NCBI GenBank assembly: GCA_030704615.1
Contig: CM060734.1
Location: forward strand, 18,414,001 to 18,478,000
DNA: 64,000 nt
DNA from: Takakia lepidozioides
Lineage: Eukaryota; Plantae; Bryophyta
Reading direction: 5' to 3'
The translations under genes were made by a program, and so were the position numbers. Shown here one piece after another: positions 1 to 64,000 of this stretch. Under the pieces are notes generated by a model. That model had not been told where the DNA came from, did not search any database, and saw only the letters and a program-made list of their open reading frames with translations. How positions within the stretch are numbered: position 1 is the stretch's first letter; the number at the start of each line of letters is the position of its first letter.

Positions 1-24
1 TGTATCTGCAATATGGGTTGATAA

Positions 25-1458
25 CTAGTGCCGAGAGTGGGTAGACCCTTGAGGTCATCCATGATGTCCTCCCCCATGTCACAGACTGGAAACAAGTTCA
101 GGGAAGTTTTCTGCCTAACTTCATTTTCATCAGACAATTTCCTGGCAACAGACATGGCTTTGGACACTACAGCCTCTAAGTCAGATTTATCCAGCAGGGT
201 TAAGACTTCGGGCTAAGATTCAGATCCTTGAGAATTTCTTCTACTCTCATCCGCCAGGACTTAGCCTGTTTGACAGGGCGGTCCTGTTTCCAAGATATAG
301 AGTCGATTAACTCGGGATATCTGGTGTTGGACATGTGTTGCAGCTGACCCCACCATCTGACCTTGAATTCATCTCGTCGGGAGCTTAAGGAAGGGATGCC
401 AAACTCAACCCGAACAGCCACATTGGGTTTTGGAGCATGCTGACATGCACTCCTTAAGCACCCCCACTTGAATGGATTCTAGAGACTTAGTGAAATTTAA
501 ACTCAGGGCGGGAAGCCTACCTTTGAACAGCAACAGAGGCAGAGAGGAACGGGAGAGTGCAATTGCCCGTTGTGTGGGCAACCTGAAGACAATATTCATT
601 TTCTGATTCATTGTCGGGGGTGAGAGAGACGCTCTCTTAGAATCTATCAAGGGAATTGTGCCTGTACCTCTGTTTACCAACTTTGAAAGTCTCGAGGCTG
701 AGCCAAAAGCCCAGGCCCTTTGGGGCCTAGTTATTGGGCAAACCACACACAGCAGGTTGATGCTCGTGTAAAGGGATTTCTAGAGGATATTTGGAAAACC
801 TAGATCAATTGTTTATTCCAAGTCCTACTACCGGCGTCAGCCCCTGACAAAGATAGGTTCTGTCCCTTTGTGTTCCGCTCAAAGAGGGCGCAGGGTCAAT
901 GGCCACAAGGCGACGGCAAACAACGTCTTATGAGTACATTCTCTCTCCCTCTCTCTCTCCTTTGAACTGGGCGGGTCAATGGCCACAAGGCTACGGCAAA
1001 CAACGTCTTATGAGTACAATCTCTCCTTTGAACAGCAAACAGAAGCAGAGAGGAAAGGGGGATTGCAAATGCCCGTTGTGTGGGCAACCTGAAGACATTA
1101 TTCATTTCCTGATTCTTTGTCCTGGGTACTCTCACCAGAGGGACGCCCACTTCAAATCCATATAAGGGATTTGTGCCTGTACCTCTGTTTACCAACTTTG
1201 AAAATCTTGAGGCTGAGCCAAAAGCTCAGGCCCTTTTGGGGCCTAGTTATTGGGCAAATGACACAGCAGATTGATGCGTGTGTAAAGGGATTTCTAGAGG
1301 ATATCTGGGAAACTCAGATTGATCGTCTGTTCCAAGGTAGGTCATACTACCAGCATCAGCCCCTGACAAAGGTAGTTTCTGTCCCTTTGTGTTCCGCTCA
1401 AACTGGGCATAGGGTCAATGGCCACAAGGCTACGGCAAACGACGTCTTATGAGTAAAT
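25..1458 (+). mobile_element. Cluster of 3'-terminal fragments of an APE/RT LINE (25-490 inverted, 491-939, 968-1019 and about 1025-1458 forward)
   Basis: Closely similar to the 3' part of the LINE at 56030-58998 (CPLCG..HFLIxCP zinc finger, terminal GGCCACAAGGCTACGGCAAACAACGTCTTATGAGTA). The 968-1019 piece is flanked by TSD TCTCTCCTTTGAAC. Confidence 0.9.
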
Positions 1459-1575
1459 TCTCTCTTGCTGTCACTCTCTCCCAGGCCCTTGCGAGCCCTG
1501 GTCATTGCAAAGGTTCATTCTTCTTCTCTGATATAACAAATCTCTTTCTTTCTTTTTCTCTCGCGACAAATCTGT

Positions 1576-4500
1576 ATGAATTCAATCTCTTCTGAAAGAA
1601 ACCCTTTCTTGAACTTTTATGGTCAGGCCTATGGAGTAAACAATTCTGGGAGTGAATCAGGATCTGATGCTGCTGACGAATTAGCGGACAGGGCTCCAGA
1701 TTTGGCAAGAGAGCAGCGGGATGAATCTGATCTGCTGCCAGGAACTGGGGGCCAATTTACAGTTGGACCAGAGAAACGGTTTCTGTTGCTTAGCCAGGGG
1801 TTCCCAGCAAAGCTTGTTGAGCAGGCCATTCGAGAGTTGGGTGAGTGAATTCCTTCCACTAAGTGCAGAAGGCTTAGTGAAGGTGAGCTGCCTAGCAATT
1901 GCTGGTTCCCCAGACCAATAGAACGGAACTCTATAAATGTTTTTGGACATGCACACAGTAGACAAGCAAGAAAAGATAGCCATTAGGGTTAACAGTGACA
2001 CCTTGTTGGAAGTGCAGGTGAAGGAGAGGATTATAACATACTGTTAGATCACACTTTGCACCTGACTTCCCAGCAAAGCAGTGGAGCATCAACCTCGGTG
2101 TGTTGGAGTTACCTTCACTGATTGACCATGGTTACTAGCTTCTTTGCATTGATTGGTCCTCTATCCATGGATGTGATTGGCCTTCACTGTTCTCCCACAG
2201 CATCCCAAATATGAGATGAAATTGAGCTTTGCAATCGTTTGTGGCTGATGGCAGGAACCCATTAACTATGATGCGATAAACACTGTGGAAAAGCTTGTGA
2301 AGGAGTTCAAGTTCTCAGCTAAGGCTGTTGAAAGAGCTGTGAAATGCTGTCGTAAGTGCCTGCACCCGGCTTGGTATTAGCTCAACTTCCACATTCTGAA
2401 GTGAAAAAACTGATGTGTAGCATGACATTTGCAGACACCCCAGTGTGGAATGCACAGGAGAGCCAGATTGCTGATTTGATAGATTTTCTTCAGGCTCATG
2501 GCGAAGAGCTGGAGAAAGTGAGTACCGTTTTACCTGTCTTAATATGTGTCTGCCCTAAGTGTTTGTGGGTCTTCCTGCAAGGTTGTATTTTGTCTCCTAC
2601 AATATTGGTTGGAAGGGAGATATAATGTGTCATGTTGCCATTTTTTGTTCCTCTGGACATAAATCTGCTGCGTTTTCTTTTCTTTTGAGTTGTTTTTGTC
2701 TTTGTTTTTGTGGTTCTACATTATAGTTGTACTTCGTCATTTGGATCTTTTGGATGTTTAAAAGTTCCCTCTTTCTGTTTTTCTCTCTTGGGGCCAATGG
2801 CCACAAGGCTACGGTTAACAACGTCTTATGAGTACATTCTCTTGGGGGCTCCTCGTAGACATCTTTCACATTCTTTCTTTTTCTATGTCCCCTCTACTAC
2901 CAAATCTCAGGCTGCTACTTTCTACCCTTTTAGAGAGAACTTGTTGGGAGCCCCATTGTCCTCTCTTGTTTTCTTCCTTGTCCCATAATCTCTTCAAGCT
3001 TCCTGTGGATGTTATGTCTTCTCTCTGTACATGAGCATTATGCATGTTCAGGAAGTATAATACTCTAGCGGATTGAGACCCTGCTGAGGTTAGTGTCAAG
3101 TGGGACTGTAGCTTCAGGGGGAAGGTGAAGGACAACTCAGACAGTCGCTCTCATCATCCTTTCTTTCTATGTATTTCTTTGTTTGCTACCCATCCTTGTC
3201 CCGCTTTTGGATTGCTGTGGATGTTATTGCATTCAGGTCTTGATCTTCTTTCATGTACACTTTCTGTATGTGCTATTTTTCTTACAAGGGGGTTTCTGTT
3301 TGAATGACAGGATGTGGACGCCATTGCAGGTATTTGGCAAGATGATTGCTGGGTGAGGGGAGAATTGGCAGAGACAATAGCAAGGAAAAGGGGGAAGCAC
3401 AAGGTTATGGAGTGGCTTGGCGATGCTAGAATTTCAAATTATAAGCAAGGGAAAAAGGTTCGCTTATCTGAACAGTTTCAAATAATAGAGAAGCATAAAG
3501 GAGCTACAGGATTTGGACTTCCTGGAGAGCAAGTTCAGCCACGAGTCCTCAGTGATGACATTAGAGGCGCACCCTTCTTCTACTTCGAGAATGTTGCAAG
3601 TATGCCAAACGACGAATGGGCTAGGATCCGAAGGCATCTATTCGACATAGAACCCGAGTTTGTAGATTCTCTACATTTTTCAGCATGCAGACGGCCCCGA
3701 GGTTATATCCATAATCTTCCAATTGAAGGAAGGGTGAAAGTTCTGCCTGATCCTCCAATGACTATTCAAGAGCTTATGCCGCAAACTCGAGCGTTTTGGC
3801 CTCACTGGGACAATCGCACCAAGTTGAACTGCATCAGCACCAAGAAGGGTTCAGAATTCTTATCCAAGAAGTTGGACTTGCGAGCCACCTTAGAGTCTGG
3901 AAACATGGATGACCCTGTGAAGCAAAAAGAAATCATGAAATGGTGCAGAAGGTGGAATCTGGTGTGGACAGCTCCCAACATTCCTACACCCATCTCAGAG
4001 AACGAGATTGAGGTATGTGCCAGGCCCATCCATATTTCAGATACCCACTGTATGTGTATAGAGCAGTTTATTCCTATATTTGTAGTGAGCAAGAGCCGGC
4101 ACCTATTTTCCATCAGAAGTCATCCATTGAACTAACATTGTACCATTTTAATCTGTCACTGTGATCAGACATGTTTGGGGTTTGATAGGGATCACACGCG
4201 GGCAAACTTCAATTCAAGTGCACGGTTTGCAGCGTTGGGGAACAGCTTCTCTGTATACACAGTTGCGTTTCACTTCTCAGTGCTACGACAACTCTACCCA
4301 GGTGGCATCAAGGTGCTATCGCTATTTTCAGGGATTGGGGGGGCAGAGATAGCCCTCCACAAGTTAGGCATAAAGCTCAAGGTAGTTGTTTCTATTGAGA
4401 TCATTGAAGGTACCCGTCGTTGCATTCAGGCTTGGTGGGCAGCCAGCAAGCAGACCGGTGTTCTCGACCAGAGTTTTCATGATGTAACCTCCCTGAGACG

Positions 4501-4693
4501 GGGAGATTTATTGAACCTTGTTAGGAAGTACAATGGGTTCGATTTGATTGTTGGGGGCAGTCCGTGTAATAATCTGTCTGGAAACAACCATGTCACCCGC
4601 ACTGGGTTGGAGGGAAAGCACTCCAGTGTTTTTTTCGAGTTCTCACGGGTTGTCTCAACCGTCCGTGAGTTTATGGGGGCAGGCCAGACATAG
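1576..4693 (+). CDS. DRM2: DOMAINS REARRANGED METHYLTRANSFERASE (DRM-type de novo DNA cytosine-5 methyltransferase), about 583 aa; exons 1576-1840, 2018-2097, 2255-2351, 2435-2517, 3311-4012, 4169-4693
   Basis: GT-AG exons join in frame. UBA-like N-terminal segments, then the permuted motif order FFYFENVA ... LGNSF ... VLSLFSGIGGAE ... DLIVGGSPCNNL typical of DRM; catalytic PC intact. Confidence 0.93.
2794..2837 (+). mobile_element. 44-bp 5'-truncated LINE insertion in DRM intron 4
   Basis: LINE terminal sequence flanked by a 10-bp TSD TCTCTTGGGG (2784-2793, 2838-2847). Confidence 0.85.
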
Positions 4694-5939
4694 CTTGCTG
4701 CTGTCCAGGTTTTTTGAGGCTGGACATTTCTCTCTATATGTGTCTGTCTCTGAACAATGTATGATGAGTACATTCTATGTGTCTGTTTCTTTGCCCTGTT
4801 TGGAAATTTATGTCATGGTGGTGAGGTCAAAGCACATTGCCAATGCATTTCTGTACAAGGGGGCTTCTTGGCGACCATAATTACAAATAGGTCATGGCTG
4901 CAATTATTAAGAGTCCTATTTCTCATCTTCGTATGTGTTTGAAGATCTTCAGGCTGTCCACTGACAAATTCAATCAATTCGAAGCTTGGCTGATTTTGAG
5001 GAGATAATGCAAGAAGGTAATGCAAGAGTGCGATCTCTGACAGCACAGTATGCTGGTTTCTGGTATGTTAGTTGGTGTGCATATATATGTCTATGTTCAT
5101 TTGCCACGTCAATTCATTTATTTGTCACTCAAAAGTAAAAAAAACCGGGATCGATTGGAAGTTACAAATGACTAGTTACAACAGACATGGTAGTTGGATC
5201 AGACATCCAATGATTGGAGTGGTAACAGAGACAGAGACGCGTCAACGACTGCTCATCAATTATTGCGATTATTACTGAGTCACCACGTGGCGTAACCAGG
5301 CCAACCGCCCGTGTGTATGACCTTTTGGGCTGACTTTGACTTTTCCATCCGCATGAGTGGAGTGACTCGCCGGACCGCTGTGACACATGGACGCGGACGC
5401 GGATGCGGACGACGATGTGGCGGCGCCGTGACGAGCAACACTGCTGCCACGTGTCCACGGCCCGGGACGCCATGTGGTAGTCGACCACATAACTTGCAGT
5501 GCTACATGCCTAGTGGCAACTGCGACTGCGAAAGTCGGTGCAACTACTGCTTTACTACTTTAAATGAAGTGCTCGAAATTACTTGAACAATCATTCATAA
5601 TGGTTCATGCTTTGAAGTTTTGGTGTTTGTAGTGAGCCGACTAGTACATACGCATGTAATGCCATACAAGAGAACTAATCATGTCATTAGAAATGCGAAA
5701 ACGATGAAAGACATGCCTAGAAACAAAATGAAATGAAATGAAACAAAATGGTACTTTATTACATCTGTGGAAAGCTCAAAGAGCTTATGGAACAAAATGA
5801 AAAAACCAAAGTAAAAAAGCAACCCAAAGCTATTACTGCTCTGGGGATTGCCTAAGGGTCAAAGCCTCGTGCAGGTAAGCTGCCAAGCAATTGTGATCCT
5901 CATAATGCAAGACTCAGTGGCAAATTGAGTCCCATGGAA

Positions 5940-6650
5940 TAGACCATCTATGGACCCACACTCTATCTTTGCTCCTTCAGCTACCCATGCCTCTGCACAA
6001 ATCATGCATTCATCATTGCCTTGCTGCTAGTAGCTGACAATGACAGCCTAAATTTATTCTAGGAAACACCCAACTCAGCTTATCATACTAGTTCCTATGC
6101 TGAATTGCGTCTGCTACTCTTTGAAATGTAACATGCATTCACCTTTCTGCCTCCCATCATTGACTGGGGTCAAAAAAATATTCATTCCACAACTTCTCCT
6201 CATCTCTGTTACTTGTTTTTTGATACTTTCCTATTGTCACATTGGCAGTATCGTGTCAAAGTCACTCTAAACTAGATTCACTCAACCAGCTCACTTGCAT
6301 AATTCAACATGGAAATTAGGGCCGATTCTGATAAGAGGGAAAAACAGGGTGAAATGTGCTGAAGAAGATGTCTTCATTAGTAGTGCCTGATTTTATCCTT
6401 GTGCCGCTGCTGCCAGTTGACCATCTACCCATGTAGGTTTTTTGTAGCTATTCGTCCATAGGGAATCATAGGTAATCTTGTGCTTGAAATCTGGCCCTCT
6501 TGGAGGAATCTGGACCAACACTCTATCCCTGCTCCTTCAGCTATCCATGCCTCTGCACAAATCATGCATACATCCTTGCCTTGCTGCAATGATAGCCTAG
6601 AATTCTTCCAGCAAGCACCCCAACCATACTTATCACACTAGCTCCTATGA
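5940..6650. repeat. Duplicated segments (about 5940-6100 and 6380-6650) also present at about 22180-22395, upstream of the PPR pseudogene
   Basis: Shared ACACTCTATC..TGCTCCTTCAGCTA..TGCCTCTGCACAAA..TCATGCAT..TTGCCTTGCTG block in three direct copies. Confidence 0.75.
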
Positions 6651-7065
6651 ACTGAGGACTCTTAGCCTATTCAACCTTGGCACTAGTACATGTTTTGATT
6701 TCCATGTATTAGTTGGGTGCTCATGCCAGTATGTACTGCATTCCACACCTCAGTTGAACCAAAGTAACCTTTAATGGTGGAAGGTAAGGGATTCCTTTTA
6801 ATTTGAGGCCTTGAGTCTGTTCTCTATAGGATAGGCCCAAGCAACCAAATCATATGAAAGAAACTGAATAGTAACGGTAGGATCTCCCTCCCAGTGTCTC
6901 GGACTAGTCTATGTTCCTGGTTCAGCAATCACATGCAGCGAACCAAGTTTTAAAAAGTTCAACCCAAGCTAGTTGACAAATATCCATCTTTTCTAGGTAC
7001 CAAACTGGAATGGAACATATAAGTAAAGAGCAGTGGAAGCACCTGAGGTTGAAGGGAGGGCATAT

Positions 7066-7972
7066 CGGGTGTCAATCTCTCCCCACTCATCACCTGCGAA
7101 AGATCCATCTTCCTTTTGCAAACTGCCAATATCTGTGCCCATCTGAATCAAGGACGTCAGAATTACGAGATTTGTACTAATCTTGATGACAAGTCTTGAA
7201 CCTGGTCTGGAATCCTACGTGCCCTGGCCCCTTCATCTCCATATCTCTCACTGTCATCTTTGTTGTTAAAAGAGGATATCCCAGATTTCATTTCCTATTT
7301 TGGGCCAAAAATGGAAAACTCGTCGTGCCCAACCCTACAGGTGCACCATATCCAGAGTCAAAATGGGAAGATACATGAAGCAATTATGTCCGCATCAACT
7401 ACGTGAAGTTTGTCGAACAGCGCCAATATGTGTACTGCATTGATGCTGTAGAGAATGTGCGGATCATGCCCATGATCCCCCCAAAACCACCTACACAGAA
7501 CCATCATGCTTTTATAGGCATACTTGCAATCATCAAACATATCAGACTGATGTAATGTGTCATCCTTGTTACTCTACAGAGCACTATAGTGTCCACCTTG
7601 TTACTCATGTAATTTAACCAAGATATAGCCTGGATAATTCCACTCAGTGAATCGCTGCAGTTGTAATTCCTGCCCATTGAGTTTGAACTTCTCAAATGAT
7701 CCCATCATGACTGTTGTGATCCATAAATCAATCACTCTTCAATATTAACCAAATTATGGGGTTAACCATGGCTGGTGCAGATACACATGAAAGAAAGACG
7801 AATTGGGGGTGAAACATCTCAACGAGGGAGAGAGAGTTAACTTGACTCATCCTGGCATTTTAGAAGCCAGGCCACAATTTCATTGGCGTCCATGTCTTCA
7901 AGGCAGCCGATGATGTCCATTGCAATGAGCCCCCAGTATGCCCCACTCATGCGAAGGTGCTCCATTACCAGC
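7066..7972 (-). pseudogene. Three-exon internal fragment of Rab geranylgeranyltransferase type II beta subunit (RGTB-like)
   Basis: Minus-strand exons translate as VMEHLRMSGAYWGLIAMDIIG..EIVAWLLKCQDES, GGFG/DHGHDPHILYSINAVHILALFDKL and IGSLQKEDGSFAGDEWGEIDTR. One frameshift, a mutated donor, and no flanking exons. Confidence 0.85.
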
Positions 7973-8179
7973 CCTCCACAAGCAGCCCAGAAAACATTAT
8001 TGATGGAGCTTAAGGGATGATAAGGGACTGCTCAAAACATGGAAGGAAATAGACCAGACATAGGCCTCCACAAGCATGTGAAAAGAACCTGTAAATGGGC
8101 CAGTGGAACTTCATAATTGGTACTCAATGAGAAAATGAAACAACAAAGACAGAAGCATTAACGAGTTTTGCCTCATGTG

Positions 8180-9760
8180 CAATCCGGGTGATATTTGCAG
8201 GTCCTGCCATCACTATGCTCCATGACACCACATTGCATACAGCCCCTTAGCTGCCCAACACTCCCTTTGCATCCTTTGTATACCCACACTTGACATACAT
8301 GTCCACCAGGGCAGCTTTCAGAATGACATCTGATACAATCACTACAGCTGTGACGATGCCACCGTGGACCTCTTCTCCATTTTCAGGGCTGCCAAGCTTG
8401 CACATGTGCTCAGTTGAGGTCTCCAAAACCTCCCTCCGCTGCCCATGCCGCTGCCTATCAGATGCTTTGGGTAGCAAGAACAATTTTCCCTGGCCAACAT
8501 TGAATATGTGGATGTCTATGCATGGACTTTTCACAACAATGCAGCCAATGAATGGATTGGTTACCGGTTGTGTTCAGAATGACATCTAGTACAATTCCAG
8601 CTTTGATGTTATCCCCATGCATCTCTTTGCCCTTGTCCAGGGCTCGGTGCACCCACATTTTGCATACATGTCCACCAGGGTATTGTTCAGAATGACATTT
8701 GTACAATTCCAGCTCTGAAGATGTCGCCATGGACCTCTTTCCCCTTTTCCAGAGCTGACAGGGTAGTGTTCAGAATGACATTTGGTACAATTCCAGCTTT
8801 GATGATATCCCCATGCACCTCTTTGTCCTTGTCCAGGGCTCGATGCATCCACATTTTGCATACATGTCCACCAGGGTATGGTTCAGAATGACATTTGGTA
8901 CAATTCCAGCTCTGAAGATGTCGCCATGGACCTCTTTCCCCTTTTCAAGAGCTGCTAGGGTAGTGTTCATAATGATACTTGGTACAATTCTAGCTTTGAT
9001 GATATCCCTATGCACCTCTTAGCCCTTGTCCAGGGCTCGATGCACCCACATTTTGCATACATGTCCACCAGGGGTATGGTTCATAATGATATTTGGTACA
9101 ATTCCAGCTCTGAAGATGTCGCCATGGACCTCTTTCCCCTTTTCCAGAGCTGCCAGGGTAGTGTTCAAAATGACATTTGGTACAATTCCAGCTTTGATGA
9201 TATCCCCATGCACCTCTTTGCCCTTGTCCAGGGCTCGATGCACCCACATTTTGCATACATGTCCACCAGGGTATTGTTCAGAATGACATTTGGTACAATT
9301 CCAGCTCTGAAGATGTCGCCATGGACCTCTTTCCCCTTTTCCAGAGCTGCCAGGGTAGTGTTCAGAATGACATTTGGTACAATTCCAGCTTTGATGATAT
9401 ACCCATGCACCTCTTTGCCCTTGTCCAGGGCTCGATGCACCCACATTTTGCATACATGTCCACCAGGGTATGGTTGAGAATGACATCTGGTACAACTCGA
9501 GCTCTGAAGATGTTGCCAGCATGGACCTCTTTCCCATTTTCCAGAGCTGCCAGGGCAGTGTTCATAATTTCATTTGGTACAATTCCAGCTTTGATGATAT
9601 CCCCATGCACCTCTTTGCCCTTGTCCAAGGCTGCCAGGCTTGCACAAGCATTGCAAATGCACACAAACATGATGTGGCCAGGCTTCACCCCTTCCCCCAT
9701 CATTTGATCATAGGTCTCCAAAGCCTCCATCCCATGTCCCTGTTGTGCATACCCTGCAAG
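8180..9760 (-). pseudogene. PLS-class PPR pseudogene, 3' half (continues from 21509-22169 across element A)
   Basis: LAGYAQQGHGMEALETYDQM..GVKP..FVCICNACASLAALDKGKEVH..NTLVDMYAKCG motifs; many frameshifts. Confidence 0.9.
8590..9630. repeat. Tandem repeat, about 197-bp unit x about 5, inside the PPR pseudogene
   Basis: GGCTCG(A/G)TGCA(C/T)CCACATTTTGC recurs at 8641, 8837, 9034, 9232 and 9429. Confidence 0.9.
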
Positions 9761-10407
9761 CAACGACGCAATGGCGTGAGCGTTGCGCGTGAGCGCGCGA
9801 GCGTACGCTCACGCAGGAGTGACGTGGCGTGAGCGTACGCTCACGCCAGCTGACGTTGCGTGAGCCTGCACCCACGCTGACGTGGCGTGAGCGTCATGTC
9901 AGCATGCTGATGTGGCGGCAAATGATGACGTGGCACTGTCCGTCATCTGCCACGTCAGCATTAACATGCGCCGCCTATAACCGAGGATGGTCCTATGACT
10001 GTGGAATTAATGCAGGGAATCTTGCCTAAATAGAATCAAGACTACCATGAGGCCTACAATTGTAGCATCCAACATTGTGCAATTACAAATGCTTGTTTCA
10101 CTTTTACAATTACGAGGACGAGAAAATATCCTCACAAAGTGTGCGCCATAGAGGCTGCCACGGGAAGACCTTCCTCCCTCCTCAAATAACAATGAGAGTT
10201 AGGATCATCTTCAAAAGATGATTGTAGTGCATAGCGACAGCAAGAGATGTAGACTTCGAACGGTGCACTGACAAATGTGTTTTTAAAAGTTGTCACTCAG
10301 AGCTCACTCCGTATAGTTGGAGGCCATATCATTGCACCGCCGACGAATTGATGTGAATTACACATTTCAAATCATGGTCATCCACATACCACATTGCATA
10401 GTTGATG

Positions 10408-13400
10408 CTACCCATGTGTTGTATCCCGCTACAATAGAGTATCGACCTCGTTGAAACTCATAGTGGCCTGGTGAATGAAGTTGTCACGTTTGGGATCGCA
10501 AACCATCATCTTCAAAAATATGAAATACAAATGTTTGCAGGGTATGAATTTACCTCTCTTGCCCAAACTGGTTGATAGCATATTCACAAAATCAGGACAT
10601 GTGCAATTGGGGAAATTGGAAACCGTGATGTCGTAGGTCCTGTCATGAACAACATATGTGGAAGTGATGATTGTGAATACCATATCCTGGATCGGGTACT
10701 TCCATGGTGCTTCCAACACGAACTTGGAGCATTCTTGCGGACTCCACTTTGCCAAAGTGTTCAGCGGTTGGAGGGAAACGCCGAACGAGCTTTCCATCTC
10801 GTTTGGTTGGCCACAAGTCAGGATTTGCCGGGGGGACCCGGAAGGACGCAGAAGTAGTAGCACATGCATGGAGTTGGGGTTGTCTCGCAAGGGAAAAGCC
10901 TGCCTCCTCCAGCATTTCAATCTCCTGAAATCTGAGATGTGTTCTCACCTTCACGGGCCAAACGGTTGGAGGAGATGGCTTCATCACTACGGAAGGACGC
11001 ACAGTTCCATGCACACATCTGGCACAATCATCTGCGCAGAACCAGAACTTGTGGTTCTTGGCTTCTGGTTGACCGTATGGACGCATCAAACCCGTGAAAG
11101 TCGGAGCAGGAGTTCGGGCACCACCTCTGGATATAGATGAAGTGCACTTCTCAAAATTAGTTGCCCTGATCGCTGTACATTTCACACGAGACCCTACACT
11201 TGTACGTTCTATGTACCAAATGTGGTCGGGGCATGCGGACTCAAGCACATCAAGGGGGTTGTTTCTCTCCTGCACCATTTCAGTGGCACTGTTTGATGCT
11301 GGAGCTTGCCGTCGTGTTGGAGGTTCCTCCACAATGGAGATTCCGGACATGGAGCTGTCATGCAGGGGAACACGAGGCTTCGAGAAGTTATCACGGTCTG
11401 CCCTGTGCGAATCGGAATCCGAACCAGGTGGAGTGTTCAATTTCCTCTTACAGGAGCCGAATCTCTCATCCCCTTCAAGATGTGGAACTCTAGAAACAAG
11501 TGGCGTTCCCTGGGCATACATGCTCACCGCCCGTGCTATCTTGATTGGATCCCCAGATCTGTTTGCAGCACGCAACATCAACTCCCATTTGTCCGGACCC
11601 TTGCCACCAACCCCACCTCGCAAGAAATCACGGTATCGGGTTTGTTGTTGCAAGGCACGTATCAAATCATCTGTTGTTGCCACATACAAATCCCGACCTC
11701 GTTTCCCAGACTGCTGCAACCATGCGTTGTGCACAGGAAAACAACATAAAGAAAGCAAGGAGACAATAAAATGGAAAGTAAATGTATGAATAAAGCAAGA
11801 AATATAAACCTCGTACCACTGCCATGGTTGCTCCCCACTGTCTATACCGGAAGTGCCAAAACGCCAGCCAATCTTCCAATGCTCTCATACTCTCAAGTGA
11901 TGCAGCTCCAGAAGAGAACCACCAGGCACGAATTGTCTGGAACAAAGGGTCTGCCTCCTTCATTGTTCTAGCATCTTTGTACTCTTTGCACAATTTACGG
12001 TGCTGAGTCTGCATCTCTGGTTTGATGTCCGACTTTGTATGTTTTTCCTGAGATTGTGTCCAATGGAATAGACATGTACGCTCTCTTCATCGCATTGGCA
12101 CTTTTGGGTCACCCGATCCGAAGACAATACGAACAGCATTGAAATTTGCTTGAGCACTATCCGCCATGAAACCTGTGAAATTTGGAGATGGCAGCCCATG
12201 GCAGCCCATGACACGTATCAGGGAATTCCACATGAGCTTCTGGGATTCGTATCCTCGGATTGCATGTCACAAATTGCAATTGTCATAACTCGTTGGTACA
12301 CTGGATCGTAGACATGACAAGCCATTGTCGTCCAATCCTTCACTCGTTTCACATGATCAAACATAAGAAAACAGTTCTGCAAGTCCCCAGTCTTCTGCAT
12401 CCGCTTCACGAGGCTAACCCCACTGCCCTCCCCAACAGTCGACATTTTGAATGGCACCTTGACCTGGGAATACATTGTCCTGGATGTAATCGTACTTGCT
12501 CACTCGTTTCAACTCCAAAATGTTGTCTATGTAGCCTCTGATACCAGAGCCCATTCTTAATGCATTGATCTGATGCCGGTGAACTCAAAGTGGAGAAATG
12601 ATCCATGACCAGGTCCAATGCTGCACCGTCAAGTTTAGTCCCCACAGAATCCCCTTCACTCAAAATATGGCTTTCCAAGAAGGACTTGCTTGCGCCAAGA
12701 GCAATTGCAGATGTTGTTGCGGATGGGTTTCTCCCGAACTCCTGTTTAATCAACCTCGATACTGTCTCAACACTCTCCCTGTAATCCCCCTTCGAGACAG
12801 GATGGTTATGGAATCCGAAATGCACACAAGCTCTTGTCATTGTTTTCAAACGGTGGACAACATAGTACATTCTTGCTCCGCAGAGCGCCAAGCAGGATGA
12901 CACAAGTTTGCAGAATTTGCAGACGAAAGTGTTTGCCGGTGGTGGGGCAGTCCCAGGCTGAAATGGATTTTCCGCCAGACCCTCCCATTCGCTTTGATTA
13001 TGAACCCCAGACTGAAGAAAGAAAGTGTCTACAATTCAAATTATCACACCTAAGGTGTCCATTGCAAACTGTTCTCCTGAAAACAAGCTTGTCATCATTC
13101 TGAATATTGGATGTTTTTGTTCTGCACCACGGGTGCCCGTCGTGTTTCTTGTCCATTCCATGCATCATGATTGTTACACCTCCAACTCGCGGAGGAGGAG
13201 GCAGCTCGAATAGGATATCGCCATCAAAAGTCTCTGGCAAGAACTTCACAGGCACCTGCTTCAAAGATTCCCAATCAATTCCTCGCAACTCACTTTTGAA
13301 TCCAGCCATTCCTCCCATCGCCCGTAGTTTTGGAATGACACTACAAATCTCTTCTTCATCAGCTTCTCCAACCACAGTAGGAAGGACTGGATTTGGAATT

Positions 13401-14100
13401 TCACTTATGTCATCATCGGACGAATCCGAAAGCTCAACGATTGGAGTGGAGGACGTCTGTTCTTTTTTCACCACCACCTCCCTCTTGTCTTCAACGACCG
13501 AAGCAGCAGTCCGGGCGTCACATATGACCCAGGGACTTTCGCCGAGGCTCTCCAAGTACTCTGTATCGACCAGGGCGCACTCTCCACTGGCTGACATGAG
13601 CCGTCTCATCACGGTTTTGGAAAGAGTATTTCAACAACTTCCCTTTCAAATCGTACACCTCTTTCTCCAAAAAGATGGAGCCATTCTGAAGCTGAAACGG
13701 GTAGCCAAGACATGTTCCAGAACAATTGCAAATCCATTGTCAAGGACTTCCTGGGAGAACGGCACTGGTTTGTCGTCAGAGAAGAACTCCGCTTCAGAGG
13801 AAGCCATCTTCCTTCCTCGCGTACGTTGATACCTTGCTATCGCAGACCTTCAGTGTAAATCGGTTTACTGATGTCTCCAGAACACAGTTGAAGAATGAGC
13901 AGAGAATATGGCGGAGGAAGCTCAGACGACGACTGTGCATATTCTGTTATTCCTTCCAGATATGCAGCCGTCCATTTTAATTACTTTTCTTGTGGGCCCA
14001 GTGGTCAGAGTATCCCTAGGAGCAATGTCGGCAGCTGTTAAACCGTTAATCAGAACCTCATCAATAAACACAATAACAAGCCGACTTCCTGGAAGCATGC
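10408..14100 (-). pseudogene. MULE-type transposase: GCM/WRKY-like Zn DNA-binding region, DDE core, C-terminal SWIM finger; disrupted by frameshifts and stops
   Basis: DGHPWCRTKTS..CNGHLRCDNLNC..CGAR..HFGFHNHP; FLMFDHVKRV; FMADSAQAN; RTCLFHW (CxxH); YDITV..CTCPDF..CKHLYFIF (SWIM). Start position approximate. Confidence 0.85.
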
Positions 14101-14660
14101 CACAAGATCTGAGGGTGGGATTGCAGATTAAGTAAATGTATCTTTATACTACTACCAATGATCATGCGCACCTGGAAGTTCAAAATGTGAAACGAACGTG
14201 GGGTTGGCTAACAAGGATGACCGTGTATGATATCCCAAAATTTGTCATCAAACTCTCGTTCATTTTTTATATTTGTCTAAGACTGTGCGCCAAGATTTCT
14301 GGGATTCGCTGTTATTTTTAAATATTGAAACCGATTCTAATAAAGAACACGCCGTTTATTTTGGGCGACACACGTCAGACATCGATAACTGAATACGAAC
14401 AGCTGTACACTAATTGCTGGCATGTGCACTAATAAGGGAACGACTATGTGTAACGGTCACGCGAGAGGGAATCCGATGCTTCTAGAGACAAGCAACAACG
14501 CACGCAATCCCGCAAGAAATCGGGAGTCACTTCGTTTTTCTACTTTTCGCGCTTAGAGGGAGAGTGGTAGTCAAGCTGGAGAGGGTTCCTTCTACAATAC
14601 GAAAGAGAAGAAAGTCTCTTTATTTTACTTCTTAGAGAGAGACGCAGAGCAAGAGAGCAA
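14100..14660. promoter_or_regulatory. Probable bidirectional promoter region of element A
   Basis: About 560-bp non-coding gap between the head-to-head transposase and cargo gene; positional inference only. Confidence 0.4.
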
Positions 14661-15035
14661 ATGACGAGGCGTCGTTTGTTGGAGAACACAGGGCCAAGGC
14701 AGCAGGTGAATGCGGAGACTGATTCACAAGAGCAGACCGAGACTGAGGCAGCGGCTGTGACACAGTCGGCGATAACAGTGCGCGTTGGAAACCAGCCTGT
14801 GGATGCAGAGATGACTCGCAGGGAAACTGAAGGAGGTGGAAGTACGAGGAACGCTGAACCGGGAGAAGGTCCAGAAACCCTAGAGCAGACAGAAATTCCA
14901 GCAGATGTGAGAGGGAAGAGGAAAGCTGCAGAAGGGGATCCAATTTCAAAACCTAAGAAGGCGCCAGTAAGTTTTCTCTAACTTACATTTCATTGTTGAA
15001 GATCTGCGTAGAGATTGAGTGGAATGTCCCAGAAA

Positions 15036-15798
15036 GGGATTGTCGCTACCGACCATCACCATGAAACAACGGTGATTTGCTTTCTACTCCTCTGTTAAGG
15101 GTTTACCGCACAATGAGTGGGTGACTGACGGTACCGTCATTCACTGTTGTTCAGATCATACAGTCTGTCTGATTGCCTTTCAAGCAGTCCTTCCTCTTCC
15201 CTTCTTTAGCAGGAACATGTGATTGAAGTCTACTGAATTGCGAGCGTCGTTAACGCCATTCGATTCTCCTCATGAGATTTATGTACCTATGTGTTTGAAG
15301 AGAGAGTGAGGGTCGGCATATTCAGTCATAATGTATTGCAATGCATTTTCTTTGTTTGAGGTTGAACAGATAGAGAAGTGGAAAGGTGGTATCGCCAATC
15401 AAAGATTTGAAGACCATACTGTAGATTCAGGTAGAGTATCGATTGGAAAGTACTCTCGACATAGACAAGAAACAGTGAATGCTTGCGACGTTCATCACAA
15501 TGGAGTCAATCTGAATAATCTGCACTTACTGTCCGCCCTAAAACTATGTGTTGCCGCCAATCACTTACACATATATGTCATTGCACAACACCGATCGGCA
15601 GGTCCTTGTCTTTTGTGATTGTCGTTAACGCCGTTCGCTCTTGCTCAAAACCTTTCTGTTCCTGTGTCCCTAGAATCATAGTGTTTTGTTTTGAATTCGG
15701 CAGGATCAGCTTTGCTTGTGTAGATGGTTCTGAATTTGTTTCACACCATTCATTGTGAGTTTCGTCGAGACAGAGTGATGGTCGTTACCGCCGTTCAC
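15036..15798. repeat. Dispersed degenerate 24-bp palindromes (GTGAnnGnCGnnnnCGnCnnTCAC) in the first intron of the cargo gene
   Basis: Copies at about 15036, 15121, 15240, 15475, 15615 and 15775. Confidence 0.55.
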
Positions 15799-17666
15799 TA
15801 TTTGCACATTACTCAGTCAGATTTGAATGGCATCGTGCAGAAAACTGTGAGGTCCAAGCCTACAGGATCAGAGGGGAAAGGATCTGGAGATGGGGACGAG
15901 TCTGGAAAAAGCTCAGAGAATAACGATGAAGCAGATGAATCTGAAGTGCACTACCTTGACAAGGTGAAAGAACTCATGTCATTCCAGAAGGTAAACTCTC
16001 AGGAGGTTATAAGGGACATGCTCGTATCTGGAGGGCGTCTGGACATCCCTCTGTGCCGGATGATATCTATGTCATTGTGCGTCCACCTCTTTCCCATGAC
16101 ATAACAAAATTGGAGAGTGATTTCGTGCATGGATACAGACTTGGTGCACAAGTTTTTTATGTGTCACTGACGGATATAAATGGGAAAAACACATTAGTGT
16201 CTCCAGAGATCAGTGATACCTGGGATGAGTGCTGGAAAGATGCTAATGAGGAGTTCGAGCTGGGCCTCATGATGGGAAAGAACACCCAGCAATTCTGCAA
16301 CCACATGTTCTACGTCTGGGACGGCAACCACCGATTGCTGGCATGGATGGGATACATCAGAAACACCATGCGAAAGACAAAGACAAGCATGTTGCTGTGG
16401 AGGCAATGGTTTTGGATCCAGGAAACGACATCGCTAGGCTTCTTACAGCTATGCACGACGTGAACAAGTAAGTCATCCTAGAGACTTCATTCCCTCTGTA
16501 GTGTCTTGTTAATCCCAAAAAAACAGTGTTAAGGAATGCAATGTTTCCAATGTTTTTGCAGATCGACAGAGAAATCGCATGTGACAACAAGCTTGGTCCA
16601 CACACTATTCCGAATTCAGAGGATTGGTCTGATGAAGTTGGATGATTTTCGGACAGTACTCCCCCCCAATATAATCAAGAAGTGCGAAACAAGAAGAGCT
16701 GCAGGCACTTGGTATTCTTTGACTCGAGAGGCGTTTCTGGAGTACATGTATGCGGTAAGCCCGAGTCTGTACTCAGTTTACTTTTCGAATACATGTTTGT
16801 AGTCCTTCGGTGCTAATCACTATTTGAATCAATGCAGCAAGAACTGGCAGAGGCAGCTGAGAAGGGAAAATCCGAATATTACCGCACTACACCAGAGGAA
16901 CTAAGGACATCAAGGGTGTGGAAGCAGCAATAAAAAAGGAGTTTGAAATGCGAAGAACCAAATTGATGTCCGCCTTCGGAAAGCAGCTTAGAATAGTAGA
17001 TCCTGGACTTGGTTCTGAGTTCCTTCAGCAGATCAAATCTCACTATGACAAGCATGTGCATCCGGAGATGCAGCAGCAGGAAAAATTGCACCGGCTGGCC
17101 ATATCCATGGTCGACCCACAAACAAAAATAAGGTGGCGTGGATGGAGATATGGAACTCAGATCAGACAGTAAAGGACTTGAATCAGTTCCCAAAGAGCAC
17201 CATACAGCCTGGCACAAAGGTGGAAGGAATCAGTGATTTGGTGTTTGATAACTGGCTCCACAAGGCTACATTTTGGAGTCAGGGTGTGTATTCAAATAAG
17301 CCGTTTTCTTTTCTTCAATTATGTGATGAGTATCTTATTTGCAATACTGACAAATATACAATTTGCAGCTCGAAAAGCGCGCCGTCATTGTGCTGGATCA
17401 GACTTTGAAGGACTTGAACATTTCGATTGTTTCCCCTCCCCAAATGTCATTGGAGGCATACATAAGGAAGTGGAGAGGTCTCACCTGGAGATACTGTTTT
17501 TTCCGGGAGTTCTCCAAAGATGGTAACATTTTACGGTCCAACGACTTTGACAGTCAGGTTGGAGGAGAGTGGGCCATGATGCGAGTTGTGTACAGGTGCA
17601 ATATCATACTGGAAACTCTACTGCACTTTTTGGGAAATAATTTGGCTTCATAAGGATTGTAATCAT

Positions 17667-18450
17667 AGATCCAAATTGAATGTCGTTGACGACATTCACT
17701 TCTTTGTCTGAGTCATTCTTAAGCGAGAATTTGAATTCACCTGGATTAGGAGCTTAGGGTGTAATTATAGTGTCCCTGATTAGAATTGATAATGTCCCTG
17801 AATGGCGTTGACGACATTCACATCCAAGTTGTTAAGAGGTCCTCAGAGTTATGTAAGTTTTTGTAATGTCCATAGAGTTTACAGTGAGGGTTCCTCACTT
17901 CAGTTTGCTGAATGTCAATGCAGACATTCAGTTGTTCTGCATGCTTTTGCCTCTTGCGAGAAATCTTGAGGCTTGATTAGCTGTGTTATCAGAGATCCAA
18001 AGTGAATGTCGTTGACGACATTCACTTCTATGTCTGTGTCATTCACCAGCGACAATTTGAATTTACATGGATTAGGAGCTTAGGGTGTATTAATTGGTTC
18101 CTTGTTCGGAATTTTGTGAATGGCGTTGACGCCATTCACATCCAGTGTTATTATGAGGTCCTCAGTGTTATGTTCGTTATGAATGTCCATTGAGTTTTTA
18201 GGGAGGGTTCCTTACTGAGTTCGAATGTCGTTGCCGACATTCAGTTTCCATCCAATGATTTTGCCTCTTTTGAGAAATCATTAGGCTTGATTAGCAGTGT
18301 ATTCACAAATCCAAAGTGAATGTCGTTGACGACATTCACTTCTATGTCTGTGTCATTCCAAAGCGAGAGTTTGCATTCACGTGGATTAGGGTGTATTTAC
18401 AGTATCATTGAATGGAATTTTTGAATGGCGTTGACGACATTCACATCCGG
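17667..18450. repeat. Intronic tandem repeat (about 315-325-bp unit x 2.5) with 8 copies of palindrome TGAATGTCGT-TG-ACGACATTCA
   Basis: Copies at 17677, 17799, 17909, 18003, 18117, 18222, 18317 and 18422. Confidence 0.88.
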
Positions 18451-20919
18451 AGCTGTCGCGTGGTCCTGAAAGGTCCTTGGAGCAGTTCTCAGAGCCATTT
18501 CATTCCATGTTTTTTCATTTGTGCTACTTGCATCTTACTCACTTCGCGCTTTGGTAGGTTGGGATTTATATCCTGTTTAACAGGTACACGAAATATGTGC
18601 TTATGGAAGGAAATCACCTGAGCGGTATTCCAGACTATCTTGACATGTGGTCGGACCCTGCAAACGATCCAACCATGTATACTGCAGGGATATTGAAGGA
18701 CTGGAGTCCTTCTCACTTCAGAGACTGTGGCTGGTACCTTGACTGCCCACCGGAGCACACGACCTTTCAAGAACAACACATGAAATATTTGAACAATAAT
18801 GCTGAGATGCTGGCGCCTCTGACTGACGAAGAGTACCAAAGAAAACATAGCAACATTGGCTGCCAAGGAGCCTGATGCTCAGGGAACGCCGCAGAAGGGA
18901 AAGAAGGCGGGCCGCAAACCAAAAGACAAGGCTCTTGATGTCATAGCCATCTCACCAGCAAAGCCAAAGGACAAAGACAAGTCCAAAGAGAAGGAAAAGG
19001 ACAAGGGAAGGAGAAAGAAAAGGAGATGGAGAGTGGGCAGGACTTCACTGCTGGAAGATATACCCGCACAGTTCAGTGCGTGTTCGATGCCAAGCCACAC
19101 CCTTCCCGTTCTGATTCGGCAGGAGAGATTAAAATTGTCAATGAGGGTTGGCTGGCGATGATGCAGAGTCGAAAGAGAGGATACACTGGGGGTGCCTTCG
19201 CCTACCTGGGACAACATAATCTCATTCCTCAATCTGGTGAGAATTCCAGTTTCTTTCCTTTTTCTCTGAAAGTTTCATTGGCAGTATTTCAGTCTGGTTC
19301 TTTGAAAACATTCTTGCCATCGTTCTTAAAATAAACATGTCTGTTGCAGGTGAGCACAGGTCCCACCTTCGTGTGCGGTGTGCAAAAAACATATGCGGCT
19401 GACATTGTCATTCTCGACATCTCGGATGGCCAGGCTGTGCCAGAAGTTCTTCCAAAGGGCAAGACGCCAGGCTGGAACAAATCGAGGACAACTACTGGAG
19501 TTGGGTGTTCGGGTTCTGTAATAATTTCCTCTCTGATGCAGGGACACTTCTGTTTTTTCAGTCATGTGACAAAGATAGTCGTCGGGCATTGGCATCATAC
19601 CTGAAGTCTTCAGGGTTTGAAGTTTTGCGCACATGGAATTGTATAAACAGCCTCTACCTTGTGAAAGGGGGTTCCCTGGTCAGCTGGTATGCCGTCTCCC
19701 TTCTGCTTGTGCTTTCATGATGAGTTTCAATGTTCTCTGCAGCTCCACTCTAGAAGAATCTGTCATGATCGACACCGATCATCACCGATTCGTATAAAAA
19801 TGATTGTTTTATGCCTGAGTTCTGAATAGCCGATGTACACACTTCCACTATAGATTGTGTTTACCACACTAACATGCTATCTTTGGCAGACGAGGATGTT
19901 CGAGGCGATCTGCCTGCGGAGGATTCGCACCTCAAAGACACCATCCTCCATCTGCAGCTTTGAGATTTCTGACTAGGGTTGTTTCGTCAACCCCCCCTAT
20001 GAGCTGCATGTCGATGACATTTTGTACAACTTCATGCAGTCCAGTCAGACTCTGAAGAGACCAGATGGCACTCCCTGGAGAGGTGCAAAGGAAAAATCCC
20101 CAGCGTTCATGCAAATACTGCTGGAGTCATGCAGCCACCACTCTGCACGGGTGGTCGATCTTTCTGTGTCCACAAGTTCGTTCTCTCCTTTCCGAATTGA
20201 TTTTCTCTCACCAGTTCCATCTGCTTAAATCCCCCCCACCAAATTGTTCATGTCCTCCTGTCTGAAGCAGGAGCAACTTACCATGCATGCAAGGCAGGCG
20301 GAAGAAGCCTTTTTGGCATGGAGGGTGATTCTGACCTCTACAACACAGTGCTCCTCCCCCTTTTGTCTGGCTCCACTTCAGGCACACAGACTGATCGGAT
20401 TCAAATTCGAAATGATGACGATCCCGAAGATAAGCAGGTCGACAACGACTTTTCATGTGAGTAAGTGCTAAACCCACTTTGGGAGTCATACTCAATTTCT
20501 CAATAACATCAAAGTTACAGTAATAATTTTTTCAGGCTGTCTTTCAGGAAAGGCAGCGGTGGATCTTCAGGAGATACAGTCATTTGTGGCGAGTCTGTTT
20601 TCGACAGCCCCCTTTCCAATTTTCTGCTTCTGATTATGCCGAAGCAATGGCACTTCACGCGGCCGAGTCCTATCCCCTGAATTTTTACTGCCCGGCCGTA
20701 GGTGTAGCCAGCGTAGATCCGGAGTTCTTAAATACTTAGACTTAGATGCAAAGGAAGCGGGGATACATTGTACTGACTCTGAGTCAGACTGACTATGTTC
20801 TTTTAATATTATGTTTCATCCTCTTTGGAAAACGTTGAATCCCCTTCCTCCACCGTAGTTGTTCCTTTGGAAAGAAAAATAATCAAAGAATCAACTACCA
20901 TTTAAATAACAATATGTAT

Positions 20920-21280
20920 GAATCCATCTCACAAACCTCCCTCATTCTTGTCATATCCATTGTGCTTTCATCTACAGTGTATTCATGCGTGCTCCATTCA
21001 TGAATGTTTTCCTTTGTTCAACATCCATTATACATTCATCCTCTGTACTCTTTAATCCACCCCACAAACCTACCACACTCATGTCATGTACGTTGTGTAT
21101 TCGTCTAAAGTTTTAGTCATGCATCTTCCTGTCATGAATGTTTTTCATTGCTCAACATCCATTATACATTCATCCATTTGACTTTTATCCATCTCTCATT
21201 CATCCATCTACATTCATTTTTCACACTCATCCATCTGTTTATCATCCAACTGTACATTCATCTATCCTTTATTCATCTGT
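20920..21280. repeat. About 135-bp direct repeat x2 and CATT/CATC-rich low-complexity tract near the right end of element A
   Basis: CATGAATGTTTT..TCAACATCCATTATACATTCATCC occurs twice. Confidence 0.65.
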
Positions 21281-21508
21281 TGCTTTCAGGTGGGAATGAC
21301 CACTGCCTTTTATTATGTCGTCCAGCTTGTTTCCGCGGTAAAGGGTGCCAATCCGCGGGAATACACTCCACTTCTTCCTGGGCGCGTGGTGACGCGGTCT
21401 TCAAGTGTGATGATGTGGAGTGAGCCCCACGATGTGGCATTGGTGCAAGGTGACGTGGCGTGAGCGCAGTTGCGCTCACGTGACCAGGCTCACGCCGAGG
21501 CATCCCTG

Positions 21509-22169
21509 CCCTGCAATGCAAGCGTCGCACTCCACGACACCACATCTCGTCCAGCCATAGTGTCAAAAACTCCCTTTGCATCCTCAATGCATCCACATTT
21601 AGCATACATGTCCCGGTCAGGGCGTGTTTGGAATGACATCTGGTGTAATTTCAGTTTGACCGATGTCACCATGGACCTCTTTATCCTTTTCCATGCTTGC
21701 ACACGCATTGCAAACACAAACAAACGTGATGTGGTTGGGCTTCACCCCTTCGCGCATCATTTGCTCACAGGTCTCCAAAGGATTTGTACCACGCCCATGC
21801 TTGGTAATCCTGCCAACATTATATTCCACGTGATCAAAGATCATTGAGGATTTTGTGTTGAACATCATCCATGATGCTCCCCTTAACATACATGTTGACA
21901 AGGGTGTTGAGTAGAAAAACGTTCGGCGTGAATCCACTTTGGACAATGTGAGTGTGCACCTGCTTTCCAGCTTCCAGGCCTTTCATCTTGATGCATTTAT
22001 GCAAGAGACACACATATGTATCTACATCTGCTGAAATGCCTCCTTGGTGTAAAGTCTGTAGAGCCTCTTTCAGTCTGCCTACCTCATAAAACATCTTCAC
22101 ATGCCCATAAGTGCCAAAAGAGGCATTGTGGACTCCCTCTCTTGATCCTCTTCCAGAAGCTGTGGTCAT
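21509..22169 (-). pseudogene. PLS-class PPR pseudogene, 5' half
   Basis: GRLKEALQTL..DTYVCLLHKC..GKQVHTHIVQSGFTPNVFLLNTLVNMYVK ... MYAKCGCIEDAKGVFDTMAGRDVVSWSA; frameshifted. Confidence 0.88.
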
Positions 22170-22394
22170 GGTTGAGGTGCCTCATTTTATCAACTGTGCC
22201 GCTACAGCAGCCGCTTCCAGCTGACCATCTACCCATGGAGGTTTCTTGTAGCTATCCTTCCATAGGGAACCATAGGTAATCTGGAGCTTGAAATCCGGCC
22301 CTCTTGGATGAATATGGACCCACACTCTATCATGCTCCTTCAGCTATCACTGCCTCTGCACAAAATCATGCATACATCCTTGCCTTGCTGCCAA

Positions 22395-22570
22395 TGCGAT
22401 CATCGCACTCCACGACACCACATCTCATTGAGCCACAGTCGAACACTACCTTCGCATCTTCAACGCTCCCGCATTCGGCATACATGTCCACTAGGGCGGT
22501 GTTCAGAGTGACAAGCCCTACAATTCCAGCTTTCAACATGTCACCATGGACCTTCCATGTCACTTCTAGG
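22395..22570 (-). pseudogene. Additional PPR motif fragment
   Basis: VHGDMLKAG..NTALVDMYAECGSVEDAKVVFD. Confidence 0.7.
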
Positions 22571-22929
22571 TGGAGGCGGTACATATTAAAATATGCAAGC
22601 CCCCAAGGCCAGATTTTGTTTGTCTGTTCTTGTGAAACACACGTCAGCAAATGTGCCCCCAATCACGGGTGCAATCAATGCGCAGTGGTTTATGGAGTCG
22701 TTGAGTTGACTACATATTGACTTTAATGAATAAATATGTTTATTCCATTAATCGAATTCGGAATGTAAATTTCTAGTTGCATGTGCAGTAATTAGAACAA
22801 CTTGTATTTTCCGTTTTTTAAAATTTTATGTATTTACATAATTAATTAAATAGCCGCGATTATTGCTACGACTCCGAAGTCATTGACCCAACTTCTATCC
22901 GCCGTCTGAAATGCCCCCGGGGGCCTTCA

Positions 22930-23307
22930 TTATCTGTTTCGACTCTCTAGTAGTCCCGTGTACTGCCAAGTGGTTCCCAGAGTGGTTGGCGGACACCCAG
23001 TCGATTCGGAAAAGACACGAATGCTTCTAGTGAAACTTATTGGTATTGGGCATGTTGGAAAGAGAGTTGGTATGGAGAGGAGGGAAAGGGGGAGATGGAT
23101 TGAGGGGAGGATTATTCGGAGCAGCATGAGATCTTTTCTTTTTGCTTAGAGGTGAGTTAACCCCCAACCGGCCGCAATTGAAGCAAGCTGAAGAGGAAGT
23201 GTTCTTAATCAGTCTAATGGTATAGTAATTGCCTTCTTTGTCAATAGGTAATCTAACGTAATCTGGGAGAATAGCCTCATTTGGCATCATAAGAACCATT
23301 TTTGGAC
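22930..23307 (-). mobile_element. 3' part of an L1-type ORF1 split by element B
   Basis: MVLMMPNEAILPDYVRLPIDKEGNYYTIRL..CFNCGRLG directly continues ..LHDNGCPK at 43825 and above. Confidence 0.8.
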
Positions 23308-23460
23308 GAGCGACGCTACCGCGTGAGTGGTGAGCGCACGCTCACGCGGGGCTGACGTGGCGTGAGCCCACGCTCACGCCACGTCAGCATGAGCGGATGC
23401 CACGACACATGGAAAGGGTACCTATTCCCGTGGGACCATACCGTGGGGAGATGATGTGGA

Positions 23461-23670
23461 GCCCAACCGTTCTGGCCCACCCATAAATGTTGTTTGAGGT
23501 GTTTCTAAAATGGCGTGCTTCGAAGCACACTGTTTTGGCCTACCCATAAAGGCTCGAATGAGGTGATTCTAAAGTGACGTGCTTCGAAGCATACCGTTTG
23601 GGCAAACCCAAAAAGGCTCTTTTGAGGTGTTTCTAAGGTGGCGTGCTTCGAAGCACATTGTTTTGGCTGA
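23461..23670. repeat. 64-bp tandem repeat x3, each with palindrome GTGCTTCGAAGCA(C/T)
   Basis: Palindrome at 23515, 23579 and 23643. Confidence 0.85.
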
Positions 23671-25299
23671 AGCTATCAACCTCCACCCTAGCCACCATAA
23701 ACACAAAAAATTAAACTAGAGGGTTTCTTATCTTTGATCCCAATCATGAAGCTGTCCCAGCCTATCTGCTCAAATACTTGCCAAGAGAAGGACTGCCCTT
23801 GATTAGAATCACATGCATGCCCTACAATTCATTGAAAAACACTGAATTCGGGACCCCATCAAAGGGTGTGTGGCGCCGCACACTGCTTGACGGGGTCCCG
23901 AATTCGGAGTTTTTCCATAGGCAGAAAGGGTGTGCGGCGCCGCACACCCGTAGCTTCGCATTGCTTAAGTTTGGCTTCCGGGCGATCGCTTGGCTTTCTG
24001 AGCCTTATATGACACGTTCTGCTTTCACTGTCATCGGTGTGTGTGCCTCCATGGTGTAATCAGGGGGTTATTTTTTCCCCACAATAATTCCAAATAAAGT
24101 TCACCATAAGTTTTATACCATTGGATTTGTATGCAATGTATTTTTTAGCTATGGCTCTTAGAAGGTCATCATATAAAGTGGTTCATCATAAAAAGTATAG
24201 TAAGACATAATAAAAGTGAAAATAATATGTATGAGTTGCCACCCCAGGGTTTTAGTCTGAAAAGTTGGGAGCATGATTATTGTATGGTGTATCTAGTATC
24301 TACTTACAGCCTGGCAGCTATCTCACAAATTAGTTTTAGCAAGATCTTCTATTCTACATTTTCTATAAGTGAAAATCAGGTGCTAATATGAGTTTGACTT
24401 TTTCCTTTTTCTCGTGTTTTTAGCAAACACGGGACAGAGGGCCCTGGAATGCATCAAAAAAGGGCTAGTTGCTTTCACAACACAAGGTCAGGGACAATAT
24501 TGCGGTAAGGGCACCTTCACCTTTAGCACATTTCAGCCTGTTTTGTCTTATCATAATCATTCCACAACCAAAAAACGTTGTCACATTTTACAGTTCACCA
24601 TATCTGCGCGAGGTAATGAAATTCAATGTGGATGAGAAAGCAGCCTGCCTTGCATTGTTCACATAGAAGGGATAATGGATTTTTTTTATTTTTTTATTTT
24701 TTTAGAAGGCCCCAGAGAGGCCGATTTTTATTTTCAAGATCTTTGAGGAAAAAATAACCTCAATACAAACAGCCATGAAGGTAGGGAAGGGGGCTCCGCC
24801 CCGTGACCATGAGTCCAAAAAGCCCCAACATATAAAACTAGGGTTACTTCAAGGGTTTCCCCTCCTACGCTTGGAGGGTTCGAAGGAAAAGCTAGGTCTT
24901 AGATCTGCCTCGTCTGGAGCTTCGACGGTGTCTCCAGTTGGAGATAATCAACACGGTGGGAGTATTTTTTTTATTTTCAGAATCCTGCAAAGTATTGGTA
25001 TGGTTTTTGGAGATAATCATCTTCGGCTCTTCTGCACATGCGATGATGCTATGTGCCAGAGGCAGCCCAGCGCGACTGAAAGAGGTTATAAATTGTCAAT
25101 TTATAGTTTACAGACTTTAAATTAAGATGGCATCTCAGATATTTATGTCTGTCGTACATAAATGCATCAAGGCCCCCCGCTTTTTCGATGGCTCCCCCCG
25201 GCATCCCCTTCAGCAAGTTCAAGGAAGCCTCCACTTCTCGAGGCCCCAGCAGCTCGTCTTGGCACATCAGGCCCAATCGCGAATCTGCAGCTCTTCCGA

Positions 25300-27295
25300 T
25301 TAATTTGTAAGGGCGCCCCCTCCCCCCTTCTCATTCAACCTCTTTCCCCCCCCCCCCCCTCCCCCTTTTTTTTCCCCCCCTCCAAACAAACTATTATCAG
25401 ATTCCCAGACTGGATTCTTCCATCATGGGGGCCCCTCCTTCTCCTACCCTGGTTGAAGAATGGACTGAAGAAACGTTACTGCGCTTGACTATCCTCTGAT
25501 TTCCATGGACATTCCGGACTTGCATTTGAGAGTGAAGTCCATGGAAGAGCATGGCATTTTGATTCATTTTCTTGGAAGAAAGGTAGACAGGGCCTATGTG
25601 CGAGATTGGGCAACAAGACACTTGGGAGGGCCAGGGGAGCTCAGGCAGCAGTTCTGCCACTCAAAAGGTAGAGGTTTTTATTCAATAGTCTTTGAACCTC
25701 TGAAGTTGCTGCTCAAGCTTTATCATTCAATCCTCATACCAAAGGTTTCAATATCAATATCTTTCCTTGGTCATCCAAGATGGGAAACAAAAATGGGAAA
25801 CTATGGGGACCCCGAATCGTATTTGTTCCCTTCATTCCAGATCAATATCTGGTGAATTTGCCAGATATTGCCAATCATTTTGGCTCCTACCTAGGTTGTC
25901 TTTCTGTTTTTGATCCTCAAATGTGCACTCGGAACCTTCGCCAGGATCCAGCCTGGAAGTCAGCCACTATTGCATCTTGCCTCCATGACACAGGCTGTGC
26001 TAAGTTTGTCCTAATGATGCCAAATGAGGCTATCCTGCCAGAGTTTGTTAGGCTTCCTATTGATGACAAAGGGAACTACTTTACCATCAGACTCATAGTT
26101 TTAACTGCGACCAGCTCGGCCACATCAAAGCTAACTGCCCTACAGGGAAAAAAAAAACGCTCTCCGGCCCTCCAATCCTCCAGTGAACACCACCTTCCAT
26201 CGACACTCCAATCTCATATGCCGGACTCCCGTATGCTCCACATTCCGAGAGCATCAGCTGAGACCAATCTGCATCTATCTGAGGGGCCATCCTCAGCTCC
26301 TGAGGCAGCTCACGCTCATCAAGATCCCCTGTAATTCAGACCCAACAACGCTATAGCATAAATCCACAAATCAATGGATCCTATGCAGGTTGAGGTTGGT
26401 TCTTATCAGCAACGAACTTCATTCAGCAGCACTGGCAAGAAGCAAAACACAGTTAGATCCTCGCCTCCATAATTGTAGTTGTCCATTCCTAGTCTGGTAT
26501 CCAACATTCCTTCACCCAAGGTTATCAGTGGGATTGCCAGTAACTCTGTTTTTGAGCTAGGGTATGTCTGAGGACTTGTTCCTCATTCCCAAACCTGGAT
26601 CTGAAAGGCTGCTCTGCTCTGGAGATAAATGACGCCCCAAAGGCTTCATGTGTCACACCCCTCATCTTCAGGAAAGATAACCCCTCTTTGCTGATTTCGT
26701 CGGATGACCTGAAACTTGTGGAGTCTCTCTGGATCACCACAACAGATGTCATGAATTTAATTCGAACTTGCTCACCAACTTGTGGCCCAGAGATTATGTT
26801 CAAATTGAAGATCCAGAAGTTTTTCCAGACTTCTCTTCCTCGCTACTTCCTGGCATCCTCTACTAAAATATCTTAGTTTGGATGTAGTACGAATCCATGA
26901 AACTCCGGAAAAAAGTGTTGTATTTGTTGCGTATCCGTGGCTTGGCAAATTTGAGAAGTTCAGGTAAAAGGTCAAAGTACCCTGCGAGCATTTAAGGGTT
27001 AAGCCTACTCTTGGAAAATCCCCTCACCCCAAGCAGCACACCTTTAGGCACAATTTAAAAAAAAAAACAATTACCAAGATATGTCTTTCTCAAAGCAGGA
27101 GTAGTACAGATAGTCTTTTTTTGGTTGTTTCCTTGGCATGTTTGGTGCGTTCTCTTTGTCGGTGTTCAAGGTTGTTTAGGACTCAGTTCCTGGTTCATTT
27201 TGGTCTCCGGATCATTTCCGCTTTGTAAGTCTTTTTTTTTTCCGCCTTCTTAATGCATTTCAGGGCTCCGTCCCTTTTAAAAGAAAAAATCAAAG
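25300..27295 (+). mobile_element. Degenerate L1-type element with ORF1 (DUF4283-like) and A-rich 3' end, no RT seen
   Basis: GILIHFLGRKVDRAYVRDWA..RGFYSIVF..GPRIVFVPFIPDQYLVNLPDIANHFGSYLG is homologous to the ORF1 at 43825-44700. Boundaries approximate. Confidence 0.55.
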
Positions 27296-30200
27296 AGAAA
27301 TAATAATAAATCCCAAGTGTTCAGTAAGATGGTCAAAATTTGGTGAAGACCACATTTACAAAGCCCATTTGAGGTGTGAGAAAGGTCAGCAGCCTTGCAA
27401 GATTTACCCTAGTAGGTTGACCACATCTTGTCTGATGCGCACATCCACATGAAGTATTGATATAAATGCTGCAGAAATATCCTAACCCTAGAATCTTGAA
27501 TGTTGTAAAGTACACCCTCCATAGCCAGTAATTTTTGGAGCCTCACTCTTCAACCTTTGCTCATACTAGTTGTGGTGATGTAAGTGTCAAATATGATTAC
27601 GTCTATCAACTCAAAACCCTGGAGATGATGTGTCAGTTGGCAACTATGCTCATCAAACAAGCAGACTTGCCAAAGGAAAATTTAAACTATTGTTACTTTA
27701 GCAGCATGTCCTCCGTTGCAAATTTCACATCATCAATTGTATAATAAACAAGCTTCTTAAGAGCCTCGACAATTTGATTTGTTGTTCTATCTAGTGTTAG
27801 ATGTTGCTTAGAGATGCTATTGTAATTTGGTAGAGATCTGCTGCAACATTTAGAGTCACTAAGAATTAGTAACAAAGTCCTAGAGTAATGTAGGTGTTAG
27901 TCCCCTCACCAAGTAGGGGGGCGGACAAGGGGGAATGATCTCATGTGAGAGATGTCAAATGGGGTAGAATCCCACTTTCATAAGCAAGCTTGTAGGCTAA
28001 CATGGATGGGGAAGGTATGTGGGAAGGGATTAGCATGGTCAAGTTGAAAGTTGGCAGTGGCAAGCACACTACTTTTGTCCCCTTGCAAAACTCACCCAAA
28101 ATTGAAACATATAACCCCCCTTGTTTGATAAGTGCCAACATGAGGGTCAAACGTTTTTTCCAAATTGAGTATTTTTCCTTAACATTATGCTAGAACCGGC
28201 AGAGATGGTGTGGGGGAGCAGATTTATGACTAATCTACTTTCATCCCGTCACTCAAATACATATATTGTCGTAATTTATATTTATTATTGAAAGGGCCCA
28301 AAAATGGGCCACACCTTCAACAATGGCATTTTGCAGGATTTACCCCGAATGTTGTAATGAGCAAGATAACTCATGGATAGATTTAGTCAAAGAGAGGCAT
28401 TCATGAGGGGACGATGACGTTGGGGTGGGACCCCTCTATGGTGATAGAGATGTGAAGGCTCATTTCATCATGGTGCTTTTATTACCTTATTCATCCATCC
28501 TAACGGACACGTTCATCATTAGTATTTTTTCGGCTTTATACCGTTGGATACTGTTACATATCATGACTATGCAGGGTTAATCCTAGTATGTTGGCTCGAT
28601 CCTAGCCGTTTACTCATTCCATGGCCTAGATGCGGCGCCCCTACAGTGGGCCTATCACGCCTCACCACGCGGCAAGCGGGCTCAACCCTAGGTCTGATGT
28701 ACAAGCCCGGGCTGACCTCGGGTTGGAGGTCTTTTGATAAAAGAGTGTTATGAAAGCAGGGTTAGGGGGAATTTTAGCAAAAAATGATTGGCTGTATGAA
28801 TGGTTCATAATCATGACTTAAACATTGCGACTGTATGGATTAGATGCATTTCTTTTGACAACGTCATTGACTTGTAAAACTTTTGAATATGTTGCATGCA
28901 TTTTTTTCCATAGTTTCATTGATTCCGGTTGCGGTTTAGGGTTTGGGTTTAGGGTAGATATATTCGCTAAAAATAAGTAGCTTGTCCCCTGCGGCCTCAC
29001 ACAAGCCCACCAGATCGAGGACCCACCGTAGTTTCACGCTCTCTCTGATGTTGATGTCACTATTCAACCTCGGATCGTCCTGCGTCCTTCAGCGATTCTT
29101 AGCTTCTTTTTCCAAAAATGGGTGAACATAAATTGCCGCATCTCGGTTCTGCAGACAGTCCTTCTTTTAGTTTTTTTTCTGACAAATCAAGCAAATGTTG
29201 CAGTGTAAGGGATGGGATGGACCATAAAGGTTTTAAATCTGGAATGACTGACAAGGCCATTTTATCCTCGGAAATAGGCACACACCGCAGAAATACGTCC
29301 TGTAACTTCAAAAATTACACATGACATAGCGTGAGCCTTGCTGGGCTCCCAGGTTGGGCTCATGTTCTAGCACGCCCCCTGCCTCTGCTGAGCCCCTTGT
29401 CGTTGAGCCAAGCACTGACCCTCAGAGTCTTGTTGTTAGACTGTTGTCTCCTGTTCACAATGATTATGACAACTTTTTGCTGCTGAGGCTTGGACTATCT
29501 TGATCCTAGACAGTGTGAGCAAGAGTTTGAGAGAGAGAGTGAGAGATCTCAGGAGTTTGATGCTTCCTTGTATGACCTACTTTCCATGTCTGATCGTTTC
29601 TGGTTTGACAAGGTAGAATTGGCGGTTGTTTTTCATGCTTCTTACCTCACCAAGTATCTGCATGAATCGGTTCTTACTCATCCTAATTCTGATCTTGTCC
29701 TAGTAGCAGAGCAGGCTCGTTGCTTAACTTGGCAAGTTGTTGATTTGCGGAACTCCGCACGATTGTCTCAGGGAGTTCTCAAGACTCAATTTCTACATCA
29801 TAGGGCCTTGTCTTGGCAGGAGTTGGGCCTTCATCTTCCACTGTCAGCAGAACGAACTCAGCAGAACCGGATTATTTCCAACTTGATGGAGGATTTTTGG
29901 TTGTCCTTAGTACTCAGAGGCTCGGGTGTTTTGATCCTACGGGTGCTTTGATTTCACATCAGTCGTGTTGGGTCATACCGACTTCCTCATATCTAATTGA
30001 CGGGCTTTTGGTTGATAGTTTACTTGGACATGCTTCTGATGTAATCATTTTGTCGGGTCCCCGCTTTGAAGACCAGAGAGTTATCGTCCGCGGGTTCTTG
30101 AGACACTCGACCGCCTACCTAATCACTCTATGTTGTCATGGACGTGGGAAGAAGCTCCCACTATCTGCATTGTTTTTTGGACCAAGACCTGGGAATGGTT

Positions 30201-30757
30201 GGTCGGCCTCTCTGATCATGAGTTGGATTCCCACGACGATCTGTGAGTCATTTCTTGTTCTGCTTGGTCTCCCGGACTTGTGTGCTGGCCTTGGAGGCGA
30301 GACAGTCTCCACACGCTGCTTGTGTGAAGGTAATTACTGGTGATCGTGTTTGTTATTGTCTATCTTGTTTATGCTTCATAATAGTTCTAGGCCGTGGGTT
30401 CATTCTGGCAAAGAGCGACGTATTGACATGGATTCTATTATCGAAATTCCTTCTAATTTGGTCGTGATGGATAGTTCAGGTGATCCCGGTACCCCTTCTG
30501 ACAGAGAGAATCTACGCCGTGAGCAGATGTGGTGTAAGCGTGAGCAGATTTGAAGCGTGAGTAAAATCAAGAAAGAGAACCCATAATCGTGGAGAAGATG
30601 GGCCTATTACCGTGGAGGGAAAGAATTTCGAAATGGTGAATTTGAGAACGTGACAGGGACCAAAGATAGCACCGTGGAAATGGAAATGGGATAGTCCTTT
30701 AGGATTGTTGGCTTTATCCAGTAAAGACTAAGGCAAGTTGAATCTGTATTTCCCATG

Positions 30758-32285
30758 CAACGACGCAATGGCGTGAGCGTGAGGTCATCAGGTTGATATG
30801 GCGACAAATGCTGACGTGACATTGCGCCGTCTTCTGCCACATCAGCATGAACATGCGCCGCCTATAACCTAGGATGGTTCTATGACCGTGAGATTAATGT
30901 AGGGAATCCTTGGCTGAATACAATCAAAGACTACCATGAGGCCTACAATTGTAGCATCCAACATTGTGCAATTATAATTGTTTGTTTCACTTTTATAATT
31001 AGAAGGACGAGAAAATATCCTCACAAAGTGTGCGCCATAGAGGCTTGCCACAGGAAGACCTTGCTCCCTCCCCAAATAACAATGAAAGTTGGGATCATCT
31101 TCAAAAGATGATTGTAGTGCATATCGACAAGAAAACATGTAGACTTCGAAAGGTGCAATGATGCATGTGTTTTTAAAAGTTGTCACTCAGAGCTCATTCA
31201 GTATAGTTGGAAGCATAATGGAGGGATAAGGGATGCCATATCATTGCATCGCCGACGATGTTGCAAATGAATTGATTTGAATTGAATTTCCATGACAATG
31301 TTGCAAATTGCACATTTCATAGCATGGTCGTCCACATACCATTGCATACTCACAATCCATACAAAACACATTTCAGATTGCAGATTCCAGATTGCATATT
31401 TACCACATTCCAGATAGACGAAGTGATAGTTGATGCTACCTATGTGTTGTATCCCGCTGCAATAGAGTATCGACCTCGTTGAAACTCAGAGTGGCCTGGT
31501 GAACGAAGTTGTCACGCTTGGGATCGCAAACCACCATCTTCAAGAATATGAAATACAAATGTTTGCAGGGTATGAATTTTTCTCTCTTGCCCAAACTAGT
31601 TGATAGCATATTCACAAAATCAGGACAGATGTAATTGGGGAAATTGGAAACTGTGATGTCGTAGGCCCTGTCATGAACAGCAGATGTCGAAGTGATCATT
31701 GTGTACACCCGACCATACCCTGGATCAGGCACTTCCGTGGTGCTTGCAACACGAGCTTGGAGCATTCTTGCGGACTCTACTTTGCCGAAGTGTTCTGCAG
31801 TTGGAGGGAAACGCCGAACGAGCTTTCCATCTCGTTTGGTTGGCCACAAGTGAGGATTTGTCGGAGGGACCCGACAAGACGCGGAAGTAGAAGCAGACGC
31901 ATGCAGTTGGGGTTGTCTCGCAAGGGAAAAGTCTGCCTCCTCCAGCATTGCAATCTCCTGACTTGTGAGATGTGTTCCTACCTTGACGGACCAAACGGTT
32001 GGAGGAGCTGGCTTCATCACCACGGAAGGTCGCACAGTTCCATGCACACATCTACCACAATCGTCTGCGTAGAACCAGAACTTGTGGTTTTTGGCTTCTG
32101 GTTGGCCGTATGGACACATCAAACCCGTGAAAGTCGGAACAGGAGTCCGGGCACCACCTCTGGATATAGATGAAGTGCATTTTTTGAAATTAGTTGCCCT
32201 GATCGCTGCACATTTTACACGAGACCCTGCACTTGTGCATTCTATGTGCCAAACGTGGTCGGGGCATGCGGACTCCAGCACATCA
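30758..32285 (-). mobile_element. Truncated copy of element A (left TIR plus SWIM-containing transposase C-terminus) nested in element B
   Basis: Starts CAACGACGCAATGGCGTGAGCG and is colinear with 9761-11250. ORF 31436-32305 includes YDITV..CPDF..CKHLYFIF. Confidence 0.9.
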
Positions 32286-32289
32286 CAGA

Positions 32290-33420
32290 GCAGACTTCCG
32301 CTCAAGTTTTTGCAGCAGTTCTAAATCCCGCCAAGGATGATGGTCCGCATTTTCCTCATCTGGGTCTGAATCTGGTGACCACTCCCCAAACTGGGCAGCT
32401 CCATGCTCCACCGCAACAGGACTTCCTGCAGAATAGAACAAGGCTCAGCATCTCTTCCAAGGGCCACAAAAGCCTGGATCCAATGCAAGAGGATTTCAGG
32501 GCACATCGGCTGGGGAAGGACTCAACAGGTAAAGGAAAAGCTCGGATATGGGAGGAATCTGCTACTATCCAGTTGACCGTGCCTACCATCCATCCATGCC
32601 CCAAAGTAATTTCAGATATTGCCTGCAACTCCATGTTTGCGAACACTTGCCTCCACTTGGCCACATTTGCAAGTCTTGACCTCAAGGGATGTTCAGCCTT
32701 GGAGACTATTGAAGCCCCCAAAGCTTCCTGTGTGACACGCTCATCTTCAGGAAAGGTAATCCACCAGCCATCCTCATCACTTCAGATGACCTTGAATGCG
32801 TGGAATCTCTATGGATCACTACTGCTGACATCAAACAATTCATGACATCATGTCCTCCAGGCAGTAACCCAGAATTCATTTTCAAACAAAAAATACAAGA
32901 TTATTTCCCGGCATCTTTGCCCCACTACTTTCTTGCTCCCTAGGCTCGAGTTTCATGGGGTGCTTACCTGGAAGACCACCCTGGTCTTAGTTGTAAGCCA
33001 TCAACTCAAGTGCTTGCCCTTATGGAAGAGGCTGAAATTTATTCCACACCTCAGCCCATGACAGCAATGTGGACCTACGAGGAGTGGCTATCAAACCCTC
33101 ATGGCAGTCATAAGTTGCAGATACGGAACCAGGATACACTGGTTAATGGCTTTCAAATGTTGGGGGCCTTTCTCGAATCGGAAGTGGAGGAGGATAACCA
33201 CAAAATGGAGCTCCAAAGGACTAGAGATTTAATGGAAAAAAGGCATCGGAGAGCTCCTCAACCTCCTCGGACTCCCTAGTGGACTCTTCAGCGGCAGGGG
33301 CTAAGGCTACTAAGGAGGATCTTGTGACCACTGTGAGCTCCATGCAGATTTCCCCGCCAACCATCATTGACACCACGCAGTTCGATACCATGGGGAGCCC
33401 GCCACATTTGGTTTTCCCAC
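32290..33420 (+). mobile_element. Degenerate retroelement-like fragment related to 26500-26960 and 42060-42500
   Basis: Shared translated block (KIQDYF/KIQKFF..FL..SW..YLEDHPGL..LALMEE/D.E.Y.). Confidence 0.45.
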
Positions 33421-33752
33421 TTATCTCTCAACTCTCTCCTCCTAAACGGGTTCTCTCCTCACCCTCTCCTTGTTTCTTTTTCCAGATTCTATCCAGGGAC
33501 AAACAAAACAAAACAAACGTCTCGCTTCATATATTGATATGCGATAAAGAGCGTCGCAAGCGGGTCTTGGGGCAGCTGTCGACGAGGCGCAGAGCAGCCG
33601 CGGAATCCTGGACCCACCTCTCTCCTTCATCGTTTGTTGTTATCCAAAGTCGTTATGGACAGACAGTTGCCCTGCTTCTTCTGTAAATCTCTTTCTTCGT
33701 CGTCGAGCTTGTGTTTCAAATCAACCGACCAGTAGTGGTTTTGAGAACTCCA

Positions 33753-34883
33753 ATGTTTGGAAAGTGTCTTGAAGCAAATCGGCATCACGCCATCAGCCGT
33801 ATGGATTGTTTTCTGATGGCCACAGTCGCTCATCACCGCTCCTTTCTCTGGTCGCTCCGTGTGAAGCTTAACAGGCGTCCCAATTTTGGACCCACGCGCA
33901 GCTATAGATCGGATTTGGCCAGCAATGAATCGCAGATACTTCAGAACTATGAGAGGAGCCTTTTGGATCAGCTGCGTTCGCTTAAGCCCGAGCTTGAGAC
34001 GGGAATATTGAACCTGGCATGGCTAGACAAGGCGTTGTCGGTCCTGACGTCTGCGCATAGCGCTGTGGACAATCTGATGCAAGATTTGGATGCTCCCGGA
34101 ACCATAGAAAAGCAGCTCTGGATTAGTGAGTACCTAGAACATTATAGTGCTAAGCTTTTGGACATATGTAACTCGATCAACGCAGGCATTTCGCAAGTGG
34201 AGCAGCTCCAAATGGCGGTAAAGCTGGTGTTGCTTGTCCTGGATCATAGGCAGTGACAGCTTCGGTGAAGCCCAGCTGCGACGGGCGAGGAAGGCACTCC
34301 AAGATTGTCGATCAAGCTCAGAAACCCAAGAAGATGTAAACACAGGAACAAAATTGCTTCAGATCATGAGTGACAGAGCTGTAGACCCCAAGATTACTAC
34401 CGAGGTTAGCCTGGGAAACGGCTACTTACGTGGGTTTTCTGCTGCGAGAGTGGTCATACCGTTTTTCCTTGGAGCAGTTCTGATCGCGCTTCCGGGGAAT
34501 GGGGGAATGCCTGTGATGAATTTTCGGATTTCGCGACAGTTGGGTGGTCCCCTTTGTTTGAAACATTGCAGGTGAAAGTGAAGGAACAGGCGGGCAGCAA
34601 AAGGAGACATGGCTTAATGGGGCTGCTTTTGGAGCTTGACATACTGCAGGTGCGCTTAAAACGCATTTTCGATATGGTGGAGAATGCTCTTGCTTGCGCC
34701 GAGTTTCCTTTGGGTCCCAAGCAGTCAGAGGAGCTGAAGGCCACCATCAAGCAACTGAAGCAGGAGTCTGAGACTCTGGAGAGCGGGCTGGCTGGTTTGC
34801 AGCATCATACCACAAATCTTTTTCGCACTCTCGTTCAAAGTCGCTCGGCTATGCTCCAGAGTCTCAGCGAGCCCGATATGTAG
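33753..34883 (+). pseudogene. BPS1/ROH1 (DUF793) family gene with two frameshifts (about 34250 and 34545)
   Basis: LNLAWLDKAL..WISEYLEHYSAKLLDICNSINAGISQVEQ..GEAQLRRARKAL..LESGLAGLQHHTTNLFRTLVQSRSAML. Confidence 0.8.
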
Positions 34884-35209
34884 CTCTCTTGATCGGGTCC
34901 AAGGGCGAAAGGCAGACATCCTTGCCAGCTGCAGATATTAGGTCAAAAACTGAGGTGAGAGTATTTGTCTCGGTTGTGGTGCTCTCTCCCTATTTGGAGA
35001 TTCGCTATGTTTGTATAATCTAGGGTTTGGCTTGTACATACTGTAAACTGATAAGTATTTCGGAAACCTACCAATGAGCTCTTCACTCTTGTAAGACAGT
35101 CTGATCAGTGAACATGGTTTTTTAGCCAGTACTTTTGTAAATGGCAGAATGCAGCAGAATGAGCACATCCTGGTTGCTCAAATTGCAGAGTGAGGAATTT
35201 GATTTCTAA

Positions 35210-36260
35210 GGTGTCATTATAAGCGAAATATGTAGAATAATTGTGAGTCTGGAGGATGCTAGAGAAAGAAAACCTTGAAGCACGAAAGGAAGATCAAAGG
35301 AGTGCATTCTCCATAAGCTTGCTCGTTGTTGTTGACAGGAGCTTGTCTGAGAGGGCAGAAACAACAGTAAGGCTACTGGGGCATCCAGGCTCGTCAAAAA
35401 TGCGGACAACAGATTTTCTGTTGTTTGCATGCCCAAGAGTTCCCAGGATGATACCCCATTTTTTCCCATTTTGAGCTTGCTCTTTGTGCATCTCCCATCC
35501 CCTCTTGATTGTATTCCGCCAAAATTGGTACCCTTGCATGCCATATGCCTTCACATTAGGGTCTGTGGGCTTCAAGACCGCACAACCACGTCAACAGGCC
35601 CGAAGATAGAGCTGGAGCTGTGCATGGAAGCATCTCCCCAGGAGACAGGCTGGAATTAGGGTGTGAAGGAAATCGCTCACCATTTGGCCCTTCCCTGCAT
35701 TAATTGCCGTGGAGAGTTGGATTGTTCCAGCCAAAGGTACACTCATCCCTTTCTTGAAATTGTGCCTCATAATTTCGAAGACATCAATCTGTCTGTCCAC
35801 AAGCACATACAGGTAGGGAATTCGACTGGAACAAGGCAGATGTGCCCAGAATGAACCTAAAATTGTTCCCCTAGAGCTTTAAATGAGAAGTCATCGACAC
35901 AGCATGCACCATAGGTCACATCCCCAAGCACAAAACACTCCTCCACACCTGCAAAAGCTTCCAGAATGTAGCAGATTGTGAGGGAGTACATCAAAAAGCC
36001 CTGCGGAAACTGCAGGGCTACCTTCTTTGCCTGAGCATGCTTGACTCTCCACATGGTTTCAAGACTTTCAAGGTTGTAATGGGGGGGAGCACCGCCATAG
36101 TAGCCTCGGGGAGGGGATCATCCAATTTACTCTGAGGGTGTTTGCTGTCGTATGCATCTGCGGGGACCTGATGTTTCTGTGAGGGCTTGAGAGTGGACAA
36201 CCGCGCAGGAATCGTATGCTCCTCAATCTCCCCTTTGCTTTTCCACCCTCCATGAGAGAG
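35210..36260 (-). pseudogene. DPH1: Diphthamide biosynthesis protein 1 pseudogene
   Basis: KKVALQFPQGFLMYSLTI..ECFVLGDVTYGACCVDDF; LAGTIQL; KWGIILGTLG; many frameshifts. Confidence 0.85.
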
Positions 36261-37629
36261 ACTGATCACATATCAATCCGATGGGAGATTGATCCATCTC
36301 ACCTCCAGCTGCGCAATTCCTCACTACGTAGTTACCCTTCTTGCAACGACTGATGACCGCCACCCCAGACGTAAATCCAAACCAAAGCTGAAGTCTGCCC
36401 ATAAGAATCTATGTTCCAGGACTCGGGACCTGGGTTAGCATAAAGTGGAACAAAGGAACTAACAAGAAGAAAGAGACGCATAACGTCAATTGTGTGTATA
36501 AGAAAGCACCGACATTCAGTAGGACCCATTTGTGTGGGATCGCTTTCCGAGCAAACTTACGGATCCATCATGTTTGAAAATGTCTTTCGGCTAAAATTTC
36601 TCCAAGTCTTCTTGTTCAATACGATAGCTGAAGTTAATGCTTTTGAGACCCATGAATCTTCAACTCCACTCCGGATCTTCCTGAATCTTGTAACTGAGAG
36701 TGTGACAACACAATCAATTGATGTAGTCACCCGATTCCTCCTCCTAACTAGGTACCCCCTAACTCCGGCTACAGTTTTCAAACTTGAAGCAAGTAAGCTA
36801 CTGTATTCTGTTTCAACGACTTGGCGTATTGGCAATCTCCTTTGAGCCGGAAGCAACCACTGCCCAACACGGAAGAGCTATGGAAAGCTCAAGCTGCTGG
36901 CCAGGAGTCCGAGCTTGAAGGGAGGGTTGGTGTAATTGGGAAAGGCGAGAAGAAAACTATTCTTCGGGTGCGAAAGGGTATTACGCAAGCGTTTACACTG
37001 CAATCTGAATCACTCTAATGTCTCCCATGCATGTCATTCGAAAGAAGAGCGCCTTTGCAAGGGTATTCTTGAAGGGAGAGAGGGAGAAAGATTATTTGGG
37101 GATTGCGACGTGCAATTTTTCAGTATAGAGACAGATACTTCGCGGGAATGGTGATGTACGCTTGTGGGCATAGCGATCTTCTGTTGCTTGTGCATGGTCT
37201 ACCTAATCCTTGAAAGAGAGAATTACTGTACATATAATTACAGCATCTGTGCAATAAGTATACACAGAGTATCACGGCTCAAGGATCCAACTGCCTGGTA
37301 AGAGACTGCTGATTCGAACGCAGATTTGATAATGGATATATCTTGTAATGTCGAACTTTGGCCGAAGAGGAAGCTATACGGGACTCGCCTATGCGTACAT
37401 CTGCACAAGAAGCGCCTCAGTCTACAGGACTAGCTTGTAACGTGTATGCTATTGTTCTCTAGAGAGAAGGAGGGTTCAAATGTGCATTCGAAAGCTCGTG
37501 CGTTTTGGAGAAGAAGCTGATGACAATCATGTTTGATGTGATTACGAAAAAGAAAGAAAACGCTAGGAGAGAAGGGGAGAGAGATCGGGGGGAGAGAGAA
37601 GGTTGAACACCCTAAACCAGTGATATTAA

Positions 37630-39096
37630 TGCAGGTGTGCAGGATGATACGTGAGAGGACGATTGGGCAGCGACGGCCGCCTTCAGGACCCAACCGCAAT
37701 CGGGACAAATGTGAGGCCTTCTGCGCCTCTCTGGCAAGTAAGCTGGACAATCTCGAACAATCTCTGCAGCCAAAATTGCTATCGCTTGCTTGGGTTTCGC
37801 TCGCCATCGAGTTTATGCGGTCGACCTACTCGGACATGATTCACCTGGTTGAGGAGTTAGGAGAGTCGACTTCTGGGGACTTCAAAGGGTCGGGGGACTT
37901 CTGGTTGGAGGATTACATGACCGAGAGCATGAAGCTTCTAGACATTTGCAACATATTGAAGCCCGCAATTTCTCAATTCGAACACTACCAGATGTGTGTG
38001 CAGCTCGTTCTGCAGGTTTCTCAAAGGGCCGCAGAAGACCACCTTGCGGGAACCTACACCTGCACTACCAGCAGGAACTTGAGTGGCGCGTTCCAAAGTT
38101 CTGATGAAGAGCTGCAAAAATTACTGGATACTGCACCCGCGCAGACAAAATCTCTCATTGTCCTCTCGGAGAGGCTCGTCTCGGGCAATGTTAACTCCTG
38201 GACAAAAGGCTTCAACAACGTAACCCGGTTTACCAGTGTCTCCATTGGCGATTTGAAGTTCTCACCTGAGCAAGTGGGATGCAGTACACCAGCAGCTTCA
38301 ATTGATCCTGCAAAGGCGAATGGGAATGGCAAGAAGGTTGATGGATTAGTTATAGTCATGGAGGCCACCAGAGATGCCATTGACTTTGTCTCGAGGATGC
38401 TTGTCTGGGTACTCACATCTTCGTCTAAAGATTTCCCTCGTATCGTCAAATGGGAGCATTCGTGGTCGCCAGCTTTCCGGTTATTGCAAGACAAACTATT
38501 TGAACAGTTCGGTGAGAGGAGTTGGGAGCCAAGGCAGACCTCCATTTTGGCATTTCAGGAAATTAGCCTTGTCCAAGGTTGTGCCTCAGACCTGAAGTTG
38601 AAGATTGGAGAGCTGGTAAGCAAGCCTGCAGATGAGCACTCGGTCGCGGGCATCCAAGATTTGATCCAGAAACTGACAGAGCATGTCAGTGAGCTGCAGG
38701 CAAGTCTTCAAATATGAGAAAATATATGAACGCACTTCAAAGTGCCTCTCAGATTGCCCCACACATTTCCAGACCATCCTCACTAATCATTCTTTGCAAA
38801 ATTCTTGAATACACAGGGAGATGGAGCCTTTGATGTACCACGATACTGTTCCAGCTGCCAGGTCAGGAGAGGGAACTAGAATTCAGGCGTTTCAAAATTC
38901 AATTTCTCGTGCAGATCAAGTCATTTTATTCTTATGTTCCAGATCAGTGATTCCTTGATTTGTGATCTTGCAGGGTGGCTTGGAGAGAATATCAAGTCAA
39001 GTCAATCACTTATTTGACGACCTTGTTAGGACGAGAAAGAAGCTGCTGGATAAAGCTCAACGGTCCTCCGCCATCCACAGAGCCTACACCTTGTAG
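37630..39096 (+). CDS. BPS1-like (DUF793) protein, apparently intact; exon 1 to 38699, GC-AG intron, exon 2 38974-39096
   Basis: LLSLAWVSLAIEF..WLEDYMTESMKLLDICNILKPAISQFE; spliced C-terminus GGLERISSQVNHLFDDLVRTRKKLLD matches the family C-terminal helix. Start codon uncertain (37630 or 37644). Confidence 0.82.
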
Positions 39097-39759
39097 AAAC
39101 CAAGCATTTAACTGCAATCCATTGTGTACAGAGAAACTCTAGTTGCACTCCAGTAGAAGACAACGACGTCAACTTTCATGATTCAAAAAGTTCACCGTCA
39201 TCAGCACAGTCCCCTCCCATGTGCAAAAGCTGTGTGTTCTAGGAGCAGTAAAATTGAATATGCAGGAGTAAATGCTGCAATAACAGCGCAGCCCACTACC
39301 AAAACTCTCGAGAAAAGTATACCAACAACGGCTAGAATGACACTAAAATATGGTAGCTTGGCTGAGACTTCAGCAAATGATCTGATGGCCTTGAAAGCTT
39401 TGCAGAAAGCTTCCTTTTGGTGTTAGTATCACTAGTATTTTTGGACACCATTGGCAATGAAATACAGGATAGGGAGCTTTTGGACATTCCCTTGTGTTTC
39501 CATTGCATTCCAAACGTTCCCAGGTTCCAAAAGTTCTTCATCCCCCTCCATCTTTGATTCCTTGAGTGGGTTGCATAAACAGATATGCTCTTACACTCTG
39601 TGCTGAAAGTTTGACATGATGATTGATCATGCTTATACCAAGTTTGGCTCTACAGCCAAAACTCAAGTAGCCCACAATGGAAGCTAGACTTCTCTGCTGT
39701 TGCCCAGAGCTTTCTACACTACAACTAGCATGCATGTGCACCTATTGAGAACCTCTAGA

Positions 39760-41945
39760 GAATGTACCCAGAAGACGTCGTTCGCCATAGCCTTGTGGCC
39801 ATTGACCCCATGCCCAGTTGGAGTGGAACACAAAGCGACAGAAACTACCTTTGTCAGGAGCTGACGCTGGTAGTATGTACTTAACTTGGAACACACAATT
39901 GATCCGAGTTTTCCAAATATCCTCTAGAAATCCCTTTACACAAGCATCAACCTACTGTGTGTGGTGTGCCCAATAACTAGGCCCCAAAGGGCTGGGCTTT
40001 TGGCTAAGCCTCAAGACTTTCAAAGTTGATAAACAGAGGTACAGGCACAATTCCCATGATAGATTTTAAGACGGCGTCTCTCTGGTGAGAGAACCCCGGA
40101 CAATGGATCAGAAAATGAATATTGTCTTCAGGTTGCCCATACAACTGGCATTTGCAATGCCCCTTCCCTCTCTGCTTCTGTTTGCGTAGGCTTTTCGCCC
40201 TGAGTTTAAATTTCAGTCTAGTGCTGAGAGTGGGTCAACCCTTGAGGTCATCCATGATGGCCTCCCCCATGTCACAGACTGGAAACAAGTTCAGGGAAGT
40301 TTTCTGCCTGACTCCATTTTCATCAGACAATTTCCTGGCAACAGACATGGCTTTGCACACTATAGCCTCCAAGTCAGATTTATCCAGTAGGGTCAAGACT
40401 TACAGACTTAGAACTAGATCCTTGAGAATCTCTTCTACCCTCTTCCACCAGGACTTAGCCTGTTTGAGCCTATTTGACACGGCGATCCTGCTTCCAAGAT
40501 ACAGAGTCAGTTAACTTTGGATATCTGGTATTAGTCATAAGGCACAAATCCCTTAATGGATTTGAAGTGGGCGTCCCTCTGGTGAGAGTACCCAGGACAA
40601 TGAATCAGGAAATGAATATTGTCTTCAGGTTGCCCACACAACGGGCATTTGCAATCCCGTTTCCTCTCTGCTTCTGTTTGCTGTTCAAAAGAGAGATAGA
40701 GAGAGAGAATGTACCTGGTAAACAGAGGTACAGGCACAATTCCCTTGATGGATTCTAAGACAGCCTCTCTCTGGTGAGGGAACTTACCCCGGACAATGAA
40801 TCGGAAAATGAATATTGTCTTCATGTTGCCCACACAACGGGCAATTGCAATCCCCCTTTCCTCTCTGCTTCTGTTTGCTATTCAAAGGTAGGCTTCCCGC
40901 CCTGAGTTTAAGTTTCAGTCTAGTGCCGAGAGTGGGTAGACCCTTGAGGTCATCCATGATGGCCTCCCCCATGTCACAGACTGGAAGTTCAGGGAAGTTT
41001 TCTGCCTAACTCCATTTTCATCAGACAATTTCCTGGCAACAGACATGGCTTTGCATACTACGGCCTCTAAGTCAGATTTATCCAGTAGGGTCAAGACTTA
41101 CGGACTTAGATTCAGATCCTTGAGAATCTCTTCTACCCTCTTCCGCCAGGACTTGGACTGTTTGACAGGGGGATCCTGCTTCCAAGATATAGAGTCAATT
41201 AACTTAGGATATCTGGTATTAGTCATATGATGCAGCTGACCACACCATCTGACCTTGAATCCATCTGGAAAAATTTAGTGAGACCCAACGCTCTGCGCTT
41301 GCCAGATAGAACAACTTTCTGATATGTGCATCCCAATTACAGTTGGAGGAAAACTCACCGCCAAGGTATGTGTAGGAAGGGAGGACCGGAATCTCTTGGC
41401 TTCCCCACTGCCACTTCAGATTGCCTCCTCCCTCCCCTCGGTTGTTGAATGCCACCACTGCACATTTACTGACGTTAGCCTTTAGCCCCGAAGGTCAAAG
41501 TATCTCTTCGCCAATCAACTTCTGAGGATTGGATGGAGTCTCCCCTATGCCTGCGAAGTCATCCGCAAACATAAGGGCTGGTATGGTGGCATCACCCACC
41601 CTTGACCCAAATCCCTCACTTTCCACATCCTCGAGGAGTTGCTCGTTGAAACATTGAAGAGCAGAGGAGAGAGGGTGCATCCTTGAGCTACACCTTGGTC
41701 TCTGTCAAAGAAGTTAGACTTCTGTCCATTAACAGTGACACAGCTTTTGGTGTGACCATACAAGTTATGGACCACTCTCCACATCTTTCCCTTGATCCCA
41801 GATGACCAGAGTCAGAGCCATAGACCAAGTCTCCACACAGTGTCATAAGCCTTTTTGACATCCAAGAAAAAGAAAAAAGTGGGTTGCACTTCTTTTTCCT
41901 TCCCTGGATAATCTGGCTTAAGAGTGAAGATAGGATCCTGTAGAG
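39760..41945 (-). mobile_element. Cluster of fragmented LINE copies (same family as 56030-58998)
   Basis: [28 protein letters not shown] and CPLCG motifs; at least three overlapping 3' fragments. Confidence 0.9.
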
Positions 41946-43824
41946 AAATGCCAAAAGCTGAAAATAATTTATGTTGTTCAGTACAAAAGATCTTGTGGCC
42001 CATTCACACATAATTGTAACAGCTGAACTCGAATCTAGGCAAAGACGAGCTGGAATCGCTCTGGATTACTTCACTGGATGTCAAGCACTTCATTTCAACC
42101 TGCCCCAACCAACACCCCCCCCCCCCCATGATATGATTAGATAAGATCCAAGATTTCTTCTAGCACAACATGCCGCAATTTCTGCTGTCGGAAAACTCAA
42201 GGATCTCCTGGGCTACATACCTAGAACACCATCCAGGTTTAAGCAGCAAGCCAAACTCATATCTTGGCTCTCATGGAGGATGTGGAAGTATACAATTCCC
42301 CTCCACAGAAATCTTGGTGGATCTCAAAAAATGTTGTTGACAGTCTTTGGGTTGATACTCCAGCTAGAATACGTGCTAAAGATACAATTATCAATGGCTT
42401 TGCCCTTCTTCAAAGATACATACATTTCCTCGTTGATGAGGAGAACTACAGAGATGACTTGCAAATAACCAGGGATCATCTCAACGGCATCAAACAATCG
42501 GTCTTTGGATCATCATCCTCCAGTGACTCAACAAACGTGGCCCCAATGTTGGTGGCGTTTCCAGTCCCTGTTGTGGCAGCACCGGGGGAGCTTCAACTTG
42601 TTGTGCCTGATGTATCCAGGGGGGTGGCTTGGAATCACCCAATCCACCAGGAGTTCCCGGTAGTCAATCCAGCAGTTGGAAACACATCAAGCATATCAAG
42701 AACACAAGAATGTCGTCCAAGCCCCACTTTTGCTACACAGTTTCTACACTACTTACTTGGGGTTTACTGCTTTCTGCTCTCTCAATAGTTACTTCTCTCT
42801 ACCCCTAAGTCTCCATGCGCTTCCTCTAATTTCCTCGGGAGTATAGGCCCCTCTTGCTCCTCCTTTCTTCTCTTTGATGGGGTCCCCGAATTCGGAGTTT
42901 TTCCATAGGCAGTGCACACCATTTCTGCCCATTCAAAAACAACTTATTCGGGACCCCATCAAACAGTGTGCACACCCTTTCTGCCCGCTGAAAAACTCCG
43001 AATTCGGGACAATGAAACGGTTGTGTGTCATGCTTTATCTCAAAGCATTTTGTTCTTCGAATTGTGAAGATCAATACATCATGAGTGGTTGGGATTGCTT
43101 AGATTGCACAAATTTTGGTTCCAATTACTGGCCATTGTCAGGGACCCATACACAAAGAGCATATGTCATGGCACTTGTGTGAAATCATGAACTCCTCTCG
43201 CTTTCAATGACACATGTAGTTTGCTTCAAGAATAGTTCTTTGCCACAGACCAGTTGTGGATGTCTTCTAAACCTGCAAATCACTGAAGTCAGCATAGTCT
43301 TTGCACTTTGGAGCCTCAAAATCTTTGCAAGACTAGCGGGGTTTATAAGACTCTCCAGCTCTCATGAATTGGCCTCCAGTACTATAAATGTGGTCTACAC
43401 TTTTTCAAGCAGAGCCCCATCCAATTGCAGTTCTTGTGATGTTCCTTTTCCCTCGCAAAATATTTCATTTCTGACTTGCCTTGAGGAAGGGATTATGTGA
43501 TGCGAACTTCGATATAAGAACATGTTGCCAAACATGCACTGCTCCATAACACCAGCAAAGAAAACCCGCAAATAAGACCATCCACAATATCACCTTCCTC
43601 AAATGGCTAATCTTCATTGTGCCCATTGTCAATATCGCAGCAATCGGTTGGATCCTTGGCAACTGTGCTCTTCATATTACCTTCTCGCTGGCATGCCTGC
43701 AGGGACATCCTACCCGCGGTTATGAGTGTCATCCGTGAAATTACATACAATATTTTTTTGCAAAAAACCTGGGCCGCACCGCTCGCGTGAGCACAGGCTC
43801 ACCGCTTACGGTCTAGCATCCCTG

Positions 43825-44760
43825 TTTTTGGACACCCATTATCATGGAGCTTGGTGGCCATTTTCCATGCTGGATCTTTCCTAATGCTGTATGTGCTCAT
43901 GAATGGGTCAAAACCCCCCAGACACCCAAGATATGACCCAAAATGATTTGCAATATCAGGCAAATTGACCAAATATTGATCAGGAATGAAGGGTAGAGAT
44001 ACTATCCTAGGACCCCAGAGCTTCCCATTTTTGTTCCCCAATTTAGAAGACCATGGGAAGAGGTTGAAGTTGAAGCCCTTAAGATGTGGGTTGAACAATA
44101 GTGCTCGGGAGGCTGCATGCTAGGACTCAAAGACTATAGAAAAGAAGCCTCTAGCGTGGCAGAAGTGTTGCTTAAGCTCTCCTTGACCTCCCAAGTCCCT
44201 AATGGCCCAGTCCCTGACGTATGCCCGACTGACCTTTCTCCCAGTGAAGTGCACCAGGATGCCTGATTCTTCTATGGTTGAGATTCTACTGTTAAGACTT
44301 CGAATGTCCATATCGATCAGCGGGTAGTCTCGGCTCATTGAGTCCTGCACTTCCATAGATTCCAGAGGCAGTGCTTCCTCTGTTTTCAGACCTGAGGGTG
44401 AGCCTTCTCCAGAATCATTGAGAAGAGGATCCATCACTGAAGTTGTTGAGTGAGAGGGCCTGAAGGGCCGAGGAGTTGCCAGAGCACGAGGGGTAGGTAA
44501 ACCAGGATGGAATCCTCGGGGTAGAGATTGAACCTGGTGCGTTGGTAAGGAAGGATGATAGCCTTGGGGAAGAGATTGAGCATGGTGCGCAAGGAAGAAG
44601 CCAGTGTCCAAGCTTGGTTGGGGCCTAGGAGCTTGCGAAGGTCGTGGTGGGCCTTGATTGCACTGTCCATTAGTGCGATGGGAGAATTCACTGGGCCCCA
44701 TGGCTAAGGGAAGAGATCTAGAGGTGGAAGGAAGACAAAGTGCTGCCCGAGATCCAACTA
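43825..44760 (-). mobile_element. 5' part of an L1-type ORF1 split by element B
   Basis: GILVHFTGRKVSRAYVRDWA..ARGFFSIVF..GPRIVSLPFIPDQYLVNLPDIANHFG..LHDNGCPK. Confidence 0.8.
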
Positions 44761-47424
44761 CTAGGACGATGCTAACACACTATCATGAAATACAGATAGA
44801 AACCACTGCAAATGCAAACTGAGTAGAACACACAGTTTATAAGGAGAAGGTGAGCAGAATGGCTAGGGGAGAAACAACGGCTGAGACTGAGTCAGAGTGC
44901 CTAACACATACTCACGTCACCTTTATTGAGTAACACAAAATCACACAGAGTGAAGAAGATGGGAGGTTGGTAGGGCGAGAATGATTGAGGTTGAGCACGG
45001 CTGAGTGATGACCGCGCAATGAGCTGGCTCAACGGTTCAGATCTTTTCACCGAATTTTCTAATACGGTTTTGTGCTTGCCCCTTTGAAATTGGAAGATTT
45101 GACCCCCCAAATTGGCCATACAAAGCAGCCCACATGAGAACATGTCAGACAAAGCTGAAATTTTCAGGGCAGGTGTCTTACCTGGCAGGGTACAAGATTA
45201 TGGTTTGTGTCATGTCAAAAAATTTCACAGCTGGGAAATTCAATAAGAAAACCTGTGTTTTACCCGATTATAATTAGGAAATTTGTTTTAGGCCCAACTT
45301 TCAACATTACAATCTTGCAATCCGGCAGTTCGATTTGGACCAGATTTTATGTGGTCATAGCTGGGGTAGGTAGGAACATATTACAACGGTCAGTTTTACA
45401 GGGCCTGAGGAAATCTCAAGATATAAATTATTTAGTGGGGAGGGGTCAATTTTTTGGGGGTGGACCAAAAATTGGGGTTAGTCCTTTAGGCGTTAATAGG
45501 GGTAACATACTTACTTTCTAAGTAGACCTCAAACTTTGACGAGACAACCTGGAAAATAAGGCAAGGAAACAACATATACTAATCTTTCCTCCCCCCTACC
45601 ACTTTTCTCTCAGAATACACCTATGTTCAGCGTGTTTGACACCCACAACTCCTTTTCCAACGAGACCAAGGCTAAATGCTCACAAACATACTAGTAAGTC
45701 AAAACCATCGTCATTATACGTTATAGCAAGTGCAATATCTTCATCCACTCATTTCTACAGCTTGAATTGAGAATGGGGCAGACTGTTCTTAATGCTGGGC
45801 GTGCAACTCCATTGATTTATCTTTCCTTCCCCCTCGTGACACTGTTTCTCAAAACATTGCACGTCAAAAAACCACAGCGGACACTTAATCCATCCTGCAG
45901 GTAGTTTGATATTCTTGACTTGTACACAAGGTCCAATCGCACAAGGTCATACGGAATAACGAGTGTTTCCACCTCTACAAACAAGTTCCAGCACTGGAAT
46001 CACAAACAAGCATATCACAAGATAAACATACAGATGTTGTCGTATCCACATCGACCTCTTGCCCCAGCAAAGAGGAATGAACTATCATCAATCACACTCC
46101 CACAGCCAAGTTAATCACAATGCAAAGCCTAAGCAAATGGAGTGGTGGGAGAGATTCGCAACTATGTAAATACTTCAGATGAGAGGAAGCGTGTACACGA
46201 GGGTACCTGTCATCTGTGGCATTGACACAATTACAAATTTCTCAATGCTCAGGGCAAGGAGGCGGGATCGGCGAAGTACTCACCTCCGAGCAAGGTTTGC
46301 AAAGAAGAAGACAGAACCGATACGAGAGAGCCATGTTCAGCGTCCGCATCATCAGAGACCTGTGAGAGACAATCCTCAGCTGTGCTTGATCAGCACCGGG
46401 TAAGAGAATCTTGGTCACGGTAATATACCTACCGCTTACCGTTTTACTTCTTATCTCTAGATAGTTCAGGGACAGCAATGTTCATCCATTCTTAGAATGT
46501 TCATTCATCCAAACAACAAATTGACCATCCATTCATACCCCATCGGGTCCCATGTCTCTCATGTCGGAATGGATGGCCATCATCCAGTGATGCCAGCTTC
46601 CCCATGCATGTTACAGCATGCATCGTGAATGCCATGATTCATTAACCGGAGAGCGGAGCACGGTACACTTGGCAGGTAATAATCCACAGCACTTGCCGTG
46701 CAAGTTGCTGATAACTTAACTTGTTCGCACATGTGAGCAGCCACTCACGATTGGATCATGGATGGATGAACAACGACACATCCAGGGCAGTGTTGTTTTT
46801 TGACAGGTAGCCCTACCTTTTTTGTGACAGGTTAAATTTTTTTTTTTACTTTCACTGTGACATACAACTTTGAGAAAATGCCTTTCACATGACAGGTTTT
46901 CCAGATTTTTGACCTTTCACACAATTTTGTCGTATGAAATTGAAATGAAAAATGAAAAGAAGTGTGAATTAAAAAAAAAACAAAACAAAACAAAATTAAA
47001 TGTGAAGCTCCAGTCCGTGAATACATATGGTATTGTCTTTACTATTTTCATGGGTTCCAACCCAAACATGTAGCATTTGTACCACTTATTCTCTAACTAT
47101 AAGACTTTAGCATTTTTAACCTCTTCATACGTAGTCCCAAGCCTCTCTTCTTTGAGAGAGATTCTCTTGGCTTATCAATGAGCTAGGAATACAATATGCC
47201 AGTTGATTGTAAGTTAAGATTTTGAGTCATGCAGGATGGCCGTGTTGAATTAGGTGCAGTGGTTTGAATATGGCACCTCCTCCACAACAAATCAGGAGAG
47301 GTACTCAAGAATAATTTTTTTGGCACTGCTGTGGCTATGGGTACACCGTGTAAGGGAGAACAAGTCAAACATGCACTACACGATTTGAACCAGCAATTCA
47401 TTTTGGCTGCCAAACTCCAGTACT

Positions 47425-47520
47425 TAATTGTGCATTTTACAAGGGTGTATCAAGAGTAAAGACCTAGAAACAAGAAAGCAAGTGCATGCCCACATTATCC
47501 AAAATGGATATCTCCAAATA
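47425..47520 (+). pseudogene. Short PPR N-terminal motif fragment
   Basis: CILQGCIKSKDLETRKQVHAHIIQNG. Confidence 0.55.
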
Positions 47521-47669
47521 TCTGTCTACTCAACATCCGGTCGGGAAAAAGAAAAAGAAAAAAAGAAAACTAAGAATGGAGGCTGGAGCACGCACAGGAA
47601 ACAAAGAGGGAGAGCCTAAGTAAGCTTAGAGGTTTAAGGCTTGAAACACAAAGAAGGGCAGCTGGCAGT

Positions 47670-47927
47670 CAGCATTTTTTTATAGGCGAATTTTCGCCAG
47701 ATTTCGACCTCAAAAAAAAGAAGGAATATTCTGTCGGAAGTCCCATGTTTTTCTTGGATGAAATTGCCAAATTTCTCCAAATAAAAATAAATTATGGATG
47801 CATTTACCAAATATGGATGATATATATGGATTATGGTACAGAAGTGGATGAACAGAATGTACTGCTATTTTCTGCAAAACTCTGTAGCCACTTGTGCTGT
47901 TTTCCAAATTTCCTAAGAAAAACACTG
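47670..47927. mobile_element. 258-bp hAT-type MITE
   Basis: Termini CAGCATTTTT / AAAAACACTG; 8-bp TSD CTGGCAGT (47662-47669, 47928-47935). Confidence 0.85.
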
Positions 47928-48824
47928 CTGGCAGTGCTTGGTGAGGCTCCCCTAGGTGGACTTACTTAGTAAGATTAACAAAAACTACTAACAATTTGTA
48001 CCCTTTTTAGCCTCTCATAGCCTCTAGGTGGACTTACTAATAAAATTGCTAATAACTATCAGTAATCTCTGCAGATTTTCTATTCATTTGTAGCTTTCAG
48101 GCTTTGTGAGCCTCTCCTAGGTGGACTTAGTAATCAAATTACCCCTAATTATCAGAAATTTCTGCCTTTCTTTTGACAGGCTTATTTTTTTTTTGACTTT
48201 CACTGTGACAGGCATTTTTTTTTTGACTTTCACTGTGACAGGCATTTTTTTCTCATTGCCTTTCTTTTGACAGGCTCATTTTTTTCTTGCCTTTTTTTGC
48301 CTGTCAAATGCCTGTGACAGGTGAAAAAATCAGCCATGATCCAGGGATCCAAGGCAATGGTCAACACCGCGGTCAGCATCCAACAGCCCCGGGTCAAGCT
48401 AACGGATGAATAACGGTCGACATCAATCGACCGATCCAGCAAAGAATTAATCTCGGAAGAGTAATCAGCCGAATACTATAATAACTACCCCGCCTTTAAT
48501 ACTCCGAAGTTGGTGGGGGATGGGCATGGGTGGATGGGCATGCATGGATATGCATGCGGGATGACGTGGGCGCATGGGGATGGTAGGGCCCGGGCGAGAA
48601 AGAGATGGCAAGAAAGGGCAACAGCGAGGACACGCAGGCAGGTGGGCAGACTCAGGATCCATCGATCTGAGACGACGGGGTAGGGGCAGGACTGATCTGC
48701 GGGAAGGTTCCAAGGCGGATTGGATAGATTACGGGGTAAGGTAATCCAGGGAGGCTGAAGGGGGTCCTGGGGGAGAGGGTGCAATAATCAAACCCTTAAA
48801 GAACGCGGGAGGGGTGCTCACTGC

Positions 48825-51800
48825 ATGCAGGGACAGGGGGTGCAGGAGGCGCCGGCCAGCAGCCGGGCCCCCGCCTCAGCATTGCCAGCATCCACCCCTG
48901 CATCATCCCTAGCAGCCCTACAACCATGGCCCCAGTTGCCACCCCCACACTTGCTGCATCTGCAACAGGTATGTTTGTGGAGCAGTAGCTTCTGTGTAGG
49001 CACCCACAATTTACTTGGCTTTTGATTCTGGACCTTCCCTGTTCGTTTGGCCGCTTTGCTGCCTTGGTGTTGTGTGTAGGGGAGGATGGGTTCCACGATC
49101 GATGGGAATTATCCACTGCTAGGGTTTCAGGGTCAGATAATTTCACTCCCCGTCTCTGTTCTGTTCAAATGGTATGCGGCGATGGTTCCTTTTGGCTGCA
49201 CACTTGTCCGTTTCCCACCCCATATTGGTCGCAGTGTTACTTGGAAATGATACCCGGTTTTGGACGCTGTGAGGTGCCGATTTCAAAATCTCTGGTCCGG
49301 ATGGTTGTGAGATATTTCTGCGACAAGGTCAAGATATTGAAAATATCGGATCTCCTGGATCCCCTTTTACTCTTCACGGATCTGTCTGTGTGCGTTCACA
49401 GCGGCTGCGTTCATACATGGGTTTTTTTGCATGAAACGGATTAGGGTTTTATTTCACAGAGTGCAGCAGGGGAGATCCGAGATATCTTATATTGTGTCCA
49501 GTAAGTGGAAGTGGGGTATGGTGACCTCCTCTTGGATCTCTAAAAGCGGTCGAGTGCCTGAAATCACTAAGTTCTATCTGGAGGCTCTTATTAGGCCATA
49601 GGCAGGATTGAGCTGCTGTGAACACCGGTATCATCCGGGCTCAGATGCACTGGAGCAGAGTTGTCTGGATTTGTCTTGGGAGTTGCGTGTGACATCCTGT
49701 TTTTGGGGGTTTTTTTTTAGGGTGACTTGCAACGATAAGGTTGAATGAATGGAAGGTTATCTTGGCTCTCCTACAAGTTTTTGGGCTGTCTCAAACTTCT
49801 TCAAAAGGATTTGATGACACCTGCCCCCCCATACGTACTTGCCACTTGTAGGGAAATGCACGTAATGTCATAAGTCGTAGTAATACAGCTCAGGGCGATG
49901 GAGCCTGGGATGCAAGTTCTTCCCCTGTGTCATACCATCAAGTGGGTACCACCGGGGTATGCAGTATAACTCCATGGGACTCTGGTAGAGGCTCTTGTGC
50001 AGAGATAGATACAGTCGTTTGGGCACCTTGTAGTAATACCTGCAGAAGATTATGGAAATATTTCCCACTACTGGTGGACTACTGGTGGACTCATACTTTA
50101 TAAAGAGCCTAAAAGTGCTTAGTTAAGGGTTTGTCATCCCCCTCAACGCTGTTCCTTCAAACACAAAGAAGTTGTACTGTTAGGGTTTGTTGCTATGTTT
50201 GTGCATAATGTGTCCTGTCTCACCTGTTTTACAAGTTGTGTTGGAAGTGGGAGCTGAAAGCTTGGGGTCTTTGGGGCGACTGGCTGTCCTGCAATGTGCC
50301 AAAATCGTCGAGAAGTAATATTTATAATTATATGATGAAGCACAGGGTGTCATTGGTGCTTGTTGCTAATGTCAGAGCTTGCACCCTATGCGTGGAAATA
50401 ATGTTTTAGTGCAACTGCATAGGATGAGCAGATCAAATTTTTGATTGCGGTTTCTACTGGGTTTTTCCTTACAGTCACTACAGCAGTTACGGGAAAGTGG
50501 TCAGCATAATGACCCTCGATACAAGACTCTACTTGCTCTCCTTCAGACTCAGCAACCTGTTGGCCCCTATCAAGGAGTTGGGAGTACTGGCAGTGGCAGT
50601 GGTGGGGGGGCTCCTGGGCCCACCCCGCTGTTGCTCCCACCCAGAACTCTGCAGGATGTAGCTGCCACACAGGTCCATGGGCGGACTTCTGTTGATGCAC
50701 AGGGACAAGGCTCTGTGTCATGTGATCCTGTCCTTGGGGCACAGTTGCATGCCCAAGCCTATCTGCAGCATGCCTTTCATGCAGCACAACAAAAAGCGCA
50801 GGCCAATTCCCATGCTCAGCAGAAGGCTGCCAAGGGCCTCCAATCAGGAGCCTCTCAGGACTACAGCGTGTCAACAAACCTCAAGCTGCAGGTACTGTGC
50901 CTGGTTTCTTTGCTCAAGTGGCAACCCAATTCACAGCATGCTATCCACACACAATCCAGAAATGTGGTGTGAGGCTCAGGATGGAAGTCACACGAAGTGA
51001 ACATGTTTGAATTGTACAAGGACAGAAAGTGTTAGAAAAACTGCTTCCATTTGCAAAGCTTCTTGTGCCTGGTAATAGGTTTACCCTCTGTCCCATGATC
51101 TCCTGGTAATATTTAGTGCCATGTGATCATTAGTAAGTTTACATGCAAATTTCATGGTTGCAAGAGTGTGTGTTTGCCACAGGAATTGATGAACCATCAG
51201 GCTGCAAGGCAAGGGCAGCTGCCAACTCAACCGGGATCATTTGGAGGTGGACAGAGTAATGCCGCAGAAAAGCCAAGGGATCGTGAACGGACTAGTACTC
51301 AGCAAGCTCGCAGCGACTTGATCTCTCAGCCTTATCTTCATGCTACTCTCTCAAGACCAATATCTGGGATTGTGCAGGCAGTTCCAAATCATCACCAGCG
51401 TATCCAGAGCAACCCAAGTGCGCAGTTTGGGAGCATTGCTCCCCAGCAAGTGTCTATTGCTCCAACCCCACAGTCCAACACTGCTCTTTCGTCCCAGTCC
51501 CACTTACCCCCACAGTTCCTACCCCAGCTCCAAGCCCGCTTGGTAGCTATGCAGAAAGCCGCTGGGCAAGGTGGGGTTGTGACATCACAACCAAGACCAT
51601 CAGCAACAGTCACTGCACAGGTTGCTCCAACTGCGGGTGGTGCTGGCCCAGAACGAAGCACAGTAGGTGCGGGCCCTTCCCCTGGTATTACCCTGAGTGG
51701 TCCTATGACAAGTGGGTTTCCTAACCAGGCAGTCATGTTTGCAAATCTTCGGCAAAGTCAGGTTGGCAGCACGTCATCGCCACTGGGGACAGCCCCCACT

Positions 51801-54800
51801 GTCAGGTCCAACTTTGTAGCTTTTCATCATCCTGTTTCTCAACCCAGCGAGTTGAGGGGGCCACTTGGTGTGAAAATACATCAAAATGCAGGTCCATCCT
51901 ACTCCCACCCTGGATGATTTATCTGCAATGTGGATGTTTTGTAAAGCAACGGGTTCTGCATTAGGCTTAGCATTAGGCTTTGTGCTCCATGGTGACCACT
52001 TCTGTTGGTTTGAAGTGTGCATATGACAGCACTATCCAGGCGCTGTCTAAAGGGTGCCTCTAAAGGGTGCCATGAGACTGGCAAGCAGGATCAGCAGGTC
52101 TACAGCTTTAGTTCAAATTGGAGTTGTTTATGATATATACTCTCACATACCAGTCTACTTTTCTGGCTGATTTTTTTTTCTTTCTGCAGTTGGGGTGTCT
52201 CTGTCTGGGTCTGCAAGCTGCTCCCTGTCATCGTCAAATGCTCCATCCTCAGACTCGACTGTGGGAGACTCTGTCCATAGTGCAGGTAGTGGACAGTTGC
52301 AACAAGTTCGCCCATTGTCTCATCCACAGACCATCAGACCGAGCTCACTACCTGGGGGGGCTGCTGATGGTCTTTCACCTGCCCAGCAGGCTAATCAGCA
52401 GGCAAGGCCATCTCCAAACCAACAGCCACAAGGTGTTGGCTTCACACGGCATCAGCTTATGGCACTTCGAAACCAAATTTTGGCTTTCAAGCGTCTGAAA
52501 GTACGCAAAGTATGTATCTTTCGTTTGACTCCTTACGCATGAACTTGCATTCAGGATTCATGTAAAGCAATGCGGCTGGACATTTGATGCTGTAATAAGT
52601 ATCTAGAGCTTGCAATGTAACCATCTGGCTGTCATGCTGGGGTGAAGTTCTGTGGGTATCATCTTCAAGAGCTATCATGTTGGATGCGGGGTGGGTTGGT
52701 CACACCGGTGTAGAAAGCTGTCAGGTGGAGAGTCATTCAAGGTTTGCTACTCAGTTCTTTTCTCTTACCAGGTGGATCGAATTCTGTGTCTTTGATCTCT
52801 TGTGGCTCATGCCTAATGTAATATTTCATTTTCTCCTTCTTGGTTTTCCTTCTCAGCGAGGGGATCATGCTCTTTCAGACGAGATTGTCCGGCTCATCAC
52901 TGGTACTCCTCGGCCCACCCAGCACAGCCCGCAAGCTGGGGGGATGTCAGGTGCTAAAGACCAGGGACTTAGTGCAGTGCCTGCAATGGAGGCTTCTGAA
53001 CTTTTGTCGACAGCTCCAAATGACACAAAAACGTCTGTGCAAGGAACGGAAATCAACCCCCAGGATCCGTCACTAATCAAAGGTCTACAGCCCCTCAGAG
53101 AAGGGGAGTTGAGGAAGGGAGAGGGTCCAACAGGTGTAGAGAAGATAACATTGAAGCCAAGTCTGATTGTTGGCGGTGAGCAAACAGGCTCTGCTAGTGT
53201 GAAACTTGAAACTCTGGTGGTAGCACAGTTGAAATTGGAGTCAGGGACCAAATTTGAACCATCCTTGAAAACAGAGCCAATTGCTTTAAAGCCAAGAAGC
53301 ATGGATTCAATCAGAGTGTCAGTGCCAGCTTTGACTACCAGCATGGCAATTGCGAAGGGTTTGGCGCTTGTTGTCCCAAGCACTCCAGCCTTTCAAAAGC
53401 CGTCTCAGGTGGTGCGGACCTTCCGCGGGCCACTATTCGATTTTCCACTTGTGAGCAAAAGGATTGATGGGGGGGCACTGTCACTAACTCCTCAGGCAGC
53501 GCTTTGGGGGCCTCCTATCTCTCTAGGATATAATGTCCGGGAGTTGCTATTAGAGGAAGGTGTCCGTGTAATTGACAAGAAGAGGGCAGAGAAACTCACT
53601 GTAATTGAGGATTTTTTATCTTCTGAGAAGGGTAAAAAGCAACTAAAGCCTGACCAAGTTGTGAAGCTTCGAATTGAGCAGCAGAAGCTAGGATTGATGG
53701 AACTTCAAGCACGGATTAGGGATGAAGTTGAGGAACAGCAGCAAGAGATTATGGCCATGGGAGAAAGGCCATACCGTAAATTTGTTCGCTTATGTGAGAG
53801 GCAGCGTACAGACCAAGCTAGACAGGTGTTGGCAGTGCAAAGGGCTTCCCGAGAGAAGTATCTGAAGTCACTGTTTCAGTGGCGCAAAAAGCTTCTGGAG
53901 TCCCAGTGGGCGTCCCGCGATGCCCGCATCACCCGGAACAGGGGGGTGGCCAAGTACCATGAGCGAATGCTACGTGAGTTTTCAAAACGGAAGGATGAAG
54001 ATCGCAACAAGCGAATGGAGGCATTGAAGAACAATGATGTTGATGCCTATCGAGAGATGTTGAGGCAGCAACAGACACAGCTGCCTGGAGATGCTGGAGA
54101 ACGGTTTGAGGTGCTTTCATCCTTTCTAACACAGACAGAGGAGTATTTGCACAAACTGGGGGGGAAGATTTCAGCAGTGAAGACTCAACAGGAGCGGGAG
54201 GAAGCTGCATTGGCAGCTGCTGCTGCTGCCAGAGCACAGGTAGCCTTTCCTATATATCTAAGTTTGTCATAGTGGTAACTGTTTGCATCCATGGTCATCT
54301 TGAAGCCAACTTTCCTCTCTGGTGGATGCTGCTCTGGATAAGCCACAAATTGTACAACTGCATGCTGAAATGTACTTTTCCTCACGAATGTTCAAGATGT
54401 GCCATATTTATGTTTAGTGGGTTAGACACGGGGCTTTTTACTACCTTGTGGCAGGCTTCTACAAGAACCTGGCTAGTGGGCATGGTAGGAATAGTCTCAT
54501 TTTACTGGAGACTTGAAATGACCGCGCAGGGGCTTTCGGAAGAGGAAGTAGAAGAAGCTGCAGTGCAAGCAGGTGAAGAAGTATCAGTCCAGGGTTGGCA
54601 GGCTGACAAGAGCGCCTCACATAATGCATCCGTAAATAAGTGAGTGGTGTTCATCTGAGCTCCTGGTGGTATGAGCTCATTTCATTCTCTTGGTGGCCTA
54701 TAGACCATCGGAATGACTTGGCAGGCGAAGTCCTTCCTCCTGCAAATGAGCACACACGTTACAACCTACCTAGCAGAGACTGGGTTGCTTGCATGCCTAT

Positions 54801-57800
54801 TATTCAGATTGATTTTGCACACACCATTGTAAATAAGTTTGTCTGTCCCACAAACACGTTAGGGATCATAGGCATCATTTTGTCCTTGTTGGCATAGTCT
54901 TATAGACAGTTTTGGCCATATCAGGGTTATGTTAAAGTCGCGACATCTGGTTGGGGATCACAGATATTACAGTTTGGCTCATGCTGTGCATGAGAAGATT
55001 CATCGGCAACCTTCAATGCTCTGCGTAGGCACCCTGCGAGATTATCAACTGGTCAGAGTTCGATGGCTGTAACCTTGCTTGAGTCACCTCCTACCAGGAT
55101 TTTATCAGTTTTGATTTAATTAACCTCTGAATTCTAGGGCTCTGTTGTGCCAGGGTTTTGGAATTAGTTTTCCCCTTTGGCCAATTCCAGTGTGGCTCAG
55201 CAGAGGGTCGGTCAGCTACTTATTTTTCTTAAATCCTTAGCAATGAATGCTAGGAGACTTGAACGGAACATGCAGGGGTTGTCTTTGTGAATTCCCAGGC
55301 ACATCTCTGGCTGGTTGTGTCCCTCTTGGTTTAAACATCATCTGAAATGGTCTATGTCTTCTGGGTTTGGTGGGCAGGTTGGTTTGCAGTGGATGCTGTC
55401 ACTGTACAACAACAGGCTTAATGGCATTCTGGCCGATGAGATGGGCCTGGGAAAGACTGTGCAGGTATTGCCGCTAATTTGAGAGTTGATGTACCAACAC
55501 GGAGCCTTTCATTTTTGAGAGAGAGGTAGTAGTGGAGAAGTGCAATGAGCTATCCATTACAGAGCTGGACAATTTGTTCTGGAGCTATTAGTGTTCCTGG
55601 TTCCAATGAGCTGCTTGTTGTGAGAGGGAATTTGGCTAGGTACCATAAGCCGTTTCCGCATGAGGGGTTATTTGCCATTGCTGAGCTGCACCGTTGCAAC
55701 CAGTTCTGTGGAACTATTTGATGTCGGCTTAAGCACAAGCAACATCAAATAATGTCTCCTTTCCGGGGGGCATTCTGCTGTAGTTGTGTTCCCACCTCCT
55801 AGATGCCCACAATCAATGCAATCTGTACTGGCATTCTGTTTGTGATCTTATACATTGATGTGTGCACAACAAATGTATCACTGGGCCGGACTACAGGTGA
55901 TGGCACTCATAGCCTATCTGATGGAGTTCAAAGGCAACTATGGTCCCCATCTCATCATTGTGCCAAATGCGGTGATTGTCAACTGGAAGGTTCCCACCCA
56001 TGCCTGTGATTTTCTCTTTCTTCTGCTAAACCCTAAACCCTAAACCCCAAACTGGGGAACGTTCCATTGTGGACTATATCATAATGGACAAAATTTTATT
56101 CCCCCAGTGTGCCAATGTGTTGATCGACAGAACTGATATTGGTACCTCTGACCACTTCCTGGTTTGGACTGAGATCAAAAGGTGTTTTCCCACCACGAAG
56201 AGATCTGTGAAACGTTCGATTCGGAAGTGGCGCATAGAAAAATTCCACAATGAGGAGGTCAAGGCTGAGTACGTCCAGGCTTGCAAGAGGCTCTCCCTCA
56301 ATTTGTCCAATCGCTCCAAGAACTTCAGTCACGCTCTGTTAACGCAAGAAATGAAGTCGAAAGAGCAGTGGACTCTTGGGAGAGTTTCGTTTCCTCCGTG
56401 GCTGACAAGATCATTGGGAGGAAACTAATTGTCTGCGGTAGAGCAGTTAATTGGTGGACTAATGAGATTAAACTCAAGATAGCTGAGAGACGAGCCCTCT
56501 ATAAAGAGTGCTGCAATTTGGAAACCAACAGAGAATTGTGGGCGAGGTACTACCAGCTCCGTAAAGATATCAATCAGCTTGTTAGGTCTCAGAAGAAATT
56601 ATACTGGGACAAGTTATACAGTGAAATAAACTCAAACCACCATGGTGGTAATGACATGAAATTCTGGTTGGCCCTTCAACGTTTGTACAAGCCGAAAAAC
56701 GGTCAGCAAGTACAAGCGCTGAAGACTACTAAAGGTGCAGTGGTGACTTCATCGATTGACATTGTCAAAACCTTTGAAACTCACTACAGTATCCTTGGCA
56801 GAACTTCTAGGTCTAACAGTGAGGGGTCTTCTGCTGAATGGAGGGACACAGTTGGAAAAACTGTTCCTATGATTCAAAACAGCCCTGATGAACTGGAGTA
56901 TATTTCAATGGCTTATAATGCTCCCATTAGTTCTTCTGAGATTGTGGAAGCAATTGAACATTTAAATGGATATAAAGCTGGTGGACCTGATGGAATTGTC
57001 AACGAGCTTATCAAGCACGGTGGCGATCCCATGATAGAGGCCCTAGTTCTCCTCTTTAACCTTATCTGGAAGACTGAAATGATCCCCTTTCGCTGGCGAC
57101 AGGGGGTCATTGTCAATCTATACAAGAAGGGTGACAGAGAAGAACCGGGGAACTACCGTGGCATCACGCTCCTCAATGCTGTTGGCAAGACATTCTGCAG
57201 AGTTATAAGTACTCGTCTCGAGGTTGATCTGGAGTCTAGAGGTTGTTTCCACGAAGGCCAAGCTGGCTTTCGGCGAAACAGGGGCTGTGTGGATCATATC
57301 TTCACTCTAAGCCAGATTATCCAGGGAAGGAAAAAAGAAGGGAAACCCACTTATGTCTTTTTCCTGAATGTCAAAAAGGCTTATGACACAGTATGGAGAG
57401 ATGGCCTATGGTTCCGCCTCTGGTCTTGTGGGATCAAGGGAAAGATGTGGAGAGTTGTCCACAACTTGTATGCTCACACCAAAAGCTGTGTCACTGTTAA
57501 CGGACAGAAGTCCAACTTCTTTGACATAGACCAAGGTGTAGCTCAAGGATGTACTCTCTCCCCTCTGCTCTTCAATGTTTTCATCAATCAACTCCTCGAG
57601 GATGTGGAAAGTGAGGGATTTGGGTTAAGGGTGGGTGATACCACCATACCAGCCCTTATGTTTGCAGATGACTTCGCAGGCATAGGGGTTACTCCAACCA
57701 ATCTTGATTGCGCGAAGAGATACTTTGATCTGTGGGGGCTAGAGGCTAATGTCAGCAAATGTGCAGTGGTAGCATTCAACGACAGAGGAGAGGGAGGAAG

Positions 57801-60800
57801 TGATCTTAAGTGGCAGTGGGGTAGCCAAGAGATCCCGGTCCTCCCTTCCTACACTTACCTGGGCGTTGAGTTCTCCTCCAATTGTAATTGGGATGCACAT
57901 ATCCGGAAAGTTTTTCAAACTGGCAAGGGCAAAGCTCTGGGGTTCACTCAATTTTTCCACTGCAGAGGGGTCAACTCTGAGGTTAAGAAAACCATGCTTT
58001 GTCGCGTTATTAGACCTGCCTTGGAGTACGGATCTGCTATATGGGTTGATAACTCCAACCAGGCTAAGTCTCTAAAATCCATTCAAGTGGGGGTGCTTAA
58101 GGAGTGTATGTCAGCATGCTCCAAAACAGCCAATGTGGCTGTTCGGGGTGAGTTTGGCATTCCGTCCCTAAGCTCCCGACGAGATGAATTCAAGGTCCGA
58201 TGGTGGGGTCAGCTGCAACATGTGCCCAACACCAGATATCCTAAGTTAATCGACTCTATATCTTGGAAACAGGACCGCCCTGTCAAACAGGCTAAGTCCT
58301 GGCAGAAGAGAGTAGAAGAGATTCTCAAGGACCTGGACCTGGATCCGCAAGACTTGACCCTGCTGGATAAATCTGACTTAGAGGCTGTAGTGTCCTCAGC
58401 CATGTCTGTTGCCATGAGATTGTCTGATGAAAATGAAGTTAGGCAGAAAACTTCCCTGAACTTGTTTCCAGTCTGTGACATGGGGGAGGACATCTTGGAT
58501 GACCTCAAGGGTCTACCCACTCTCGGCACTAGACTGAAATTTAAACTCAGGGCAGGAAGCCTACCTTTGAACAGCAAACAGAAGCAGAGAGGAAAGGGAG
58601 AGTGCAATTGCCCGTTGTGTGGGCAATCTGAAGACAGTATTCATTTTCTGATACACTGTCCGGGGTTCTCTCACCAAAGAGACGCTCTCTTCAAATCTAT
58701 TAAGGGAATTGTGCCTGTACCCCTGTTTACCAACTTTGAAAGTCTCGAGGCTGAGCCAAAAGCCCAGGCCCTCCTGAGGCCTAGTTTTTGGGCAAATCAC
58801 ACACAGCAGATTGATGCTTGTGTGAAGGGATTTCTAGAGGATATCTGGAAAACCCGGATTAATTCTTTATATGGAGGTAAGTCTTACTACCAACATCAAC
58901 CCCTGACAGAGGTAGGTTCTGTCCCTTTTGTTCCCGCTCAAACTGGGCTCGGGGTCAATGGCCACAAGGCTACGGCAAACAACGTCTTATGAGTACAATC
59001 TTTCTTCTGCTAAGGATGTACAAGCAGTGTCATATGTCTGGCAGGACATGGAGGATTGTCTAATTTTGGAATGAATGATTGCATGCAGTAATGTTGTATA
59101 TCAAGGCCAACTTCTGTGGCCAGAAATTTATTTTGTTGATCAACTGTCCAAGTTATATGAAAGCTTAGCAAAGTTTTGATATCAACTGGAGCCATTGGTG
59201 TCTAACCTGCTGCTCTTTCCTCTTATGTGTCCCATAGCTTGTCACTACCGTACATACATGTTGGTCTACTTGGTCCATGGGTTGGTGATAGACAGACACC
59301 AAGTCTATACTGCAATTCTCAGTTTATGGGTTGAAGATGAATCTGTGTTTGCTGTTCTCTGTATCCGTATCTATTTTGTCCCTGCTTCTTTCTTCCTTTT
59401 TTCTTTTTTCTTGTCTCTGTTTTTCATTTCTTTGCTGCTTGTTTGTTGTTTCCTATTCTGAATATCCCTCTAACCTTAGATTGGATCTTCCCAGTACTTC
59501 TTTTGCTACCTTTAAGTGGAAGTATGGATATCTTGATAGTTATAAGGATGCTATGTGTCTCAAGGCTCTTTGAAATTGTGCACTTGTTGCATTTTATTTT
59601 AGTTCTCTCACAGGGTATGTTTGTTGGTGCAGAGTGAGCTTCTTCGGTGGCTTCCTTCCGTGACTTGTATATTCTATGTTGGGGGGAAAGACCAACGCGC
59701 TAAAATCTACTCCCAGGTGTGTGTTCTTGTCTCCTCTGACAGATGTTGAGAGTGTTTACCCCTGGCTCTGCCGCAACAGTGCAAAATACTACACCAACTT
59801 TCTCTCTCCCTTCCTCTTCCTCTTCTGTGGTTGGTGTTATCTGGTGACTTTTCTGAGAAAGCTTGTGCGAATAATGCTTCAAAACTTGTGCAGGAAGTGT
59901 GCGCGATGAAGTTTAATGTCTTGGTTACAACTTACGAGTTTATAATGCGTGATCGTGCCAAGCTATCAAAAGTTGAGTGGAAGTATTTGATAATTGATGA
60001 GGCACAACGTATGAAGGACCGTGAGTCGCGACTAGCCCGTGACCTAGACCGCTTTCGGTGTCAACGTCGTCTGCTTCTCACTGGAACTCCCTTGCAGGTG
60101 CATATCATCCTGGAAGGAATCTGACTTTGCAATTCTGCTCTCATGGTCTTCCCAGTCTAGGTGTTACTGCTTTCATTTTATGCTATTCTGGAAGTGTTGG
60201 AATGCAGTGTACAGTCAGCGCCTCATTGAGAAGCACCCTTGTCAGATTCTGGGGGATAATTACTTTCTATCAGGGAAGCTGAACTAACTTAGATTTTCCA
60301 CCAAAAATGTCATCCTTCAGCTGGCACCTGTTGCACAATCCAGTTTGGGGCGGCAGGCAGGGTCATAGATGTGTGGAAAGCCCCTTGAGTACTTCATAGG
60401 TGCACCTTCTTTGGCTGTTGTGGAGGCATGTCTGTTGGGAAGCAGGGAAAAATGTGCTAATGGCTGGCTATCTGGCAGAATGACCTGCATGAACTGTGGT
60501 CACTCTTAAATCTTCTCCTGCCGGAAGTGTTCGACAATAGCAAGGCTTTCCATGAGTGGTTCTCAAAGCCCTTTCAGAAGGATGCTGCTGAAACTGATGA
60601 CGATGATTGGCTCGAGACAGAGAAAAAGGTGATTGTTATCCACAGACTGCACCAGATTCTTGAGCCATTCATGCTCCGACGGCGCGTGGAAGATGTTGAA
60701 GGATCTCTTCCGGCAAAGGTAAAATGGCACCTTGTGTACACTGGAGGATTCAGTCTCCAGATTCTGCTGAATCTAATAGAAATGTGAGGAGTGCGGGAAT

Positions 60801-63800
60801 TTGAAGCCTCTTCGAATTGCTTCCGTTTAAGATGTCATCGGCCACACAGGGAATAAAAAAATGCTTCTTAGCCTCGCTTCATGACTCCAACTGGTAACTA
60901 ACTGGGATGGAGCTTAATGATGTTAACCCTGACTAACTGGGACATTTGTGCTTACTAAAGTGATCCTGGATATTATCTTTGTGCTATCAGACACTGAAAG
61001 AGCTAGCCCCTTGTAGTAGTTCCATGTGCTTCCGTTACAAGTTTGCCCTGGGGTGTGGGGTTTACAGATATCCGTGGTTCTTAAGTGCAAGATGTCAGCC
61101 TTTCAGGCAGCAATTTATGACTGGATTAAAGTCACTGGGACAATTCGTATTGACCCGCAAGATGAGGCTCAGCGGGTGGCAGGAGGCAACAACAAACGCC
61201 AAGCACGTGCCTATGCCCCTCTTCAGAATAAGTGCATGGAACTGCGGAAAGTTTGCAACCACCCTTTCCTCAATTACCCGCCACGTGGTGCTCTTCTAAC
61301 TGACAGTGTGGTTCGGTTGTGTGGGAAGCTGTGGATTTTGGACCGCATCTTGGTGAAGCTCCATCACACCGGGCACCGTGTACTGCTATTTAGTACCATG
61401 ACAAGGCTCCTGGACATTCTGGAGGAGTATTTACAGTGGCGCAGGTTTGCATACAGAAGAATTGATGGAACCACCACCCTTGATGCAAGGGAATCTGCAA
61501 TTGTGGATTTCAACAGTCCAGGGTCAGAGTGCTTCATCTTCTTGCTCAGCATTCGGGCTGCTGGCAGAGGCCTTAACTTGCAGTCAGCTGACACTGTGGT
61601 GATCTATGACCCAGACCCAAACCCCAAAAATGAAGAACAAGCTGTTGCACGTGCACACCGCATAGGGCAGAAGAGGGAGGTCCGAGTGATTTATATGGAA
61701 GCTGTGGTAGAAAGTGTTCCAAGCTACCAAAAGGTAGATGAACTGCGGAGTGGGGGAACATTGGACGACGCCGACAACGAGATGGTACTGAGAATCTTCC
61801 TGGACCCCTGCGTTACGTACCTGTTTTCTGGTCATCCTCTTCAAGTCAGGCTACATATAATTCCCCACAGATTTCATGAGGCTAGCTGTCTTGCCGAATC
61901 CGAGGTCATGTTTTAGTATTCCTCATGTATGCGTGCTTGCAGCTTACCATCAGATGGTTTACATCCAACCAGGCCACACAGGGGCCCCCATAACCATATA
62001 AGCACATTTCTGCTAGAGTTGTCCCTCGATGCTCACTTTTTGATGCCTACGGCCAAACGCAGCAGAGAGCTAACTTGGAGTTTGAAGTGCTAACAAAATG
62101 CAGAGTTAATTTTCACATCCTGACTTTGCAATGTGTGATTGTTAATAGGCTGGAAAGGATCGCTATGTTGGCTCTGTTGAAAGCCTGGTGCGCAACAACA
62201 TTCAACAGCACAAGATTGACATGGCTGATGAGGTTATTAATGCGGGACGATTTGACCAGCGCACCACTCAGGAGGAGCGCCGCCTCACACTTGAAGCTCT
62301 CTTGCACGATGAAGAACGCTACCAGCAAACAGTCCATGATGTGCCTTCGCTCCAAGAAGTTAACCGAATGATTGCACGAACAGAGGAAGAAGTGGAGCTT
62401 TTTGACCAGATGGATGAGGAATATGATTGGCCAGGTGACCTGATCCCTCACCGCAAAGTCCCTAAGTGGCTTCAAGTTGGATCCCAGGAAGTCAAGGCAG
62501 CAGTTGAAGCCACATCAAAGCAGGCTATGAAGAGAGGTTTTGTGGAAGCTGTTGGCAGTCGTGAAGCTGAAGAAAAGTTACTTGCAAAGGCAACAAGGAG
62601 AATGGCTAAGGAGGTCCCTGACATGGACAGAATGCGTGGAACAGCTTCCAAGAATTCGAACAGAGAGGACAGGAGTCGCAGGGTTCAGAAAGAGACAACT
62701 ATACCCATGGAGGAACTGGAGGACGATGAGGAGGATGAGCGAGAGGCTGTAATAGAGGAAGCATTGATAGCTGCAGATGCTGATGATGAAGAGGAGGACG
62801 AGGGGGAGATTGATGAAGGGGATGATCAGGATGAAGGTCTGTACAATAAGGACTTGCTTGCCCGACAGAAATTCTCGCATCCACTTGAACACCAAGACTT
62901 TGTGTTTGTGAGCTGTTTGCATATAGGTCAGGCTCCCACGTGGAACTGCCAAGCACGATGGAGCCATTGAGGGTATATGAGCCTAGCTGAAGTCCTTATA
63001 TTGAACAAGTGTGCTATTTTTTCACTTTGTATCATATATCTATCAACATGCATTATCTGGGGATGTCGATGAGTTGACATCTGACAGTTGCACACTTCAA
63101 TTGTTCTTTGCCTTTTGCAGCTATGGTCCAGCAGGAAGAAGGGCAGGAGGTGGAGGAAGAGATAATCGAGGTAATATGGCATTACAAATTCTGCAAGTGT
63201 GGTGTATTTCAGGGCTTAAGCATTTCTTGCATCACATGTCTTGAAATTAAAGTGAGTGTTTGCAACAGACTAGGATTGGTGAATACCCGTAGAAATGTGT
63301 GTTTTGGATTTTAAATCACCCAAAGACTTCTGTCCATAAAGAGTTATTTGGATCATTTTAGGGAACACATATTCTCTATCTCACATTGTATCATTTTTTA
63401 TGTTACAGGTGATTGAAGAAGTGGATGATGACTTAGAGGATCAAGGGCTGGCTGCCCCCGTTGTGTCATCCTCCGATGAAGGGGAAGCATCTCCGGGAAG
63501 GTCTTACAGAGCTGCGCCGGTTGGGCAATTGCAAAAATTCGGGTCTTTGTCAGCTTTCGAAGGCAGGCCCAGTAAACCAGAAGAGGTGTGTGGAGATAGA
63601 GATACTTGGTGTACCTTCAATCAGGCAGGATGGTCCTTGCAGCAAGATCTAGTAAATAGTTGAGCTTCTCTCTATGCAGGGACGCAATGCCGGTTCAAGG
63701 CTAGGAGTTGTGCTGGGCAGGTGTAACATTACCATAAGAGGAAAGATCATTGTCCTGACATTATGTGTGTGTCTGGGATGTGATTACAGAGTGATGACCT

Positions 63801-64000
63801 GGAGGAGGGTGAGATTGCTGCGTCAGGGGATTCACCAGCAGAGCAGCGATCAGAGAGCTGGACGCAGGAAAAAGACGAAGTGGAGGAAGAAGAAGAAGAA
63901 GAAGAACAAGTAATTCAACCCCAACGAAAGCGCAAGCGGAGTAGCAGTCATCATCGCTGCATCTCCCACTTGGATGGATTCAACGAGGGTAACAATAGCA
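48825..64000 (+). CDS. BRM: SWI/SNF chromatin-remodelling ATPase BRAHMA, multi-exon, continues beyond the window
   Basis: QLQ ([20 protein letters not shown]), HSA-like region ([13 protein letters not shown]), SNF2 motifs [87 protein letters not shown]. The first exon at 48825 is less certain. Confidence 0.93.
56030..58998 (+). mobile_element. 5'-truncated APE-endonuclease/RT LINE in a BRM intron, 15-bp TSD
   Basis: TSD TCTTTCTTCTGCTAA (56015-56029, 58999-59013). End of APE domain (VDYII..SDHFLV), frameshift near 56280, then a 903-codon open frame with YRGITLL, QAGFR, GVAQG, FADD and CPLC..HFLIHC. Confidence 0.95.

Follow-up and report, generated by a model that had tools for sequence, protein, structure and literature searches.

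The locus and its insertion site

In the window, a 64,000-nucleotide stretch of the Takakia lepidozioides genome, element B occupies positions 23308-43824 (20.5 kb), with TTTTTGGAC on either side and the two halves of an ORF1-like target beyond. Its interior holds host-derived genes and transposon debris, and element A is its neighbour. The features of the insertion site are as follows.

23299-23307, no strand: left copy of the target site duplication (TSD), perfect 9 bp, TTTTTGGAC
43825-43833, no strand: right copy of the TSD, perfect 9 bp, TTTTTGGAC
22901-23298, minus strand: downstream half of the target ORF, ORF1-like, no Pfam match
43834-44800, minus strand: upstream half of the target ORF, ORF1-like, no Pfam match
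25460-26259, plus strand: uninterrupted ORF1-like paralog of the target, which served as the "empty site" reference
39437-39449, plus strand: 13-nt sequence identical to the empty target site as reconstituted, A-TTTTTGGAC-ACC

The initial annotation had proposed that a perfect 9-bp TSD brackets the element and that removal of the element with one TSD copy restores the interrupted frame, and both proposals hold. The rejoined flanks read in frame as ...LHDNGCPKMVLMMPNEAIL..., and the restored target aligns without a gap across the join with the uninterrupted paralog (70% identity at the DNA level and 56% at the amino acid level, over 207 aa). Since the window contains more copies of the 9-mer than expected (6 observed versus 0.9-2.1), the TSD match alone is weaker evidence than it appears; it counts because the 9-mer abuts the left and right ends, each of which is independently defined by homology to element A. 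An attempt to trace the repeated 9-mer to a third target ORF copy at 39.4 kb found no support (z 0.7). Exact-protein look-ups of the junction ORFs found no record.

The surplus of TTTTTGGAC copies lends some plausibility to an account without transposition, in which the arrangement arose by coincidence of the 9-mer, by an assembly join or by some other rearrangement. However, the repeat directly abuts two family ends, each defined independently, removal of the element restores a target that is in frame and colinear with its paralog, and Logan contigs of the source sample are identical to the assembly over 33512-38949, which makes such an account highly improbable. As judged from the sequence, the 20.5-kb stretch went as a single piece into an older ORF1-like repeat, presumably by a cut-and-paste insertion that duplicated 9 bp of the target.

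Termini and the relationship to element A

23308-23400, plus strand: left terminus, with a 41-nt imperfect terminal inverted repeat (TIR), homologous to the left end of element A
43700-43824, plus strand: right terminus, ending in GCATCCCTG, like element A
23469-23667, plus strand: 64-bp tandem repeat of the left arm, 3.1 copies
23831-23950, no strand: left-arm palindrome containing TCCCGAATTCGGAG as an inverted pair, cognate with the block of the right arm
42872-43010, no strand: right-arm palindrome containing the 14-mer TCCCGAATTCGGAG as an inverted pair

Resemblance of the termini to element A, as well as a subterminal motif common to both ends, had also been claimed, and both claims are borne out. 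The left end matches element A over 63 nt at 86% identity, and the terminal GCATCCCTG is shared by the right ends of elements A and B and present only there. GTGAGC/GCTCAC repeats, whose clusters are confined to element ends, lie at 23330-23379 in the left terminus and at 43787-43797 in the right terminus, the latter together with a CCGCGG block common to the right arm of element A. Compared with the reverse-complemented right end, the left end agrees at 29 of 41 nt (71%), a similarity (z 4.1) that 0 of 500 shuffles reached.

Members of the Mutator superfamily generate TSDs of about 9 bp (8-11). Classical Mutator-like elements (MULEs) have TIRs of 100-200 bp, and non-TIR MULEs are also known. 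Compared with the classical elements, the TIR of element B is far shorter, at about 41 nt and 71% identity, and is accompanied by subterminal palindromes that, when aligned in inverted orientation, match at 83-90%. Copies of the 25-nt subterminal motif lie within these palindromic blocks, at 23900 and 42888, and the palindromic 14-mer TCCCGAATTCGGAG is private to the two arms, indicating that the arms belong together. Rfam, tRNA and tandem-repeat scans of element B returned nothing beyond the 64-bp repeat.

Element A (9760-21508) is flanked by an 8-bp TSD, CCCTGCAA. Element A and its relative L001 share with element B the left end CGACGC.A..GCGTGAG, the right end GCATCCCTG, the GTGAGC arrays and a TSD of 8-9 bp. 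Element B differs from element A in possessing its own palindromic subterminal motif, and in lacking both the transposase gene and the second gene that element A carries. This transposase is diverged and appears to combine a SWIM zinc finger with an N-terminal region of WRKY/GCM-like type. Its match to the SWIM profile (E 0.0025) falls under the cutoff, the 74%-identical relative L001 reaches 21.2 bits against a cutoff of 19.6, and FAR1/GCM/ZSWIM leads score 0.89-0.91. A domain search of element A and L001 for PF10551 (MULE) gave no match, and the DDE-like pattern was recognised by eye only. The transposase content of element B amounts to a truncated 3' gene piece within the orphan fragment 30757-32320, and thus the element would require a transposase in trans. 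Mobilisation by type-A elements had been suggested: the shared family of ends and the missing transposase agree with this, and the supply in trans itself we infer. An A-type or sister transposase may bind the terminal repeats of both arms and move everything between them.

Host-derived genes in the interior

33687-35213, plus strand: BPS1a, BPS1/ROH1-like, frame broken
35297-36272, minus strand: DPH1 5' fragment, Diphthamide_syn profile positions 1-115 of 302
37050-39096, plus strand: BPS1b, intact gene, full-length homology to moss proteins

BPS1b consists of two exons (coding sequence 37629-38699 and 38974-39093, stop codon 39094-39096) separated by a GC-AG intron, and encodes a protein of about 397 aa. 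Full-length alignments gave 45% identity to Sphagnum compactum CAM6050888.1 and 37% to a Physcomitrium protein; residues 43-388 align with residues 11-364 of a 402-aa Sphagnum protein (E 1.5e-61). Exon 2 and the position of the intron are conserved. Against the Pfam BPS1 and ROH1-like profiles, BPS1b falls just under the cutoffs and BPS1a above them. In the searches, each exon of BPS1b, of DPH1 and of the transposase served as a separate query, and a word-indexed homology search with BPS1b returned no match. BPS1a, a tandem paralog of BPS1b at 34% identity, retains an N-terminal part (33687-34253) and a C-terminal part (34410-34880) in frame, with stops between them. Exact RNA-like contigs from two other samples, from runs presumed to be of RNA origin, cover 37050-38694 of BPS1b, starting at 37050, and span 34044-35213 of BPS1a unspliced.

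The DPH1 fragment contains a frameshift in a C7 run near 36080, and its three exon-like blocks are about 85% identical to a second DPH1 locus on other contigs. It is this second locus, the parent, that the DPH1 RNA-like contigs match, not the fragment in element B. A small TIR element around the fragment was considered and dropped, no inverted repeats being found. Of the whole host genes that the initial annotation placed inside the element, only BPS1b is complete, BPS1a being disrupted and DPH1 fragmentary. Host-derived genes are present in the interior, and "multi-gene" is an overstatement, with one of the three intact.

The cargo stretch 33512-38949 is single copy in the genome as judged by depth, and Logan contigs of the source sample reproduce it with zero differences. 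Its paralogs at ≥80% identity are confined to the exon blocks of DPH1 (about 85%) and a BPS1 piece of 89 nt, which, together with the single-copy depth, argues against recent duplicative capture of BPS1b. The donor BPS1-DPH1-BPS1 locus sought for the cargo did not turn up at ≥80% identity. A comparison with Sphagnum-type BPS1 loci revealed nothing in common except BPS1 itself, an absence of synteny that is uninformative at so large an evolutionary distance. In Sphagnum, BPS1 has as neighbours EPSP synthase, a DUF677/ROH1-like gene, a SAP/Tho1 gene, PRMT and a CDPK.

These data bear on whether element B is a classical Pack-MULE, assembled by piecemeal duplicative capture (gap repair, template switching) from unlinked loci that retained the parents. 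The DPH1 fragment, which keeps its intron positions and has a parent of about 85% identity elsewhere that the RNA-like contigs match, would fit well; a fragment with a retained parent is the pattern typical of transduplication, as reviewed in PMC13317346. BPS1b would not: the gene is complete, leader, intron and 3' exon included, and beyond 89 nt it lacks any parent at ≥80%. Moreover, BPS1a and BPS1b resemble a native pair of tandem genes, and the cargo block is contiguous over at least 5.4 kb. Piecemeal capture as the origin of the whole is thus distinctly unlikely. Instead, at the time of the move, element B most likely already bore a contiguous host block made up of BPS1a, the DPH1 fragment and BPS1b with its 5' leader and intron. 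The block would have been acquired as one segment, either through fused same-orientation neighbour insertions or between two distant ends, rather than piece by piece, and the DPH1 fragment itself would resemble an ordinary duplicative capture.

Transposon debris inside element B

30757-32320, plus strand: orphan A-type left end, 88-91% identical to element A 9883-11252
39757-41938, minus strand: non-LTR retrotransposon fragment (RVT_1), 5'-truncated, with an internal duplication
26556-26873, plus strand: module X, first half only, unknown, coding-like
32639-33300, plus strand: module X, full-length copy, unknown, coding-like
42190-42600, plus strand: module X, second half only, unknown, coding-like

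The first 23 nt of the orphan left end at 30757 are identical to element A, followed by a fragment that includes the 3' part of the transposase gene with the SWIM region; a stretch of about 97 bp bearing most of element A's GCGTGAGC repeats is missing. No matching right end or TSD was found for it. Pairing it with the right end at 43824 fails, as the flanks differ (ATTTCCCAT versus TTTTTGGAC). Two further candidates were discarded: a nested element ending at 35460 (8/9 TSD-like match), whose site lies inside a DPH1 exon block continuous with the paralog, and a fourth left end at 30504, which scores z 4.2 against the reversed right arm and z 0.6 against the left arm and has no TSD.

The RVT_1 fragment belongs to the same family as 25-1478 and 56269-59009. 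Module X does not represent one unit split by a large insertion, because its half copies are old paralogs with an overlap of about 50-75 bp, leaving no clean split. Homology searches with it gave no match, and Pfam searches of module X, the target ORF and the ORFs at 29.5-30.3 kb were likewise negative. The initial annotation had ascribed part of the length to later nested insertions. A reverse transcriptase fragment, an A-type end and an ORF1-like copy do lie inside, and the timing is probably mixed, some of this debris having been added before the move and some after it.

Such a mosaic of several transposon families also invites an accretion scenario, in which a small element (arms and little else, perhaps 2-5 kb) inserted with the TSD, and the host genes came later, either with a second gene-carrying MULE (left end 30757, right end lost) or by ectopic recombination or repair. 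The orphan A-type left end, which closely precedes the gene block and shares its orientation, and a weak arm-like remnant at 30504-30710 are compatible with it, and nested insertions are common in MULEs (PMC3903597). However, neither the right end nor the TSD of the nested carrier was found: ATTTCCCAT at 30748 is partnerless at plausible ends, the 8/9 match at 35461 falls inside the DPH1 exon block, and the sole right end (43824) has its cognate in the outer left arm rather than in element A. We regard later accretion of the host genes as rather unlikely.

Discussion

Element B is a real, large Pack-MULE-like or composite Mutator-like element, of a kind already known and of unusual size. We consider that 23308-43824 is probably one non-autonomous MULE-type transposon that moved as a unit, probably with its cargo aboard. 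Points against this explanation are that one copy of element B was seen, neither a second insertion nor an empty allele having been found, that the internal left end is A-type and the right arm B-type, and that the TIR is short and only 71% identical. An origin as a macrotransposon would fit the extra same-orientation left end at 30757; the inner right end that a simple fusion of two elements predicts was not found in element B.

Gene capture by plant DNA transposons is known mostly as the shuffling of short fragments. The closest comparison is with the Pack-MULEs of rice, maize and Arabidopsis (Jiang et al. 2004, as cited in PMC13317346; Zhao et al. 2018, PMC5861414). Like these, element B has a 9-bp TSD at ends that appear to be of Mutator type, no transposase of its own, host sequence between its arms and apparent transcription of its cargo, and its DPH1 fragment with a retained parent is a textbook case. 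Unlike these, it exceeds the usual size several-fold (20.5 kb), it holds a complete two-exon gene that has its own leader, lacks a detectable parent and lies beside a tandem paralog, its host is a moss, and its TIRs are about 41 nt long and 71% identical. CACTA elements with host cargo (Tgm-Express1, PMC1947982) and Helitrons are likewise large plant DNA transposons with several host gene pieces, some of them transcribed, but they belong to other superfamilies with other ends and TSDs, and their cargo is mostly fragments.

Element B may also be compared with fused Pack-TYPE insertions and with the Ac/Ds macrotransposons reportedly described in maize by Huang and Dooner in 2008: the outer ends would be used, the interior would move, and one TSD surrounds the whole. 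Under the fusion model, two neighbouring same-orientation insertions with damaged inner TIRs move as one (Catoni et al. 2019, as presented by Gisby and Catoni 2022, PMC8903248). The inner same-orientation left end at 30757, damaged by loss of its repeat array, is as the model would have it, whereas the inner right end is missing and the inner left end is of sister family A. The Pack types covered by the model in the literature consulted are CACTA, PIF, hAT and Mariner, with Ac in addition; the Mutator superfamily is not among them.

A bolder reading, possible if doubtful, is that a Mutator-superfamily transposase macrotransposed a multi-kb host block, so that a conserved, still expressed BPS1-like gene without other close copies was relocated instead of duplicated, leaving no donor. 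If macrotransposition is true, this would be a case of gene relocation by a DNA transposon in an early-diverging moss with no donor copy left. Element B would provide a concrete test case for the fusion of neighbouring insertions in the Mutator superfamily, and its damaged inner left end at 30757 amounts to a natural test of the terminal repeats that the transposase requires. If our explanation is true, Mutator-type elements can move functional genes together with several kb of chromosome in bryophytes.

Insertion site of element B

The 9-mer TTTTTGGAC lies on both flanks of element B (23308-43824), at 23299-23307 and 43825-43833. The window contains six copies of it, whereas dinucleotide shuffles predict 0.9 and Markov models of order 2-6 predict 1.3-2.1; the 9-bp repeat by itself is therefore weaker evidence than it seems. 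What makes a target site duplication (TSD) convincing as a reading is the placement of the two copies against ends defined by homology: the left copy adjoins sequence 86% identical over 63 nt to the left end of element A, the neighbouring transposon that carries a transposase gene, and the right copy adjoins GCATCCCTG, which has just two sites in the window, the right end of A (21500-21508) and that of B. The perfect TSD abutting A-like termini, as proposed in the initial annotation, is thereby upheld.

The empty site was rebuilt by script from the window sequence by deleting 23308-43824 and one copy of the repeat. The minus-strand frame of the rejoined target reads through (...KLHDNGCPKMVLMMPNEAILPDYVRLPIDKEGNYY...), and a diverged, uninterrupted ORF1-like copy within B (25460-26259), in the opposite orientation, aligns gaplessly across the junction, with 70% identity at the DNA level and 56% at the amino acid level over 207 residues. 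Measured against the ancestral sequence of the family, the 20,517 bases have thus been inserted, and the TTTTTGGAC target was present once before the insertion. That the arrangement arose with no transposition at all is, beside this alignment, highly improbable. The predicted restoration of an open frame therefore holds; the identification of the target as L1 ORF1 was a by-eye reading, the interrupted ORF found no match in Pfam, and we hence call it ORF1-like.

An intact 13-nt copy of the rebuilt empty target site (A + TTTTTGGAC + ACC) is also present at 39437-39449, between the host-derived gene BPS1b and the RT fragment of B; about 0.006 copies are expected under Markov models (post-hoc p near 0.02), and a search of its surroundings for wider homology to the target found none. 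By-eye annotation of the flanking genes places a DRM-like cytosine methyltransferase upstream of B (3308-4690) and a SNF2/BRM-like gene downstream (50000-63000), the latter containing a non-LTR element with a 907-aa frame at 56269-58989.

Ends, arms and superfamily

The left-end signature CGACGC.A..GCGTGAG has three sites in the window (9764, 23311 and 30761), and clusters of GTGAGC/GCTCAC are confined to element ends: both ends of A, both ends of B, and a minor cluster at 30519-30540. All four end comparisons score above shuffled controls.

End comparisons (z score; shuffles out of 500 reaching the score)
B left vs A left: z 7.8; 0/500
A left vs reversed A right: z 5.9; 0/500
B right vs A right: z 4.4; 1/500
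B left vs reversed B right: z 4.1; 0/500

The inverted repeat proper of B is short, with 29 of 41 positions matching in an ungapped count. The 14-mer TCCCGAATTCGGAG forms an inverted pair in each arm of B (23840/23896 and 42884/42996), its only other match in the window, with 2 mismatches, being at 16608 within A, and the two palindrome blocks are 83-90% identical in inverted orientation; the arms are therefore cognate. Such arms speak against B being a chimera of unrelated ends. Both the resemblance of the termini to A and the common subterminal motif, noticed earlier by eye, are thus confirmed. In the left part of B, a 33-nt inverted repeat pair (76%) surrounds ~690 bp (24066-24759) and may represent a small nested foldback element.

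Element A (9760-21508, 8-bp duplication CCCTGCAA) interrupts a PLS-type PPR gene; directly to its left, that gene contains an array (8282-9638) of 197-bp units (113 + 84 nt), a length not divisible by three. Exons of the minus-strand gene of A gave no match against Pfam at E 0.01; the last exon matches SWIM with E 0.0025. A 74%-identical relative of A on a Logan contig (L001, 1-9055; SRR327433) has its transposase gene and second gene arranged head to head, as in A, with open frames that are longer; its SWIM match is over the Pfam cutoff (21.2 vs 19.6 bits). Atlas features of a 209-aa exon of the A gene point weakly to FAR1, GCM and ZSWIM proteins, and its middle exons show, by eye, a MULE-like D...D...E pattern; Pfam searches of the A gene and of L001 gave no match to the MULE domain (PF10551). 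Based on TSD length, the SWIM finger, the weak FAR1/GCM/ZSWIM leads and general architecture, the ends of A and B likely belong to the Mutator superfamily.

Interior of element B and state of the host genes

Features within element B
23308-24000: left arm, 64-bp tandem repeat and palindrome
25460-26259: ORF1-like paralog
26556-26873: module X (a coding-like repeat), first half
26.9-30.5 kb: stretch of ~3.6 kb without recognisable content
30504-30710: weak arm-like remnant
30757-32320: orphan A-type left end
32639-33300: module X, full copy
33687-35213: BPS1a
35297-36272, minus strand: DPH1 fragment
37050-39096: BPS1b
39757-41938, minus strand: 5'-truncated non-LTR fragment, weak RVT_1 match
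42190-42600: module X, second half
42872-43824: right arm

The orphan left end is identical to the A left end over its first 23 nt, is devoid of a ~97-bp stretch holding most of A's GCGTGAGC repeats, and extends, 88-91% identical to A, across the 3' portion of the transposase gene as far as A position 11252. Directly upstream, the remnant at 30504-30710 consists of GTGAGC repeats followed by CGTGGAG repeats and resembles the reversed right arm (z 4.2); no TSD was found for it. The non-LTR fragment and the element with the 907-aa open frame (stop to stop) at 56269-58989 are members of one family. The three copies of module X are old paralogs with 36-56% protein identity, its half copies overlap by ~50-75 bp, and no search, Pfam included, found a homolog; contigs 82-90% alike over 33116-33155 and 33229-33306 of the middle copy, one of them from an RNA-like run, show that the genome holds further copies. 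Upstream of BPS1a, summed contig depth over a 40-bp stretch (33499-33542) reaches ~11,500 to 15,000, compared with ~25 to 36 alongside; it is a short repeat of very high copy number, at which contigs break off.

Exons of the spliced gene models were searched one at a time, by reference. Element B had been described as containing whole host genes, which is true of one in three: BPS1b is intact, whereas BPS1a is interrupted by stops and DPH1 is a frameshifted fragment. Exon 1 of BPS1b is a 391-codon open frame (37542-38714) up to a GC donor at 38700, exon 2 has 40 codons (acceptor at 38973, end at 39093), and the model from the first ATG (37629) has 397 aa. The intron (38700-38973) appears to have a GC donor (GCAAGT) and an AG acceptor, and is positioned as in the Sphagnum homolog. 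A HMMER search of 1.84 billion representatives returned 73 matches to BPS1b, led by a 402-aa Sphagnum compactum protein (CAM6050888.1; aligned over BPS1b residues 43-388, 45% identity, E 1.5e-61), which shares exon 2 (64% identical over 42 aa), and followed by a Physcomitrium patens protein (37%); these matches fit a moss affinity of the source genome. BPS1a, 34% identical to BPS1b, retains an ROH1-like N part (33687-34253, 34.4 bits) and a C part (34410-34880, 29.6 bits) in one frame, separated by stops, with the family's middle third unrecognisable. For DPH1, only positions 1-115 of the 302 in the Diphthamide_syn profile are recognisable; its first exon aligns with residues 6-73 of archaeal Dph2, a C7 run near 36080 causes a frameshift between ...LDDPLPEATMAVLPP and HYNLESLETMWRV..., and at most ~1 kb is left for the gene before it meets the RNA-like contig of BPS1a at the latter's 3' end.

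Copy number and RNA-like contigs

Logan contigs from two source-sample runs and two probable RNA runs of other samples (X5 and X6) were mapped on 33050-38949 at a likeness of at least 80%. Source-sample DNA contigs match 33512-35944 and 35928-38949 without any difference, and their depth (~25 and ~35) equals that of paralog contigs, which makes the mapped stretch of the cargo single copy. Other DNA at least 80% alike comprises only an 89-nt BPS1b piece (84%) and three DPH1 exon-like blocks (35431-35483, 35652-35736 and 35885-36087; ~85%), the latter on contigs with spacers of different lengths (228 against 168 and 167 against 148), which mark another DPH1 locus whose introns occupy equivalent positions.

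That X5 and X6 are RNA is a guess, although coverage confined to the two gene bodies fits it, and Logan contigs are uninformative on strand, level and ends. RNA-like contigs match BPS1b with zero differences (37050-38694, 38033-38480 and 38527-38700), and contig ends at 38694-38700 are consistent with splicing to exon 2, outside the mapped stretch. Those over the DPH1 blocks carry the differences of the second locus and therefore match the parent, not the copy in B. BPS1a is covered over 34044-35213 with one difference: at position 34363 the assembly and the DNA contigs have A, both RNA-like runs G. Variation among individuals is the probable cause, although RNA editing may be responsible.

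Probable mobilisation of the cargo

As read from the assembly, the analysis shows element B to be an insertion with a 9-bp duplication, A-family ends, and cognate arms, and to encode no transposase itself. An A-type transposase, or one from a sister family, would bind the GTGAGC arrays at the termini of both arms and cut and paste all sequence between them. The host block was probably already aboard when the outer ends moved, because the alternative, accretion of the cargo later inside a small element, needs a second carrier with a right end and duplication; neither was found within the window, and we regard such accretion as unlikely.

The DPH1 piece, its parent retained at ~85%, looks like the product of ordinary duplicative capture, as expected if the cargo had been gathered piecemeal. 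BPS1b does not appear to fit that route, being complete (leader, intron and 3' exon) and beside an old tandem paralog, with no comparably close parent; piecemeal capture is accordingly an unlikely source of the cargo. The BPS1b pattern instead fits a contiguous piece of chromosome that would have been taken between two ends. Composite mobilisation is exemplified by Ac/Ds macrotransposons. It is known from other superfamilies, and in the published model neighbouring insertions in the same orientation, with damaged inner ends, are mobilised as one (PMC8903248). For an end skipped by the transposase, this model predicts just what is seen at 30757, where the inner left end shares the orientation and has lost its array. 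Speaking against a simple fusion, that inner end is of the A type and the right arm of the B type; a search for an inner right end within B found none surviving. If cargo and outer ends moved together, we lean towards a contiguous segment between two ends.

Pack-MULEs carry gene fragments, mostly non-functional and at times expressed (PMC13317346; PMC5861414), and nested insertions are common in MULEs (PMC3903597). Element B is a large example of this known gene-carrying kind, unusual among Pack-MULEs in its size and moss host, and in containing one intact single-copy gene under exact RNA-like contigs.
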